Shown here: positions 1-64,000 of the stretch, piece after piece
Numbering within the stretch: position 1 is the stretch's first letter
Layout: every line of letters starts with the position of its first letter
Position numbers and translations under genes: made by a program
The notes under the pieces: generated by a model
What the model saw: the letters and a program-made list of their open reading frames with translations, nothing else
Databases searched by the model: none
What the model was told of the DNA's origin: nothing
Origin: Candidatus Hermodarchaeota archaeon
GTDB lineage: Archaea > Asgardarchaeota > Thorarchaeia > Thorarchaeales > Thorarchaeaceae
Assembly: GCA_048885865.1 (NCBI GenBank)
Contig: JBHLLF010000005.1
Coordinates: 67,547-131,546 of the forward strand
Direction of reading: 5' to 3'
DNA length: 64,000 nt

Positions 1-723
1 GGAAACCTGCGCTCAAAGGCAAAGAGAGACTCTGACCTATTGGTGAGGCTGCTTGAGTTCATGGACACTCCTCAGTATCTTCGCAGGCGTATTTTCCCCA
101 AGACACCATCGTTGAAGTTCACGGGTCTTCTTCCGCCACTGAGAATTCGAAGCCACCCACTAGACTCAGAACCCTCTGAATTGTCAGTAGGAATGATAAG
201 GTGGGGAGTCCAAGTTCGTTTCGGCAAAATGGATATCGGTGTTGGTGAGCTTATTGACCATTCTGAAGCACTGAGTGAAAGGACTCCCACACTCCTTCGC
301 ATCATCGAAACCAAGCCCAAAATACGTGTTGAACCCATCAATCGGTCTGAAATTGAGAGATACTGGGGGTTCGAGGTAGAGAGAATCACCAATCTTGTAG
401 ATAGACTAAGTGAATCTTCTCATATGACTCGAATCATCTTCTCGAGAAACGCACCACCTTACAGTCGACTTGAGAACGAGATTGTATCCACCGTGTCTAA
501 CACTAAATCCATCCTTGCAGTCTTTGGCGGTCCCATGCATGGCGTCGCTGAGCTCTTATCGAATGAAAAGGATGCAGTCAAAAAGAACTCGGACTTCTGG
601 GTGAACACCATCATGGGACAAGGTACTGAAACTGTACGTTTGGAGGAGGCAGTCCTAGCGAGTCTTGCACTGATCAACAAATCAGTCGGGAATATTGTAT
701 CTCCTCCTGGCTATCATGACTAG
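1..723 (+). CDS. SPOUT-class RNA methyltransferase (DUF171-like), 5'-truncated by window edge
   Basis: Frame open from position 1; TPQYLR, VFGGP and QGTETVRLEEA motifs; this family usually lies upstream of archaeal rpl3. Confidence 0.8.
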   Translation, partial: GNLRSKAKRDSDLLVRLLEFMDTPQYLRRRIFPKTPSLKFTGLLPPLRIRSHPLDSEPSELSVGMIRWGVQVRFGKMDIGVGELIDHSEALSERTPTLLRIIETKPKIRVEPINRSEIERYWGFEVERITNLVDRLSESSHMTRIIFSRNAPPYSRLENEIVSTVSNTKSILAVFGGPMHGVAELLSNEKDAVKKNSDFWVNTIMGQGTETVRLEEAVLASLALINKSVGNIVSPPGYHD

Positions 724-800
724 CGTCCCTATCCGTGGGTTTTATAGAAACAAGATGCTTGACACAGGCCAGTCCAATTATCTCGTAGAGGTGTTAATGC

Positions 801-3167
801 GTGACCACAGAGAGAGTCCGGCGCCTAAGAGAACAGAGTATCAGGACAAGCCCATACATCTCCACAGAAAGGGCTGAGTTAGTCACAGATTTCTATCAGA
901 GTGGTGGCGCCGATAATCTCTCTTATCCTGTGGCACGCGCCAGAGCCTTTCGATATGTCCTTCTCAACAAAGAGATCTACATAGGCGAAGACGAACTCAT
1001 TGTTGGCGAGCGTGGTCCAAGTCCAAGAGCGACTCCAACGTATCCAGAGCTTTGTTGTCACACAATATCTGACTTGGAGGTCTGCAATAACCGTGTCAGA
1101 TCTCGATTCATAGTCAGTGATGACACAAAGGAGGTCTACCGCGAGGACATTATCCCGTTTTGGCATGGACGGACCATGCGCGAACGTGTGTTTGCAGCAA
1201 TGTCGGAGGAGTGGCTGAAAGCATTCAAGGCGGGCGTCTATACAGAGTTCATGGAACAACGCGCCCCTGGTCATGCAATCCTCGATGACAAGATTTACCG
1301 AAGGGGAATCAATGACTTCATTCAGGATATCGATGAGCAATTGGACAAGATTGACTTCTATAATGACAAAGAAGCCTATTCCAAGGAACAAGAGCTCACA
1401 GCAATTCGCATAGTCGCAGAGGCCATCATCGAGTTCGCACATCGTCATGCTGACAAAGCCAAGGAGCTAGCAGAATCGGAGAGAAATTCCGAGAGAAGGA
1501 AGGAGCTCGAGAAGATAGCTGAGGTATGTAGCCACGTTCCTGCGAATGCCCCCCGCAATTTCTGGGAAGCATTGCAGACATACTGGTTTGTGCATCTTGG
1601 CGTGATTATTGAACTGAATGTCTGGGACTCTTTCAATCCCGGACGGCTCGATGTCAACCTATTTCCTTTCTATAAGAACGATCTTGATGAAAAACTGATG
1701 ACCCGGGACTTTGCGAAGGAACTACTGCAGTGTTTCTGGGTCAAATTTCATAATCAGCCCGCACCCCCAAAGGTGGAAATCACAGAGGAACAGAGTGGCA
1801 CCTACCAAGACTTTACTCTCATAAACACAGGCGGTCTCACAATAAATGGCACCGATGCAGTGAACGACCTCTCCTATCTTCTGCTTGAGGTCTGCGAAGA
1901 GATGCAGCTTGTCATGCCTAGCATGTGTATCCAAATCAGCGAGGAGAATCCTGAGGACTTCCTACTGAGAGCTATTGATGTAGTGAGCACAGGGCTTGGT
2001 CAGCCCTCCATGTTCAACACTGATGTGATAATCAAAGAGTTTCTGCGGATGGGCAAATCTGTTGAAGATGCACGAATGGGTGGACCCAGTGGATGCGTCA
2101 CGATAGGCGCGTTCGGAAAAGAGAGCGTCATCCTCACAGGATATCTAAACTGGCCAAAGATTCTAGAGATCACATTGAACAATGGAATAGATCCCGCATC
2201 TGGAAAATTGGTGGGAATCGAAACCGGAAATCCTGAGGATTTTGGTTCCTATGACGAGCTGTTTGAAGCCTTCAAGAAGCAGTTGAAGTACTTCGTAGAC
2301 CTAAAGATCAAAGGCAACAACATCATCGAACGACTCTATGCGCAATACATGCCATCCCCCTTCATGTCCCTTCTGATGGATGACTGTATAAAACAGGCTA
2401 AGGACTACCACGATGGAGGGTCTAGATACAACTCCACCTATATCCAAGGCGTGGGGATGGGCACACTAACAGACTCACTCTCAGCCATGAAATACCACAT
2501 CTATGACAGGAAGACACTACCAATGGCAGAGCTGCTCAAGGCAATGAAGGACGACTTCGAGGGACATGAACCCATCCGTCAGATGCTTGTGAACAAAAGC
2601 CCGGCCTACGGTAACGATGATGACTATGCTGACAGCATTGCGCAGTCCGTTTTCGATGGGTATTTCGACATTCTAGACGGTCGGCCCAACACTAAAGGTG
2701 GAGAATATCGTGTAAACCTTCTCCCAACGACTGTTCATATCTACTTTGGACAGGTCACTGGAGCCACTCCCAATGGGCGCAAATCTGGCAAGCCGCTCTC
2801 TGATGGTGTTTCTCCATCTCATGGTGCTGATACCAACGGGCCAACAGCAGTGATTAAATCCGTCGCAAAGATTGATCATTCAAGAACGGGTGGAACCCTG
2901 CTGAATCAGAAGCTTATGCCCGACATAGTGGCTGATGAAGAAGGCAAGTCTAAACTTGCTCATCTGGTCCGAGCATACTTCAAGCTGGGTGGCCACCATA
3001 TTCAATTCAACGTGATTGAGAGGAGCACCTTACTTGAAGCGCAACAGAATCCGGAGAAATATCGTGACCTCATCGTGAGAGTGGCAGGTTACAGCGATTA
3101 TTTCGTCAATCTTGGCAAGCCGCTGCAGGATGAGATCATCTCTAGAACAGAACATCAGGGTCTCTAA
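801..3167 (+). CDS. Glycyl radical enzyme, closest to trans-4-hydroxy-L-proline dehydratase (HypD) family
   Basis: C-terminal RVAGYS glycyl motif; EQRAPGH, WDSFNPGR, QPAPPKV, LPTTVH motifs; Cys loop SGCVT. Confidence 0.9.
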   Translation: MTTERVRRLREQSIRTSPYISTERAELVTDFYQSGGADNLSYPVARARAFRYVLLNKEIYIGEDELIVGERGPSPRATPTYPELCCHTISDLEVCNNRVRSRFIVSDDTKEVYREDIIPFWHGRTMRERVFAAMSEEWLKAFKAGVYTEFMEQRAPGHAILDDKIYRRGINDFIQDIDEQLDKIDFYNDKEAYSKEQELTAIRIVAEAIIEFAHRHADKAKELAESERNSERRKELEKIAEVCSHVPANAPRNFWEALQTYWFVHLGVIIELNVWDSFNPGRLDVNLFPFYKNDLDEKLMTRDFAKELLQCFWVKFHNQPAPPKVEITEEQSGTYQDFTLINTGGLTINGTDAVNDLSYLLLEVCEEMQLVMPSMCIQISEENPEDFLLRAIDVVSTGLGQPSMFNTDVIIKEFLRMGKSVEDARMGGPSGCVTIGAFGKESVILTGYLNWPKILEITLNNGIDPASGKLVGIETGNPEDFGSYDELFEAFKKQLKYFVDLKIKGNNIIERLYAQYMPSPFMSLLMDDCIKQAKDYHDGGSRYNSTYIQGVGMGTLTDSLSAMKYHIYDRKTLPMAELLKAMKDDFEGHEPIRQMLVNKSPAYGNDDDYADSIAQSVFDGYFDILDGRPNTKGGEYRVNLLPTTVHIYFGQVTGATPNGRKSGKPLSDGVSPSHGADTNGPTAVIKSVAKIDHSRTGGTLLNQKLMPDIVADEEGKSKLAHLVRAYFKLGGHHIQFNVIERSTLLEAQQNPEKYRDLIVRVAGYSDYFVNLGKPLQDEIISRTEHQGL

Positions 3168-3323
3168 GCCGCAAATCTTTACTATTTGACATAGGGCAAT
3201 GTTAAAAAGGATATCAAAAAGCGGAAATGACCGTAGTAAGAAATGCCTAGTATCGAGACCATTCATCTATCAGACGATTCAGAATTTTGATTACTGGGCT
3301 GCAAAACTACAGGTGAACATATA

Positions 3324-4331
3324 ATGGCACATAGAAAGAAACATGCGCCAAGACGAGGAAGTCTTGCTTATCTTCCTCGAGGAAGGGCATCAAAATTCTT
3401 GCCCAGAATTAAGAACTGGCCCGAGCATGATGGTTCCGATGCGAAACTACTTGGTTTTGTAGGATTCAAAGCTGGAATGTCTCACGCAGTAATGACTGTC
3501 CAAAACCCAAACAGTCCGTTTAAGGGGCAGGAGAGGGTCATCCCTATCACGATTGTCGATACTCCCCCCATTAGGCCTTTCTCCATCCGTGGATACAGGG
3601 CTACAGCCTATGGTCGGAAACTTGTTGCAGAAGTCTTGGCAGAGAATCTCTCTGAAGATTTGCGAAAAGCAATGCCGTTGCCGAAGAAATACAAGCATAA
3701 GGCAAAGATGAAGGAGTTCGAATCACAGCTCAATGCATTTGATGAGATTCGCGTACTAGTCCATACCCAACCACGGCTTGCTGGGGTGTCAAAGAAGAAA
3801 CCTGACATCTCGGAATACAAGGTAGGGGCTTCTAATGTTCAAGAAGCATTTGAGTATGCAAAAAGTGTGTTGGGCAATGACGTACGTGTCGCTGACATCC
3901 TTCGAGAAGGGACTCTCGTTGACACAATTGCTGTTACAAAGGGACATGGATTCCAAGGACCAGTACGACGCTGGGGAGTCAGGATTCTACAACACAAATC
4001 GCGTAAGACAAAGCGTGGAGTAGGTTGTATAGGTCCATGGTCTCCGACGAACATTCGCTACAGTGTTCCCCGTCCTGGACAGACAGGTTTCCATACACGT
4101 ACCAGCTTCAACAATGAAGTACTCAAGATGGGCGAGCGTGGTGAGGAAATCACGCCGTCAGGTGGCTTTGTGAACTATGGTGTGATACGAGGTGACTATG
4201 TCATCCTCTGGGGCTCAATTCCAGGCCCTGTCAAGAGACCAGTCCGTCTCAGAATGGCAATTCGACCCAAGAGGTCGCATCTCGGTCAAGTGACTCAGGT
4301 GAATTACATCAGTACCACATCCAAACAATGA
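3324..4331 (+). CDS. rpl3: 50S ribosomal protein L3 (uL3)
   Basis: PRRGSL, GFKAGM, KGHGFQGPVRRWG, PRPGQTGFH motifs. Confidence 0.98.
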   Translation: MAHRKKHAPRRGSLAYLPRGRASKFLPRIKNWPEHDGSDAKLLGFVGFKAGMSHAVMTVQNPNSPFKGQERVIPITIVDTPPIRPFSIRGYRATAYGRKLVAEVLAENLSEDLRKAMPLPKKYKHKAKMKEFESQLNAFDEIRVLVHTQPRLAGVSKKKPDISEYKVGASNVQEAFEYAKSVLGNDVRVADILREGTLVDTIAVTKGHGFQGPVRRWGVRILQHKSRKTKRGVGCIGPWSPTNIRYSVPRPGQTGFHTRTSFNNEVLKMGERGEEITPSGGFVNYGVIRGDYVILWGSIPGPVKRPVRLRMAIRPKRSHLGQVTQVNYISTTSKQ

Positions 4332-4348
4332 CAGGAGGTTGAAAGGAA

Positions 4349-5137
4349 ATGGCGAGTGTAAAGACATATTCGTTGAAAGGAAAAGCTGGTCCTACGATCA
4401 AGCTACCTGTTCAGTTTGAAACTGCCTATCGGCCGGACATCATCAAACGAGCTGTGCTTGCAGTCCAGTCAAAGAGGCGTCAGCCTCATGGTGTAGATGA
4501 GTTTGCTGGAAAACGAAACACAGCACAGAGCTGGCAGACAGGTCACGGAAGATCAAGGATGCCTCGAATCAAAGGCAGTGGAACTCCAGCGGCTAATAAG
4601 GCAGGTTTCGCTCCGGGGACAGTTGGTGGCAGAGTTGCTCATCCGCCCGAGGCCCGGAAAGTCATCATTGAGAGGGTCAATAAGAAGGAGAACCGTCTTG
4701 CCATTCGTTCTGCTATTGCAGCCACGGCTAGCAAGGAAATTGTGGAACGGAGAGGTCACAAGACTGAGTCAGTACCCTCAGTGCCTCTCGTAGTCAGTGA
4801 CAAGCTCGAAACATTACAGACCACAAAGCAGGTCCGTGAGGTAGTCACAGCACTGGGACTTGAAGATGACCTGATGCGGGCTATAAATGGCCGTGGAGTG
4901 AGAGCAGGCAAGGGGAAAATGCGTGGCAGAAAGATGAAGACCCCAAAGTCCTTCCTGATTGTGGTAGGACAGGACAAGGGGATCGTCAAGGCTGCCCGGA
5001 ATCTCCCGGGTGTAGACATCGCTGAAGTTCACGGACTGAACGCAGACTTGTTGGCACCAGGGACACATCCAGGCCGACTTGTGCTATGGACAACATCCGC
5101 CATAGAGCGGCTTGAGAAGGAGTCCCTGTTTCTGTGA
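4349..5137 (+). CDS. rpl4: 50S ribosomal protein L4 (uL4)
   Basis: RPDIIKRA, GGRVAHPP, RAGKGKMRGR, LLAPGTHPGRL; GGAGG RBS. Confidence 0.98.
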   Translation: MASVKTYSLKGKAGPTIKLPVQFETAYRPDIIKRAVLAVQSKRRQPHGVDEFAGKRNTAQSWQTGHGRSRMPRIKGSGTPAANKAGFAPGTVGGRVAHPPEARKVIIERVNKKENRLAIRSAIAATASKEIVERRGHKTESVPSVPLVVSDKLETLQTTKQVREVVTALGLEDDLMRAINGRGVRAGKGKMRGRKMKTPKSFLIVVGQDKGIVKAARNLPGVDIAEVHGLNADLLAPGTHPGRLVLWTTSAIERLEKESLFL

Positions 5138-5148
5138 GGTGAGATGAG

Positions 5149-5409
5149 ATGGATCCGAATCAAGTCATCATTCGACCAGTTGTCACAGAAGCAAGCCTAG
5201 AGGCTGTGGACAGCCATAACAAGCTCACCTTCTATGTGGACCGGAGAGCAAACAAGAACACTATTCGATGGGCTGTAGAATCCCTCTACGATGTGGTAGT
5301 GGATAACGTCAACACGCTGATACTGCCTGATGGAAAGAAGAAGGCATTCGTGCGTCTGGCACCTGAATATAGTGCCGCAGAGGTTGCAACTAACCTCGGG
5401 ATATTCTAA
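5149..5409 (+). CDS. rpl23: 50S ribosomal protein L23 (uL23)
   Basis: PVVTE, NKLTFYVD, KKAFVRL; operon order. Confidence 0.97.
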   Translation: MDPNQVIIRPVVTEASLEAVDSHNKLTFYVDRRANKNTIRWAVESLYDVVVDNVNTLILPDGKKKAFVRLAPEYSAAEVATNLGIF

Positions 5410-5421
5410 GGAGGTTATGAT

Positions 5422-6141
5422 ATGGGTAGACGTGTACTCGTGCAACGAAAGGGAAGAGGCACAACTCAGTGGAGGAGTCCAAGTCACAAGAAGATTGCAC
5501 CGGCTAGGCACCCTAAGTGGGCGCCAGACAAGACCTACGTTGGCAAGGTCATAAATCTACAACATGAGGCTGGTCGAGGTGCTCCTCTTGCACATGTCAA
5601 GTATGAGGGAGAGTCCAAGATTCACTATATGATTGCTCCAGAAGGCGTTCAAGTGGGTCAAATTGTAGAGTGTGGCGAAGACGCAGCACTGCAAAACGGC
5701 AACACGATGATGCTTCAACACATTCCAGAAGGTACGCCCGTCTACAATATCGAGGGCAATCCTGGAGATGGTGGCAAATATGTCCGTTCCTCTGGACTGA
5801 CGGCAACAATCGTGTCAATCGACAAGTCCAAGGCCATGGTGCGCCTGCCGAGTGGCAAGCAGAAGGCGTTTAGTCCAAGGTGCAGAGCAACCATTGGGAT
5901 AGTGGCCGGAGGAGGAAGGACAGAGAAGCCATTCCTCAAAGCTGGTGCTGTGTGGCATCATGTTCGAGGCAAAGCTCGAAAGTGGCCAGTGACCCGTGGT
6001 GCAGCTATGAATGCAGCTAGCCACCCACACGGTGGTGGATCACATCAGTCCCCTGGTAGGCCAACGACCGTGAGCAGACATGCTCCTCCTGGCCGTAAGG
6101 TAGGGAACATCGCAGCTAGACGTACAGGCCGCAAGAAGTAG
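5422..6141 (+). CDS. rpl2: 50S ribosomal protein L2 (uL2)
   Basis: RGAAMNAASHPHGGG, PPGRKVGNIAARRTG. Confidence 0.98.
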   Translation: MGRRVLVQRKGRGTTQWRSPSHKKIAPARHPKWAPDKTYVGKVINLQHEAGRGAPLAHVKYEGESKIHYMIAPEGVQVGQIVECGEDAALQNGNTMMLQHIPEGTPVYNIEGNPGDGGKYVRSSGLTATIVSIDKSKAMVRLPSGKQKAFSPRCRATIGIVAGGGRTEKPFLKAGAVWHHVRGKARKWPVTRGAAMNAASHPHGGGSHQSPGRPTTVSRHAPPGRKVGNIAARRTGRKK

Positions 6142-6145
6142 AATT

Positions 6146-6183
6146 GAGAGGAGGCTAGCCCTCTTCTCCAACCTTCCTTTTTC
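6146..6183 (+). terminator. Hairpin plus T-rich tract after rpl2
   Basis: GAGAGGAGG-ctagc-CCTCTTCTC stem followed by pyrimidine/T run. Confidence 0.5.
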
Positions 6184-6270
6184 TATTCCTAGAATGCTCT
6201 GGGAAACTAACACCTGAGTAATATCCACATTCATATCTCGAGATTAGGTCTTCTGTACAGAGGTCTAGTT

Positions 6271-6456
6271 ATGCGTCTCATTGCTGTGCACCTCCCCGAG
6301 AGGATAATCGAAGACATTCAACGACTAGTGAATCGTGGACTCTATCCCAATCGTTCTGAGGCCATAAGAATCGCAATCAGGGATTTGCTCAAGCGTGAGC
6401 TTTGGGAGCGCAGCATGAAAAGTAGTGTGAGCGCTGGCGAGGTCGTAGGACAATGA
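6271..6456 (+). CDS. Ribbon-helix-helix (CopG/Arc) regulator, CdrS-like
   Basis: IAVHLP...GLYPNRSEAIRIAIRDLL RHH signature; stop overlaps ftsZ start (ATGA). Confidence 0.85.
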   Translation: MRLIAVHLPERIIEDIQRLVNRGLYPNRSEAIRIAIRDLLKRELWERSMKSSVSAGEVVGQ

Positions 6457-7721
6457 AATCACTGATTGATTCAGCAAGAGAACACAGTCGCACTGAGAGG
6501 AGCGGCATTGCCCAGCGTGACATGGGCCAGGCACGGATAGTGGTGGTTGGCTGTGGTGGCGCAGGCAACAATACAGTAAAACGGCTGATGACAATTGGAG
6601 TCCAAGGTGCCGAGTGCGTTGCCATCAATACAGACCGCCAGCACCTTGCAGTGACCACCGCCCATCGAAAGCTCTTGATTGGTGAGAGGATTACCCGAGG
6701 TCTTGGTGCCGGGGGGTATCCACATGTTGGTCGGGCTGCTGCTGAGGAGTCAACCCATCAGCTCACTGAGCTTCTTCGTGATGCAGACCTCGTGTTTATT
6801 GCAGCAGGTATGGGTGGCGGTACTGGAACAGGAAGTGCACCTGTGGTTGCTGAGATTGCGAAGAAGAATGACGCCATTGTCGTCGGAGTCATCACAATGC
6901 CGTTCAGCTTGGAACGGACTCGTATTGATAAAGCAACAGCTGGTCTTGCACGACTCCAGGAGAACGTTGATACAGCGGTAGTCATAGACAATCAGAAACT
7001 CATGGAGCTAGTGCCCGACCTGCCACTTGAGGAAGCATTTGGAGTTGCTGACGAAGTCCTTGCGAACATGGTGAAAGGAATCACAGAAACTATCACAATG
7101 CCTAGTCTCATTAACTTGGACTATGCAGATGTTCGCTCAATAATATGTAATGGCGGTGTGGCACTTGTTGGCCTAGGAGAGGCCACTGGATCGGACAGGG
7201 CGAATGACGCGATACGAAACTCCCTGAACAGTCCTCTTCTTGAAGTGGAGTGGACTGGAGCCACAGGAGCTCTGATACACATCACTGGCGGCCCAGACAT
7301 GTCCCTGGCTGAGGCAAACAAGGTTGGAGAGCTGGTATCAGAAAAGATGAGCACAGATGCAAATGTGATCTGGGGTGCACGAGTGGATCCGCGTCTGAGT
7401 GGAGTTCTACGTGTCATGTTGATTCTCACAGGCGTGAAGAGTCCCCAGCTACTTCCCCGTTCAAAGGAAGAGTCCTCAGCATCAAAGCTGCTTGGCAGGG
7501 CTCGTCTTTCTGAGCTCGGTATTTTGGCATCACATGTGAGTGCAACAGCCACAAAGTCGGCCTCTGAGAAGGCACGAAACTTCGGGAAAGTCCCGCCCAT
7601 CACAGGGCGCCCCTCATGGGAGGATCGACTGAAGCCTCTTGAGAGGAAGCTGATGCAGCGCAAGCCGCCTGAAGAAAGACAGAAGGACTTGAAAGACCTC
7701 GGTCTCCGAAGAATTCTGTAA
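6453..7721 (+). CDS. ftsZ: Cell division protein FtsZ
   Basis: GGAGNN, GMGGGTGTG, INLDYADV; long basic C-terminal tail. Confidence 0.97.
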   Translation: MKSLIDSAREHSRTERSGIAQRDMGQARIVVVGCGGAGNNTVKRLMTIGVQGAECVAINTDRQHLAVTTAHRKLLIGERITRGLGAGGYPHVGRAAAEESTHQLTELLRDADLVFIAAGMGGGTGTGSAPVVAEIAKKNDAIVVGVITMPFSLERTRIDKATAGLARLQENVDTAVVIDNQKLMELVPDLPLEEAFGVADEVLANMVKGITETITMPSLINLDYADVRSIICNGGVALVGLGEATGSDRANDAIRNSLNSPLLEVEWTGATGALIHITGGPDMSLAEANKVGELVSEKMSTDANVIWGARVDPRLSGVLRVMLILTGVKSPQLLPRSKEESSASKLLGRARLSELGILASHVSATATKSASEKARNFGKVPPITGRPSWEDRLKPLERKLMQRKPPEERQKDLKDLGLRRIL

Positions 7722-7819
7722 AAGCCTGTCGAAAAGTCCAGAGTCGCAGCAGAGAACCTAGTTTGGACTAGTTTGAACTGGGAGAGCAATCAGCATTTCT
7801 TGAATCTGCATATTCTATA

Positions 7820-8248
7820 TCAGTCTAGACCATGTTCCTTGAACCATTCGTCCGCAATCTGTGCCACACGTTCATAGAGTGGACCAGTCCCATCGACGCC
7901 TTCAGGGGTAATTCTGATTTTGTTCATGACCAAGATTAAGGGCTGTTCGGCGAAGTACTGTACACCACCGGGTGGGAATGCTTTCTCAAGTTCCTTCACG
8001 AGACCTTCCAGACTGACCTCTCTCTCTGCAACGGAGAATGAAACAATGCTACTACCATAGAGAAAGATTCGGGGAATCGGGCCCTTCTTGGACTCAACAT
8101 CTGAGAGCACTATGCTCAGACTATTCTGATCAATTCCTCTCAGAGTACCAACATATGTGTCACCAGTGTTGATGACAACCTCTACTGTCGCACCTATAAC
8201 CGAAGCCAGTTCGCGGTTAAAGGCACGCATTGCTGCGACATCTGACAT
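7820..8248 (-). CDS. Sm/Lsm-like protein with C-terminal extension (SmAP3-like)
   Basis: Sm1 pattern GDTYVGTLRGID...IVLSDV plus ~65-aa C-terminal domain. Confidence 0.75.
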   Translation of the reverse strand: MSDVAAMRAFNRELASVIGATVEVVINTGDTYVGTLRGIDQNSLSIVLSDVESKKGPIPRIFLYGSSIVSFSVAEREVSLEGLVKELEKAFPPGGVQYFAEQPLILVMNKIRITPEGVDGTGPLYERVAQIADEWFKEHGLD

Positions 8249-8369
8249 TCTAATATCACCTTAGAGTGTAATCTCTGCGAATCAACGCCTCTTGCCATGT
8301 CGTTTTAAGCGTGATGCTTTGACGGAATGCGGAGTGCTTCCCTAGAGAATGTGTTATTAGTCTCTATCT

Positions 8370-9215
8370 TTGAAATCCGAATTGGTGAACAAATTGACAG
8401 TCACCAACAAACACTTTGCTCGGCAATTCCTACGTGAAGAGTGTCTTCCAGATCCCTTCTGCCCTGGATGCGGTAATATGGAAACAGGCTCGGCGTTCCT
8501 TAAGGCAGTGAAGGACTTGGGTCATGAAGACCTCAGTAAGTTCGCTTTTGTATCAGGCATTGGTTGTGGTGCTTGGATAGTTTCCCCACACTTTCGTGCA
8601 GACACTCTGCATACGACTCATGGACGTGCAATCGCGTTTGCAACTGGTCTGAAGCTGGCGATACCTGAGCAAGAGGTCGTTGTGATAAGTGGTGACGGAG
8701 ACCTGGCTGCAATTGGAGGGAATCACCTCATCCATGCTGCAAGGCGCAACATGGATCTCACAGTCATTTGTTCGAATAACTGGATTTACGGAATGACAGG
8801 TGGGCAAGTTGGACCCACAACGTTCACTGGAGACCGAACAAGCACAACACCTTATGGTAATCCAGAGCGGCCGTTCGACATTGCGCGACTAGTCGCAGCA
8901 GCGGGGGCCAATTATGTTGCAAGATGGACAACAGCACACCCGTTTCAGGCATCACGAGCTATGAAGACAGCTCTGGAGAGGAAGGGATTCACATTTGTAG
9001 AGATGCTCAGCCAGTGTCCGACTGCCTACGGCCGAAGAACCAAGGCAGGTGGTCCTGTTGAGATGCTGAAGTGGATGAAAAAGCTACCAGTTCGGAAGAA
9101 AGGCGATTCGATGGACTACATAACACCAAAGCATGATACTATAGACCTTGGAGTCTTTGTGGATCGGAATGAACCCTCCTTCTTGGAATCATTGAAAGCG
9201 ATAGTTGGCCAGTGA
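8370..9215 (+). CDS. 2-oxoacid:ferredoxin oxidoreductase beta subunit
   Basis: FCPGCG, GIGC, HGRA, GDGD TPP motif, YGMTGGQ. Confidence 0.93.
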   Translation: MKSELVNKLTVTNKHFARQFLREECLPDPFCPGCGNMETGSAFLKAVKDLGHEDLSKFAFVSGIGCGAWIVSPHFRADTLHTTHGRAIAFATGLKLAIPEQEVVVISGDGDLAAIGGNHLIHAARRNMDLTVICSNNWIYGMTGGQVGPTTFTGDRTSTTPYGNPERPFDIARLVAAAGANYVARWTTAHPFQASRAMKTALERKGFTFVEMLSQCPTAYGRRTKAGGPVEMLKWMKKLPVRKKGDSMDYITPKHDTIDLGVFVDRNEPSFLESLKAIVGQ

Positions 9216-9226
9216 GCTGAGGTGCC

Positions 9227-9754
9227 ATGAGGAAAGAGTTTCGCATAGCTGGGACTGGTGGAATGGGTGTTGTGCTCGCTGGTGTAATCCTAGGACATGC
9301 CGCTGTTGTGCATGCAGGACTTGAGTCTGTTCAGACTCAGAGCTATGGTTCAGAGGCTAGGGGAACCGCAGCAAAGAGTGAAGTAATCATCAGTGATGAG
9401 CAGATACGTTATCCAAAGGTCCGCGAGGCAGACTACAGTGTCTTGATGTCACAGAAGGCCTTTGAGTTGTATCTCTCAGGGGCTAAGAAAGGAGGGGTCT
9501 TATTGATAGATCCGGACCTAGTCAATCCCCAGGAGGCTGGAGATGACTTTGAGATAGTCAATATTCCAGCAATGAAGACAGCTGACGATTTGGGATTGCG
9601 TCTTGTTTCAAATATGATCATGCTAGGAGCATTAGTGAAAAAATCTGATGTGTTTCCTGTCGAGGCTCTTGAGAACGCACTGAGGGATCTTGTGAAATCA
9701 AAAACACTGCAACTTGATATTGATGCAGTCAGAGCTGGAACTGAGTTTGTCTAG
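9227..9754 (+). CDS. 2-oxoacid:ferredoxin oxidoreductase gamma subunit
   Basis: GTGGMGVV, QSYGSEARG, NMIMLGA. Confidence 0.92.
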   Translation: MRKEFRIAGTGGMGVVLAGVILGHAAVVHAGLESVQTQSYGSEARGTAAKSEVIISDEQIRYPKVREADYSVLMSQKAFELYLSGAKKGGVLLIDPDLVNPQEAGDDFEIVNIPAMKTADDLGLRLVSNMIMLGALVKKSDVFPVEALENALRDLVKSKTLQLDIDAVRAGTEFV

Positions 9755-10029
9755 CCGCCATGTACCAATGGCAGTATTACAATCTTGTCGCCATCTTCTA
9801 GCACAGTGTCGAGACCGCCTGTAAGACCGACATCAGCGTCGTTCCTTAGAATCAGTGCTTCACGGTCAATTCTGTTTGTATCTCTCCAGACCTTCTCAAC
9901 TTCTTCCTCTGATTTTATGAGGCTCCTGAGAGTCATTTCCAGACTTGCCCCCTCATCTATCTCCACATGAAAGACATGTAAGCCCCTCATTGATGCAAGA
10001 GGCCCTCGAAATCGTATCTCGACTCTCAT
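9751..10029 (-). CDS. MoaD/ThiS/SAMP ubiquitin-like protein
   Basis: Beta-grasp size; ends LEDGDKIVILPLVHGG. Confidence 0.9.
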   Translation of the reverse strand: MRVEIRFRGPLASMRGLHVFHVEIDEGASLEMTLRSLIKSEEEVEKVWRDTNRIDREALILRNDADVGLTGGLDTVLEDGDKIVILPLVHGG

Positions 10030-10088
10030 TCCAATCGGGGCTTTAGATTTCCTTCAACAGATAAAGGGCACGGAAACGGTCATCAATT

Positions 10089-11072
10089 CTATCCATCTAC
10101 TCTCAGTCTAGTCCACCAATTTGTGATTCGATGCCAGTGATTCTGTACATCCTCGATACGGTACTTGTATGCCGCGAATGTTAGCACAACGAACGTAATC
10201 AGGAATAATCCTATTGTCAGACCCAGTAGAATCGGTGACCCGTAGAAATAATCTGGACCCTGTACAAGCGGGTCTGAACCTACCTTGAAGTTCTCGTTAA
10301 TGAAATTCATGAATGTGTGTGCTGTTATGGTCCCAACTAGAGTGCGACGACTCGAGAAGTTCTCATAATAATAGCCATAGAATAACGCGAATATCGTAGA
10401 GAATACCACTAGTGAGATTGCCTGTCCAACAGAGAAGCCACTATCAAGTCCATTCACTATTGGCCAAGTGACATGCCATATGCCAAATAGTAGTCCCGAG
10501 AGGAAAATTGCACCAAAGGTCGATGTTCTCTCTCTGAAAGTGTTCTGTAAGAGACCTCTGAAAAGGACCTCTTCTAGGAACCCATTTGTGAGGAAGAAGA
10601 GGAACAGGTACCATAGAATATCTACATTGAGAATCACGAATGAAACATTGTAAGTTGGGTCCAGGGCTCCATAGATGATCTTGGGAAACACATTCAGCAT
10701 GAGATGCCATGCCGCAAAGATGCCAATTCCCAACACAATTTGGGTCCGAAAATAGGGTCCCTTGGCTAGACCAAGAACAGAACTGAACTCAGTCCTTCTA
10801 TATTTCCAAAACACTCCAGCTATAATGAGCAATGGGAACAGCTTGGAGGGCATGATGTTTATCCATGTGTCCCCTAAACCGAGGACAAAGATGTCTACGA
10901 TTCGCCAGACTACCGCTACAAGGAAAAGAAGCCCGGCAAGGGGCAAAAGCCCTATCTTTGAGAGAGGGTGCTCAGAAATCTGTTCCTTGCTTTGAGGTTC
11001 CTGAGCCACTTCAGTAATTGTCATTTGAGATACCTCTAGTGTTGTATCGCTTCCAGTTGAGAGTCCTATCAT
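10089..11072 (-). CDS. CPBP (Abi/Rce1-like) intramembrane glutamic endopeptidase
   Basis: EEVLFRG, FGIWH, AHTFMN motifs; multiple TM segments; true start may be downstream. Confidence 0.88.
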   Translation of the reverse strand: MIGLSTGSDTTLEVSQMTITEVAQEPQSKEQISEHPLSKIGLLPLAGLLFLVAVVWRIVDIFVLGLGDTWINIMPSKLFPLLIIAGVFWKYRRTEFSSVLGLAKGPYFRTQIVLGIGIFAAWHLMLNVFPKIIYGALDPTYNVSFVILNVDILWYLFLFFLTNGFLEEVLFRGLLQNTFRERTSTFGAIFLSGLLFGIWHVTWPIVNGLDSGFSVGQAISLVVFSTIFALFYGYYYENFSSRRTLVGTITAHTFMNFINENFKVGSDPLVQGPDYFYGSPILLGLTIGLFLITFVVLTFAAYKYRIEDVQNHWHRITNWWTRLRVDG

Positions 11073-11163
11073 TGGAATTTAAAGACCGAAAAACGTCGAG
11101 TTTCTGAAAAAGGGTGGCTGAGATTCCTCGAGGCTGGAGGAATCTTCAATTCACCGCACAATG

Positions 11164-11883
11164 CTAGTAAGCCGCTGTTGCTACTTCAACGGCATGAGCA
11201 GTGGCCTGTTCCCGTTTGTACCATGGATTCACCATAGCTACTGTATAGGTGATGACACTTATCGCAGTGATAATATCTGCGACAAAGCCTATTCCCATGG
11301 CCATCATGGCGACTTTACCACCCTGACTTATGATAGAGAGAATGGTAGCGAATACCATGAGGTCACTTCGAACCTCCTTGAGTCTACCAGTTTTCCAAGT
11401 TATGGTGAACATGACGAGCCAGCCCACCATCAGTACTAGCAGAAAGGGGATTACCATTGTCATGATTTGCTCTCGGCTTGTGCCAAGAAGAGTGGCTGCA
11501 ATCCAATAGATTGCAAATGCCGCAGTGATTTTGTTGTAATGTCGTTTCAACCTTGGAGCTAGAACGGTAAGAAGCACAATCACCATTGGGATGACCATCA
11601 CCAATACCACAAATGCACGTATACGAAACATCTCAACAGAATCTCCGATTACGCCTAGCAAAGGTAAGGCCTGAAGAACTTGGCTTACTGCTGAGCTGAT
11701 GAAGATTATACTGAACATCAATGGAAGATCAGTATAGAGCCTGTTTTCTTGCTTTCTCCACAGAAAATAGAGGTACGTGGACAGACAGAAAGACAGGAAA
11801 GCAGTCGTTAGACTAGAGATTACTGTTGGATCCAGAATAGTCTGCAAAGTCATCGGAACTCCTTGATATGGACAAACTTTCAT
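11164..11883 (-). CDS. Hypothetical multi-pass (about 7 TM) membrane protein
   Basis: About seven hydrophobic segments; no recognised motif. Confidence 0.7.
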   Translation of the reverse strand: MKVCPYQGVPMTLQTILDPTVISSLTTAFLSFCLSTYLYFLWRKQENRLYTDLPLMFSIIFISSAVSQVLQALPLLGVIGDSVEMFRIRAFVVLVMVIPMVIVLLTVLAPRLKRHYNKITAAFAIYWIAATLLGTSREQIMTMVIPFLLVLMVGWLVMFTITWKTGRLKEVRSDLMVFATILSIISQGGKVAMMAMGIGFVADIITAISVITYTVAMVNPWYKREQATAHAVEVATAAY

Positions 11884-12000
11884 GCGGATGTTGATTATTA
11901 AGGACCCCAGAATTCTTTCAGATGGGATATTCTCTCATTTTTGCATCAAATCTGCTCCCTATCATCGGGTTGCTACTGTGAACAAAATGTGTATCCAGTG

Positions 12001-12972
12001 CTACATACCAAATGACTGTTTCAAAACCTCTGCATTTACGTAACCTGCTTTGTAGGTCTTACCCTTGACAATGTCATTAAGGGTGATTTCTGCAGGACTG
12101 AAGAGAAGCGGATCGACTTTATAGAAGTCGAATTCGAAACTCTTGAACAGCTTGAAGAAGGGCTGACCATACTGCTTAGATGCTGAAGACGGTGCTTTCT
12201 CTACGAGGTCTGCAAGGTCATCCTCCTCATCCGGTCTGATGAAGTAGAACGTGCGCCCAGCATATAGAATACAGTCATTGGTGACCCCCATCGCCTTATT
12301 GTCATTCTTGGCTACTGGCCCTATAGGCGCAACACCATGTCCAGCTCGAATCTTGCTTGGGTCGAACTTCAGTTCGTGCAGTTTGTGTACACCCACTTCC
12401 ACAACCCTCGCCGAGATTTGCACCGAACCAGCGACACAAGCGGTCGGCGTCATTACACAATAGAGGTCTGAAGTTGAGATTCCACATTTCTCAGCAATGA
12501 AATTGGTGGCAAACTCGGGCGGTGGAGTTCGTGTTTCAAGCACAATCACACCAACCTTGGCCTTGTCTTTATAGTCAAGCTCCTTGTAGAGCTTCTTCTC
12601 AACAACCGCCAGGGCTCTGGCCGGACCTGAGCCCATTGCAAAGTACTTCCCCTCGTCGCCCTTGATATCAACAAGCCATCCTGCAAATTGCGATCCCATT
12701 GTTGCAATCTTAGGATGATCAGTACTGACCACGACAGCGGGAAAGGTCATGTCGCCGACATGCTGGTGGGTTATCCTAACGGTTCCAAGACCTCCGAGAC
12801 ATATCTCCCCGACGAGTCTTCCAGCTTCAATTCCTCCGGACGCGTCAATGCCTGCATCAATCAGGGTTGCTCCATTACCCTGTTCCGTCACAGTGCAATT
12901 GAGTTGTTCCTTCTTATCCATCATCTCCTTGACAATCTCGAATGCCTTCTCGTTAACGCTTGGATCTTTCAT
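12001..12972 (-). CDS. mch: Methenyltetrahydromethanopterin cyclohydrolase
   Basis: EICLGGLG, SQFAGW, GSGPARAL, GSVQISARVVE, DFYKVDPLLFSPA. Confidence 0.96.
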   Translation of the reverse strand: MKDPSVNEKAFEIVKEMMDKKEQLNCTVTEQGNGATLIDAGIDASGGIEAGRLVGEICLGGLGTVRITHQHVGDMTFPAVVVSTDHPKIATMGSQFAGWLVDIKGDEGKYFAMGSGPARALAVVEKKLYKELDYKDKAKVGVIVLETRTPPPEFATNFIAEKCGISTSDLYCVMTPTACVAGSVQISARVVEVGVHKLHELKFDPSKIRAGHGVAPIGPVAKNDNKAMGVTNDCILYAGRTFYFIRPDEEDDLADLVEKAPSSASKQYGQPFFKLFKSFEFDFYKVDPLLFSPAEITLNDIVKGKTYKAGYVNAEVLKQSFGM

Positions 12973-12984
12973 ACTCTTCTCTCC

Positions 12985-13839
12985 TCAGAGCAAGTGTTGA
13001 TTTGCTGCTTCACGCAGATAGATCTCCTGTTTCGGGTCGCCCTCTGCAAAGTCGCCCATGAACTTCGCCCATTTCTCAGCAAAGTCTAGATCTTCACTGA
13101 TGAAGTCTGGTCTCCGAGACTTCAAGTATTTCAGGTAGTAGTTCGTGAACTCCCTCTCAGAACTGCCGCTGAACTTGTAGGTGGGTAGCAGCGAGTCCAC
13201 CTTTCCAAGGCAGAATATCATGCCTTTCGTGGCTTCAACACCAAGACGGTCTGCGATATTCCCCACAACTATGATTGTTCCACCCTTCATTCTGACTCCT
13301 GCAAGCGTGTCTACATCGCCTTTCACTGCAATGAAGCCCTTTCTCATATGGGCGCCCATCTCACGTCCTACATTGCCTGCGACATAGACCCGGCCTCCTT
13401 TCATCCCATCTGGACTGCCACGATACCCCGCACAGAGATAATCCCCAGCATCTCCTTCTATCTGGATGTTTCCGCCCTCCATCTCTGCAGCGGCCCATGA
13501 GCCTACGGAGCCCTTGACATGTATTCTGCCTGCTATCATCTCAGCACCTAGATACATGCCAACATCTCCTTCTACCGTGATCCTCCCACCATTCATGCCT
13601 TTGCCTATCATCTTGACATCTTTCAAATTGCCCCTCACAACGATCTCGGTCTCGTCGGCGGTGGCACCTGCATCTCCGGAGATATCAAAGAAGGTCGCAA
13701 GGTCCAGGGTCTGATTTCCTTGAAGAACTGACAACTTTCCTATCTCCGCAGCGCTCTTCCCTGCAAAATGAGTCGGAGTTATTGTGTCAGCCTCTAGAGG
13801 GATGTCCGGTTGTTTGGTCAACTTCAGATGCACAGTCAT
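12985..13839 (-). CDS. fwdC: Formylmethanofuran dehydrogenase subunit C
   Basis: GXGXG beta-helix repeats; YRGSPDGMKGG; next to mch and ftr. Confidence 0.92.
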   Translation of the reverse strand: MTVHLKLTKQPDIPLEADTITPTHFAGKSAAEIGKLSVLQGNQTLDLATFFDISGDAGATADETEIVVRGNLKDVKMIGKGMNGGRITVEGDVGMYLGAEMIAGRIHVKGSVGSWAAAEMEGGNIQIEGDAGDYLCAGYRGSPDGMKGGRVYVAGNVGREMGAHMRKGFIAVKGDVDTLAGVRMKGGTIIVVGNIADRLGVEATKGMIFCLGKVDSLLPTYKFSGSSEREFTNYYLKYLKSRRPDFISEDLDFAEKWAKFMGDFAEGDPKQEIYLREAANQHLL

Positions 13840-13937
13840 AAGTCAGACCATCCTAATGACGATTTTCGAATCCTTACCTCCTCTTAAAACCTCTGAACGG
13901 CTGACCTACGCAAATAGGTAAGAAAGAAATAGCACAA

Positions 13938-14873
13938 GTGTTGCCCGTACTCACACCAAATACAGCGGTGTGTGAGATGGAGATCAACGGTGTACCAGTC
14001 GAGGACACATTTGCAGAAGCATTTAGTATGCATATGAACAGGACTATCATCACAGCCTATGATCAGGAATGGGCCTATACGACTGCATTGGAAACAACAG
14101 GTTTTGGCACTTCAGTAATTATGGCTCCCGCAGAGGCGGGAATTGAGTACTTGCTTGGACCCGATGAAACCCCAGATGGCCGTCCAGGAGTCCGCGTGAT
14201 CTTTGCAGTTGGATCAAAGAAGGCACTTGAGCCGCAACTGTTAGCTAGACTGGGTCAGTGTGTCCTTACAAGTCCAACAGCGAGCGCTTTCGATGACACA
14301 CCTAATCCCAAGGACCTCTATGAGATAGGGAAAAAGGTTTCCTTGTTTGGAGATGGCTATCAGACCAAGAAGGGCCCAATCGATGGAAGAGTTCTATGGC
14401 TCATCCCAAGAATGAGTGGAACATGCGTCATGCAGAATATGTTCGGTCGTGTGAAGGGAGTCGCTGGTGGCAATATTATCTACACCTGCAAGGACGTAAA
14501 GAGTGGCATGGAAAGTGGAAAGGCCGCGGTCAAGGCAATAGAGAAGGTTGAAGGCGCATACACACCATTCCCAGGAGGGCTTGTAGGCTCAGGATCAAAA
14601 CCATCGTCGCGATATAAGGTCCTCTTTGCTTCGACAAACGAGAAGTTCTGTCCCACATTACGTGCACTGGTACCTGATACAATGGTGCCCAAAGGAAGTG
14701 AGTTTGTTCAAGAGATAGTGATCAATGGCTTGACAAAAGAAGCTGTTGCCAAAGCGACCAAGGTCGCCATAGAAGAGGTCTGCAAGCATCCTGGCATCAC
14801 AAAAATGACTGCAGGCAATTATGGCGGAAAGCTGGGAGAGCATCAGATTCATCTTCACGAGCTCTTCAAATAG
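13938..14873 (+). CDS. ftr: Formylmethanofuran:H4MPT formyltransferase (true start probably ATG at 13977)
   Basis: EDTFAEAF, TPDGRPG, GVAGGN, PFPGG, AGNYGGKLG. Confidence 0.96.
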   Translation: MLPVLTPNTAVCEMEINGVPVEDTFAEAFSMHMNRTIITAYDQEWAYTTALETTGFGTSVIMAPAEAGIEYLLGPDETPDGRPGVRVIFAVGSKKALEPQLLARLGQCVLTSPTASAFDDTPNPKDLYEIGKKVSLFGDGYQTKKGPIDGRVLWLIPRMSGTCVMQNMFGRVKGVAGGNIIYTCKDVKSGMESGKAAVKAIEKVEGAYTPFPGGLVGSGSKPSSRYKVLFASTNEKFCPTLRALVPDTMVPKGSEFVQEIVINGLTKEAVAKATKVAIEEVCKHPGITKMTAGNYGGKLGEHQIHLHELFK

Positions 14874-14983
14874 GGCATTACAAAAACAAAGCGCACACAC
14901 CCTGCTTCACGTCGAAAGCTTTATGTCCAAACTCAGTGCGGACTGCGAAATGACATCGCTCTAAGAGGGTTGTCATGACGGAT

Positions 14984-15061
14984 GCCTCAGTAGCTCAGAC
15001 TGGTTAGATCGCCTCCTTGGTAAGGAGGAGGCCGAGGGTTCGAATCCCTCCTGGGGCTCCA
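14984..15061 (+). tRNA. tRNA-Thr(GGT), CCA encoded
   Basis: Cloverleaf: GCCTCAG/CTGGGGC acceptor, CCTCC-TTGGTAA-GGAGG anticodon arm, GAGGG-TTCGAAT-CCCTC T arm. Confidence 0.95.
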
Positions 15062-15079
15062 CTTCCTTCTATTCAGAAC

Positions 15080-15391
15080 TTACTTTGCCTCCATCTTTTC
15101 TATCTTGAAGATGACCGTTCTCATTCCATCGCCGCATGGCTGATAGGTGATCCCAGGTTCAGGATAGTTATAGTCTCCACCAAAATAGTAAATCATCAGC
15201 GTCGTATAGAGGTCTTGCCAAGCTTGTCCACAGAAATCCTTTGGCCTGTTCAAATGATGGTCCACGATGAACTCCTCGCCCAGTTCATAGCTACATGGTT
15301 TTATCGGTTCTCCATCTCGCGAGATTTCGTGACCGAAAATCTCCTCTGGACTGAATTTCCTCATCACAGTGACTTTCAGCTTTATTGTCAT
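15080..15391 (-). CDS. TIGR04076-like small Cys-containing protein
   Basis: PC..Y..GEEF...RPKDFCGQAW...PCGDGMRTVIFKIE pattern; start taken at MTIKLK. Confidence 0.75.
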   Translation of the reverse strand: MTIKLKVTVMRKFSPEEIFGHEISRDGEPIKPCSYELGEEFIVDHHLNRPKDFCGQAWQDLYTTLMIYYFGGDYNYPEPGITYQPCGDGMRTVIFKIEKMEAK

Positions 15392-15485
15392 CTCTCGTTC
15401 CCCAATAGCCTTGAGTAGTAGAAAGTAGCACTCTGAAAGTATATGACTTATCCACAGCGCAAAATGTGTTGGTATCGGCCCTCTA

Positions 15486-15815
15486 CTAATCATCATCATG
15501 GTTGTTGAATTCTGCCACTAGATATGAGAGGTCATCACATGCCGCTCGAAGGCGGTTGTCTCCACGTATCCTTCTAAAAGATGTAAACACTAGATAAGAG
15601 CCTATCAGAAGAAGGATGACTATACCAATAATGAGGCCAGTTATGAGTGGCAGAACTTCACCTACTGAATAATAGCTTGAGGTCGCAATCAGAATGGTCA
15701 ACAGAGACATCGGTATCGTCAGTATTCCGATTCCTGTTCGCAGTTCAGCCAAGTGCGTTCTCTTCTCTGCATCAATTGTGCGAATGAATGCCAGAGAGGT
15801 TCTCAAATTGCTCAT
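15486..15815 (-). CDS. DUF202-like membrane protein (start uncertain)
   Basis: AEKRTHLAELRTG followed by two TM segments. Confidence 0.6.
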   Translation of the reverse strand: MSNLRTSLAFIRTIDAEKRTHLAELRTGIGILTIPMSLLTILIATSSYYSVGEVLPLITGLIIGIVILLLIGSYLVFTSFRRIRGDNRLRAACDDLSYLVAEFNNHDDD

Positions 15816-15864
15816 TTGTGTTCGTTCATCAAGCTCGTCAGTATATGCTGTCAATATAGTCCCT

Positions 15865-16119
15865 TCATTGGTCTTCGAGTAGAGGGTCTTTAGGTCTCGA
15901 TTTTCCAGTGTGTTTTCGCCGTCTAGCAAACAAGCGGGTGGCTTCCTCTGGACCCACCAACTCTGATACTCTCCTAAAAGCCTCAGGATCGTCCTCCTTG
16001 TCCAGCCACTTTTCAATCTCCTTCGCAATCGAAGGAGCCAAGTCCTTTGCAAGCTTCTTCTTACGACCTTTTCTATCTAGGTCGAAATCATCTGGACCAA
16101 GAAGGCTCATCTTACTCAT
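15865..16119 (-). CDS. Hypothetical small charged protein
   Basis: ATG start, plausible composition, same strand as downstream genes. Confidence 0.55.
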   Translation of the reverse strand: MSKMSLLGPDDFDLDRKGRKKKLAKDLAPSIAKEIEKWLDKEDDPEAFRRVSELVGPEEATRLFARRRKHTGKSRPKDPLLEDQ

Positions 16120-16231
16120 AATCGACTACCTACTCGACAGTTAAGACCTTATGCCTTACTGACATTTTCAAAACTGTGAATTGAGAAAAGAAAAGAGGGG
16201 GTTATGAGCCGAGTGTCAAGAGGAATCCTGA

Positions 16232-17920
16232 GTGCCAGAGAGAAATTCTGGAAACCTTCCGTGGTGGAAAAAGACTACTGTGTATCAGATTTACCCCCGC
16301 AGTTTCAGGGACAGCTCGGGCAATGGAATCGGAGACATTCCTGGAATAATCTCAAAGCTGGACTATTTGCGGCATTTGGGAATTGAAACCATCTGGTTTT
16401 CGCCCTTCTTCTCAAGCCCTCAAGCCGATCACGGATATGATGTAAGCAACTATCGAAACATCGCACCAGAGTATGGCACGATGGCTGATTGTGACAGTCT
16501 CATTCAGGAGATTCACCATCGGGGCATGTACGTTGTGTTTGATATGGTTCTCAACCACACCAGTAATCAGCATTCATGGTTCCTGGAATCTCGTTCAAGT
16601 CGAGAGAATCCAAAGCGTGATTGGTACATCTGGCGTGACGGTCGAAAACCAGGGGGCAAGAAGCCCCCGAATAACTGGAAATCCATGGTAGGAGGTTCAG
16701 GATGGCATTATGATGGACTGACCGAGCAATGGTATTGGGCTCAATTTCTCCCTTTCCAGCCAGACCTCAATTATCGTAATCCTGAGGTCAAGAGGGAGAT
16801 GTTTGATACAATGCGATTCTGGTTGGACAAGGGAGTGGATGGATTTCGCCTCGACATCATCAATACAATCTACGAGGATGAACAGCTCAGAAACAATCCG
16901 TTTGCATTCTCTCTCTTACCGTCTGATGAAGACGCGAGGAGTATGTTCCAGAACAATATCCACACAATCAACCACCCTGAGAACTATGCCTTCGTGAAGG
17001 AATTGAGGCGCATCACAGATGAATACTCCAACCCTGAACGATTCCTGGTTGGAGAAGTCACGTCCTCGCTTGAAGTATTGAAGAAATATTCCGGTGAGAT
17101 TGTAGATTCTACAACAGATGGCCTTCACCTGACTTTTCAATTCCAATCACTCAATGTCAAACCAGCTGCAGAAGCGATACGAAATTTGATTGAAGAATAT
17201 GAACGATTCTTCCCCGAACCATACATGCCAACATGGGTATTCTCCAATCATGATCAGACACGTCGGATCAGTAAAATTCGTAATGATATTGCACTGGCAA
17301 AGCTCAATGTCATGATACAACTGACTGCCCGGGGAATTCCTTTCATCTATTACGGTGAAGAGATTGGTATGCCCAGCCACAAAATTCCACTAAAGAGAGG
17401 ACAGGATCCTGTAGCTAAGAAATTCAGTAGGATCCCTCAGTTTGTTGCTAATCTCCTGACAAGAAGCGGGAGGATCACTCTTAATCGGGATGAATGCAGA
17501 ACCCCAATGCAATGGGACACATCACCAAATGCAGGCTTCTGTCCAGAAGATTCTGACCCATGGCTACCGATAGCACCGGGTTTCGAAGAAATCAATGTAG
17601 AGATTGAGAAGGCAGATGGCAATTCACTGTTTCATTTCTACAGGGAATTGTTGCATCTTCGTAGAAACACACCGGCACTTCATTCAGGCACACTGAATTT
17701 GATTGAATTGCAAACCAATCGAAAGAATGTTCTCGCCTTTGAACGGAAATTCGACAGACAGATAGTGCAGGTCTGGTTGAATATGTCTAGGAAGAGCATT
17801 TCAGTTGAGAAACCGCAAGCTCCACCCAAGATTTTATTCTCTGCATTGAGCGGCTCACACACAATTGGAGATGATATTATCCGATTGGAACCACTTCAGG
17901 GAATCATCCTTGAGTTGTAG
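16232..17920 (+). CDS. GH13 alpha-glucosidase/oligo-1,6-glucosidase
   Basis: YQIYPRSF, DMVLNHTS, QPDLN, GFRLD, SNHD, YYGEEIGM. Confidence 0.95.
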   Translation: MPERNSGNLPWWKKTTVYQIYPRSFRDSSGNGIGDIPGIISKLDYLRHLGIETIWFSPFFSSPQADHGYDVSNYRNIAPEYGTMADCDSLIQEIHHRGMYVVFDMVLNHTSNQHSWFLESRSSRENPKRDWYIWRDGRKPGGKKPPNNWKSMVGGSGWHYDGLTEQWYWAQFLPFQPDLNYRNPEVKREMFDTMRFWLDKGVDGFRLDIINTIYEDEQLRNNPFAFSLLPSDEDARSMFQNNIHTINHPENYAFVKELRRITDEYSNPERFLVGEVTSSLEVLKKYSGEIVDSTTDGLHLTFQFQSLNVKPAAEAIRNLIEEYERFFPEPYMPTWVFSNHDQTRRISKIRNDIALAKLNVMIQLTARGIPFIYYGEEIGMPSHKIPLKRGQDPVAKKFSRIPQFVANLLTRSGRITLNRDECRTPMQWDTSPNAGFCPEDSDPWLPIAPGFEEINVEIEKADGNSLFHFYRELLHLRRNTPALHSGTLNLIELQTNRKNVLAFERKFDRQIVQVWLNMSRKSISVEKPQAPPKILFSALSGSHTIGDDIIRLEPLQGIILEL

Positions 17921-17978
17921 TCAAATGTGGGCTCCGCTATTCTTATAACCGTAAGTAAGGACCCTCCGTCTACCAACA

Positions 17979-18088
17979 GGGTCGGTGGTCTAGCTTGGCT
18001 ATGATTCCTGGTTTGGGACTTGCTGACCATCAGGGTCTGCGAGCAAGTCTCCAGGGGATCAGGAGTTCGAATCTCCTCCGGCCCACCA
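17979..18088 (+). tRNA. tRNA-Pro(TGG) with 32-nt intron at canonical 37/38 (18018..18049)
   Basis: Acceptor GGGTCGG/CCGGCCC+ACCA; anticodon arm CCTGG-TTTGGG|T-CCAGG; BHB with helix TTTG/CAAG, bulges GG|A and TC|T, outer helix CTTGC/GCGAG. Confidence 0.93.
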
Positions 18089-18173
18089 CTTTTGGAAGGC
18101 TTGATTCGATACTTTCCCTGATAGATGTTTTAGAAGCGACTTCGGCAATAGTCGAAATCCTTATCACTGAAAT

Positions 18174-18914
18174 GTGAGAGGGCTTGCTATGTCAATGCAG
18201 TCGTCTGTCAGAGAGAGACTTGCACGACGCATTGCCGGCGAGATAGCATTGTCTAATCACCCTGGGCAGACAATGCGTGTCTGGAGAGAACGCTTTCGAC
18301 TTCCTCAAATCGAGCTTGCTGACTACATTGGTATAAGTCCGAGTGTCATCAGTGATTATGAATCAGGGCGGAGGAAATCGCCGGGGACATCAACTATACG
18401 ACGTTTTGTGATGGCACTGATATCTCTTGACGAACGTAATGGAGGTCAAGTGATTGCTGCATTTGTTCGACTCATGGATGTAAGTCTGGTTGACCTCAAC
18501 ATAGTCTTGGCCATGAGCGATTTCCTTTCCCCTATTACTATGGACGATTTCTGCAAGCGGTTGAAATGCAGTGTCAAAACTGGGATGAATCTCCTAAGCA
18601 AGGAGATCTATGGATACACTTTGGTTGACGTTGAGCGGGCTGTGAAAGAGCTTAGCAGTGAAGGGTTCTTGAAGCTCTTTGGTGCTACAACTGAACGATG
18701 CCTAATATTCACAAAGGCAAATACCGGACGCGCTCCAATGATTGCGATCAAATCTCAAGAATTCAAGCCAACTCTAGTAATCCTTCATGGCGTAGATGAG
18801 GTTGATAGACTTGCGCTTGAGCTCTCAGAACAGATGAGAATTCCTCTGGCAGTCAGTAAGATCAGCTCAATTGATGCGCTTGTTCGAGAACTCCGCAGCA
18901 TCGATCCAGATTAG
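18174..18914 (+). CDS. Archaeal XRE-family HTH regulator (COG1709-like)
   Basis: RIAGEI...QIELADYIGISPSVISDYESGRRKSPG; TGRAPMIAIK. Confidence 0.87.
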   Translation: MRGLAMSMQSSVRERLARRIAGEIALSNHPGQTMRVWRERFRLPQIELADYIGISPSVISDYESGRRKSPGTSTIRRFVMALISLDERNGGQVIAAFVRLMDVSLVDLNIVLAMSDFLSPITMDDFCKRLKCSVKTGMNLLSKEIYGYTLVDVERAVKELSSEGFLKLFGATTERCLIFTKANTGRAPMIAIKSQEFKPTLVILHGVDEVDRLALELSEQMRIPLAVSKISSIDALVRELRSIDPD

Positions 18915-19825
18915 CCAAGTATCATTTTCAAGATGGCCATCCTAGTGACCACGCCATTGTATACCTGGTCGAAGTATTTGGCATGTGGAGTGGTGTCAAT
19001 ATCTGGAGATAGCTCATCCACACGGGGAAGGGGGTGCAAGACAATTGCGTCCTCACGCATCAGTTTGAGGTCATTAGCTGTGATTCGGAACTTGCCTCTA
19101 ACCTCGTCATACTCATTGACATCAGGAAAGCGCTCCTTCTGAATGCGCGTCATATAGACCACATCCACGTCGCTAATGGCGTCTTCAACAGATTCGACTT
19201 CGGTGACCTTTATGCCTGACTTCTTCATTTCCTCAACAATTGCTGGTTTCATTCTCAACGTGGGAGGAGCAGCCAGCTTGACATTGACATCGTAGTATGA
19301 GAGGGCCATCCCAAGAGAATGAACAGTTCTGCCGTACCTCAAATCTCCGCAGAGCGAGATTGATAGACCATCTATTTTGCCTTTTATCTTCTTGATGGAA
19401 TATAGATCGAGGAGGGCTTGCGTCGGATGCTCTTCAGAACCACTGCCCGCATTGATTATGGGAACGCTTGAGAACTCTGCTGCGACTCTTGCTGAACCAT
19501 CTAAGGGGTGTCGTATCACAATGATGTCTGCGTATCTTTCAACTGTGCGGATGGTATCTGCAAGAGTTTCACCCTTACCTCCAGCCGATGAAGAGATGAC
19601 ATCTGCAAATCCAAGAACGCGACCGCCTAATCTGATCATTGCACTCTCAAATGAAAGCCGAGTTCTAGTTGAAGGTTCAAAGAAGAGTGTCGCCATGATT
19701 TTGCTACTCAGTTCGTTTGACCTCTCGACAGCAACAGACTCCATCTCCCCCGCGGTCTTGAGAATTCTGTCTATCGTTTCCCGGTCAAGGTCATGAATGC
19801 TGATTAGATTGTGAAGCCTTCCCAT
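18911..19825 (-). CDS. pyrB: Aspartate carbamoyltransferase catalytic subunit
   Basis: FFEPSTRT, HPTQALLD, GDLRYGRTVHS, HPLPR. Confidence 0.97.
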   Translation of the reverse strand: MGRLHNLISIHDLDRETIDRILKTAGEMESVAVERSNELSSKIMATLFFEPSTRTRLSFESAMIRLGGRVLGFADVISSSAGGKGETLADTIRTVERYADIIVIRHPLDGSARVAAEFSSVPIINAGSGSEEHPTQALLDLYSIKKIKGKIDGLSISLCGDLRYGRTVHSLGMALSYYDVNVKLAAPPTLRMKPAIVEEMKKSGIKVTEVESVEDAISDVDVVYMTRIQKERFPDVNEYDEVRGKFRITANDLKLMREDAIVLHPLPRVDELSPDIDTTPHAKYFDQVYNGVVTRMAILKMILG

Positions 19826-19917
19826 CAGTTTCCGCTCCAGTTATTGGCCGATGTGCAACTGACGACGTACTTTAAGCTTTCCAGGGAATAGTTCCTCCTC
19901 CGAAGTTGGCGCGCATA

Positions 19918-20394
19918 CTAATCGGAAGAATTCCTCCCATATTTTCGAGGAATCTCGACTTGTCTTATTTTGAGTCCTGCTTCATCAATAAGCTGGGCTG
20001 CAAGCTTGTCCTCATAATGCTCGATGTACACTATCTCCTTGATTCCTGCATTGATTAGGATCTTGGTGCAAATACTACAGGGCTTTGTTGTGCAGAATAT
20101 CATAGCCCCATTCACACTCACACCATGATACGCAGCCTGTATGACGGCGTTCTGTTCTGCGTGAAGTCCTCGACACAGCTCATGTCGTTCACCTGGTTTG
20201 ACGCCAAGCTCCTCACGCATACAGCCAACTTCTTCACAATGCTTCAGACCTTTTGGCGCTCCATTGTATCCGGTACTGAGAATCTGTGCCTCCTTTACGA
20301 TAACGGCTCCTACTTGGTTTCTTAGGCAAGTGCTTCTCGATGATACCAAGTCTGCAATCTCGCAGAAGTAGACGTCCTTGCTTTTCCTTGCCAA
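19918..20394 (-). CDS. dCMP deaminase / ComE-like Zn deaminase (TTG start inferred)
   Basis: STCLR..VGAV, TGYNG, HAEQNA, PCSIC. Confidence 0.9.
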
Positions 20395-20534
20395 TATCAG
20401 AACAGCTCCTTGATTCTTGAGCAGACCGTTCGCTCTTATGAAGGTCTTTGTCCATCCATCGTGGAATGGGAAAGGTAAAAAGAGCACTGGTCCTGTGAGC
20501 GCCTGTCCACGGAACTAAGGAGAATCTCGCAGTA

Positions 20535-20897
20535 ATGAGGAAACGCGGTGGAATGGTCATTGTTTGGCCCGCATACTTGGATTCCAACTTAAGTAGAGCA
20601 CAAGGACGAAGGGTGCCAAAGAACCTTGGCGCACCTGAGGTCACAGTTGAAATCCTCCAAAAGGCTGCAGAATCTGCAGGCTTTGAGTATGATTTGGAGC
20701 CAGACAAGCAATATCCTCGCAATTGGAGTAACGCGAGCGGTTATTTGGTCTTGGAGAATCCTGAAGGACACAAGAAGAAGCGGCTATTGCTAATGTTAGC
20801 CAAGGGTGTTAGACGTATAGTTGCACAGCGTGAATCCTCGAAAAAAGAGGCGGAAACGAAGAAAAGCAAGAAGAAGCGAAAGGGCAAGAAGCGATAG
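20535..20897 (+). CDS. srp19: Signal recognition particle protein SRP19
   Basis: IVWPAYLDS..SRAQGRRVP, KQYPR; Lys-rich tail. Confidence 0.92.
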   Translation: MRKRGGMVIVWPAYLDSNLSRAQGRRVPKNLGAPEVTVEILQKAAESAGFEYDLEPDKQYPRNWSNASGYLVLENPEGHKKKRLLLMLAKGVRRIVAQRESSKKEAETKKSKKKRKGKKR

Positions 20898-20924
20898 TCC
20901 TTATAGGGTCTTGGGAGGGTTCTG

Positions 20925-21167
20925 ATGAAACGACTCGGAAAAGTGTTGCATGTTTCCAAACGGGGGTCTCTCATCCTCAAAACAGACAAGACTCCTGCTA
21001 TGGGTGACAGATCCGTCGTTGTGAATAAGAAAGCCGAGAAGATTGGAACCATTGTTGATGTGTTTGGACCTGTAAAAACACCATATGTGGCCGTTCGACC
21101 CTTGGACAAGAAGAGCGCAGAGAAGCTTGTAGGTCAGGTCTTATACCTCTATAAACGCTCAAAATAA
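20925..21167 (+). CDS. gar1: H/ACA RNP component Gar1
   Basis: LGKVLH, IGTIVDVFGPVKTPYVAV. Confidence 0.92.
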   Translation: MKRLGKVLHVSKRGSLILKTDKTPAMGDRSVVVNKKAEKIGTIVDVFGPVKTPYVAVRPLDKKSAEKLVGQVLYLYKRSK

Positions 21168-21277
21168 TGTACACTTCTGTACATTAATTGTCATTAATGT
21201 GGAGCCTCTTCCGAAATTTAAATATCAATCCGTGTTGAATGTCGAGTGTTGCCATGTGTTAGCCAAAGGTCATCCAA

Positions 21278-21631
21278 ATGAACGATGAAACTGACCCAAT
21301 TCTGGACGCTCTTAGAGCGGTAGGGGAGAGTGGTCTTCTCATCAATGAACTAGCGACTAGCCTTGGTATAAAACCAAAGAAACTGACCGAAAAAGTCGAG
21401 CAACTTGTATCAAAGGGGCTAATCAAAGTGCAGAAACTAGAACAAAAGGAAGAGAAGTATATGCTGAGAGCGGACATCAGCGATGAGGCTGACCATGGTA
21501 GTCTGTCCGATATGAACGGTTGTCCCTGTTTTCATTGTCTGAAGATTAGTAGATGTGGTGTCAGACAGCCTGACTCGCCTGTTAGCTGCAGGGAAATTGA
21601 AGATTGGATGATAAGTACACAGGCGAATTAG
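21278..21631 (+). CDS. RPC34/TFE-beta-like winged-helix protein with C-terminal Cys cluster
   Basis: N-terminal wHTH; CPCFHC...C.....PVSC.EI.DW. Confidence 0.75.
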   Translation: MNDETDPILDALRAVGESGLLINELATSLGIKPKKLTEKVEQLVSKGLIKVQKLEQKEEKYMLRADISDEADHGSLSDMNGCPCFHCLKISRCGVRQPDSPVSCREIEDWMISTQAN

Positions 21632-22248
21632 TCCTTAGTTTCATCGTCTGGCTGTCCCATCGGTCCTATTGCAACTAGATAGATCTCCGCACTAGTATGA
21701 CGTGATGCTGCAGGTTTTACCAGTTTAACAGAACGGTATTTCTTCCTGGTTGCTTTAAGAAATTCTTGGAATCCACTGCCTTGGAAGACCTTAGTGAGTA
21801 CCTTTCCCTTAGAATCCAATAGCTTCAATCCTATGTCCAGAGTGCCCTCAGCCAATGAGAGCTGTCTGAAGACGTCCAAGTCCCAGTTTCCAGAAACCTT
21901 CGGGGAACAGTCGGATATGACCAGATCAACGGTTCCACGGGTTACAGCCTTAATCTGGTCTAATATCTTTAGTTCCAAGATATCTCCTTGAATGAAAGTG
22001 ACTCCTTCAATTGGTGCCATTGGATTGAGGTCAACGGCCACAATTTCCAGACCACGGTCCATCTCCCGAAGAACCTGAGTCCATCCGCCCGGACTACTAC
22101 AGAGTTCAACTACAGTATTAACACCGTCAAGCAGCTTGTGCTTTTGCGCAATCTGTCTGAGCTTGTATGCGCTTCTAGCCCTGTATCCATGAGCCTTGGC
22201 AGACTTGTAATAGTGCTCTTTAGTCCGAGGTTTCTTTGGTCTAGGCAC
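21628..22248 (-). CDS. rlmE: 23S rRNA 2'-O-methyltransferase RlmE/FtsJ
   Basis: YRARSAYKL, SPGGW, SDCSP, KVFQG, KPAASR..SAEIY. Confidence 0.93.
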   Translation of the reverse strand: MPRPKKPRTKEHYYKSAKAHGYRARSAYKLRQIAQKHKLLDGVNTVVELCSSPGGWTQVLREMDRGLEIVAVDLNPMAPIEGVTFIQGDILELKILDQIKAVTRGTVDLVISDCSPKVSGNWDLDVFRQLSLAEGTLDIGLKLLDSKGKVLTKVFQGSGFQEFLKATRKKYRSVKLVKPAASRHTSAEIYLVAIGPMGQPDDETKD

Positions 22249-22250
22249 GT

Positions 22251-23456
22251 CTACTTCCTCCCTGAAAGGGCGGCTACAACCTCAGTCACTTCTCTGACTG
22301 CAGCATTTGTTCGTATCGCTGTTGGTTTGAAATGAGTCCGCTCCACAATATTACCTGCCTCTCGAAGGGTGGAGATGATTTCTGATAGCTTCGGAGGGAC
22401 GAGGTTATGAAGGTCACAGAGCGCGTGGATATCAATAAACGGATGAGTATCCAACACACTCTCATTAATCATCATCCTCAACATCTTTGTGACTCGTTTC
22501 TCAAACACATCTTCCATTTCTGGAACAATGCGTTCCGCAGCGTCTAAGATGCCTGCATCATAAAGGCTGCCAATCCAGAGTGGACCCGCGGTGAACGTCT
22601 TTCCAGAGCAATCATCCTTCTGATGCTCGATTTTGCTGTATTCCTGTCTAGATCTCAAAGTAATGACTTCAGCATGCATACATTCCGGACAATACATGAC
22701 TAATCCCATGTCATCTACCTGGCGATTCGCTTCGTTTCTGTCAGCTTTAATCTGGAGCCAGATCCTGATGTAATGATCAGTACTAAGTGCCGCAAGTGGT
22801 GTCACTGAGTAATCGTTAGCTCCTGCGACATTGAAAGAATGCCCAATCACAAGTCTCACAGCGAGCTCGTGTGAGAATGGAGTCCGAGTCGAGAGACCAC
22901 CATATTTCCTGAGAGCCACTCTGGGATAGACGCCATAGAGTGCTGCCATATCAGTAGCCGTTAGGGCAAGAAGGCCTCCCTTAGGACTCATTGATTGAAT
23001 TGCCGCATTCATGTACGGAGCAGGCGTTCCAAATGGATCGACATCTACATAGTCGAATCTCTTCTCTCTCGATTCAGTCAATAGAAGGACCTTGGCATCT
23101 CCTTGCTTTGCCCTAGCCCTCTCGGAGAGCCCTAGAAGCTGTATGTTCCTATTTATGGTTTCAATGGCATTTGGATTTGCATCAAACATCAATGCATCAA
23201 ATGTCCCTTGACATTCTTTGAGATAGCGGAGCGTTCTAACACCGCATCCTGCAAGCGGTTCGCACATCAGTTCTATCGGATTATTATCCAAGTACGCAGC
23301 GAGAAAGAGAACAGAGAAGTCACGATTGAGGCGCATACGTGGATTCATGAAGACTGGCATGTCAGCAGTCGGCTGTTTCTTATTCTCACTATAATAGTCC
23401 ACATCAGCGGTGACGAAGGTGATTCTACCTTCTTTGTACTCCTTCTCTACTATCAT
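22251..23456 (-). CDS. trm1: tRNA (guanine-26 N2) dimethyltransferase Trm1
   Basis: VFMNPRMRLNRD, DVDPFGTP, TATD, GPLWIG, RTHF. Confidence 0.94.
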   Translation of the reverse strand: MIVEKEYKEGRITFVTADVDYYSENKKQPTADMPVFMNPRMRLNRDFSVLFLAAYLDNNPIELMCEPLAGCGVRTLRYLKECQGTFDALMFDANPNAIETINRNIQLLGLSERARAKQGDAKVLLLTESREKRFDYVDVDPFGTPAPYMNAAIQSMSPKGGLLALTATDMAALYGVYPRVALRKYGGLSTRTPFSHELAVRLVIGHSFNVAGANDYSVTPLAALSTDHYIRIWLQIKADRNEANRQVDDMGLVMYCPECMHAEVITLRSRQEYSKIEHQKDDCSGKTFTAGPLWIGSLYDAGILDAAERIVPEMEDVFEKRVTKMLRMMINESVLDTHPFIDIHALCDLHNLVPPKLSEIISTLREAGNIVERTHFKPTAIRTNAAVREVTEVVAALSGRK

Positions 23457-23582
23457 GACCGCGACGGAGTCGTTTGGTGTGCTTAAGAATGATGAGCATC
23501 ATGCCAATGACCACTTCGCAACCTCTAAGAGGGGGTCCTATTGTGGAAAGATAACTGGCAGTAAGGCTGGTCAGCAATTGTT

Positions 23583-24071
23583 ATGGTGATATCTTTGGCA
23601 ACTAAGATTAAGATTCAGACAAACAAGGGTGACATAGTCGCTGAGTTTTGGTCAGATGACGCTATCAACACAGTCAAGAACTTCGTCACTCTGGCCCAAA
23701 GCGGCTATTATGATGGTCTCACGTTTCATCGTGTTGTGCCTGACTTCGTGATTCAAGGTGGTGACCCAACAGGAACGGGCTCAGGGGGTCCAGGGTATAG
23801 AATCCCCTGCGAAACAAATGGGCATAGGCAGAAGCACAATGATGGAGCTTTTTCCATGGCTCATGCAGGGCGCGACACAGGCGGATCACAGTTCTTTGTA
23901 GTCCTGAATGGCAATAACTGCAAGCATCTCGATGGCAAGCACACAGTGTTTGGTCAGACGATCGAGGGCTTTGATGTTGTCAAACAGATACGTCAAGGTG
24001 ACAAGATGCTGAAGGTTGAAGTCTTGGAGCTTGACCCAGTTATTGAGAATCACCAGCTTCGAAAACTCTAG
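23583..24071 (+). CDS. Cyclophilin-type peptidyl-prolyl isomerase
   Basis: FHRVVPDFVIQGGDP, SMAHAG, GSQFF, HLDGKHTVFG. Confidence 0.95.
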   Translation: MVISLATKIKIQTNKGDIVAEFWSDDAINTVKNFVTLAQSGYYDGLTFHRVVPDFVIQGGDPTGTGSGGPGYRIPCETNGHRQKHNDGAFSMAHAGRDTGGSQFFVVLNGNNCKHLDGKHTVFGQTIEGFDVVKQIRQGDKMLKVEVLELDPVIENHQLRKL

Positions 24072-24148
24072 TCTTTGAATCTATTTGTACTGCGACTAGA
24101 GGAGAGTCTATATACAGGACATTTCACGAAAAACAAGGAGCATACAAA

Positions 24149-26323
24149 ATGTCGGCCCCGCTTTTCTTAGGAACAAGCATTGCATCGGGTGTGCTATCAA
24201 TACTTGTTGCCTTCTTCATCTACTATCAGGTCAAGAAGGAAGACCAAGGCAGCGAAAAAATGCGCGAGGTCAGTGCTTTGGTTGAAAAAGGCGCATACTC
24301 TTTCATCAATGTCCAATACAGAATTCTCACGATATTCACCCTCATTCTTGCGATACTCATCGCAATTCTATTTCGAGACTTTGGCATACAAATTGCTATT
24401 TCCTACATTCTTGGCTCAGGAGCCAGCATGGCTGCAGGATATGTTGGAATAGTAGTTGCCACTAAGGCAAACCGTCGGACAGCTGCAGCCGCCGAGTCTG
24501 GAGGGCTCGGGCCTGCCTTCAAAGTTGCGTTCCGGGCAGGATCCGTAATGGGCCTGATGATTGCTGGAATCGCACTAGTTGGACTGGGCACATTATACCT
24601 GCTCTGGAATACTGTTATTCCTGTGGGGGTCTTTGATGCACTTGGCTTAGAGCCCGCTGTTGGTCTTTGGGAAATCATAACAGGCTTCTCATTTGGAGCT
24701 AGCACAGTGGCTCTGTTCGCGAAAGCTGGTGGTGGCATATACACAAAAACAGCCGACCTATCAGCAGATCTTGTTGGCAAGATAGAACATCATATTCCTG
24801 AAGATGACCCTAGAAATCCTGCTGCTGTTGCTGACGCGGTTGGTGATAATGTTGGAGATGTAGCTGGGACTGGAGCAGATCTGTATGACAGTAATGTAGC
24901 AGCTATTCTAGCAGCCGCAATTCTTGGTGCCGGCATTGACTTGCATATGGATGGTGTCCAGTTATTTGGACTATTACCTCTCATGATTGCTGCACTTGGG
25001 ACCATCGCTTCAGTAATCGGCGTCTTCTTGGTCAGAGCAAAACCAGACCAAGATCCAGGGCCTGCATTAAATCGAGGGACCTATATCACGACGATTCTAT
25101 TTGCCGTTTTTACAGTGTCCATGGTACTGCTTCTACAGCTCGACCTTACAATCGCACTGGCAGCAATTGTCGGTCTTCTGGCTGGTGTGTTCATCGGCTT
25201 TACAAGTGATGTGTTTACTAGCGACCGAGGGCTCGGTGGTTTCACCCCTGTACAGAAAATGGTCGAGTCAGCAGACAAGAGTTCCGCAAATCTGATTCTA
25301 TCAGGCTACGCATATGGGCTGCTGAGTGCAGTTCCATCTGTGGTTGGTATTGGCGCTGCCATGGTGGTTTCATTCCTGCTTGGCTCTGGAGCTACAACCT
25401 TGGGTCCAGTGATGTGGGAGAACGGAATTTACTGCGTAGCGATTGCGGCGGTTGGCCTGCTGTCAACTAATGGAATGATTATGAGTTCAGATGCGTATGG
25501 ACCCATTGTGGATAATGCACGAGGCGTTATTGAACAAGCTCAAGCACCTGAGGAAGCGATTATTGTCTGTGACAAACTGGATGCCAGTGGCAACACCACT
25601 AAAGCAATCACAAAGGGATTTGCCATTGGTGCGTCAGCGGTTTCAGTTCTTGCTCTTTTTGCAGCTTTCCTTGAGTCCACTGAAACACTTCGCATTCCTG
25701 GTGTAGTGGCATTGACCGATGTGAATCTTGCTGCACCTGTGGTGCTAGCTGGAGCACTAATTGGTGCATTGGTTCCCGTGACCTTCTCTGCAATACTGAT
25801 TCTTGGTGTGGAGCGAAACTCTGAGCGGATGATTACAGAGATACGCAGACAGTTCAGAGAGGACCCCGGCATTCTCGAGGGCACGTCCCAACCTGACTAC
25901 GACGCATGCATCTCAATAGCAACCTCGGGTGCAATAAGGGAGCTAATGCCTGGTACGCTCATTGCTATACTAGTCACCATAGCATCGGGTGTCTTTCTTG
26001 GACTAGAAGCACTTGCAGGCTATCTAGGCGGTGCTGTCCTGTCTGGTCTGATAATGGCACTCCTGATGGACAATGCAGGAGGAGCCTGGGACAATACCAA
26101 GAAGATCATAGAGTCACCTGAGTACACAAAATACGAGAAGGGGACTGAAGATTGGCATCGAGTTCATGACACGAGTGTCACGGGCGATATGGTAGGCGAT
26201 CCCTTCAAGGACACGGCAGGGCCATCCATCAATACATTACTTGTCGTGATCACACTGACAGCAACTCTATTCCTCCCGTTGATTGCAGCCGCAAACGCTT
26301 GGTTTGTGTTCATATTAGGATGA
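24149..26323 (+). CDS. hppA: Membrane pyrophosphatase (likely K+-independent H+-PPase)
   Basis: GGGIYTKTAD, EDDPRNP, DNVGD, DAYGPIVDNA, GNTTKA, GDPFKDT. Confidence 0.95.
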   Translation: MSAPLFLGTSIASGVLSILVAFFIYYQVKKEDQGSEKMREVSALVEKGAYSFINVQYRILTIFTLILAILIAILFRDFGIQIAISYILGSGASMAAGYVGIVVATKANRRTAAAAESGGLGPAFKVAFRAGSVMGLMIAGIALVGLGTLYLLWNTVIPVGVFDALGLEPAVGLWEIITGFSFGASTVALFAKAGGGIYTKTADLSADLVGKIEHHIPEDDPRNPAAVADAVGDNVGDVAGTGADLYDSNVAAILAAAILGAGIDLHMDGVQLFGLLPLMIAALGTIASVIGVFLVRAKPDQDPGPALNRGTYITTILFAVFTVSMVLLLQLDLTIALAAIVGLLAGVFIGFTSDVFTSDRGLGGFTPVQKMVESADKSSANLILSGYAYGLLSAVPSVVGIGAAMVVSFLLGSGATTLGPVMWENGIYCVAIAAVGLLSTNGMIMSSDAYGPIVDNARGVIEQAQAPEEAIIVCDKLDASGNTTKAITKGFAIGASAVSVLALFAAFLESTETLRIPGVVALTDVNLAAPVVLAGALIGALVPVTFSAILILGVERNSERMITEIRRQFREDPGILEGTSQPDYDACISIATSGAIRELMPGTLIAILVTIASGVFLGLEALAGYLGGAVLSGLIMALLMDNAGGAWDNTKKIIESPEYTKYEKGTEDWHRVHDTSVTGDMVGDPFKDTAGPSINTLLVVITLTATLFLPLIAAANAWFVFILG

Positions 26324-26338
26324 GGTGAGTCTATCAAG

Positions 26339-27220
26339 TTGCGGTTTGGAGCCGTCGCAATCGAGTTTCTGCCAGCAGTACAGAAAATCATAGCAAACGG
26401 CGTTCCAGACTTCTTCCGCATTAATCTAGTAGACATTGTCAGGGAAGTCGTGGCGATAGAACACATCGAAGTAATCGAGTTCACCATTGAGATGGAGCAC
26501 ATGGTGCCCGGTTCTATCACACCCGAGATCATATCTCGGCTTGTAGACCTGAAGGATGAGCTTGGGCATTCCTATACAATCCATTTGCCTATCTGGTCAA
26601 TCGAACTGGCTTCTTTCAATCCCTTCATCAGGTCGGGCGGTGTCGAGAGCATCTGCCACTCAATCAAGACGGCAGAGCCGCTGGAGCCCGAGGCTTATGT
26701 CCTTCATTCATCCGGTTCACTGGCTGCTGAATTTCTCAGGGATAACGCCTCTGAACCCATGAACCTTCTTGTCTGTGGATACATGACTGAGTTTTCGATG
26801 AAGAGTGTGGAGGAAATCATCAGCAAGACAGAGATAGACCCACGAAAGCTGGCTATCGAGAATGTCGAGTTTCCGTTCGAGTTCACTCGCGACATAGTGG
26901 ATGAACACAATACAGGAATCTGTTTTGACACTGGACATGCACTTACAAAACAGTCAGGGGATGAGTCAGTCCTCGATTTCTATAGGCAGCATAGGGATAG
27001 AATAGTTGAAGTGCATCTCAATGATGGCATCGATATCAAGACTCCAGGGAAATATGAAGACCATCTTGTCATTGGGAAAGGAGAACTACCAGTCAGGGAG
27101 TTTCTCCTTGAGCTGAAGAAAGATGGTTTCAAGGGCCCCCTCATATTCGAGTTGACGACTGAGGAAGTCATCGAGTCACTTCAGACAATCAAAGAAGTCG
27201 TCCCTGAATCTCTTGGCTAG
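26339..27220 (+). CDS. Xylose-isomerase/AP-endonuclease-2-like TIM barrel (CbiR-like phosphodiesterase)
   Basis: TIHLP, IENV, CFDTGH, VHLND, DH metal ligands. Confidence 0.7.
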   Translation: MRFGAVAIEFLPAVQKIIANGVPDFFRINLVDIVREVVAIEHIEVIEFTIEMEHMVPGSITPEIISRLVDLKDELGHSYTIHLPIWSIELASFNPFIRSGGVESICHSIKTAEPLEPEAYVLHSSGSLAAEFLRDNASEPMNLLVCGYMTEFSMKSVEEIISKTEIDPRKLAIENVEFPFEFTRDIVDEHNTGICFDTGHALTKQSGDESVLDFYRQHRDRIVEVHLNDGIDIKTPGKYEDHLVIGKGELPVREFLLELKKDGFKGPLIFELTTEEVIESLQTIKEVVPESLG

Positions 27221-27235
27221 TTTTGGGTTGGCTAG

Positions 27236-27640
27236 CTACTCATCTTTTGAACCTAGGAGCCACCTGATTCGCTCATGAGCCAGTATGTAGTGAATGATGG
27301 TAAGAACTCCAAATATTAGACTAGGATAGAGTAATCCCTCTACAAACATTGCTAGGAATGCAAAACCAAGAACCAGGAATTCAAGCAAGAGACGAACAGC
27401 TCCTGGAACAGGAACCGGAGCACCTCCAGATCGACTTGGATCGTTTGGAACTGCAAAGATGCCCCAGATCGCAGCTGCGGTTATTGGAAGTATCAGCATT
27501 AGCGCATAATTGAGTAGCCCGAAATCCTGGTTCAACCCCCAGTATCCAAAAGCAACAAGGGCCCAAAGCTCTAGAATGAAGCGCAATGCGTCATTGGCAC
27601 CAATACTCTTCTTCTCTCTGATATTACTCATAGCAATCAT
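27236..27640 (-). CDS. YrdB/DUF2568-family membrane protein
   Basis: LRFILEL, WGIFAVP.DPSR.G..PVPVPG.VRLLLE. Confidence 0.75.
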   Translation of the reverse strand: MIAMSNIREKKSIGANDALRFILELWALVAFGYWGLNQDFGLLNYALMLILPITAAAIWGIFAVPNDPSRSGGAPVPVPGAVRLLLEFLVLGFAFLAMFVEGLLYPSLIFGVLTIIHYILAHERIRWLLGSKDE

Positions 27641-27811
27641 CCCAAGACAGCCTGGAGATTAACTATAGTAAATATATTTACGGGTAGCAGAGCTCCCATG
27701 TCGGATGGGCGTCATGAGGGGGCGTGAAACGGGTTCTAAATACTTCCGAGGATTATTGATGGTTCTCGGCCAATACGTTTTTATCCAGACCCATGTGCAG
27801 ACTAAAGCGCG

Positions 27812-27920
27812 GGGCCCGTGGCATAGCCTGGTTATTGCGCCGCTCTGATAAGGCGGATGTCGGGTGTTCAAAAGCCACGGTACATTGCGACCGTGACTGA
27901 GTGTCACCCCGGGCCCACCA
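27812..27920 (+). tRNA. tRNA-Ile(GAT) with 31-nt intron in the T loop (59/60; 27873..27903)
   Basis: Acceptor GGGCCCG/CGGGCCC+ACCA; anticodon arm CCGCT-CTGATAA-GGCGG; removing the intron restores GGGTG-TTCAAAT-CACCC; BHB helix TTCA/TGAG with bulges AA|A and TG|T. Confidence 0.9.
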
Positions 27921-28012
27921 CTTTTTCTTCTTCCTTGATTGAATCTCCATCAAGCGAGTTAGAGCTATCCAAACCACAAATAAGGGATTAGCAACGAAGT
28001 TACAATTGATAG

Positions 28013-29554
28013 GTGGATGGAGGAATCATGGCGCGCTATACTGATTCTGACGACCCAGAAGTCTGGTATTCCAGAGCCAAGAAAGCGCTTTCAGCATACG
28101 ATATGGAGAGCGCAATCTATTGTCTTGAAAGAGGAATCGCACTAAAGGACATAGGTCCGGATATGCTGACTAAGATGGCTCATATGTTTATACCAACAGG
28201 AAGGGTAGCACAGGCTTTCAATACGATGAGGAAGGTAGAAGCACCTATTGATGAGATATTCAAGAAATGGTGTGATTTGGCGTATGATTTTGCACATGCT
28301 GGGCATGGAAAACTCGCTTTGAAGGCAATGAATGAAGCAGCTAAAAACCAACATGATTGCGCTAATGAATGGTATCACCTGTCGAGTATTCTAGCTGAGT
28401 CAGATAATCCTCATCCAGCTATTCATGCATTGAAGAATGCAATTTCCATTGAGAGTAATCATGCCGACGCATGGTATGCACTTGCCAAGCTACATGATCG
28501 AGTCCATAATAGAAGAGCATCAAAGAAGGCTCTTGAAACTGCTCTATCTCTAAATCCAGAACTTGCTGATGCTGTCCAAGATAAGAGCCAAAGCCAACCA
28601 GATCTTCAAGGTAGCCAGCCTAGGATTAGATCTCATGGTGTAGTTATTGAGATAGATATGAGGGAAACGCCGAATACTGGCGAAGTCCAGATTATGGTTC
28701 AACTGGATAGTGGCAAGGTGTTGACTCTAGTACATACCGAACAATCCATCGGAGATGTACCAAAGGAAGACAGCAAGGTCACAGTCTGGTATCTTGATGG
28801 TGTAATAACTGAGATTATTGAACACAAATCCTTCAAGGAGATGAAGGAAACCGGCTGGTCAGAGCCTATCTGGCTAAAGCCAATGGGAAAACTAGAGCCT
28901 GTTGATGTGTGTATTGGATGCATGGAAACCACTCCCTATCTTCTCAAACACTATGAATATACATGGAAAGCAGGCCGAACTGTGGCTGACTACTTGAAGA
29001 GATTCGTTGGGGGGATTCTTGAAACGGGATCAATGGTTAGAACTGAAGACAGGTCATATACGATAGTGAAAATGGTACCTAGTCTTTGTCAAGAATGTAT
29101 TACCAAATCGCGCAGGAAGTCCAAGATAAGAATGCTAATCTCATCAGTGTTGTTTCTTTCCTTACTAACCATTTTCATATTTCGAACGTTACTGCTCGGA
29201 ACTGTCTTCCTCTGGCCAGCTATTTCCGTGGAAATCATCCTTCTTGCTCATCTAGCATGGTTTCTTGGATTGGGTGTGCCATTTGCATTTCTCTATAGGT
29301 ATGCAATTGAGTATATCCGGCCATTTACGAGCTATATGGGATTCGAGGGCCCGAAAGGACGTAGACCTATAATGTATATGAAGAATGGAATCTATGCAGC
29401 CTTACTCCAAGAAGCCAAACCTGACTGGCACATATTCTACGATTCAAATTACAAGGGACTGCGAGAATATGGAGATGGATTGGCAGCAGGCTATATCCTC
29501 TTTGGACTAGTCCTACCCGCTATCCTTCTTGGAATTCTCCTATTTCTCCTATGA
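28013..29554 (+). CDS. TPR-repeat protein with CxxC pair and C-terminal TM helices
   Basis: TPR-like units (ADAWYALAKL, EWYHLSSIL); CIGC and CQEC; three hydrophobic segments. Confidence 0.75.
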   Translation: MDGGIMARYTDSDDPEVWYSRAKKALSAYDMESAIYCLERGIALKDIGPDMLTKMAHMFIPTGRVAQAFNTMRKVEAPIDEIFKKWCDLAYDFAHAGHGKLALKAMNEAAKNQHDCANEWYHLSSILAESDNPHPAIHALKNAISIESNHADAWYALAKLHDRVHNRRASKKALETALSLNPELADAVQDKSQSQPDLQGSQPRIRSHGVVIEIDMRETPNTGEVQIMVQLDSGKVLTLVHTEQSIGDVPKEDSKVTVWYLDGVITEIIEHKSFKEMKETGWSEPIWLKPMGKLEPVDVCIGCMETTPYLLKHYEYTWKAGRTVADYLKRFVGGILETGSMVRTEDRSYTIVKMVPSLCQECITKSRRKSKIRMLISSVLFLSLLTIFIFRTLLLGTVFLWPAISVEIILLAHLAWFLGLGVPFAFLYRYAIEYIRPFTSYMGFEGPKGRRPIMYMKNGIYAALLQEAKPDWHIFYDSNYKGLREYGDGLAAGYILFGLVLPAILLGILLFLL

Positions 29555-29626
29555 TGAGGCGGATGTCGGGTGTTCAAAAGCTACGGTACATCGCGACCGT
29601 GGCGGGAGATTACCCCGGGCCCACCA
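29553..29626 (+). repeat. Diverged direct repeat of the 3' part of tRNA-Ile (anticodon to CCA, intron included); att-like
   Basis: 64/74 identity to 27847..27920 by manual alignment. Confidence 0.92.
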
Positions 29627-29684
29627 TAGTTTTCCGGAATCAATGCGCTAAATCTTATTACCAGCTTGGGTTCGGGCTTGTTCC

Positions 29685-30230
29685 ATGAAAGCGCTAGTCG
29701 TTTACTTCAGTCAGACTGGGAACACCCAGATGATTGCGGAAGCTATTCATGAAACCATTGCTACTCGAAGAGAAGCCGATATCAGTACAGTTCGCAAAGT
29801 GAAACCTGATACACTTAACGACTACGACCTATTGGTTGTGGGTGCTCCATGTCATGATAGTGATTTAGCGCTCCCAGTAAAGGGATTCCTTGAGAAATTA
29901 CCTGAATCTCCTTCTTTCAAGCTGGCGGGATTCTTTACCCACGCAACCTACACGTCAGATGAGAATGGAAAAAGAGGCTTCTATAACGAATGGGCTGGAA
30001 GGTGCATTCCATCTTTTGAAAACGCATGCAAAAGCAAAGACATTGAATTCTTGGGATGTTTCAGCTGTCAGGGAAAGGCTAGCCCACCCATTGAGGCCTT
30101 CATCAGACAAGAGATAATCCATGACGATGATGAATGGAACAAATACCTGCCTGAGCTTCGAACCCATCCGAATTCGAGCGATATTGAGAATGCCAAGAAG
30201 TTCGCACAACGGATACTAAACAAACTATGA
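29685..30230 (+). CDS. Flavodoxin-family protein
   Basis: YFSQTGNT..IAEAI, VVGAP, FSCQG. Confidence 0.88.
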   Translation: MKALVVYFSQTGNTQMIAEAIHETIATRREADISTVRKVKPDTLNDYDLLVVGAPCHDSDLALPVKGFLEKLPESPSFKLAGFFTHATYTSDENGKRGFYNEWAGRCIPSFENACKSKDIEFLGCFSCQGKASPPIEAFIRQEIIHDDDEWNKYLPELRTHPNSSDIENAKKFAQRILNKL

Positions 30231-30394
30231 CTGAATCTCACCTCGGGCCACATCTACTTCTCAACATCTACTGGCCCTGAATCCGAAGAGGTCAACTGCC
30301 ACCAAATAGACCTGCACCTGATAAGGCGCAATGATACAGCGCTGACAGACATTCTTTAATTGCGAATCATTTCCCTCAGCCTCGGTGTCATCCC

Positions 30395-31216
30395 TTGACA
30401 GAGGACAGCATCGACATTCCAAGGAGCATCGAAGAGATAGACGATCCAATGGCACGGAAGAGGTTCGAGGAGCTAATCAAAGAGCCTTTTGTCCTGGGAC
30501 TCATGTTATGGGGGAGCCGAGCGACAGGCTTTGGCGCACCCAAGACAGATTGGGACGCATTAGTCTATGTCACAGATGACTATTACATCGGCCTAGAAGT
30601 GAAGAACACGATTTGGCTAGAATTTGACGAGTCTGTCGAGCCGAAGAGATTGGTCATTGACTTCTCTCCAATCTCAGATGCATGGTTTAGACAGCAGCTT
30701 GAGTCTCCTCTAGATATTGACCATTCTCCCTATGCCGAAGGGGTTGTGATCTATGACCCCTCAGGTAAGCTGGAGGAATGGAGACAGAAGCTAGCTAGGT
30801 ACCCTGAGGAGGAGCATGAAGAGCGATTGAAGAACAAGTTCGCCCTGGCAGTAGGGTCTTACGGTGCTGGCCGAATCGACAACGACAGAGGGTTCACACA
30901 TGACTCCAAGCTGAACCTGTATCGCTCAATTGTTGCTGCAGTCAACCTCTGGTTCACCATAAAGAAGTCGTGGACCCCTCCTTTGAAGTGGTGGACTCCA
31001 CATGCAAAACGACTCGGAATTACCGATGAAACCTACACGATATTCTGCGATGCAATAGACAATCCATCCGTTGAAACTGTAGGCGCTGTTCTGAAGCATC
31101 TTAGAGAGATGATCCTTGCAGATGGCTACGGGTTCCCAAATGACTTTGTTACTGCATTCCTAGAAACCATCCACGTGGATGGACGACCCGGACAGATTCG
31201 ACATAGCTACATGTGA
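30395..31216 (+). CDS. Pol-beta-like nucleotidyltransferase with helical C-terminal domain (DUF4037-like)
   Basis: WGSRATG....DWD motif; IYDPSG; PPLKW. Confidence 0.7.
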   Translation: MTEDSIDIPRSIEEIDDPMARKRFEELIKEPFVLGLMLWGSRATGFGAPKTDWDALVYVTDDYYIGLEVKNTIWLEFDESVEPKRLVIDFSPISDAWFRQQLESPLDIDHSPYAEGVVIYDPSGKLEEWRQKLARYPEEEHEERLKNKFALAVGSYGAGRIDNDRGFTHDSKLNLYRSIVAAVNLWFTIKKSWTPPLKWWTPHAKRLGITDETYTIFCDAIDNPSVETVGAVLKHLREMILADGYGFPNDFVTAFLETIHVDGRPGQIRHSYM

Positions 31217-31219
31217 GTT

Positions 31220-32443
31220 TCAGTGCTGGACCACTCTCTTACCTTCAAGAATCACCAGCTCAACTGAATCAGGATTCTGTAGACGTGCAAGGTCCTTCAA
31301 TGGGTCCAGTCCACTCTCCAACACAAGCAAATCTGCGTATTTGCCAACTTCAATGGTCCCAACATACTTGTCTATGCTAAGCGATTTAGCTGCATTCTTC
31401 GTTCCAGCAACAATCGCATCCATCTCGCTCATTCCACCAAGACGAACCATGAGTTCCATTTCTTCCATCGAGGATGGACCAAATGGAGTGTAAGGCATGC
31501 CAGAGTCTGTCCCCAGGACAATCTCAAGTCCAGCCTTTACGGAATTCCTGAACCCCTCCTCGATGAGTGGAAAGAGTTCCTTCTCCTTTCGAATCATGAA
31601 TTCAGGAAGCTGCCCCTCATCATGATGCTGGAGGGATTCGTAGTAGGTTGTGAGTGTTGGCATGAACTGAGTACCATGTTTTTTGGCCAGTTCAATCGTT
31701 TTCTCAGTCATCGGATGTCCATGAACAATGACATCTACTCCAGATAGTATCGTGTTGACGCCGCCGGGCTCACCATACGTGTGAGCATGGGTTTTCTTGC
31801 CCAACTTGTGCGCCTCTTCTGTTGCAGCCTGCAATTCATCCTGATTGAACTGTGTGGTAAAGCTGTCCTGTCCCTCTGCAGAGATTGCTCCTGTGGCTGC
31901 TAGTTTAATGAAATCGGCTCCGCGACCAAGCTCTTCGCGTGTTGCTCTTCTCACGTCGTCTGGACCATTGGCCTCATTACTCCCGCCATAATCCCCTCTT
32001 CCTGAGGAAATTGTAATCATTCTCCCACAGACTAATAATCGTGGTCCCTTCACATAGCCATTCTTTATTGCGTTCTTCACTGCAAACGGCACTTCACTTC
32101 TTCCTGCAGCATCTCCAGCCGTTGTGACCCCAGCATTCAGCAATTGCTCCGTGAATTTGGCTCCTCGAATAGCTAGGAACTCATCAGAGTGTTTCTTGAT
32201 TTCGGCGGGATCGGGATTGGCCCCATCATGGCATACATGAATGTGTGTATCAATAATCCCCGGCATAATGATACGGTCTGAAAAGTCTAATACTTCAATT
32301 CCAGAACCTGCCACATCAGTACCAATCTTTGCGATCTTGTTCTCTTGAATAACGATGGACACATCTTTTGCCGCAGTCCCATCACCAACAATCACTGTTC
32401 CTGCTTTCAGGAGCCTCTCTTTCATTGATTCATCTCTCCACAA
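31220..32443 (-). CDS. Metal-dependent amidohydrolase (Xaa-Pro dipeptidase-like)
   Basis: PGIIDTHIH, IKL.ATG, AH, LGTDSG, GKYADLLV. Confidence 0.9.
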   Translation of the reverse strand: MWRDESMKERLLKAGTVIVGDGTAAKDVSIVIQENKIAKIGTDVAGSGIEVLDFSDRIIMPGIIDTHIHVCHDGANPDPAEIKKHSDEFLAIRGAKFTEQLLNAGVTTAGDAAGRSEVPFAVKNAIKNGYVKGPRLLVCGRMITISSGRGDYGGSNEANGPDDVRRATREELGRGADFIKLAATGAISAEGQDSFTTQFNQDELQAATEEAHKLGKKTHAHTYGEPGGVNTILSGVDVIVHGHPMTEKTIELAKKHGTQFMPTLTTYYESLQHHDEGQLPEFMIRKEKELFPLIEEGFRNSVKAGLEIVLGTDSGMPYTPFGPSSMEEMELMVRLGGMSEMDAIVAGTKNAAKSLSIDKYVGTIEVGKYADLLVLESGLDPLKDLARLQNPDSVELVILEGKRVVQH

Positions 32444-32551
32444 TATTTCTCACAGTGAAAGGGTGTATTAGCACTTTCCAACTCTGCTGAATTTCCTATT
32501 GCTAAAGACTCATGTGCTTCGCCGCGAAGCTGAATTAGTTGAGGCTGAAGC

Positions 32552-33022
32552 ATGTTGGAAAAAGACCAGAGCATTGATGCATTATCAAAGCGTCTTGAGA
32601 ATGCTTTGGAGAAGAAAGCTGATGAACCCTTGGCAAACGGCACGCTTAATGAGCTATCCGACAGCAGCTACATGGACGCCCTGAGAAGGCCTTCCACTGC
32701 AATCATTGAGTTTTATACCACTACCTGCCCCTATTGCAGGCAGCTTGAACCAATCTTGAACGAGCTTGCCAGTGACTACAAGTCAAAGGTATATTTCGCT
32801 AAGATCAATGTCGACCAAGTCACAGAAGTATCTGAGACCCTTGATGTGGTTGGTGTGCCACTTGTGGTGGCATTCAAGAAAGGTCAGCCTGTGGCAAGAA
32901 TGGAGGGTTTCAGGGATAAAAGCGAATTAGACAGCTGGGTTGAAAGCATTCACAAGGGTTTCAGACCAATGAATCTTGAGTCCGGTCCAGTGACACGAAT
33001 CACTCTTGCTGACCTCTCGTGA
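32552..33022 (+). CDS. Thioredoxin-family protein
   Basis: FYTTTCPYC; FAKINVD; GVP. Confidence 0.88.
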   Translation: MLEKDQSIDALSKRLENALEKKADEPLANGTLNELSDSSYMDALRRPSTAIIEFYTTTCPYCRQLEPILNELASDYKSKVYFAKINVDQVTEVSETLDVVGVPLVVAFKKGQPVARMEGFRDKSELDSWVESIHKGFRPMNLESGPVTRITLADLS

Positions 33023-33026
33023 AACT

Positions 33027-34919
33027 CTAGAGGATCAATTTGAAGACATACTCATTCTCTTGGATATTGGGATAGCTCTCTAAAGTCATCGATAGACCAA
33101 ACTTCTGCAGAAACCTGATCATAGGCTGATTCTTTGGATGCACATAAGCAATGAAGGCCCTCACACCTTTGCTCTTTGCTATTCGCATTAAGTGAGAAAG
33201 CAGGAATGTTCCAATACCCCTCTTTTGGTAGTCATCTTGGATGAGAATGGCAAACTCTGCCTCATTCTTGTGCCAGTCAAGAAGATATCTTCCCGCACCA
33301 ATTATCTTCTCAGTGGTGCCTTCATCATCACAACAGATTGTTGCCACTATGCTGATGTCTCTTGACTGGTCTACATTGTAAAAGTCTTGCAATGTCTGCC
33401 TTTGGAGGCTCTCAAGATGTGTGAGGAATCTGAAGAAGATTGATTCTTCGCTCAGGTCATAGAACAGCTCCTTGATTCTATCCGTGTCATCAGGTCTGAT
33501 CAATCTGAACCGAACATCGATCTCGCCTTCAGGTCCCTCGAAGGTTTCGTGCGCCTCATATTCAAGGGGGAAGTAAGTGCCTTTTACCTGAAACGGGATT
33601 TGGTCTGAGAATACATAACGCATCTCTTTCGCCGCTTCAAGCAGGTCGTTCCGGAACTTGGGATGTGCGATGGCAATGAGCGATAACACACGCTCGCGGA
33701 TAGTCCTTCCTCTGAGAGTTGCCTGTCCATACTCAGTGATAACTACCTCGACGTCACCACGTGTTGTTACTACTCCTGCTCCCTCGCTTAGACGTGGCAC
33801 AATCCTTGAAACAGCGCCATCCAATGCAGTAGATGTCATGCATATGATGGCCTTTCCACCAGGTGACATGGATGCTCCTCTGATGAAGTCCACTTGCCCA
33901 CCGATTCCACTGTAAAACCTGTGACCTATAGAGTCAGAGCACACCTGCCCCGTTAAGTCCACTTCTAAAGCTGAGTTGATAGCCACCATCTTGTGATTTT
34001 GTGCAATAATGGATGGATTGTTGACATACGAAGTTTCTCGAAACTCAAACATCGGGTTATTGTCAACATAGTCATAGAGTTTCTGTGTGCCCATCGCAAA
34101 GCTTGTGGTGATTTTCCCCCTGTTGATACTCTTCCTTTTATTGGTCACAATTCCACTTTCAATCAAATCGATGATGGAATCTCCGAATCGCTCAGTATGA
34201 ATCCCCAGATCCTTCACATCGGATTCCAGCAAATGTTTGACGACAGATCTCTGAAGCCTTCCTATCCCCAGCTCCATAGTTGACTCATTCTCGATTAGCC
34301 TCGCCACATAGCTCCCTATGAGGTCACTCTTCTCATCTGTTTCCTCGGGCGTGTACTCCCTTAATGGTTCATTATGACATACAAGATGGTCAATGTCACG
34401 GATATGAAAGAACGAGTCGCCGTGGGTGACTGGCACATTCTCATTGACCTGAGCAATCACTAAGTCTGCATTTTCGGCGGCTGACCTTGTGATGTCGACC
34501 GATATACCTAGAGAGCAGTACCCATGTTCGTCAGGAGGGCTGACTTGAATCAGAGCTACATCCAATGGAATCCTCTTTGAGCTGAAGAACCTAGGAATGT
34601 CTGAGAGATGAGTGGGAGTGTAGTCCGCTCTGCCCTCGTATACTGCTGATCGTATATTGTCTGAAACAAAGAAGGTATTGTGCCTGAAATGCTCCTGAAA
34701 ATGCGGGTCTGCAGAGGGCGTGTCGCCTAGAGTAATCATATGGATTATCTCATTGTCTGCCATCTTGGGTGCGTTCTTTGCCAGCTCCTGCATTAGATGG
34801 AATGGTACCCCACAGCCAGTCCCAAGGAAGATACGCGTACCTCGCTTGATTTTCTTTATGGCTTGGTCCGCTGACAGCATCTTGTCCTTGTACTTGTCAG
34901 TCCATTCCTCACAGGCCAT
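33027..34919 (-). CDS. Acetyl-CoA hydrolase/transferase family fused to C-terminal GNAT (paralog 1)
   Basis: SGIGGQVDF, GAGVVTTR, HTE; GNAT YQKRGIG. Confidence 0.92.
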   Translation of the reverse strand: MACEEWTDKYKDKMLSADQAIKKIKRGTRIFLGTGCGVPFHLMQELAKNAPKMADNEIIHMITLGDTPSADPHFQEHFRHNTFFVSDNIRSAVYEGRADYTPTHLSDIPRFFSSKRIPLDVALIQVSPPDEHGYCSLGISVDITRSAAENADLVIAQVNENVPVTHGDSFFHIRDIDHLVCHNEPLREYTPEETDEKSDLIGSYVARLIENESTMELGIGRLQRSVVKHLLESDVKDLGIHTERFGDSIIDLIESGIVTNKRKSINRGKITTSFAMGTQKLYDYVDNNPMFEFRETSYVNNPSIIAQNHKMVAINSALEVDLTGQVCSDSIGHRFYSGIGGQVDFIRGASMSPGGKAIICMTSTALDGAVSRIVPRLSEGAGVVTTRGDVEVVITEYGQATLRGRTIRERVLSLIAIAHPKFRNDLLEAAKEMRYVFSDQIPFQVKGTYFPLEYEAHETFEGPEGEIDVRFRLIRPDDTDRIKELFYDLSEESIFFRFLTHLESLQRQTLQDFYNVDQSRDISIVATICCDDEGTTEKIIGAGRYLLDWHKNEAEFAILIQDDYQKRGIGTFLLSHLMRIAKSKGVRAFIAYVHPKNQPMIRFLQKFGLSMTLESYPNIQENEYVFKLIL

Positions 34920-34990
34920 GCATCTCGCCTCTAAATTGCTGGCTTCAAGGTCTTATGGGGCATATAGAGATTTCCAACAGGCTAAGGAGA

Positions 34991-36895
34991 TTAGAGTTTG
35001 AGCTTGAAGGTATACTCGTCGTCCTGAATGCTCAGATGGCTCTCAACTATCTTGCCTGTCTTATGCAGGAATCTAATCATAGGCTGATTCTTCGGGTGCA
35101 CAAAAGCAACAAAGGCCTCTACGCCTTTGCTCTTGGCAATCCTCATCAGATGAGTTAGCATGAAACTCCCAATTCCAATTCCTTGATACTCATCTCGAAC
35201 AAGAAGTGCAAACTCAGCCTCATTGGTGCTTCTATTGAGCAAATACCTCCCTGCTCCTATGATTTTCTCTGCTTCACCTTCAGTGTCCGGACTGATAACT
35301 GCCACAATTGAAACATCCCGATCGGCATCTACATCATAGAAGTCTTGCAGGGTGCGTCTGGGTAGACTCCTTAGAGGCGTCAAGAACCTGAAGTATATGC
35401 TCTCTTCTGAGAGGCCATAGAATAGATCTTTTATCCTGTCGGAATCGTCGGGCCGAGTGAGTCTAAAGCGGACATTGATAGGTCCTTCGACACCCTTGAA
35501 CGATTCTTGATACTCATATTCTGTTGGGAAGTAAGTTCCTTTCACTTGAAATGGTACCTGATCCTCGAACACATAGTGCATCTTCTTTGCCGCGTCAAGC
35601 AACTCATTCCTGAAGTCGGGATGTGCAACTGCGATCAGTGACAGCACTCGTTCTCTAATGGTCTTGCCGTGCAATATAGCTAGACCAAACTCAGTTATAA
35701 CGACATCAACATCTCCTCGCGTCGTGACCACGCCTGCTCCTTCACTCAGCCGGGGCACAATCCGTGAAACCTTGCCATCCATGGCTGTTGACTGCATACA
35801 GATAATAGCTTTCCCGCCTGGTGATCTCGACGCTCCACGGATGAAGTCTACTTGTCCACCAATCCCACTGTAGAACTTATGACCAATCGAGTCTGCGCAC
35901 ACCTGACCTGTCAGGTCAATCTCGAGAGCTGAATTGATAGCTATCATCTTTTTGTTCTGACCTATGACATATGGGTCATTGACGTAGGCTGTGTCATGAA
36001 AGTGGAACATTGGATTATTGTTAATGTAGTCGTAAAGTGCCTTTGTTCCCATGGCAAAACTTGCAATGACTTGCCCTTTGTGAATGCTCTTCTTCTTGTT
36101 CGTGACAACTCCACTCTCAATCAGAGGAATTAGACTGTCGCTAAACATCTCAGTGTGGATTCCTAGGTCTTTGACACCAGTTTCTTGCAGATTCTTACAG
36201 ACAGCTTGCGGCAGAGCACCTATTCCTAGCTCCAGAGTAGACTCATTCTCAATGAGTCGAGCTACATAGGAGCCAATCAGGTCTATGGTTTCATCACCTT
36301 CATGTGACTCGAACTCTCTCAGAGGCTCATTGAATGGAACCAGATAATCGATATCTCTGATATCAATGAATGAATCTCCATGGGTGACTGGCATTTTATC
36401 ATTGACTTGAGCTATGACAAGGTCTGCACTCTCTGCAGCGGATTTTGTGATGTCAACCGAGATGCCCAATGAGCTGAACCCATGCTCATCAGGTGGGCTG
36501 ATCTGAATCAATGCAACATCTAGAGGCATTCTCTTGGTCCGAAAGAGACGAGGAATATCAGAGAGCATGATTGGGGAGTAGTCAGCTCGGCCCTCTGAAA
36601 CGGCCTCACGGATGTTCTCTGATACGAAGAAGGTGTTATGCCTGAAATGTGCCTGAAACTTCGGGTCTGCAGAGGGCGTGTCCCCTAGAGTCAACAGATG
36701 GACTATCTCATTGTCTGACATCTGGTTAGCATGAGTTGCTATCTCCTGCACCAGATGGTATGGTACACCACATCCTGTTCCTAGGAAAATGCGAGTCCCT
36801 CTCTTGATCTTCTTGATGGCGTCCCTGGATGAAAGTATCTTCTTCCTGTACTTCTCGTCCCATCTGGCTCCAGACATTGTAATCCCTCTTTTCAA
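34991..36895 (-). CDS. Acetyl-CoA hydrolase/transferase family fused to C-terminal GNAT (paralog 2; start probably ATG at 36877)
   Basis: LGIGALP, HTEMFSD, SGIGGQVDF; GNAT YQGIGIG. Confidence 0.92.
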   Translation of the reverse strand: MKRGITMSGARWDEKYRKKILSSRDAIKKIKRGTRIFLGTGCGVPYHLVQEIATHANQMSDNEIVHLLTLGDTPSADPKFQAHFRHNTFFVSENIREAVSEGRADYSPIMLSDIPRLFRTKRMPLDVALIQISPPDEHGFSSLGISVDITKSAAESADLVIAQVNDKMPVTHGDSFIDIRDIDYLVPFNEPLREFESHEGDETIDLIGSYVARLIENESTLELGIGALPQAVCKNLQETGVKDLGIHTEMFSDSLIPLIESGVVTNKKKSIHKGQVIASFAMGTKALYDYINNNPMFHFHDTAYVNDPYVIGQNKKMIAINSALEIDLTGQVCADSIGHKFYSGIGGQVDFIRGASRSPGGKAIICMQSTAMDGKVSRIVPRLSEGAGVVTTRGDVDVVITEFGLAILHGKTIRERVLSLIAVAHPDFRNELLDAAKKMHYVFEDQVPFQVKGTYFPTEYEYQESFKGVEGPINVRFRLTRPDDSDRIKDLFYGLSEESIYFRFLTPLRSLPRRTLQDFYDVDADRDVSIVAVISPDTEGEAEKIIGAGRYLLNRSTNEAEFALLVRDEYQGIGIGSFMLTHLMRIAKSKGVEAFVAFVHPKNQPMIRFLHKTGKIVESHLSIQDDEYTFKLKL

Positions 36896-37021
36896 CGAGG
36901 CGATGCCGATTATGATTGCATATAGGCGTTTCCAAATACCACATCAACAACCTATTGCCATGTAAGAACCCTTATCAGTTAGTAACCTCGCGCGACGGCA
37001 CAAGACTCGACAATTATTCAG

Positions 37022-38311
37022 GTGAATTCTCTGATGTCTCAAGAAGAGGTTGGAAACAGGAATCTGGTGATTCTTGGTGCAATCATTGTTCAATTATGTC
37101 TAGGTTCAATCTACGCCTGGTCTTTCTTCCAAACAGCACTTAGAGGCGGTGCATATACGTGGTCTGCATTCTTTACCCAGCTACCATTTGCAGCCGGACT
37201 TGCTTCTTTTGCTTTATTCATGATATTTGCGGGAAGATGGCAGGATAGGATTGGTCCACGAAAGGTCGCCACTGTCGGCGGTGTGCTTCTAGGTGCAGGC
37301 TATATTCTGGCTTTCATGGTTGATATAGTAGCAGCTGGTAACGAGATGATTGGAACTCTCTGGCTCATTATCACCTACGGAATCATTGGTGGGGCTGGAA
37401 TTGGTTTTGCTTATGTCTGTCCTATTGCAGCACTTGTAAAGTGGTTCCCAGACAAGAAGGGCACAATCACCGGTATTGCGGTTGCTGGCTTTGGAGGCGG
37501 CGCACTTGTTTTTGGTTACGTTGAAGAGTTCTTGCTTGGTCTGTTCAATGTTCCAACAACTCAACAGGTAGGTTCCCCCTTCCTGATTCTAGGTGTGACC
37601 TATCTTGTTCTGGTGGTTCTTGGTGCTCAGGTCCTTACGAATCCTCCAGAAGGCTGGCTTCCTGCTGGTTATACGCCCCCGGCAACTACCGCTGATGGAA
37701 AGGGTCTAGACATCCTGCCAGGTGAGATGATTAGAACAGCAAGCTTCTGGCTATTATGGCTCATGTTTGTATTTGCAGCCACTGCCGGTCTCATGACACT
37801 CGGAAATGTGAAGAGTGCAGCTTTAGAGGTTGATCCGGTGGGAGGTGCAACATTCGCAGCCGTAATTGTTGGTGTCATGAGTCTACTGAACGCAGCAGGC
37901 AGAATCGTCTGGGGTGCAGTTTCAGACAAACTTGGGCGCGCTAATACCATGGCTACAATGTTCCTAGTTCTAGCCATTGGTATGTTTACATTTGCATACA
38001 TCACAACCTTGGCTGTTGACTGGGTTGCAGTCATGCTCATTGCATCTCTTGTAGGCTTTTGCTTCGGTGGTAACTTCGCACTGTTTCCATCAGCGACTGC
38101 TGACTTCTGGGGCTCAAAGAATGTTGGCAAGAACTATGGTGTGATGTTCACTGCCTACGGTATTGCAGGCATAACCGGCGCTTTCGTCGCTGGTCCAATC
38201 GTTGATGCGACTGGATCCTATTTCATGGCCTTTGTCGTCACTGGCATACTCGCAATCATTGCTGTGATTTTCACAATGGGTCTGAAGTTCATGCGCAAGC
38301 CATCTCAATAA
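37022..38311 (+). CDS. OFA (oxalate:formate antiporter)-family MFS transporter
   Basis: LGSIYAWS, GRWQDRIGP, KWFPDKKG, GRIVWG.VSDKLGR. Confidence 0.92.
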   Translation: MNSLMSQEEVGNRNLVILGAIIVQLCLGSIYAWSFFQTALRGGAYTWSAFFTQLPFAAGLASFALFMIFAGRWQDRIGPRKVATVGGVLLGAGYILAFMVDIVAAGNEMIGTLWLIITYGIIGGAGIGFAYVCPIAALVKWFPDKKGTITGIAVAGFGGGALVFGYVEEFLLGLFNVPTTQQVGSPFLILGVTYLVLVVLGAQVLTNPPEGWLPAGYTPPATTADGKGLDILPGEMIRTASFWLLWLMFVFAATAGLMTLGNVKSAALEVDPVGGATFAAVIVGVMSLLNAAGRIVWGAVSDKLGRANTMATMFLVLAIGMFTFAYITTLAVDWVAVMLIASLVGFCFGGNFALFPSATADFWGSKNVGKNYGVMFTAYGIAGITGAFVAGPIVDATGSYFMAFVVTGILAIIAVIFTMGLKFMRKPSQ

Positions 38312-38328
38312 CACTAACCATACGAATT

Positions 38329-38372
38329 GAGGTCAAGGACATACGTCTTTGACCTCTCTCAGTTTCTTTTTC
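38329..38372 (+). terminator. 12-bp hairpin plus T-rich tract
   Basis: GAGGTCAAGGAC-ATAC-GTCTTTGACCTC then TTTCTTTTT. Confidence 0.6.
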
Positions 38373-38508
38373 CTCAACAGTCTCACGCTTTATTTTCGTG
38401 ATTCGACATTCCGCCAATATCTCTCAAATACGCAACTATTGGCAAATCTTCTTAAGGGTGTGACCTCGCGCGGACAACCAAAGCAACATTGCTTATGGTG
38501 ATAATTCC

Positions 38509-40500
38509 ATGGCTGAAGAGAAGAAGATCACTGTCACGAGCCACGAGGAGCGGCGATTCCCGCCTCCAGAAAGCTTCGTCGAGAAGGCCTATATCAAGAG
38601 CCACGAGGAGCGGATGAAGCTCTGGAAGGAGTCCATCAAGAATCCCGATGAGTTCTGGCTTAAGATTACGAAAGATGAAATCTACTGGAAGAAGGAGCCT
38701 AGCAAGGGATTCGAATGGACGGACGTTGACGACATTCGATTCACATGGTTCGAAGACGGCGTCACAAACATGGCCTACAATTGTCTGGACAAGCATGTAG
38801 AACGGCAGAATGGTGACCAGGTTGCTCTCATCTGGCAGGGTGACCCACTAGATGAGTCCAAAACCTACACCTACAAGGAGCTTCTTAGCGAAGTCAACAA
38901 GGCAGCCAACGTGCTGAAGAACCTCGGTCTGAAGAAAGGCGACACCGTAACTATCTACATGCCAATGATTCCGGAGTTGGCCATCATCATGCTGGCCAGT
39001 GCAAGGATAGGCGCTGTTCACAGCATTGTCTTCGGTGGTTTCACTGCTGACTCATTGAAAGACAGGATTGAGGACTGCCAGAGCAAGCTCCTCATCACAG
39101 CTGATGCTTACTACAGAAATGGCAAGATAGTCCCACAGAAGAAGAATGCCGACAAGGCACTCGAGGACATTTCAATTGTCGAGAAAGTACTCGTTGTGCA
39201 GAGGATGGGAGTTGAGGATACTCCTTGGGATGATTCCAGAGACGTCTGGTACCATGAGGAGTACGCAAAGGTCGATGACAAATGTGAGCCTGAGTGGCTG
39301 AACGCTGAAGACCCGTTATTCATTCTCTACACCTCAGGATCAACTGGCAAGCCAAAGGGCGTTTTGCACACTGTTGGTGGGTACATGACCTATACGACCT
39401 ACACCTTCAAGACAATCTTCGACTGGCACCCCGGCGATGTCTACTGGTGTACTGCTGACATTGGCTGGATCACCGGTCACTCCTACATTGTGTATGGTCC
39501 ACTCTCAGCAGGTGCTACAAGCATGATGTTCGAAGGCACTCCTACGTACCCAGACAACGACCGCTTCTGGCTGGAGGTCGAGCGCTGGAAAGTCAATCAG
39601 TTCTACACTGCTCCCACCGCCATCAGGGCCCTGATGAGGTTTGGTGAGGACCCAGTGAAGAAGCATGACCTGAGTTCGCTCAACCTGCTCGGAACGGTGG
39701 GTGAACCGATCAACCCTGAGGCCTGGATGTGGTACTATGAACAGATTGGCAAGGAGAAGTGCCCAATTGTCGATACCTACTGGCAGACTGAAACCGGCGG
39801 TGTGATATTCACTCCCCTGCCTGGCGCGACTGCTACTATCCCTGGTAGCACAACTCAACCATTCTTCGGTGTGAAACCAGTAATAGTTGATGAGGGTGGG
39901 CAACCGGTTAACGCCAACGAGGGTGGTTACATCTGTATCCGTGAGCCATGGCCTGGTCTGATGAGGACAGTCTACGGAGACCATGAGAGGTTCAAGAACA
40001 CCTACTGGGTGCAGTACAAGGACCCCGACACAGGTCGCCCAATGTACATGACCGGCGACGGTGGCCGCTTCAATGAGGATGGCTACTACTTTGTCATGGG
40101 TCGAATCGACGACGTGCTCAAGGTGTCTGGTCATAGACTTGGTACTGCCGAGATTGAGAGCGCTCTTGTCAAGCATCCTGCAGTCGCAGAGTGCGCTGTA
40201 GTTGGATTCCCGCATGAGATCAAAGGCGAGAGCATCTATGTCTTCGCCACCCTGAAAGTTGGAATTGAGAAGACTGATGCCTTGAAGAAAGAGCTCAGGA
40301 ACCATGTGCGCTCAGAGATTGGTCCAATCGCAACTCCTGAGAAAATCCAGTTCGCTGATGCACTACCAAAGACTCGTTCCGGCAAGATCATGCGCCGGAT
40401 TCTCAAGAGGATTGCAGCAGGTCAGATTGACGACATCGGTGATACCACCACACTGGCAGACCCGACAGTCGTTGAAACCCTAATCAAGGAACGACTGTAG
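38509..40500 (+). CDS. acs: AMP-forming acetyl-CoA synthetase
   Basis: YTSGSTGKPKG, WITGHSY, DTYWQTETGG, PKTRSGKIMRR. Confidence 0.97.
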   Translation: MAEEKKITVTSHEERRFPPPESFVEKAYIKSHEERMKLWKESIKNPDEFWLKITKDEIYWKKEPSKGFEWTDVDDIRFTWFEDGVTNMAYNCLDKHVERQNGDQVALIWQGDPLDESKTYTYKELLSEVNKAANVLKNLGLKKGDTVTIYMPMIPELAIIMLASARIGAVHSIVFGGFTADSLKDRIEDCQSKLLITADAYYRNGKIVPQKKNADKALEDISIVEKVLVVQRMGVEDTPWDDSRDVWYHEEYAKVDDKCEPEWLNAEDPLFILYTSGSTGKPKGVLHTVGGYMTYTTYTFKTIFDWHPGDVYWCTADIGWITGHSYIVYGPLSAGATSMMFEGTPTYPDNDRFWLEVERWKVNQFYTAPTAIRALMRFGEDPVKKHDLSSLNLLGTVGEPINPEAWMWYYEQIGKEKCPIVDTYWQTETGGVIFTPLPGATATIPGSTTQPFFGVKPVIVDEGGQPVNANEGGYICIREPWPGLMRTVYGDHERFKNTYWVQYKDPDTGRPMYMTGDGGRFNEDGYYFVMGRIDDVLKVSGHRLGTAEIESALVKHPAVAECAVVGFPHEIKGESIYVFATLKVGIEKTDALKKELRNHVRSEIGPIATPEKIQFADALPKTRSGKIMRRILKRIAAGQIDDIGDTTTLADPTVVETLIKERL

Positions 40501-40510
40501 TAATTCTGAA

Positions 40511-40545
40511 GAGAGCCCTCGCGAGGGCTCTCGGTTCTCTCTTTT
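40511..40545 (+). terminator. Perfect 22-bp palindrome plus T-rich tract after acs
   Basis: GAGAGCCCTCGCGAGGGCTCTC followed by TCTCTCTTTT. Confidence 0.65.
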
Positions 40546-40670
40546 GGTTCAAGCAATCACATTACTCTGTTCAATATACTATTGGGACTCCTACTCAAAG
40601 TATGTCAGTGGCTGATACAAGAATCTCAAACATGACTTTTCGCTATTGGGTATTCTTGAAAGCACCAATA

Positions 40671-40913
40671 CTAGGGGATATACGGCCATGGTGGTCTGCC
40701 TTTCAAAGCCCAGACAACGAAAATGAGAATCATGACTGAACAGATGAAGACATAGGCCATTATCCCCGGCAAAAATCTAAGTCCTAAGATTAGCCAACCA
40801 AGACAGGATAAAATCAATCCCACAATAAGGAAGACAAGTGCAAGAATCTTGTCAGAGCGCGTAGACATCGGGGGTTCAATCCCATTTCTGTCCATAAGTA
40901 ACTTGCCATTCAC
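40671..40913 (-). CDS. Small two-TM hypothetical protein
   Basis: 80-aa ORF with two hydrophobic helices. Confidence 0.55.
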   Translation of the reverse strand: MNGKLLMDRNGIEPPMSTRSDKILALVFLIVGLILSCLGWLILGLRFLPGIMAYVFICSVMILIFVVWALKGRPPWPYIP

Positions 40914-40932
40914 TGGGCAGGAGTCATTTCTT

Positions 40933-41094
40933 GAGAAGATCTAATTTGCTGATGCATTGCCAAAGACCTGTTCCGGCAAGATCATGCGCAGGGTTCTCAA
41001 GAGGATTGTAGCAGGAAAGATTGACGACATCGGTGACACCACTACGCTGGCAGACCCGACAGTCGTTAAAACACTCACCAAAGAGAGGCTTTAG
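40933..41094 (+). pseudogene. acs: Second, diverged copy of the last 54 codons of acs (in-frame TAA at 40942)
   Basis: Ungapped match to 40339..40500; [23 protein letters not shown]...[10 protein letters not shown]; own hairpin at 41106..41125. Confidence 0.93.
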
Positions 41095-41173
41095 ATTAAA
41101 GAAACGGACGGGCAATGACCCGTCCTCTGCCTCTTTGCCATTCCTGATTATGATGCTCAACATCTGGATAGAT

Positions 41174-41479
41174 TCAAATCTCATTAGACTCCTGAAATCG
41201 AGAATACTGCCACATCCAAATTAGAGCAATTACGAATGCAGCAAATAGGGTATATATCAGCATATCCTCTCGTGGAGCCAAGCTAGGTCCATATATGTCA
41301 TAGAAGCCCGATATGAGCCAACCCAGAGTTATTGCCTCATAGATTATCAAACTAATGTAATACGTGCCAAACAGCTGATTGCCAATATTCTGAATCCTTT
41401 GCGAACTGATTCCTCGCCGCCAGACTTCATCTATGGCAAGCAAGAGAAGCTGGACGGCGATTAGTGTCAGGGTTATCAA
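41174..41479 (-). CDS. Small three-TM hypothetical protein immediately downstream of the large exported protein
   Basis: 101-aa hydrophobic ORF starting 9 nt after the upstream stop. Confidence 0.65.
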   Translation of the reverse strand: MITLTLIAVQLLLLAIDEVWRRGISSQRIQNIGNQLFGTYYISLIIYEAITLGWLISGFYDIYGPSLAPREDMLIYTLFAAFVIALIWMWQYSRFQESNEI

Positions 41480-41488
41480 TTTTCACAC

Positions 41489-44400
41489 TCAACTAGATTC
41501 CAACTCAACTCCCAGCCTGTAAAACCTACCGAAGTAATTGAGACAGGCTAATAGTATTATTATCTTGACCACAATACTAACAACTGCGAATGCTGCAGTG
41601 TACCAGTCCTTAGGCCAGAGCCCACTTATCCCCTTGCCGCCGATATTATACCATTTCTTGAAGTGTTGATATATTTTCCAACCCCTTTGGAGTCCAGTCA
41701 GTATTGGACCAGTAAATAGACCAAGCATTAGGAAAAGAGTCGAACCCGCCGCTGACCATGGATGCATATAGCCATTCGATACCATGTAATCTAGCCAAGT
41801 GAAATAGCTTGCAACCAAGACTACCCATGCTGCCAACATGACTAACAGGATTAGCAGGTTTGCAGGGTTAACAACCACTGCAGAAACCATGTCAATAGCC
41901 CTTCCTGCCAAGCCTATCATGAAAGCAAGTGCAGCATGAACTGCAAATCTTGTTATGAATTCAAACATGTAGTCTACAAAACCCCGGGCGTCCTGGTCAA
42001 TCTGCTCGTCAGTCCGGGTGCTTTCTGGTACTGTCATGGCAGACAGAGAATGAACCCTAATCGTTTGTAGAAGGTCGACAGAAACATGTACATCACAACT
42101 CGTCTCCGTGTCTGGAGGTTCATCTGTAGCGATGTGAAGCCAAGGCCAGAAGTTTTCAAGAGTCCAGTATGGAACTATATATGCAAATGCTACATCGAAG
42201 AAATTCTGAACCCTGTTTTCTTCAACGGTTGCATCAGGAATTGAACCTGACCCATCTAGTGGAATGGGCTCTTCGGGATTTGGATCATCTGGGGCATGTT
42301 GCGAGAGGTCTGCTACCACATTGATGTCGTGGATACGCATATCCACCAATGTGTTACTTGCATAACGCTGCCCCTCGATGACAAGGGACTTCACCACCCG
42401 AGCGGCGTTATCTACCTCATTCAGCACGGGACTATAGGGACTGCCACTGCGACTAATGTGGATGCTCCCCTGACCAGTGGATTCCTCCCACCACATCTTA
42501 ATGGTCCCCAAATACGAACTTTCACCATACCATAGGTTTCTTGCATAATGTCCACCATTCTGAGGGTAGAAGTCGATATACACCCAACCATCCGTCCAAC
42601 TACTCCCCGAGTCGCCCCACCTGATAGTCATGATCTTACTACCGTAGTCATCAAGCATTGTGACTCTAGTGATTCCCATCTCAGATGGAGCACCATTAAT
42701 CAGCTCAGCAAGGACCGAGAACTCGCTCAACTGATAGAGTCTGAAAGGCCTGTCAAAATGTTGCACATATTGGGGTCCATGCCATCCTGAGCCCGAGTCG
42801 ATAGAGGTCCAGGTCATGTAGCTCTGGTCGGTAGGCACGTCCAGGACGCCGGATGGGGTTGAAATGTCACGACTAAATTCGTCCATGTCATTACAATTGT
42901 CATGGAACACGGTGAACTCAGAACCTGCATAGTTCAGCCTCACGTTATAGACTCGTTCATCATGCTCAGCCCAGTAGCCATATCGATAGCTCTGTACAGC
43001 GATATATTTGATGAGTCTAGTGGGGTTCATGATATGATGTGGAACAAGGGTGCTTTCTGAGTCCTCAGGGAAATTCGCAAGCAAACCGATTACTGGATTG
43101 TATCTCAATGTGACAATCCCATCAGTGTCACCATAGAAGTATGGTGAAGCATCAGACCGGTAACTCCCATCCTCAAAGAAGTAGTACGCATAGAATCTCA
43201 CTTTCTCCTCAGATCCCCACATATCGCGAATCTGTATACTTGCTACAATCTTCTTGTTCTCATCAAACAGACTCACAGCAAGTGTACCAAGACGGTTGGC
43301 ATAGCCTGAGTGAACCAATGACAGATTCGCAGAGAATGACCCGAAGTCATTCATCATGAAGTAAGAGGGGAGTGTACGTACAAAGGAGGGGCCATGCCAG
43401 CTATTGCCTGAGGGGATAGATTGTACCGTGATAAACTCCCCATTGGAGTGAATCTCTCCATATGACTCATACTCGGTGTTTAGGAGTATGATGTTGTCGA
43501 CACGACCGCTGCCTCTGAAGAGGATTGCATTGACGTCAATGATGTTGACGTTTGGTTCTCCATCGTGAAGGTCATCCTGCAAGTTTCTGGTGAACGTATG
43601 CCATCTTCCATCAGTTGTCCAGGTCCCCAGTCCATGGTGGACGTATCCAGTAGAAGTTTTGAGAAGATTATAGTTCAGATTTGTGTAGTAAATGTACCTA
43701 TGTCCAGCAGTCGTATCACAGGAAACATAGACAACGTATGATTCCGAGTACTTCATGCTCCATTGAATGGATTTGTGTTCAGCATCGTTCCAGTAGTTTG
43801 CACTAGAATAGGGGTACCTGTATCCAGTTCCAGTCCCTCCACCTACTAATCTGATTGCTCTTCCATCATTATCATATACGTTGTAAATGTATCCTGCAGG
43901 GCTATTGTCATAGACTCCCCAGAGTGCTGTATCGCCATCCTCAGCATTCTCCTTCATCGTTGACTGCATAGATGGCAGCTCAGCCCAGCTCGAGTCATAC
44001 TCGTAATCTGCCTTATTGGCTGGATCCGACCAGAGACCGCCAGTTCTGTATGGATTTCGTCCTACGACTGGCTCCTGCCAGACTCCGTCTACCTTCTCTT
44101 GTTGGACATACTGTCCTCCCGCGCTCATTTGATTCATAGAGATGGAATCAACCTCAGTCTTTCCATCAGCATCAAGTGTGGGTCCACTAGCTGTGACATT
44201 CACCACAATTCGCGTCCATACGCCTGGCACACCCTGATAGATGACCCAACCTGAGTAGGCGCCTCCTGTGAAGATATGCGACCCATATTCCCAATGGCCA
44301 CTAGTTGCCGCGGCTGCTTTGTAATAGAATGATGAGAAATCGATACCAACAGCATCAATATCTATTGGTGGCGGTTTTGGTGGTGGTCTCGGCGGCGGTT

Positions 44401-45358
44401 CCGGTGGAGGAGGTTCAGGATCTTCCACCCACCATGCCTCATAGTAGTAGTTCTTGGTGTAATCAATCAGACAGTTATCTAGCTGAATCACGTAAGGCAC
44501 GCCAGAATTATCAGTGTAATATGAGTAGTAGATGCTAAGCAAATGCCTCACATCATACGGGAGTTCACTGAAGCCCAAGATGCCACTCAGCTCTTCGGTT
44601 ACAGAATCCCTGTATACCCGGTAGGAGCTAGTGTACGTATCAGAGTAGCTCTCGTCAATGTTGTCAATCTCACTGAGAATGATTTGCTCGAAGTCCATGA
44701 TATGGGCTTTCATTCCCGCCTCAATTCGCTTCTTTGCATCCGTCAATTCAGATGTACGATAGGCTTCCACATACTCCGCATCAAGGCCAAATGCCAGCAT
44801 GACGGTTGATGCAATCTCAATGTTTGTCACTTCTGCAGGACGCGCACCAGGCACTGTATACAGTTTCTTCTCCGCGTCTTCATGTCCGTATCTGATTATG
44901 TTGCGGCTATCACACGCCGCAAACAGGTGCATAGAAGCCGCTGACTCTGTGACTATGTCAGCCATGCTCTTCCATGATGTGACTCGTTTTCCTGTCACAA
45001 TACCAAACGGTCCACCATGAGACACATAGATTACAATGCTTTGAGTCAAATCCCTAGCAATATGCGGATTGTCTGTCCGTCTTACCACAATTCTGTTGAC
45101 AAGATACGGATCATCGACAATGAACCGTGACAGTTTCTCCTGCAGGTCTGCGACAGCCCAGTTGGTATCTGGATCATCCGCGAGCTGGAGAATCACAACT
45201 GGCGGACCCATGTTTGCAGAGTCTGCAGTCCACGCCGCAGCAGCAACTAGCTGCAAAAGAAGCAATGTTGAAACGACACATGTAGCAAACACTACGATTG
45301 ACCTAGGACTCCTATGTCCTCTACTCACTCTGAAACTCCCACCTCTGCAGCAAGGCAT
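41489..45358 (-). CDS. Large exported multidomain protein: signal/TM, caspase/CHAT-like His-Cys domain, Pro-rich linker, beta-sandwich domains, hydrophobic C-terminus
   Basis: VIYVSHGG...LFAACDS; PEPPPPEPPPRPPPKPPP; two WHGP repeats; about four C-terminal TM segments. Confidence 0.8.
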   Translation of the reverse strand: MPCCRGGSFRVSRGHRSPRSIVVFATCVVSTLLLLQLVAAAAWTADSANMGPPVVILQLADDPDTNWAVADLQEKLSRFIVDDPYLVNRIVVRRTDNPHIARDLTQSIVIYVSHGGPFGIVTGKRVTSWKSMADIVTESAASMHLFAACDSRNIIRYGHEDAEKKLYTVPGARPAEVTNIEIASTVMLAFGLDAEYVEAYRTSELTDAKKRIEAGMKAHIMDFEQIILSEIDNIDESYSDTYTSSYRVYRDSVTEELSGILGFSELPYDVRHLLSIYYSYYTDNSGVPYVIQLDNCLIDYTKNYYYEAWWVEDPEPPPPEPPPRPPPKPPPIDIDAVGIDFSSFYYKAAAATSGHWEYGSHIFTGGAYSGWVIYQGVPGVWTRIVVNVTASGPTLDADGKTEVDSISMNQMSAGGQYVQQEKVDGVWQEPVVGRNPYRTGGLWSDPANKADYEYDSSWAELPSMQSTMKENAEDGDTALWGVYDNSPAGYIYNVYDNDGRAIRLVGGGTGTGYRYPYSSANYWNDAEHKSIQWSMKYSESYVVYVSCDTTAGHRYIYYTNLNYNLLKTSTGYVHHGLGTWTTDGRWHTFTRNLQDDLHDGEPNVNIIDVNAILFRGSGRVDNIILLNTEYESYGEIHSNGEFITVQSIPSGNSWHGPSFVRTLPSYFMMNDFGSFSANLSLVHSGYANRLGTLAVSLFDENKKIVASIQIRDMWGSEEKVRFYAYYFFEDGSYRSDASPYFYGDTDGIVTLRYNPVIGLLANFPEDSESTLVPHHIMNPTRLIKYIAVQSYRYGYWAEHDERVYNVRLNYAGSEFTVFHDNCNDMDEFSRDISTPSGVLDVPTDQSYMTWTSIDSGSGWHGPQYVQHFDRPFRLYQLSEFSVLAELINGAPSEMGITRVTMLDDYGSKIMTIRWGDSGSSWTDGWVYIDFYPQNGGHYARNLWYGESSYLGTIKMWWEESTGQGSIHISRSGSPYSPVLNEVDNAARVVKSLVIEGQRYASNTLVDMRIHDINVVADLSQHAPDDPNPEEPIPLDGSGSIPDATVEENRVQNFFDVAFAYIVPYWTLENFWPWLHIATDEPPDTETSCDVHVSVDLLQTIRVHSLSAMTVPESTRTDEQIDQDARGFVDYMFEFITRFAVHAALAFMIGLAGRAIDMVSAVVVNPANLLILLVMLAAWVVLVASYFTWLDYMVSNGYMHPWSAAGSTLFLMLGLFTGPILTGLQRGWKIYQHFKKWYNIGGKGISGLWPKDWYTAAFAVVSIVVKIIILLACLNYFGRFYRLGVELESS

Positions 45359-45498
45359 GCATCCTATCGAGGATGGTAATATTTGGATATGTATGCATAA
45401 AAACTCAACGACTTCTTGGCTCGGTCCTTTGCTGTGATTTGCTTGGGCACATCTTCGAAGTTATATAGTCAAAATGTTATAGAGAATAATGATAACTA

Positions 45499-46155
45499 TT
45501 GTTAATAAAAGAAGAAGAATGTGGCCCAATGGGCCTTAACGAAGAGTGTAGCTTTTTTGATAGAATTCGAATCCAGTTGGATGTCGCACATGGGACTCAG
45601 ATTGCCCGTCGGTATCTTGCTATGAATGCGTTCGATGGAGTACTTCCAGTCATAGGCATTCTCATGGGTGGTTTGATATCTCTTGCCTATCAGAACTCAA
45701 TATTCGTCTACCAGACAACTCTGCTGGCAATACTTGGGACTAGCTTTGCAATGTTTGTATCAGGCATTACATCTTCGTATCTCACTGAAACCGCGGAGCG
45801 AGAGCGTGAGATCAAGGAGCTCGAGCTTTCAATGCTAACTACTCTTCGAGGTAGCGGTCTCTCCAGAGCCGCAAGAACGACTACGATTGTAGTTTCATTG
45901 ATTAACGGACTGTCCCCATCAATGGCTGCTCTTGTCACAGCTTTTCCCCTATTCTTCCCCTTCTTCACTGTCATTCCGGTTGAGGTTTCTTTCTATCTCT
46001 CAATCTCAGTCGGATTAATTGTACTGTTCTCTCTAGGAGTATTTCTCGGGAGAGTATCAAAGACAAATGTTGTCATTTATGGGATCAAGACACTTGCGGC
46101 CGGAGCACTTGTCATCTTCATGATGTGGATTGTATCCAGTATTCAGATATTCTAG
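45499..46155 (+). CDS. VIT1/CCC1-family transporter-like protein
   Basis: ARRYLAMNAFDG, SYLTETAER; multiple TMs. Confidence 0.8.
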   Translation: MLIKEEECGPMGLNEECSFFDRIRIQLDVAHGTQIARRYLAMNAFDGVLPVIGILMGGLISLAYQNSIFVYQTTLLAILGTSFAMFVSGITSSYLTETAEREREIKELELSMLTTLRGSGLSRAARTTTIVVSLINGLSPSMAALVTAFPLFFPFFTVIPVEVSFYLSISVGLIVLFSLGVFLGRVSKTNVVIYGIKTLAAGALVIFMMWIVSSIQIF

Positions 46156-46161
46156 GGCTCT

Positions 46162-46251
46162 TCAGTCGCGCCCTTTCTTCGGTTTTTTCTCTTTCTTTCC
46201 TGAGCATGTCTTCTTCCTTTTGCCTTCATTATGGCAGCATTCTTCGCACAT
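46162..46251 (-). CDS. Putative 29-aa Cys/Lys-rich peptide MCEECCHNEGKRKKTCSGKKEKKPKKGRD
   Basis: Below ORF-track cutoff; GGAGGTGA RBS 4 nt before the ATG. Confidence 0.5.
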   Translation of the reverse strand: MCEECCHNEGKRKKTCSGKKEKKPKKGRD

Positions 46252-46267
46252 GGAATCACCTCCATGC

Positions 46268-46312
46268 TAAATACTATTAATACCATAGTATTTAAACTAC
46301 GGAGTCCGTAGT
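46268..46312. promoter_or_regulatory. Two adjacent inverted repeats, candidate HxlR-family operators in a divergent promoter
   Basis: TAAATACTAT-N7-ATAGTATTTA (46268..46294) and ACTACGGA-G-TCCGTAGT (46296..46312). Confidence 0.55.
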
Positions 46313-46344
46313 ATCGTAGTGACTATGGAAAGAGGAAGTGAGTC

Positions 46345-46710
46345 ATGTCGTCAGAAGACACCGAATGCAAAAGAAAGTCGATGAATGGGGTATGCCTCTG
46401 TCCCTTGGAGGGAGTTATCCACACAATAAGCAGGAAATGGACACTCCAGATAGTGACACTGATTGGAAATCAAGGAAGCCTAAGATATGGTGAGATCCAA
46501 TCCCTGTGCTCCGGAATCAGTCCCACAGTCTTGGCTGAAAGGCTAAAGGAGCTCGAGGAAGAACGAATCATAAGAAGGGAGGCATTTGCTGAGATTCCAC
46601 CGCGCGTAGAATACTCGTTGACAGACGACGGTAAAGAGCTAAGGTCTCTAATCACCCCTCTAATGACTTGGGCCTCAAATAGAGTGTCACAGAATCATCC
46701 TATGAAATAG
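46345..46710 (+). CDS. HxlR/DUF24-family winged-helix regulator
   Basis: CPLE...ISRKWT, LAERLKELE, EIPPRVEYSLT..G. Confidence 0.92.
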   Translation: MSSEDTECKRKSMNGVCLCPLEGVIHTISRKWTLQIVTLIGNQGSLRYGEIQSLCSGISPTVLAERLKELEEERIIRREAFAEIPPRVEYSLTDDGKELRSLITPLMTWASNRVSQNHPMK

Positions 46711-47558
46711 ACTTGTACAGTAGCGAAGATGGCAGCAGTCAGTATAACTATTCCAATTGTGAAACGCAATTTGCGCTCTGAGATGTTTTGAACCCGTGTG
46801 ACAGCCAGATAGCTACTTATCCCCCCGATTAGGGCGTACAAGACAACAATTGGCAGGGTAGACACACTGAACTGAAGAAGAATGAGGAATGCAATCACAG
46901 TCATGAAGAGCATAACTGTCGTTGCCACCATTGCAGTCCCCACAGCCCTAAGCGTAGGATATCCTAGAATGAACATAAGGACAAGTACAATGTTCATTGC
47001 ACCTCCTATGGCAATCAGACCTGTGAGAAATCCCTGAAAGACACAGAATCCGTATGCGATGATGTCCTTCTGCTTGTCAGAGAGATCTCTTTGGCTTGGT
47101 TTCTCATCTCGTACACCAATAGAATCATCCATTCTAATCGCCTGAATAATGAACAGTCCACCAAAAATCAGAGTGACAATAGATGACCCTCCCTCGAAGA
47201 GGCTTGAATACTGATTCAGGATCTGGAAAACAAGAACTGCTGTGATTACTGCTATGACCCCAGCAACGCCTCCTAACTTCGCACCATACACACTATCTAC
47301 CTCGACCTCTTTGTTGCGGACGTAGAAGATTGAAAGGACAGCTGCTATCATCAAATCAACAAGCAGACTGGAAAGAAGGACTTCGTGAAGAGGGAATCCA
47401 CCGAAAACTAGTAGCAGCGGGACCAATATTGGCCATGCAGTAAGACCGATGACGCCAGCTGCAAGACCCACTAGGAATCCAATAGGAATAGCAAGGAGGG
47501 CTAAAGTGGTCATTAGAATGCTCATGGGCTGAAATGATTGCGTATCTGTTTTATTCAT
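46695..47558 (-). CDS. TSUP/TauE sulfite-exporter family membrane protein
   Basis: Duplicated GxxxG.IG motif; AVGTAM. Confidence 0.78.
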   Translation of the reverse strand: MNKTDTQSFQPMSILMTTLALLAIPIGFLVGLAAGVIGLTAWPILVPLLLVFGGFPLHEVLLSSLLVDLMIAAVLSIFYVRNKEVEVDSVYGAKLGGVAGVIAVITAVLVFQILNQYSSLFEGGSSIVTLIFGGLFIIQAIRMDDSIGVRDEKPSQRDLSDKQKDIIAYGFCVFQGFLTGLIAIGGAMNIVLVLMFILGYPTLRAVGTAMVATTVMLFMTVIAFLILLQFSVSTLPIVVLYALIGGISSYLAVTRVQNISERKLRFTIGIVILTAAIFATVQVYFIG

Positions 47559-47586
47559 TACTCAAATGCTGACGTGATGTGAAATC

Positions 47587-48210
47587 CTAGGCCTTGCCAA
47601 TTCGAGGGAAAAAGCGACCTGTTCTCTTCATGTATTCGATATACTCCTCACCAAACGTTTCAATCATCTTCTCCTCTTCAACTCGTATCCAAAACGGAAA
47701 TGCCAACATGAGAAGTACAGCAAAGACAATGACAATCAGGTTTGCACTAACCAAGGACATCCCAAAGAAGAACAGAATCAATACCGTATACATTGGATGC
47801 CGGACTCTTTCATAGGGTCCTGTTGTGATTAGTCGATGGTCGCTCTTGATCTCCAAAACTGCTGAATATTGTCTATCAAGTTCGCGATGAATCCAGGCAA
47901 GTAGTGGTATCATGATGAGCACTAGGATTGCTCCAGCCACCCGGAGTAAGATAGGATATTGCAGTATCTGAAACCAATCCATCCAAGGCAACCCCAATAT
48001 GTAAAGGATTGATGATATCAGCCCGCCTAGAATGATGAGAGTCAGGACAATTTGGATTCTCCCAACGGACGCACGATCTGTTTCCGCTGGTTCCTCTTTC
48101 TCTTGTCTTGGTTTGACAAACCGATAGTATCCCCTTGGAATGAGAAAGAGACCGTAGAGTACTACGAACAAGACCCTGAAGACTAGCTCATCAGCCATTA
48201 TACTCACCAC
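47587..48210 (-). CDS. Isoprenylcysteine carboxyl methyltransferase (ICMT/PEMT) family
   Basis: HRLITTGPYERVRHPMY, EEEKM...FGEEY..Y..RTGRFFP. Confidence 0.9.
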   Translation of the reverse strand: MVSIMADELVFRVLFVVLYGLFLIPRGYYRFVKPRQEKEEPAETDRASVGRIQIVLTLIILGGLISSILYILGLPWMDWFQILQYPILLRVAGAILVLIMIPLLAWIHRELDRQYSAVLEIKSDHRLITTGPYERVRHPMYTVLILFFFGMSLVSANLIVIVFAVLLMLAFPFWIRVEEEKMIETFGEEYIEYMKRTGRFFPRIGKA

Positions 48211-48279
48211 GAGAACAAGGAAGTTTATTGTGTTGTGACGATATAGTTGTTCATTTCAACGCCATAGCATGTTGGAACA

Positions 48280-48543
48280 ATTGGATTTGGGAGGTTTAAT
48301 GAAGAAGTAGTATCAAGGTGATTTTCATGGCGTCCCTAGGCCTACTTCTTACACAAACAAAAGGCGATGTTCTACCACTGCTTGTCCTATGGACCGTGTA
48401 CAGAAGACTGGGGCCGTTTCCTAGGTTTCATTCTTGGGATTGTATTTACAAAGACAAGAAGCATCTGGCCTGTTATAGCTAGCCATTTTCTTTTCGATTT
48501 CTTCTCTGCAATGCTTCGTTGGTTCTTTCTAGTTATGTTTTAA
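48280..48543 (+). pseudogene. Degraded CPBP (Abi) protease fragment
   Basis: FNEEVVSR followed by a stop, and in another frame LGFILGIVFTKTRSIWPVIASHFLFDFF*; no continuous ORF. Confidence 0.6.
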
Positions 48544-48602
48544 TCAGCTGTTAGGACCCGAGAGAAACTATAAGGCATGAAACAGGCACACTCAACACAA
48601 CT

Positions 48603-50306
48603 CTAAGGTGAGCGTCGTCTGACATAAACAGCGCCGAGGACTATGACAGCTGCTGCCAAAGGTAGAATTACAATTGCTGTAAGTGTCAGGTCAAATACAC
48701 CGCCTGGAGGTTCTGTGGGTGTTGTGGTGCCTGTTGTAGTAGTTACTACTGGCTGTACCACAAACACATTCATCTTAGTCTCGTCCATTGTGACTGCGTT
48801 TCCTGCATCTATCAACACGTTCATTGATCTCTCGAGATAGTTGTGGAATGACTCATCCATTGGGTCAGAACCATAGTATTGGGTGCTCAGCGGTTCATAA
48901 TCAGGACTCAGAGAAGAATACGCTGTGTAGTTGAGATACTCAGCTGTTCCACAGAGCACATTCTTGGATGCCCAGTAGTCCAAGGCTACCGGGTCTATAC
49001 TAGCGCCAATGATGTCAGTGAAGCTAGCATCAGTATAACTGCTCCATGGTCCGCGCCGGGCTGAGCTCTCCAATGGATGGGCGTTGACCCAAAGCATGTC
49101 TAGGATGTTGAGGACTGGTGCTCGCGTCTGGACCATGAGGGTTGCCATTCCACCGAGTGCAATGGAGAAGTGTTCATGTGGAATTCCTGGGTCAACTGTA
49201 CTCACGATGTGTCCCTTTGGCAGACCCATGTAGTTCTTGACACACCCCGTCACTCCATAACGGAAGTGAGACTTCATGACTGGCATGTTGATGACCTTTA
49301 GCCTGTCAGTGTCATAGCCAGTTTCACTGTCCCAAACTCCATTTCTGAAGCTGACATATGCTCCGTGACCAGTTCTGAACTTGGGATATGACGTGAAGAT
49401 TTCTGTTTCAGTGGTCCAAGTGCTATTCAAGACATAACCGTCAGTGAAGTCACCCTCTGAGTATTCATCAACAGTACTATCCCTAATCGTGTCCCACAAG
49501 AATGTTGAGACATGAAAATCGTTGAAGGAGTTAACAACATCCGTCAGTGACTGGTCGTGATAGTATGAGTTGGCATAGTAATAATCGAGATTTCCAAGTC
49601 CCTGTCCATTGTCAGCAACCACAACCTCCCCGGTGAAGCCGTCTGGATGATTGCCAATTGCACTGATGACGCTTTTCACCAAATCCGTGTTAGTTCCACC
49701 TCTGGAACCCCATTGACTGTTAACTTTCAGAATCACTACATCATTGCTCCCGAACAGTCCTGAGGGCATTGATGTGGTTTCGTAGAAGCTTAGACCTTCG
49801 GACTCCATCATGTCAAGCAAGATTCTCACAGATCTGTCCATATTCCCTTGCTTTCCCATGGCATTTTGAACAATATAGAGGTCAGAGATATTCTCAGCGG
49901 AAGTGTAGGTTGTAAGGTCTAGAGGAACTCGAGTGTAGTCATCCTCCTGTGCAAGTGCGAAGTCAGCTCCAAGCTCTGCGAAGCTACTGGTGAGAAATGC
50001 GGTTCCTACCATCAAAGTGGCTAGGACAGCTACTGGCTTCATCTGTCCCAGAAACTTTCGGACTCTTCCTATACTAGGGATAAGTGCGAGAACTGCTACT
50101 TTGAACACTTGGATGTTTGAAAGCGCGGCCTGCTGGCAGGGATATACGATTCTTGAAGGCTTGCTTCCAGACCTCAGGGCAATCCAAAAGCCACTCACGG
50201 CGGCAAGAATTCCCAATGTCCAAAGTCCGGTCCTTTTCATCTTTTGTGCTTCATGGGATGAGCAAGAACCAGTAGAGTCGTCATCGTGCGACATTTTTTC
50301 TATCAA
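48603..50306 (-). CDS. DUF362-domain surface protein with C-terminal Thr-rich linker, TM helix and RRR tail
   Basis: VILKVN, VVVADNGQG, INMPVMKSH, GVTGCVKNYMG, DPVALD. Confidence 0.8.
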   Translation of the reverse strand: MIEKMSHDDDSTGSCSSHEAQKMKRTGLWTLGILAAVSGFWIALRSGSKPSRIVYPCQQAALSNIQVFKVAVLALIPSIGRVRKFLGQMKPVAVLATLMVGTAFLTSSFAELGADFALAQEDDYTRVPLDLTTYTSAENISDLYIVQNAMGKQGNMDRSVRILLDMMESEGLSFYETTSMPSGLFGSNDVVILKVNSQWGSRGGTNTDLVKSVISAIGNHPDGFTGEVVVADNGQGLGNLDYYYANSYYHDQSLTDVVNSFNDFHVSTFLWDTIRDSTVDEYSEGDFTDGYVLNSTWTTETEIFTSYPKFRTGHGAYVSFRNGVWDSETGYDTDRLKVINMPVMKSHFRYGVTGCVKNYMGLPKGHIVSTVDPGIPHEHFSIALGGMATLMVQTRAPVLNILDMLWVNAHPLESSARRGPWSSYTDASFTDIIGASIDPVALDYWASKNVLCGTAEYLNYTAYSSLSPDYEPLSTQYYGSDPMDESFHNYLERSMNVLIDAGNAVTMDETKMNVFVVQPVVTTTTGTTTPTEPPGGVFDLTLTAIVILPLAAAVIVLGAVYVRRRSP

Positions 50307-50510
50307 CTACCTGAAACACAGCATATTCTGCCTATATTATGGTTAGCGGATTAAGCATTGGAAGCGAGTCGAAACGCTTTAGCAGCACCAATCCTCCGGA
50401 GAAATTGATCAATGTGGTGCATTCTTCGACACCCAATTGATGGGTGGTGCGTCATCTCTGCTCGCCGGACCTTCAACTGCCTATCCAGAAGTCACATTCC
50501 ACAGGAAGCC

Positions 50511-51650
50511 CTAATGAATGAAGGGTGAAACTGCACCCAAGACCCTCTTTATTGTCCTGCGGTTAAGTTTCACCGCTTCAGCATCTATCTCTCTTGTGTC
50601 TTGATCCTCGAGCTTGGGGCAAGGCTTGCCCTGCAGACCATCCAATGTTGCCCTGACGCATGGCCCAAGAGTCAATGGATTGTAGCCGCCCTCAAGGACC
50701 CAGAATGATCCTTTCATCCCACAGGAGTCGACAAGCAGATCCACCATGGATGAGATATACCAAAAGGTCTTGGAATCCACGGCCATCTCCCCGATGGGAT
50801 CTGCAAAGTGTGCATCATATCCAGCTGAAACTGCAACAACATCTGGGTTGAACTTCTTTATAGCAGGGGTGACAATCCTATCGATTACCGTCCGATAGGT
50901 TGAATCAGATGCCTCTCGGTGCAGAGGAATATTGATGTTAGTACCAGCTCCACTACCATGTCCAATCTCTCGATAGTGACCGATTCCATAGCTAGTATAA
51001 TCGTATTCATGGATGCTGATGAACTGTACATTAGGATCCTCGTAGAAAATTTCAGATGTCCCATTTCCAAAGTGGTCGTCTATATCGAGAATCGTAACCT
51101 TCTGAATCTCATTCTCAGCCTGAATGTTTCTGACTGCGATTGCCACATTGTTAAAGAAACAGAGACCCATGGATGAAGAGGTCGTTGCATGATGTCCTGG
51201 AGGTCGAACCAGAGCAAAAGAATGTCTGCATGCCTTCGAAGCGACTAATTCGCCTGCAAGGAGGGCTCCTCCTAAAGCATGCATAGCTGAGGACCACAGG
51301 TCTTCACTTGCCCAGGCTGATTCCCCCAACTCGCCCCCACCAAGATCGGACATCAGCTCAATCGACTGAACGAGATATGGTTTATGGACAAGAAGGGCCT
51401 CCTCTTTTGTTGCCTGAGTTGTTTTGAACGTCTTTACATGCTCCAGTGACTTCGTTTCTTCAAGGTACTGCAACGTCATCTCAATTCGTTCTGGATTCTC
51501 AAGTGCTTCAAGACTGGGCATGAGAAATGGGGCGACATGCTTGTCGTTTCCAGACTGGTCGATGAGAGTAATAGCATCTTGTGACAACGTAGACTCGAAC
51601 TGGCTTGGTATGACTGCCTCCTTATACCCTTTCATTGGACGGATGTACAC
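50511..51650 (-). CDS. Histone deacetylase-family protein (class II-like)
   Basis: ENPERI, RPPGHHA, GLCFFNN, DIDDHFGNGT, SAGYDAH, LEGGY. Confidence 0.93.
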   Translation of the reverse strand: MYIRPMKGYKEAVIPSQFESTLSQDAITLIDQSGNDKHVAPFLMPSLEALENPERIEMTLQYLEETKSLEHVKTFKTTQATKEEALLVHKPYLVQSIELMSDLGGGELGESAWASEDLWSSAMHALGGALLAGELVASKACRHSFALVRPPGHHATTSSSMGLCFFNNVAIAVRNIQAENEIQKVTILDIDDHFGNGTSEIFYEDPNVQFISIHEYDYTSYGIGHYREIGHGSGAGTNINIPLHREASDSTYRTVIDRIVTPAIKKFNPDVVAVSAGYDAHFADPIGEMAVDSKTFWYISSMVDLLVDSCGMKGSFWVLEGGYNPLTLGPCVRATLDGLQGKPCPKLEDQDTREIDAEAVKLNRRTIKRVLGAVSPFIH

Positions 51651-51696
51651 AGAATACGACTTAAGAAGGAGTCAATTGTGGCTCAGATGTTTCAAA

Positions 51697-51918
51697 ATGA
51701 ACTCTATGCTGAATAATCCTAGAAGATTGGCATCCATAATTGCCGGTGTAATAATCTTCACCGCATGGATATTTGTCGATCTCCTCCTCCTTCCCTTCCT
51801 GCTTGTGGACTTTGGTTATGGGATTTATGAGCCAGTTGCTTTTGGCTCATGGTTTGTGATTATTCTGGTCATTCTTTGCATATGTGTCTGGGGTTCAATG
51901 ACCTCCTCAAATCAATAG
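51697..51918 (+). CDS. Small two-TM hypothetical protein
   Basis: Hydrophobic 3' part of ORF 51424..51918; ATG placed outside the overlapping HDAC gene. Confidence 0.5.
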   Translation: MNSMLNNPRRLASIIAGVIIFTAWIFVDLLLLPFLLVDFGYGIYEPVAFGSWFVIILVILCICVWGSMTSSNQ

Positions 51919-51925
51919 AATTCTC

Positions 51926-52840
51926 CTATGGCTCAATCAGACCGTCATTCAGATTAAAGGCTCTCAGAGTCGTCAGGCAGTGTACAGTAATCTTCCCTGC
52001 CCATTCTCTTTCAGCTATAGGCCAGACTTCCTCAAATTGACCCCATTTCCAGGCTGGCCACCACCCCCCATCTTCAGCCTGCCTCTGAATCTCTTCCCCA
52101 AGCAACTGGTACAGGTTGTCAGGATACATGAGAAAGAGTGAGTCCGTTGAGGGGGCGAGCCATGAAATTCTAATCTCTCCTAGTGCCTCCGATGTAAGCG
52201 GCACAATAGCTCGAATTGTTCGACTCAGCTTCTTCTTTGCATCTGATCTGAGGGGTTCAGGGAGGTATCGATATGCCCTATCCCAACACATCAGGTTGTA
52301 CAGGCCATCGATGGTTTCCAAGCTGTTCAGGTTTTCCAAGGCACGCTCGTTCAACTGCTTTAGTAGGTCCTTTGGAACATGAACCGAATGCCTATGGAAG
52401 TAGCCTAGTATCTCCGCACTTGGATTTGGCCAGTCCTTCTCCTCTGGAGAGGCCATCTCGATGACATGCCACCATGGCGCATGAGGCTCATTATTGACAT
52501 CCAAAGATGTAGCTGGCCAATAGTCATTTTCGAAGTCATACGTGGACACCAAGTACTTGATTGCCTTCTCAATGATAGGGTGGTCGGACTCGAGTCCAAG
52601 TTCAGTACAGTATTGGAGTCCCACTGACGTCGCCATTGGTGATGATGCCTTCAGTCTGAAATCCGGCTCGATAGCATTACCAAACCCTCCATCGTCATTC
52701 TGGAATTTTGCTAGTTCTTCTAGGACTTTGCTAATTGGGCCATTTTCAAAGTGGTACTCGTATAGGGCTCTATCGACAGGTCTTGCATTGGAACGCACAA
52801 ACTCGATAGCCTTTGTAAAGTTCTCCCTTGTTAGCCTCAA
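51926..52840 (-). CDS. Prenyltransferase/squalene-cyclase-repeat (alpha-alpha toroid) hypothetical protein
   Basis: QNDDGGFG..IEPD and QAEDGGW repeats; PHAPWW. Confidence 0.65.
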   Translation of the reverse strand: MRLTRENFTKAIEFVRSNARPVDRALYEYHFENGPISKVLEELAKFQNDDGGFGNAIEPDFRLKASSPMATSVGLQYCTELGLESDHPIIEKAIKYLVSTYDFENDYWPATSLDVNNEPHAPWWHVIEMASPEEKDWPNPSAEILGYFHRHSVHVPKDLLKQLNERALENLNSLETIDGLYNLMCWDRAYRYLPEPLRSDAKKKLSRTIRAIVPLTSEALGEIRISWLAPSTDSLFLMYPDNLYQLLGEEIQRQAEDGGWWPAWKWGQFEEVWPIAEREWAGKITVHCLTTLRAFNLNDGLIEP

Positions 52841-52889
52841 GTTTGGACCTCACACAATGGTGAAACATCACCCATCATAAGCGTGTTGT

Positions 52890-53360
52890 CTAGATTTCCA
52901 GCATCATGGCGGGTGTTTCCGTACACAACTTGGTGAATTCGATTGATGTCTGCACATCTTTTGGTACAATCTCTCTCTCTACTACTCGGAAGCCAAAACG
53001 ACTGAAGAAGTTTTCAGCGGTTTCTGTAAGTAGAAACAGTGTTTTGACTCCCTTCTCCCGGGCGTCTTCTATTATCGCCTCGGTAAGGACAGTACCCAGA
53101 CCTCTTCCCTGATATTCTGGGGCTATTGCCATGGACCTGAGCAAAGCCGAATTGCCATATATCTCCAAGCCTGCGCATCCCCATGGTTCGAAATTCGAGT
53201 CATTGCCCTTTAATGTCAAGAAATTCGAGATGTGCTCTTTCACTCCCTCAACAGGAAGATCCACATCATTGAGGAGACTTAGAATGGAACTGATTTCTGA
53301 TGGATTCGTTCTCTCAACCCTATAGCCAGTTGCCAATACATCCAACCTCTTTTCATCCAT
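52890..53360 (-). CDS. GNAT acetyltransferase, ArsN2-like
   Basis: GLEIYG..ALLRS.A, YQGRGLG, LLTETAE.FF, S.EF..LC. Confidence 0.82.
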   Translation of the reverse strand: MDEKRLDVLATGYRVERTNPSEISSILSLLNDVDLPVEGVKEHISNFLTLKGNDSNFEPWGCAGLEIYGNSALLRSMAIAPEYQGRGLGTVLTEAIIEDAREKGVKTLFLLTETAENFFSRFGFRVVEREIVPKDVQTSIEFTKLCTETPAMMLEI

Positions 53361-53553
53361 GATACACTATCAAATGAATATCTTTTCCCAGGCAAGAGGA
53401 CTTTGGTTGCGGCGATTGCTTCTTCAGATTGCATTTGAAAAAGGCCATAAAATGAATTATGATGCATCTTCCCGTTAATTTGGCGCCAGCTTTTCGGAAG
53501 GCTTTTTATCATCAGCATATAGCATATCTATTACTCGCCAAGGTGAACTGGGG

Positions 53554-53778
53554 ATGGTATCAGTAGTTATTCTTATTCGGGCCGAAGCGGGCGCCATCTG
53601 GGAGGCCTGCCAAGCAATAACTGAAATTGAAGGAATCGAGCGGGCCGATGTGGTCACCGGGCCGTATGATATGATTGCCTATGCTGAGCTTCCCTCAGTT
53701 GAAGATCTCAGGAAGCTGATGCAGACACTCCACACCGTTGAGGGGATTAGCCGTACAGAAACCTGTGTTTCTATTTAG
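53554..53778 (+). CDS. Stand-alone Lrp/AsnC ligand-binding domain protein
   Basis: VVTGPYDMIA, VEGISRTET. Confidence 0.85.
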   Translation: MVSVVILIRAEAGAIWEACQAITEIEGIERADVVTGPYDMIAYAELPSVEDLRKLMQTLHTVEGISRTETCVSI

Positions 53779-53859
53779 ACGCCTTGCACCCCTCATTCTG
53801 CTTAGCTAAAGAGGAAGTGTTATTACCGAACTCTATTAACAATAGTTAAAGGAGTTTTC

Positions 53860-54315
53860 GTGATGACAAAGCCGCTTGATGTTGAGATTAAGCAGGTCAC
53901 GCTCATTCGAGCGAGTCCCGAGAAGGTATATGACGCCATAGCAACTGGGGAAGGGCTGGATGCCTGGTTCACTTCAGGTTCATTTGTCGATGCCCGTCCA
54001 GGCGGGAGAATCAAATTCGTCTGGAAAGATTGGGGGCCTGACAAATACACTACTGAATCAGATGGACCAGTTTTGGAGGCTGAACGTGGAAAACGGTTCG
54101 TTTTCCAGTGGAATCCCGATCATGGAAATCCCAATCTAGCAACTACCATTGAGATTGACTTTGAATCGGTGGACGAGGGAACTGTTGTACGTCTCCGGGA
54201 GTACGGTCATGAGGACACCACAACTAGCAGAGCTGCATTGGCTGAATGCGCGGCGGGATGGGGAGAAGCACTTACGTTGCTCAAGTTCTATGTGGAGCAT
54301 GGCATCACATATTAG
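53860..54315 (+). CDS. SRPBCC/AHSA1-domain protein
   Basis: IRASPEKVYDAI....LDAWF, GW..AL..LK.YVE. Confidence 0.85.
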   Translation: MMTKPLDVEIKQVTLIRASPEKVYDAIATGEGLDAWFTSGSFVDARPGGRIKFVWKDWGPDKYTTESDGPVLEAERGKRFVFQWNPDHGNPNLATTIEIDFESVDEGTVVRLREYGHEDTTTSRAALAECAAGWGEALTLLKFYVEHGITY

Positions 54316-54357
54316 CCTGAACTGGAACCGACACATCTGATTCAAGGGAAGTCCTTT

Positions 54358-55212
54358 TTGAGGATGAGAGGAATGATAGGCAAAGTCTGTATTGTGACCG
54401 GTAGTAACTCAGGAATCGGAAAAGAAACTGCACTCGCTCTTACAGGGATGGGTGCTACAGTCGTAATGGCTGTTCGCGACCCACAACGAGGCGAAGAAGC
54501 ACGGGCTGAGATCATCAAACGGACTGGAAAAGACACAGTCGACCTAATGCTATGTGATCTCTCATCTACAAGGGCTATTCGACAGTTTGTGAAGGAATTC
54601 TCCCACAAGTATAATCGATTGGATGTACTGATTAACAATGCAGGGGCTGCATGTCATGAACGCCAAGTCACGGAGGATGGCTTTGAGCGGACATTGGCAG
54701 TCAACTATCTTGGCCCCTTTCTTCTGACAAGAGAGCTGCTGCCGCTCCTAAAGCGCAGTACACCTTCTAGAGTAATTAACCTCTCATCTGGTCTTCATGC
54801 TAGAGCAAAGATTGACTTTGACGATATCCAGAGCGAGCACAACTACAAGGGGATGCGCGTATATGAGAGTACCAAGCTAATGGTTCTCATGTACACCTAC
54901 GAACTTGCGAGGCGTCTGGAAGGAACAGGAGTTACAGCGAACGTTGTTCTCCCAGGCTTCGTGGCCACCAATCTTGGTGCTAATATGGGTGGTCTGCGCA
55001 ACAGAATCATGTTCAGGCTTGTGCGACCGTTTCAAATCAATGCACAGAAGGGTGCTGAGACCTCCGTCTATGTAGCTACATCTCCCGAGCTTGAAAGCGT
55101 CACTGGCCGATGCTTCGCTAAGAGTCAGGAAAGACTCTCTTCGGAGGATTCCTACGATGAGTCCGTGCAAAGGAAGCTCTGGGATGTTGCTGAGAGTCTT
55201 CTGGACCTTTAA
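54358..55212 (+). CDS. SDR oxidoreductase (retinol-dehydrogenase-like)
   Basis: TGSNSGIG, NNAG, YESTK, PGFVAT. Confidence 0.92.
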   Translation: MRMRGMIGKVCIVTGSNSGIGKETALALTGMGATVVMAVRDPQRGEEARAEIIKRTGKDTVDLMLCDLSSTRAIRQFVKEFSHKYNRLDVLINNAGAACHERQVTEDGFERTLAVNYLGPFLLTRELLPLLKRSTPSRVINLSSGLHARAKIDFDDIQSEHNYKGMRVYESTKLMVLMYTYELARRLEGTGVTANVVLPGFVATNLGANMGGLRNRIMFRLVRPFQINAQKGAETSVYVATSPELESVTGRCFAKSQERLSSEDSYDESVQRKLWDVAESLLDL

Positions 55213-55303
55213 TGCTCAAACAGTCTGTATGAAATCACCTCATATACCCCATATGTTCTGAACTCTCTCGACAACATAGTTCAAAAGAACCTCAGGTGAA
55301 ATC

Positions 55304-55924
55304 ATGACTGAGAAGAGCAGACTGCGCATTGAGGCCGAACAAATCATTGAAGACCTAGATATAATGGGTCTGCTCAATGCTTATGGTTATGCTCGAATAG
55401 TGGGAAGTGTTGCATTGGATCTCATTGTCAAGAGGGACATCGACATCCATGCTCTAGTCCTACTCCGTGATAAAATGGATATGGCGCAGCACCTTATGGC
55501 TGTCTTGCTTAAAGTAGAAGGCGTTGACGAAGTAAGTGTGAAGGACTATCGCGAAAGGGCATCGCTGAAGGTAGGAATTGAAGAATATCAGGGTGAATCA
55601 GGGCCTTGGAGTATTGACATCTGGTTGACGACAGATGTGAGTACTACTGGATTCGCTATAATCGATGAGTTGGAGAAATCTCTCGATGAAGAAATGCGTG
55701 AGGTGATTCTCAACATTAAACGCCATTATCATATTCGTGATCTTCTTCAGGATGGTCTCAGCAGTCTCATCTACAGAGCCGTGACAGAAGGTGGGGTTCA
55801 AAACGCTAATGAGTTCGAGCAGTGGCTAGCAAGAACTCAACTAAGGAGGCAGGATCGGGAGAGTATCTTGTCATCACTGACGCGGCGGCCAAAGAAGCCT
55901 CCAAAGGACACCAAAGAAATCTGA
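55304..55924 (+). CDS. Nucleotidyltransferase-fold hypothetical protein
   Basis: IVGS..LDL...RDIDI, WSIDIW. Confidence 0.6.
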   Translation: MTEKSRLRIEAEQIIEDLDIMGLLNAYGYARIVGSVALDLIVKRDIDIHALVLLRDKMDMAQHLMAVLLKVEGVDEVSVKDYRERASLKVGIEEYQGESGPWSIDIWLTTDVSTTGFAIIDELEKSLDEEMREVILNIKRHYHIRDLLQDGLSSLIYRAVTEGGVQNANEFEQWLARTQLRRQDRESILSSLTRRPKKPPKDTKEI

Positions 55925-55991
55925 ATTGGCCTGCAATTCCTCTCAAGAATCTTAAATACTAGAGCTACTTGCTAGAAGTCCACTTTGCAGG

Positions 55992-56876
55992 GTGATGGTG
56001 ATACGCTTGTGCAAATGGTGCTTCAAACACGGTGATGGCGGCAAGTGGTACGAAAATGCTAGGCTATATTCCAATGAATTAGCTAATGAGTACAATGCCA
56101 GAGAATACCTCGAGGAGCAGTGGAAGAATATGGAAACCCTGTTCATTCGCAAGATCCTTGGGTTCAATTCAATCGGCCTTGGTTACAAGATGCAGATGCC
56201 AATCATTGGTCGAGTGATTAGGTGGGCTGTGGAGAGGCAGATTCACAGCGAGAGTAAGAATCGAAATCCGGTTCGGGCTGATGGTCACTTTGGTCAGGTC
56301 ATTCCACTGGAGGATGCTCAACACATAATGGGAAATCTTGCGGCCGAGCCTATAATCAAGAACTACTGCGTATGTCGATGGATGCAGAGGGGAGTAAAGG
56401 ACGCCGTTTGCATCAACTTCGGTCAGCTCTCTGGGGTTATTGAGAAGCATACGCGCTATATTCCTGAGAATGTGAAATATAGACTGGACCGTGAGGAGGC
56501 AATTCAGGCCCTCCAAGAGCAGAATGAGAAAGGTTACGTTGCATCTGTGTGGTTCCAGCCTGTTCCATACATCAATGCTATCTGTTCTTGTGAAACTCCT
56601 GAGTGCGGCGGGCTACGTCTGAGAAACGACTTCAACCTTGAAACAGTGTACAAAGGTGAGTATCTCATCAACATTGATAGAGACAACTGCCAGGGTTGCC
56701 AATCTTGTATCAAGATGTGCCAGTTTAATGCTCTCCGTTATCTACCATCCATTAAGAAGGTCATAGTGGACCTCGACAAGTGCTTTGGGTGCGGTGTTTG
56801 TAGGCATGCCTGCAAGCATGATGCCCTGAATCTTGTACCACGCGAGTTAATACCTGGACAGGCAGGGAGGTACTGA
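55992..56876 (+). CDS. 4Fe-4S binding protein
   Basis: CVCR, ICSC...C, two CxxCxxCxxxC motifs. Confidence 0.85.
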   Translation: MMVIRLCKWCFKHGDGGKWYENARLYSNELANEYNAREYLEEQWKNMETLFIRKILGFNSIGLGYKMQMPIIGRVIRWAVERQIHSESKNRNPVRADGHFGQVIPLEDAQHIMGNLAAEPIIKNYCVCRWMQRGVKDAVCINFGQLSGVIEKHTRYIPENVKYRLDREEAIQALQEQNEKGYVASVWFQPVPYINAICSCETPECGGLRLRNDFNLETVYKGEYLINIDRDNCQGCQSCIKMCQFNALRYLPSIKKVIVDLDKCFGCGVCRHACKHDALNLVPRELIPGQAGRY

Positions 56877-56891
56877 ACGGGGTGATATGAG

Positions 56892-57179
56892 ATGGGGAAG
56901 ACAAAGATTACAGTAGACTATACAAAGTGTCATACCGGAGCTAGTACTGATCCACGCGACTGTAGGAAATGCCTCTACATATGTGACCCCTCCGTCTTTT
57001 TGATGCATCCAACACTTGAAGATGACCACCCAGATCCACATAATCCAGAGATATGGCGGATTGATGCGATTTGGCTATCGAAGTGCACTGGCTGCATGAA
57101 GTGCACAGAAGTCTGCCCTGAACAGGCAATCACTGTGGTACCTGGAAAGACTCTCTACGAGATGCAAACAGGTCACTGA
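56892..57179 (+). CDS. Ferredoxin-like protein
   Basis: CRKCLYIC, CTGCMKCTEVCP. Confidence 0.82.
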   Translation: MGKTKITVDYTKCHTGASTDPRDCRKCLYICDPSVFLMHPTLEDDHPDPHNPEIWRIDAIWLSKCTGCMKCTEVCPEQAITVVPGKTLYEMQTGH

Positions 57180-57375
57180 TTCAAAGGTGTAATCAATCAA
57201 AATAGCGCGTGACTTCTCATCATATATAACAGAGCTCTCTGAGGAGAGGGCTGTCCATGAATGTGCTGGGCTAGATGAGAAAGGCACTGGTGCCTGAGTG
57301 GCTTTTCCCTCATTATACAACATAGCATCTGAAGATGGTCATTCTCTCACTTTGATGATTCATGTGGTTTCCCTT

Positions 57376-59070
57376 TTAGAATGCAATTGGCAGCATTGAG
57401 GCTAGAACCCAACTGAAGAACACAGCATTTACAATGGCTCCAAGCCAGTGCTGACCGGTCAAATGATGACCCCAAAGAATCATTATTGTTGAAATGACAA
57501 ACCAAGGAGCAAAGGCATAGAAAAACAGGAATGAAAAGCCAAACAGACCTGGCAGGAGCGGAAGTCCCGTAATCATACCGTAGCCATATTGCAACACTAG
57601 GAGAATGAAATAGGGACCGCATTTGACGAGAATCGCCTTCAGCGTCCAGTTGATTTGCGTTCCTATCCACGTTTCTCTAGCCTTGGTTCGCATTGCCCCT
57701 ACAAACCATGTACTTTCGACATAGAAGTAGACAAGAAAGGGGATGATATAGATTGGGACCATGATGGCGCGTGCTACAGTCAGGTCATTGAATCCGGGAA
57801 GGAAACAGCGGAAATCGAGGGCGAGTCCCAAATCAACAAGAAGCGTCCAGACATACATCCAAGCTGCCAAGACAGTTACCAAGAGAAAGGTCATGGCTAA
57901 ATATCTAGGAGCATTATTGCCTGCCAGTCCAATTTCTGATATCATCTGTGGGCGCTTCCGTCTTATCAGCTTCAGAATCAAGAAAGAAAGTAAACCACTG
58001 CCTAGGATCCATAATGATATTGAGTCTCCATATGATTGCGGGAATGGCAGAAACAGGCCTAGGCCAAGCAAAGGATAGAATGCCCCAAGCCCTATTGCTG
58101 CGTATACAATTCCCAGTCCTAAGAACGCTCGATTATCTATTGTCCGCCTATTTGAGGAAGTCCCTCTAAGCTCGCGAAAAGGCGAAAGACCAATCAGAAT
58201 CGCCAGTAGAGGGAATTGAGTGAGAACTAGTCCAAGCAGCCCAATGAATCCACCAGTAAGCCAGAGAGAATAGATTTGGTCCCCAGATGCAACCCAGTGA
58301 GAGTCCTCTAATCCATCTTTGAGTCCATCTTTCATCCATTCAACGCTCTCAGACACTATTAGGGGGTCTATGGTTTCGAAGAGATGGTTCGTCCGAGCAA
58401 GGGTAATTCTGCGTGCGGTATCGTCGCCAAAACTGCCGTAAGTGATACCTGCCTCAATTCCTGTGACTCCAAAGAATTCTTCCAGCATTGTTAGATTATG
58501 GGGGTAACGAGAGAGAGCATCAAACTCTCCTATGGCTAGTAGCGTATTTGGGACATACGGCACTTCGCTCCGATTGAGCCCGCTACCTACCAACACAAGA
58601 GCATCAACATTGACAGATGACTCTTCAATAGCGCTCCAGGCAATTTCACCCCCCATGCTATGTCCAATTAGACCCATCGCGGAACTGTCTACGTAGTCAA
58701 GACCTGCAAGATAGTCTAAAGCGGCAGCTCCACTTCCAGTCCCTGGGTCTGAGTTGCCATGAGAATTCGCATCAATCGTCAAAACCACAAACCCTCGTCT
58801 TGATAGCTCTATTCCAAATGCCATGAGCCATTCTTTGCATTGAATCACGCCGTGTATCACTACCACACCAGGCAGTTGATTTGTGTCTGTAGCGTAAACT
58901 GGTCGTTGTAGTGTGCTATGAATCCAAGAACCATCTGAGGCTTGGAAATCGACTTCAGTCACATAGACTGTTCCAAATCCACTTTGAACACTGGCAGCCA
59001 GTGCAACACCTGAAAGCATGATTAGAATGCTCACAATCAAAACGAGATTCCTGGGTCTGAGTTTTGACAT
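57376..59070 (-). CDS. Membrane-anchored alpha/beta hydrolase with C-terminal multi-TM domain
   Basis: VVIHG, GHSMGG, GEFD, TNHL; many TM segments. Confidence 0.85.
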   Translation of the reverse strand: MSKLRPRNLVLIVSILIMLSGVALAASVQSGFGTVYVTEVDFQASDGSWIHSTLQRPVYATDTNQLPGVVVIHGVIQCKEWLMAFGIELSRRGFVVLTIDANSHGNSDPGTGSGAAALDYLAGLDYVDSSAMGLIGHSMGGEIAWSAIEESSVNVDALVLVGSGLNRSEVPYVPNTLLAIGEFDALSRYPHNLTMLEEFFGVTGIEAGITYGSFGDDTARRITLARTNHLFETIDPLIVSESVEWMKDGLKDGLEDSHWVASGDQIYSLWLTGGFIGLLGLVLTQFPLLAILIGLSPFRELRGTSSNRRTIDNRAFLGLGIVYAAIGLGAFYPLLGLGLFLPFPQSYGDSISLWILGSGLLSFLILKLIRRKRPQMISEIGLAGNNAPRYLAMTFLLVTVLAAWMYVWTLLVDLGLALDFRCFLPGFNDLTVARAIMVPIYIIPFLVYFYVESTWFVGAMRTKARETWIGTQINWTLKAILVKCGPYFILLVLQYGYGMITGLPLLPGLFGFSFLFFYAFAPWFVISTIMILWGHHLTGQHWLGAIVNAVFFSWVLASMLPIAF

Positions 59071-59145
59071 AATCGAATATCCTCTACGGGTTTTATTGAA
59101 TCGGGTTTCCCTGAGATTTATCTCCTGTGATTACTCTAGTCAAGT

Positions 59146-59775
59146 ATGCCTGAGTGGGAAGACATCTTCGAGGAAAAGGGGAGAGTGTTCACAGAGCCCC
59201 ATCAAGACATGGAGAAAGTTGTCCAGGTCTTTCAGGAGCATCACGTGAAGAGGGTCTTAGATGTCGGATGTGGGTCTGGTCGTCACCTAGTCTTTCTTTC
59301 TAAGAACGGCTTTGATACCTATGGGTTTGATGTATCTCGGAGTGCCCTCTCCCTTGCCCAGGAATGGCTTCAAGAAGAGGGCCTTCAAGCCACAATAATT
59401 AGGCATCAGATGGAGGAAAGATTTCCATATGAGACCTCGTTCTTCGACGCTGTAGTATCAACACAGGTGATTCATCACAATCGAATGCGCGAGATTCTTT
59501 TCACAGTCGGCGAGATTGAGCGGGTCCTCCGCCCTCGTGGTGTCCTCTTTGTTTCTTTTCCAATATTCTCCAAAGTTCCAAGCGAGGGGGACAAAGATTG
59601 GAAACTAGAAGAGATTGAACCAGGAACCTATATCCCGCAACGTGGCCCAGAAGCTGGGATACCCCACCATTACTTCACCGAAGAGGAGATCTACGAGGTC
59701 TTCTCGAATTTCGAAATTAGAGGCATTCACATTGATGAAACAAGACACAGATGCGTTCTTGGTTTCAAGAAGTAG
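59146..59775 (+). CDS. Class I SAM-dependent methyltransferase
   Basis: VLDVGCGSGRH, FDAVV, RVLRPRG. Confidence 0.9.
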   Translation: MPEWEDIFEEKGRVFTEPHQDMEKVVQVFQEHHVKRVLDVGCGSGRHLVFLSKNGFDTYGFDVSRSALSLAQEWLQEEGLQATIIRHQMEERFPYETSFFDAVVSTQVIHHNRMREILFTVGEIERVLRPRGVLFVSFPIFSKVPSEGDKDWKLEEIEPGTYIPQRGPEAGIPHHYFTEEEIYEVFSNFEIRGIHIDETRHRCVLGFKK

Positions 59776-59780
59776 CTAAT

Positions 59781-60968
59781 TCACATTTCTAATCCAAAAG
59801 TTGGAAAAATGAGTTCCTTCACCTTTTCGATGGTTTCATCCACTGCTCTTCTCACCTTTGATTCATGCTCTGCATACATTCTCTGAGGTCGGTCAGTCCA
59901 TCCCCCTCGTTTCACCTCGAAGCCATGTTTGTGGCATAGCTCTATCCATTCTGCTGGAACCAAGGGTGGTAGTGCGATGTCAGCTAGGTCTGCAAGAAGC
60001 ACCGTCCAGACTCGTGCGGCAGCAACTGGATGATATCCGCCACCGCCTACAATAACCAGTTTCTTGTTTCCTAGATGCGCCAGTTGGCGTACAGTCTTCG
60101 ATAGGCGATAATAAGTGTCAAGATTCAGAAGGAGGTCTGAGAGTGGATCATCCATGTGAGCATCTGCACCAGCATTCCAAAACACCAAGTCGGGCTTGTA
60201 AGCCAACCATATGGGTACAACCAGTTCTTCAAAAGCCTTCCAATACTCGAAATCGTCAGTGAGCGGAGGCAATGGAATGTTCACAGAGTAGCCCTTTCCT
60301 TCACCAATTCCAATCTCTTCTGGTCGCCCAGTCCCAGGATAGAAGCCCATGCTCAGTTCGTGAGTTGAGATAGTCAGTACCGTAGGATCATGATAGAACG
60401 CTTCTTGTGTTGCGTCACCATGATGGACATCAGTGTCCAAGTACAATACCTTCTTGCCGGGATACTTCTCTTGAAACTTCTTGATTGCTACCACTGTGTC
60501 ATTTAGATAGCAGAACCCTCCGGCATTCGAGCTATAGGCGTGGTGAAACCCACCGATGATTGACATTGCGTCTTCGAATTTTCCATCAGCGACGCCCATA
60601 ACTGCATCAATAGTTGCACCTACTGGATAGCTTGCGTATTTATCCACCTGATGGAACACTGGACACTCATCTGTGTCAAGCCCGAAACGTGAGGAGAATG
60701 CAGACCCCATGTTGCCGAACAGCTCCAGGGTTTCGATGTATGAGGGGTCATGATAGAGCGCCAGCTCCTCGCGAGTGGCCAGCCTCATCTGATGCAAGGA
60801 AACCCTGTCACTCTTAATCAGCCCTGACATGACTGGCAAACTCCAAGTTATATCAAGCCGGGGTCTGTTCCAGAACGGGTTCGGTTCCATCCTCATGGTG
60901 TCCAGCTCGTCAATCCCGTCCATCTTGAGCAGTTCTTCGGGACTGAACACAGCTGTTAAGTTGGACAA
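59781..60968 (-). CDS. acuC: AcuC-like (class I) deacetylase
   Basis: GGFHHA, GFCYLND, DTDVHHGD, PGTG, GADAH..DPL, GGGGY. Confidence 0.88.
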   Translation of the reverse strand: MSNLTAVFSPEELLKMDGIDELDTMRMEPNPFWNRPRLDITWSLPVMSGLIKSDRVSLHQMRLATREELALYHDPSYIETLELFGNMGSAFSSRFGLDTDECPVFHQVDKYASYPVGATIDAVMGVADGKFEDAMSIIGGFHHAYSSNAGGFCYLNDTVVAIKKFQEKYPGKKVLYLDTDVHHGDATQEAFYHDPTVLTISTHELSMGFYPGTGRPEEIGIGEGKGYSVNIPLPPLTDDFEYWKAFEELVVPIWLAYKPDLVFWNAGADAHMDDPLSDLLLNLDTYYRLSKTVRQLAHLGNKKLVIVGGGGYHPVAAARVWTVLLADLADIALPPLVPAEWIELCHKHGFEVKRGGWTDRPQRMYAEHESKVRRAVDETIEKVKELIFPTFGLEM

Positions 60969-61082
60969 ACCTTCTCCTCCATCATTGAGTGGAGTGTCAG
61001 GACTGGTGATTTAGTTGATATTATTTCTGGTGTGCCAATGTTGGGTTTCGACTTCTCTAGGTAGGGCCCTCTTTTAGCTGCA

Positions 61083-62168
61083 ATGAACCAGGCACCAATT
61101 CGAAACGCTCATTATCCCAAGACAAGTGAAGTGCTATTCATGTCCAAGTTCGATCTTCTCAAACAAACATTTCTTGGAAACCTAGGGGAGAGCATACCAA
61201 TCTCAATCTGGAAACATCACCCGGAGAAAGACCGGACACCTGAGGGGCTTTCAACCGAGGAGATTGCATTCCACAAGAAGTTCAACCATGACCTCCTAAA
61301 GGTTTCATTTCACGGAAGATACCCAGTGGTTGACTGGGGATGCGAGGCAGTCTACGACGGTGCAATCTCAGGTTCTACAACCTGTGAAAGATGTGTGATT
61401 CAGGAGGCCAGCGACTGGGAGGTCTTGGAACCACTCGATGTCAACAGTGGTGAGTTCGGGCAACAGGTCCGTGCGATTGAACTGATACAAAGATATGCAC
61501 AGGACAAGGTCCCCACCATGGCAACTGTATTCGACCCTTCAATGGTGGCGGATAAGCTTAGCGAGAGGCCATTGACGGATTACATGGATGAAAACCCAGA
61601 TGTTCTCGAAACAGTCCTCGAGATGATAGCAAATGTAATGATTGACTTCGCAAGGGCAACCCTTGAAGCAGGGGCTGATGGGATTTTCATCGCCACACAG
61701 CATTCCACGCATGCATCAGTGACAGATGACCAATACAAGAAGTTCGTCTACCCGTTTGATTCAAGACTAATATCAAAAATCCGAGGAAAGGCTAAGTTCA
61801 TGGTGATGCATCTTCACGCCAAAGAAGAGAATGAGAAGATTCGATTTGAGAAGATTGCAGCCACACCAGGCATAGATGCGCTGAATTGGGAGGACCAGAG
61901 TGCAGCCCTAACGCTTTCTGTTGGAAAGAAGAAGTCAAGAAAGACCGTCATGGGTGGAATTGACCACAATGGCATTTTCAGAACAGGGACCCCTGAGGAG
62001 GCTGAGGAGCAGGTCTTAAAGGCTGTTCGAGAGGCAGGACTAAAGCGACTGGTAGTCGCCCCCGGATGTGTAATCACTATAGACACACCCATGGAGAACA
62101 TACATGGGGTAGTGGACTCTATTCGATCAATCAATCCTTGGGCTAAGGAGTGGGAGGCATACTCTTGA
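61083..62168 (+). CDS. Uroporphyrinogen decarboxylase-family protein (start probably ATG at 61140)
   Basis: EAGADGIF, HLH, MGGID, VVAPGC...TP.EN. Confidence 0.8.
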   Translation: MNQAPIRNAHYPKTSEVLFMSKFDLLKQTFLGNLGESIPISIWKHHPEKDRTPEGLSTEEIAFHKKFNHDLLKVSFHGRYPVVDWGCEAVYDGAISGSTTCERCVIQEASDWEVLEPLDVNSGEFGQQVRAIELIQRYAQDKVPTMATVFDPSMVADKLSERPLTDYMDENPDVLETVLEMIANVMIDFARATLEAGADGIFIATQHSTHASVTDDQYKKFVYPFDSRLISKIRGKAKFMVMHLHAKEENEKIRFEKIAATPGIDALNWEDQSAALTLSVGKKKSRKTVMGGIDHNGIFRTGTPEEAEEQVLKAVREAGLKRLVVAPGCVITIDTPMENIHGVVDSIRSINPWAKEWEAYS

Positions 62169-63880
62169 CCAAGAACCGAGATGTGGCTCTTGCACTGAGA
62201 GAGATTTCACTCCTCCTTCAGATTGAGGGCGAGGACAAGTTCAAGCATCTTTCATACGCTAGAGCGGCAAGATCTGTCACGGGACTAGGAGAGGATATAG
62301 AAACCATCAGGGGAAGAGGTGAGCTCCAGCAGATTCCGGGTGTGGGCAAGGCAATCGCACAGAAGATTGAGGACTTCATTGATACTGGTTCAATCAAATT
62401 ACTGAACGAGCTTAGAGAGCGAATACCAGTGAAAGTCTGGGAGCTAGAAGCAATCCCAGATGTCGGTCCTAAGACAATCAAGCTGCTATATCAGGAACTG
62501 GGCATCACCGACCTTGAATCGCTCGAGAAAGCACTCAATGAGGGCAAGCTCGAAGGTCTGAAGGGTATGGGCACGAAGACCATTGCAAATATGCAAGACG
62601 GAATAGCAATTGCTCGATTAGGGAAGTCAAGAACATTGCTATCGGACGCTATGTCAGCAGCAGAAGATGTTGTTGCTAGTTTACGTAAACTGACTGATGT
62701 TAAGCAGATTGAGGTAGCTGGTTCATTACGCCGACGAAGAGAAACCATTGGCGACATCGATATCCTTGTGGATGCAGATGATGGAGCTAAGGTGATGGAT
62801 GCCTTCATTGGCGGCGAAAATGTATCTGAGGTGCTAGCTCATGGCCCAACTAAGTCTGCAATACGAACGACAGACGGCTTCCAAATCGACGTGAGAATCG
62901 TTCCGACAGAGAGCTATGGTGCAGGGATGCAATACTTCACTGGTAGCGTGGACCATAACGTCAAGCTTCGAACAATTGGTGTGAAGATGGGATTACGCCT
63001 GAATGAATATGGCCTCTACAAAGGTGAGAAGCAGATTGCAGGAGCAAACGAGGAGGGCATTTACTCTGCTCTCGGCCTTGCATATATCCCACCAGAGCTA
63101 AGAGAGGACAGAGGTGAGATTGAGGCTGCCCAAGAGGCCAAGTTGCCAACACTAATTCGACTGAAGGACATACGTGGAGACCTTCATAGCCACACTGATC
63201 AGTCGGATGGGAAGAATACAATTGATGAGATGCTTACCGCCGCAGCCAAGAAGAAGTACGAATACTACTGTGTGTCTGACCATACTCAGAGCCTAACCAT
63301 TGCCAATGGCATGGATGAGTCACGACTGCTGAAGCGAATCGACGAGATCGATGATCTGAACACCTCTGGCCGCTGGAAGATGAGGATATTGAAAGGTGCT
63401 GAGGTCGACATTCTCGCAGATGGTGGTCTTGACATTGAGGACAGTGTCCTTAGCCAACTTGATGTCGTCACGGTTTCAGTCCACAGTCGAATGAAGGATG
63501 ACAGGAAGACGATGACGGAGAGAGTATGTCATGCCCTTGAGAACAAACACATCCACATCTTGGGACATCCATCGGGACGGCTTCTTCTGAGACGACCAGA
63601 GTTTGAAATTGACCTTGAGGCAGTGTTTGAAACGGCAAAGCAACACAACGTCGTGATGGAACTCAACGCTCATCCACAGCGATTGGATCTCAATGCAGGG
63701 AATTTAAGAGCCGCAACTAAGATGGGGCTTAAGGTTGCTATTAACACAGACGCACACTATATCCAAGAACTTGACCACATGCAATTCGGAGTGTTTCAAG
63801 CTCAAAGAGGATGGCTGACAAAGAAGGACGTGGTGAATACTTACAGTCTATCTAAACTCATGAAGGCAATTAAGAAATGA
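62165..63880 (+). CDS. polX: DNA polymerase X fused to PHP domain
   Basis: IPGVGK HhH, GSLRR..ETIGDIDIL, YFTGS..HN, HSHT..SDG, INTDAH; TTG start overlaps upstream TGA. Confidence 0.95.
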   Translation: MTKNRDVALALREISLLLQIEGEDKFKHLSYARAARSVTGLGEDIETIRGRGELQQIPGVGKAIAQKIEDFIDTGSIKLLNELRERIPVKVWELEAIPDVGPKTIKLLYQELGITDLESLEKALNEGKLEGLKGMGTKTIANMQDGIAIARLGKSRTLLSDAMSAAEDVVASLRKLTDVKQIEVAGSLRRRRETIGDIDILVDADDGAKVMDAFIGGENVSEVLAHGPTKSAIRTTDGFQIDVRIVPTESYGAGMQYFTGSVDHNVKLRTIGVKMGLRLNEYGLYKGEKQIAGANEEGIYSALGLAYIPPELREDRGEIEAAQEAKLPTLIRLKDIRGDLHSHTDQSDGKNTIDEMLTAAAKKKYEYYCVSDHTQSLTIANGMDESRLLKRIDEIDDLNTSGRWKMRILKGAEVDILADGGLDIEDSVLSQLDVVTVSVHSRMKDDRKTMTERVCHALENKHIHILGHPSGRLLLRRPEFEIDLEAVFETAKQHNVVMELNAHPQRLDLNAGNLRAATKMGLKVAINTDAHYIQELDHMQFGVFQAQRGWLTKKDVVNTYSLSKLMKAIKK

Positions 63881-63954
63881 GGACGCCGCTGAAACATCAA
63901 AATCCTTAATTCCATTTTCATATCTATAGATACAATATTGTACTGGAATGTGAG

Positions 63955-64000
63955 ATGAATCGATTGAGTTCAAGACGGACCCTTCTTGAAAGAGCACAGG
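63955..64000 (+). CDS. Possible start of an ORF truncated by the window end
   Basis: ATG open to the window end after an AT-rich intergenic region. Confidence 0.3.
   Translation, partial: MNRLSSRRTLLERAQ

Follow-up and report, generated by a model that had tools for sequence, protein, structure and literature searches.

How do accessory genes come to lie between an intact, conserved gene and a second, diverged copy of that gene's own 3' end, when no integrase is in sight? The question is raised by two loci, tRNA-Ile and acs, in the window, by which we mean the whole 64,000-nucleotide stretch of DNA analysed here. Asgard archaea have large, gene-rich genomes with plenty of horizontally acquired DNA, and few recognised mobile elements that would explain its entry. 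The window belongs to a MAG of a Thor-type Asgard archaeon (G000; 117 contigs, 87% complete, 5.3% contamination); its closest relative, G015, is 96.4% identical across 10.3 kb. The first-pass annotation of the window proposed that incoming DNA, bringing its own 3' end and cargo, had displaced the resident gene ends. In our opinion this interpretation is partly supported.

The tRNA-Ile locus

The repeat pair at tRNA-Ile is real (27843-27920 and 29549-29626; 86% identity over 78 nt), and the layout of tRNA, TPR gene and repeat stands. The single cargo does not; there are two cassettes and a third, decayed remnant, after which the backbone follows:

27812-27923, plus strand: live tRNA-Ile(GAT), called by ARAGORN in its spliced form and 100% identical to the G015 gene (109 nt)
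27924-29548, plus strand: cassette 1, with its own tRNA trailer and one gene (TPR; by Pfam TPR and translation)
29549-29626, plus strand: displaced tRNA-Ile 3' half (copy 2), 86% identical to the live copy (nhmmer E = 3e-24)
29627-30226, plus strand: cassette 2, with its own trailer and a flavodoxin-like gene (Pfam Flavodoxin_3/5/1)
30227-30249 (core), plus strand: third, decayed tRNA-Ile 3' remnant, colinear with the 3' end of the G015 tRNA

The upstream repeat is the gene's 3' portion from the anticodon loop onward (27843-27923). A non-canonical intron of 31 nt sits in the T-loop (27873-27903); the unspliced gene is missed by ARAGORN and Rfam, while splicing in silico gives a 78-nt tRNA-Ile (ARAGORN). 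Copy 2 spans the anticodon loop to CCA and has a different intron allele. Joined to the live 5' half and spliced, it still scores as tRNA-Ile (ARAGORN), in agreement with the proposal that the paired ends are two once-functional alleles. It had also been claimed that the differences fall mostly at tolerant positions. For the tRNA this is only partly right, since several of the differences, 8 of 11 of which are in the intron, strike the intron's family-conserved 3' 'CTGA' region.

The gene of cassette 1 (28013/28028-29554) encodes a TPR protein of 508-513 aa with Cys-rich segments and C-terminal membrane segments, and its stop codon falls within the displaced repeat; the flavodoxin-like gene (29685-30230) ends within the third remnant. 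Cassette 1 is not in G015, and its protein has only remote relatives among the 86 family genomes compared for TPR homologues; cassette 2 was not found in G015 or any other relative compared.

The third remnant has weak similarity from about 30200 to 30256 (none of 2000 shuffles matched the local alignment score; nhmmer E = 0.067). It is contiguous with the backbone, which restarts at about 30277, and it is the oldest displaced end. Decay rises with distance from the gene, from the live copy through the 86% copy to the roughly 70% remnant. In G015 the site is empty: tRNA-Ile is followed directly by the DNA found from about 30277 in the window, which has 2.3 kb extra in its two cassettes. The empty site, together with the colinearity of the third remnant with the backbone, clearly indicates that insertion displaced the resident tRNA-Ile end. 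The expectation that relatives would match the downstream copy better was not borne out, as the G015 gene is 100% identical to the live upstream copy and 86% to copy 2.

The acs locus

At acs the repeat pair is equally real (40335-40500 and 40929-41094; 84% identity over 166 nt), the upstream copy being the final 166 nt of the gene. The locus reads:

38509-40500, plus strand: acetyl-CoA synthetase gene acs, an intact ORF of 663 aa (Pfam ACAS_N, AMP-binding, AMP-binding_C)
40501-40582, plus strand: flank that follows the live acs end and has a GC hairpin of its own (40511-40532)
40583-40677, plus strand: 3'-end remnant of another gene, its last 18 codons (40583-40636) and flank
40671-40913, minus strand: small membrane ORF, 80 aa, with a homologue in G008
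40929-41094, plus strand: displaced 3' end of acs, which carries an in-frame stop and an R to C change in the PKTRSGK motif
41095-45447, minus strand: rest of the strain-specific islet behind acs, with a membrane ORF (41174-41479) and a 1289-aa ORF (41489-45358)

The cargo of about 430 bp described earlier does contain a small membrane ORF, and it also holds the 18-codon remnant. The source of the latter is a 260-aa ORF directly downstream of acs in G002, with the reading frame ending alike; the segment 40583-40677 has matches in G002, G004, G005, G007, G012 and G014. The G008 homologue of the membrane ORF adjoins a TetR gene and acs-downstream backbone. The live flank is common to G015 and to the displaced copy of G014 up to exactly 40582, and homology to G015 restarts at 45448, past the islet. 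The displaced end has a hairpin of its own behind it (41106-41125), different from that of the live end; such hairpin types are spread across genomes regardless of relatedness.

The two acs ends differ by 18 synonymous and 7 non-synonymous changes (dS 0.70, dN/dS 0.087; synonymous excess p ~1e-6). Here the differences do fall mostly at tolerant positions, which argues for two once-working alleles and not for a local duplication. One might still suppose that a gene end was duplicated in tandem and later diverged in place, the repeats being direct, co-oriented and close together. However, the high dS and strong synonymous bias would need a long evolution of both copies as working genes, the 96%-identical relative has an empty site, and the trailer or hairpin differs from copy to copy, so that this explanation is scarcely credible.

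In the window itself the live acs end looks native, and the displaced copy lies inside a 4.9-kb patchwork islet, not at its edge. Relatives again run contrary to expectation, their acs ends resembling the live end (88-94%) more than the downstream copy (84-88%). Of the breakpoint predicted near 40339 there is a weak sign against G015, the final 188 nt being 8% diverged versus a mean of 3.4% (top 3.5% of windows). A breakpoint at the start of the displaced fragment is clear in G014 and suggested in G052. The live acs end of G014 is recoded, third-codon identity of about 75% giving way to 36% at the position equivalent to about 40234; the displaced copy starts exactly at that breakpoint, is 93% identical to G010, and continues into native flank and backbone, as in G015. 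In G052 the live end is 72-75% identical to relatives and the displaced copies 80-82%. The direction of replacement can be read from these alignments at tRNA-Ile and, for acs, in the relatives G014 and G052 only; the claim that the resident end was displaced draws its acs support from there.

Across genomes the displaced acs copies start 46 to 790 nt before the stop codon, and there is no single target site at acs. The acs cargo of G014 includes an ArdC-like gene, and in G003 a truncated NOV_C/PD-(D/E)xK-like ORF is fused to the displaced end.

Recurrence at other gene ends

That the route is recurrent and involves both tRNA and protein genes, as had been suggested, is well supported. The layout at tRNA-Tyr is the same as at tRNA-Ile, and extra cassettes were gained there separately in G015 and G002: G015 has an additional 2,053-nt one-gene cassette ahead of the arrangement seen in G000, and in G002 the extra cassette is a different one. 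In G000 the ends of at least five more protein genes look alike, ACAD being among the recurrent targets, and no fewer than eight loci of this kind, carrying dozens of intact cargo genes, occur in the genome. The tRNA-Ile layout is also present in G047, a single-contig genome of a different genus. For the three tRNA-Tyr cassettes and for tRNA-Ile in G000 and G047, the junction lies no more than a few nt 5' of the anticodon, and the duplicated part ends at CCA. Copies from recent tRNA events (G015, G047) are identical over 43-45 nt; the window's repeat copies share 84-86% identity, their identical blocks measuring 20-26 nt. A non-canonical intron is also found in the D-loop of the tRNA-Tyr gene of G015.

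Could an assembler have joined two strains' versions of one locus in series? The number of contigs and the contamination of G000 leave some room for such an artefact, as does the finding of the TPR and flavodoxin cassettes in no other genome. But the junctions have no common sequence that would link graph paths, the identical layout occurs in independent assemblies, single-contig genomes included, and the tRNA-Tyr arrangement of G000 is embedded in both G015 and G002. We judge an artefact very unlikely.

Search for an inserting enzyme

The reported lack of an integrase in the window extends to the whole assembly: a six-frame search of G000, 87% complete, gave no match to PF00589 (tyrosine recombinase). 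PF00239 (serine recombinase), PF01867 (Cas1) and PF14528 (LAGLIDADG_3) had no match in G000 either, and PF07282 (TnpB) had sub-threshold matches only. PF00589 was also not found in G014, G003 and G015; G004 and G052 have one such gene apiece. Pfam searches of all cargo ORFs, at the window loci and in the inserts of relatives, revealed no integrase, and the cargo has no nuclease domain between gene and displaced fragment. No candidate enzyme was seen at the tRNA-Ile or acs locus in any genome examined, nor any gene family common to the cargo of 18 repeat-bounded loci. G000 is an incomplete MAG, and an enzyme could sit in unassembled or unbinned DNA.

These results bear on the most familiar explanation, namely that ordinary tyrosine-integrase elements (virus, plasmid or ICE) duplicated att sites at tRNA or gene 3' ends and later lost the integrase and most other genes. 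The layout is indeed that of a textbook att site, which reaches from anticodon loop to 3' end and whose gene the element restores; it has been described for tRNA and protein-gene targets of archaea and in tandem arrays (PMC6563490; bioRxiv 10.1101/2020.12.28.424599). The acs cargo of G014, with its ArdC-like gene, is MGE-like and has a contig gap that could hide an integrase, and the PF00589 genes of G004 and G052 may be counted on the same side. Yet neither an integrase nor a fragment of one was found in six frames in G000, G014, G003 or G015, despite the many loci in G000; the cassettes are mostly single genes, even the fresh gain in G015; the repeats look like long diverged alleles rather than short identical cores; and no att-like tRNA strings were found in IMG/VR. 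We consider this explanation improbable.

Proposed explanation

We favour, with moderate confidence, the explanation that both loci are stacks of non-autonomous cassettes produced by serial 3'-end replacement. An incoming segment would bring, at its start, a separate version of the target's 3' part together with a trailer or terminator of its own, and carry one or a few accessory genes. It would join the resident gene upstream of the gene end, leaving the gene intact, and the old end would be shifted downstream, silenced and left to decay; repeated rounds would place the newest cassette beside the gene. At tRNA genes the joining may be site-directed, through a cut or crossover on the 5' side of the anticodon, and the activity would perhaps be supplied in trans, by an unbinned element or an unrecognised host enzyme, rather than encoded by the cassette. 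An existing stack could spread among strains via ordinary homologous recombination, with the gene body as left arm and the displaced end or the backbone as right arm. Several observations count against this explanation: the native-looking live acs end of the window, the variable starts of displaced acs copies, the lack of a candidate enzyme, and the identity that incoming and displaced tRNA halves can have (G015, G047), by which a nuclease target would be rebuilt after insertion. With no integrase to be seen across the genome, the process resembles a poorly understood way of acquiring genes.

Alternatively, capture may be purely recombinational, with no dedicated enzyme. DNA of a related strain, or circles that recombination between direct repeats has released from other stacks, would pair homologously with the conserved gene end, and homology-facilitated illegitimate joining or a Campbell-type single crossover on the far side would leave a long gene-end duplication. 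The lack of a recombinase in cassettes and genome, the high conservation of the target sequences, and the long and variable duplicated acs segment (46-790 nt) all suit this possibility. The window's acs islet consists of pieces found behind acs in relatives (the gene-end remnant and the small membrane ORF), and the identical 43-45-nt copies at recent tRNA events could act as homology. Precedents exist in long target duplication (PMC2853133) and in the sequential displacement by HFIR at T6SS and Rhs loci (PMC5361080). However, the junctions of independent tRNA-Tyr and tRNA-Ile cassettes all lie within a few nt of the anticodon, with CCA as the end, a precision not to be expected of illegitimate joining. 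Further, the incoming acs end of G014 is about 70% identical to the resident one with third positions saturated, so that pairing inside the end is implausible, and the window copies are different alleles (dS 0.70), not a duplicated recipient target. We think that purely recombinational capture has a real chance, but one well short of even.

Serial 3'-end replacement can also be taken further, and we do so only tentatively, as a possibility on the unlikely side: Thorarchaeota may have an undescribed, site-directed form of gene capture that opens conserved gene ends (tRNA anticodon-loop DNA, and the tails of rRNA, ribosomal-protein and metabolic genes) and inserts enzyme-less single-gene cassettes with a replacement end. 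Integron-like stacks would form in a host genome without known integrase, transposase, Cas1 or homing-endonuclease families, and polymorphic non-canonical tRNA introns, such as those in the T-loop of tRNA-Ile and in the D-loop of the G015 tRNA-Tyr, would travel with the replacements or protect against them.

At base-pair level, and with a sister genome whose site is empty, the loci display how accessory genes are added singly behind conserved gene ends, and the enzymes expected for such architecture were not found in the searches above. Should an enzyme drive the process, an unknown targeting activity is implied; should recombination alone be at work, conserved gene ends are universal landing pads by which genes pass between diverged strains. 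In both cases the order and source of acquisitions can be reconstructed from the displaced ends, which are dated fossils.

Comparison with known systems

Archaeal integrative elements and tycheposon islands (Krupovic et al. 2019, PMC6563490; bioRxiv 10.1101/2020.12.28.424599) have the same direct repeat from anticodon loop to 3' end, restore the gene, shift older arrivals outward as newer ones come in, and also use protein-gene 3' ends. As in such elements, the insert is bounded here by direct repeats of a 3' part of its target, and a related genome has the site empty (tRNA-Ile, against G015; also tRNA-Tyr). The differences are that neither cassettes nor genome contain an integrase or its fragment, that the cassettes have one gene, and that the repeats reach 166-790 nt and are diverged alleles.

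Integrons, those of Archaea included (Ghaly et al. 2022, PMC9668308), likewise consist of cassette arrays, the cassettes being mostly single-gene and promoter-poor and the newest lying closest to the anchor. Our loci, in contrast, have no IntI; a housekeeping gene is their anchor, and gene ends rather than attC hairpins form the repeats. We rejected an integron: there is no PF00589 match, and the repeats are a tRNA 3' half and an acs coding end. Hallmarks of casposons are the Cas1 casposase, terminal inverted repeats and a target site duplication of about 14-15 bp. A casposon was rejected as well, PF01867 not being found in G000 and the duplications being 78-166 nt long.

The long target duplications of the 2000 work, as cited in Furuta et al. 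(2010, PMC2853133), are integrase-free inserts with long direct repeats that match the single-copy site of a relative and often span the stop codon. According to that citation, the repeat duplicates the recipient's own target, whereas the alleles here have diverged while under selection (dN/dS 0.087), and successive events build arrays. Duplication of a single recipient target was rejected on dS 0.70, dN/dS 0.087, the differing trailers and hairpins, and the other intron allele in tRNA copy 2. At rhs, cdiA and T6SS effector loci (Kirchberger et al. 2017, PMC5361080, and the Rhs work cited there), 3' ends are displaced in sequence behind a conserved anchor without an integrase, and homology-facilitated illegitimate recombination was proposed as the mechanism. 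The new 3' ends at those loci encode different toxins, and it is the new tip that selection acts on; at our loci the protein or tRNA stays the same, and what is new is the cargo behind it.

The WHO homing elements at FBA1 in Torulaspora and Lachancea yeasts (Coughlan et al. 2020, PMC7282813) resemble our loci in that each arrival gives a host gene, which stays intact, a new 3' end; the former end becomes a downstream fragment that can be a homology arm, and the newest adjoins the gene. WHO clusters, however, hold endonuclease genes and pseudogenes, while no nuclease gene was seen here and the cargo is ordinary accessory genes. New and old tRNA halves can be identical here, therefore no resistant allele is evident. 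For a WHO-type element, displaced fragments would be expected to have a common start, the cleavage site; here the start is within a few nt of the anticodon at tRNA-Ile and tRNA-Tyr, and at acs it lies 46-790 nt before the stop.

Paired gene ends as alleles

Both repeats that the first-pass annotation had claimed from the sequence alone are real, and they belong to the following two genes:

27812-27923, tRNA-Ile(GAT), with a 31-nt T-loop intron; its 3' part is the first repeat (27843-27920 versus 29549-29626, 86% identity)
acs (acetyl-CoA synthetase), intact, 663 aa; its last 166 nt are the second repeat (40335-40500 versus 40929-41094, 84% identity)

We call the end that belongs to the intact gene the live end, and the silent one downstream the displaced copy or remnant. 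A cassette is an incoming segment with its own copy of the target 3' part, a trailer or terminator and accessory gene(s); serial cassettes form a stack. Because of the 31-nt intron in its T loop, the unspliced tRNA-Ile is overlooked by ARAGORN and Rfam. Once it is spliced in silico, ARAGORN calls a normal 78-nt tRNA-Ile, and it again calls tRNA-Ile for the spliced combination of the 5' half with the downstream copy. Introns are present in many tRNA genes of this genome (G000, a MAG of 3.58 Mb in 117 contigs, 87% complete). The downstream acs copy carries an in-frame stop and an R to C change within the PKTRSGK motif.

The proposal that each pair represents two once-functional alleles is borne out at acs, where the two ends show 18 synonymous and 7 non-synonymous differences (dS 0.70, dN/dS 0.087; synonymous excess, p about 1e-6) and each has a GC hairpin of its own behind it. 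Among relatives, at least four hairpin types accompany acs ends, irrespective of relatedness. Judging from their sequences, the paired gene ends are alleles, not duplicates; this allelic divergence rules out simple target duplication for the copies in the window. The related statement, that the differences fall mostly at tolerant positions, holds in part for tRNA-Ile: 8 of the 11 differences lie within the intron, but some of these strike its 3' 'CTGA' region, conserved family-wide, and the difference within this pair is therefore partly decay.

The stack behind tRNA-Ile

The closest relative, G015 (96.4% identity to the window across 10.3 kb), represents an empty site, as its tRNA-Ile runs directly into DNA matching the window from about 30277. 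Just before that point the window has a third, decayed tRNA-Ile remnant (30227-30249), colinear with the tRNA end of G015; none of 2000 shuffles attained its alignment score, and its nhmmer E-value is 0.067. The locus thus reads, in order:

live tRNA; TPR cassette; 86% copy; flavodoxin cassette; about 70% remnant; backbone

Decay of the tRNA-Ile ends grows with distance from the gene, which is what is expected if every arrival replaces the end and older ends move outward. It had been suggested that an empty-site allele should resemble the downstream copy. This fails at tRNA-Ile, since the G015 gene is 100% identical to the window's live copy; the direction of replacement follows here from the colinearity of the third remnant with the backbone. 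No fourth tRNA remnant is detectable at the junction between the DUF4037 gene and the backbone (31000-31200, p = 0.32).

An amidohydrolase gene directly follows tRNA-Ile in G002 and G014, and still different cargo lies behind it in G008, G013 and G010. The 86 family genomes contain only remote relatives of the TPR gene, and the metagenome scan gave no match to it.

Two further features of this locus vary between relatives. The T-loop intron (27873-27903) is polymorphic within the genus, being present in G000, G015, G008 and G013 and absent from G002, G010 and G014; in the seven genomes compared it accompanies a DUF4037 gene behind tRNA-Ile. Several other genera have this intron as well, with its hairpin and 'CTGA' 3' region conserved. 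On the 5' side, a DUF2568 gene (27236-27640, minus strand; region 27220-27757) lies between a xylose-isomerase-like gene and tRNA-Ile. It is missing from G015, where the flanks are 35 bp apart, and present in G002 and G010, which makes it a second indel directly beside the tRNA gene.

Replacement at acs

For acs, the relatives make the direction of replacement clear, but the window does not. G014 has a recoded live acs end, whose identity to relatives declines from about 90% to 65-75%, with a breakpoint at the equivalent of about 40234, where third-position identity drops from about 75% to 36%. Another G014 contig, C190, holds a partial acs copy that starts exactly at this breakpoint and is 93% identical to G010; it continues into the flank of G000 and G015 up to 40582, and then into the backbone genes that lie behind acs in G015. 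The cargo of G014 is at least 8 kb and includes an ArdC-like gene. Similarly, the live acs end of G052 is 72-75% identical to all those sampled, and its two displaced copies are 80-82% identical.

In the window it is the live end that looks native (94% identity to G015, 91% to G002), and the downstream copy reaches 84-88% with every relative. This copy lies inside a segment of 4,865 nt (40583-45447) that stands in place of 563 nt in G015, beside two other pieces: a remnant of 18 codons from the end of a different gene, and a small membrane ORF, the G008 homologue of which adjoins a TetR gene and backbone. A breakpoint had been predicted near 40339; divergence from G015 does rise, though only mildly, the last 188 nt of acs plus flank reaching 8% against a mean of 3.4% (top 3.5% of windows).

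Further observations concern the neighbourhood of acs. In G003 (C6; L013 6288-6965), an ABC transporter pair in the acs cargo precedes a 225-aa ORF with a PD-(D/E)xK-like NOV_C/DUF3883 core (GYDI...EVKG); this ORF is truncated and continues in frame into the displaced acs end. In the window, two tandem paralogues (33027-36895, about 70% nucleotide identity) are divergent from an MFS transporter gene and acs; each encodes an acetyl-CoA hydrolase/transferase fused to a C-terminal GNAT domain.

Recurrence in the genome and its relatives

The claim that this is a recurring layout stands, as self-comparison of G000 finds it at several other places. The last 50 nt of tRNA-Tyr recur 3.1 kb downstream at 94% identity, with two-gene cargo between:

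tRNA-Tyr locus, G000: C23 5332-8573 (L035 2333-5574)
tRNA-Tyr locus, G015: C26 16832-18995 (L037)

Between its tRNA-Tyr and the displaced half, G015 has an extra cassette of 2,053 nt with a single gene (a 620-aa membrane protein), after which come the trailer and two-gene cassette of G000. In G002, yet another, different cassette occupies the same position. The G015 tRNA-Tyr has an intron-like insertion in the D-loop region that the G000 gene does not have. In a different genus, G047, whose genome is a single contig, has a tRNA-Ile followed after 0.86 kb by an identical 43-nt copy from the anticodon. A second tRNA-Ile piece in G056 was disregarded, being a duplicate at a scaffold gap. Protein genes are affected too: an acyl-CoA dehydrogenase gene of G000 is followed by six copies of its end, and at no fewer than four more loci of this genome the gene-proximal repeat copy closes a long ORF.

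Possible mechanism

As a descriptive model, serial replacement of gene 3' ends by non-autonomous cassettes, with the most recent one lying closest to the gene, is well supported. Regarding mechanism, the tRNA junctions are precise. The left edge of the displaced half falls within a few nt 5' of the anticodon for three different cassettes at tRNA-Tyr and for tRNA-Ile in G000 and G047, and the duplicated part ends at CCA, which argues for a site-directed step at tRNAs. Displaced acs copies, on the other hand, measure 46, 80, 166, 174, about 267 and at least 790 nt in different genomes, which argues against a single site there.

The first-pass annotation had recognised no integrase in the window, and this extends to the whole 87%-complete genome: a six-frame search of G000 found no tyrosine recombinase (PF00589), serine recombinase (PF00239), Cas1 (PF01867) or LAGLIDADG_3 (PF14528), and only sub-threshold matches to the TnpB zinc ribbon (PF07282). 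These five families were covered. At tRNA-Ile and acs themselves, no LAGLIDADG, Cas1 or TnpB gene turned up. PF00589 was likewise undetected in G014, G003 and G015; G004 and G052 have one such gene apiece, and all 14 control genomes gave a match. Not even an Xer-type gene was found in G000, G014, G003 and G015; as these are incomplete MAGs, the result means not found rather than absent. Nor does the cargo point to a driver. When the cargo ORFs of 18 repeat-bounded loci were compared all-versus-all, no recurring driver family emerged, the matches being flavodoxin, TPR and repeat proteins only. Pfam and PHROGs searches of the acs and tRNA-Ile cargo of G003, G014 and G015 gave no integrase, just ordinary or unknown genes, one ArdC-like gene and one truncated NOV_C-like ORF; cargo ORFs of G008, G010, G013 and G052 were judged by listing and reading. 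The att-like tRNA-Ile and tRNA-Tyr strings have 0 matches in IMG/VR.

Decayed classical integrative elements (PMC6563490; tycheposon islands) would agree with the architecture, but not with the total lack of integrase traces. We favour the possibility that the gene end would be opened by a site-directed cut or crossover, with the activity supplied in trans, and that stacks would then spread via homologous recombination. The reasons are the precision of the tRNA junctions, the many intact cassettes without integrase remnants, and the incoming end of G014, which at 70% identity could not pair with the resident one. A purely recombinational insertion route is a serious rival: it is in keeping with acs junctions that vary and with the patchwork acs islet in the window, and has precedents in long-target-duplication insertion (PMC2853133) and HFIR-type sequential displacement (PMC5361080). 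In their logic, the yeast WHO elements (PMC7282813) come closest to the gene-end stacks, although these elements are defined by an endonuclease gene that is missing here. Asgard mobile elements with integrases are described, namely tRNA-integrating viruses and aloposons (PMC8813620); gene-end stacks of the present kind are not among the elements described there.

Other repeats

Self-comparison of G000 also shows several non-coding repeat families. Direct repeats of 45-250 nt, with kb spacing and not closing long ORFs, are found on C13, C106, C42, C20, C50, C21, C1 and C26, and may represent tails of RNA genes or some other kind of anchor. On C13 and C42 the cargo genes code for repeat proteins that are related. 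On C14, three copies of about 90 nt (263-359, 1044-1131 and 2053-2149), with small genes between them, span the upstream region and first codons of the acyl-CoA dehydrogenase gene, so that stacking may occur at gene 5' ends too.
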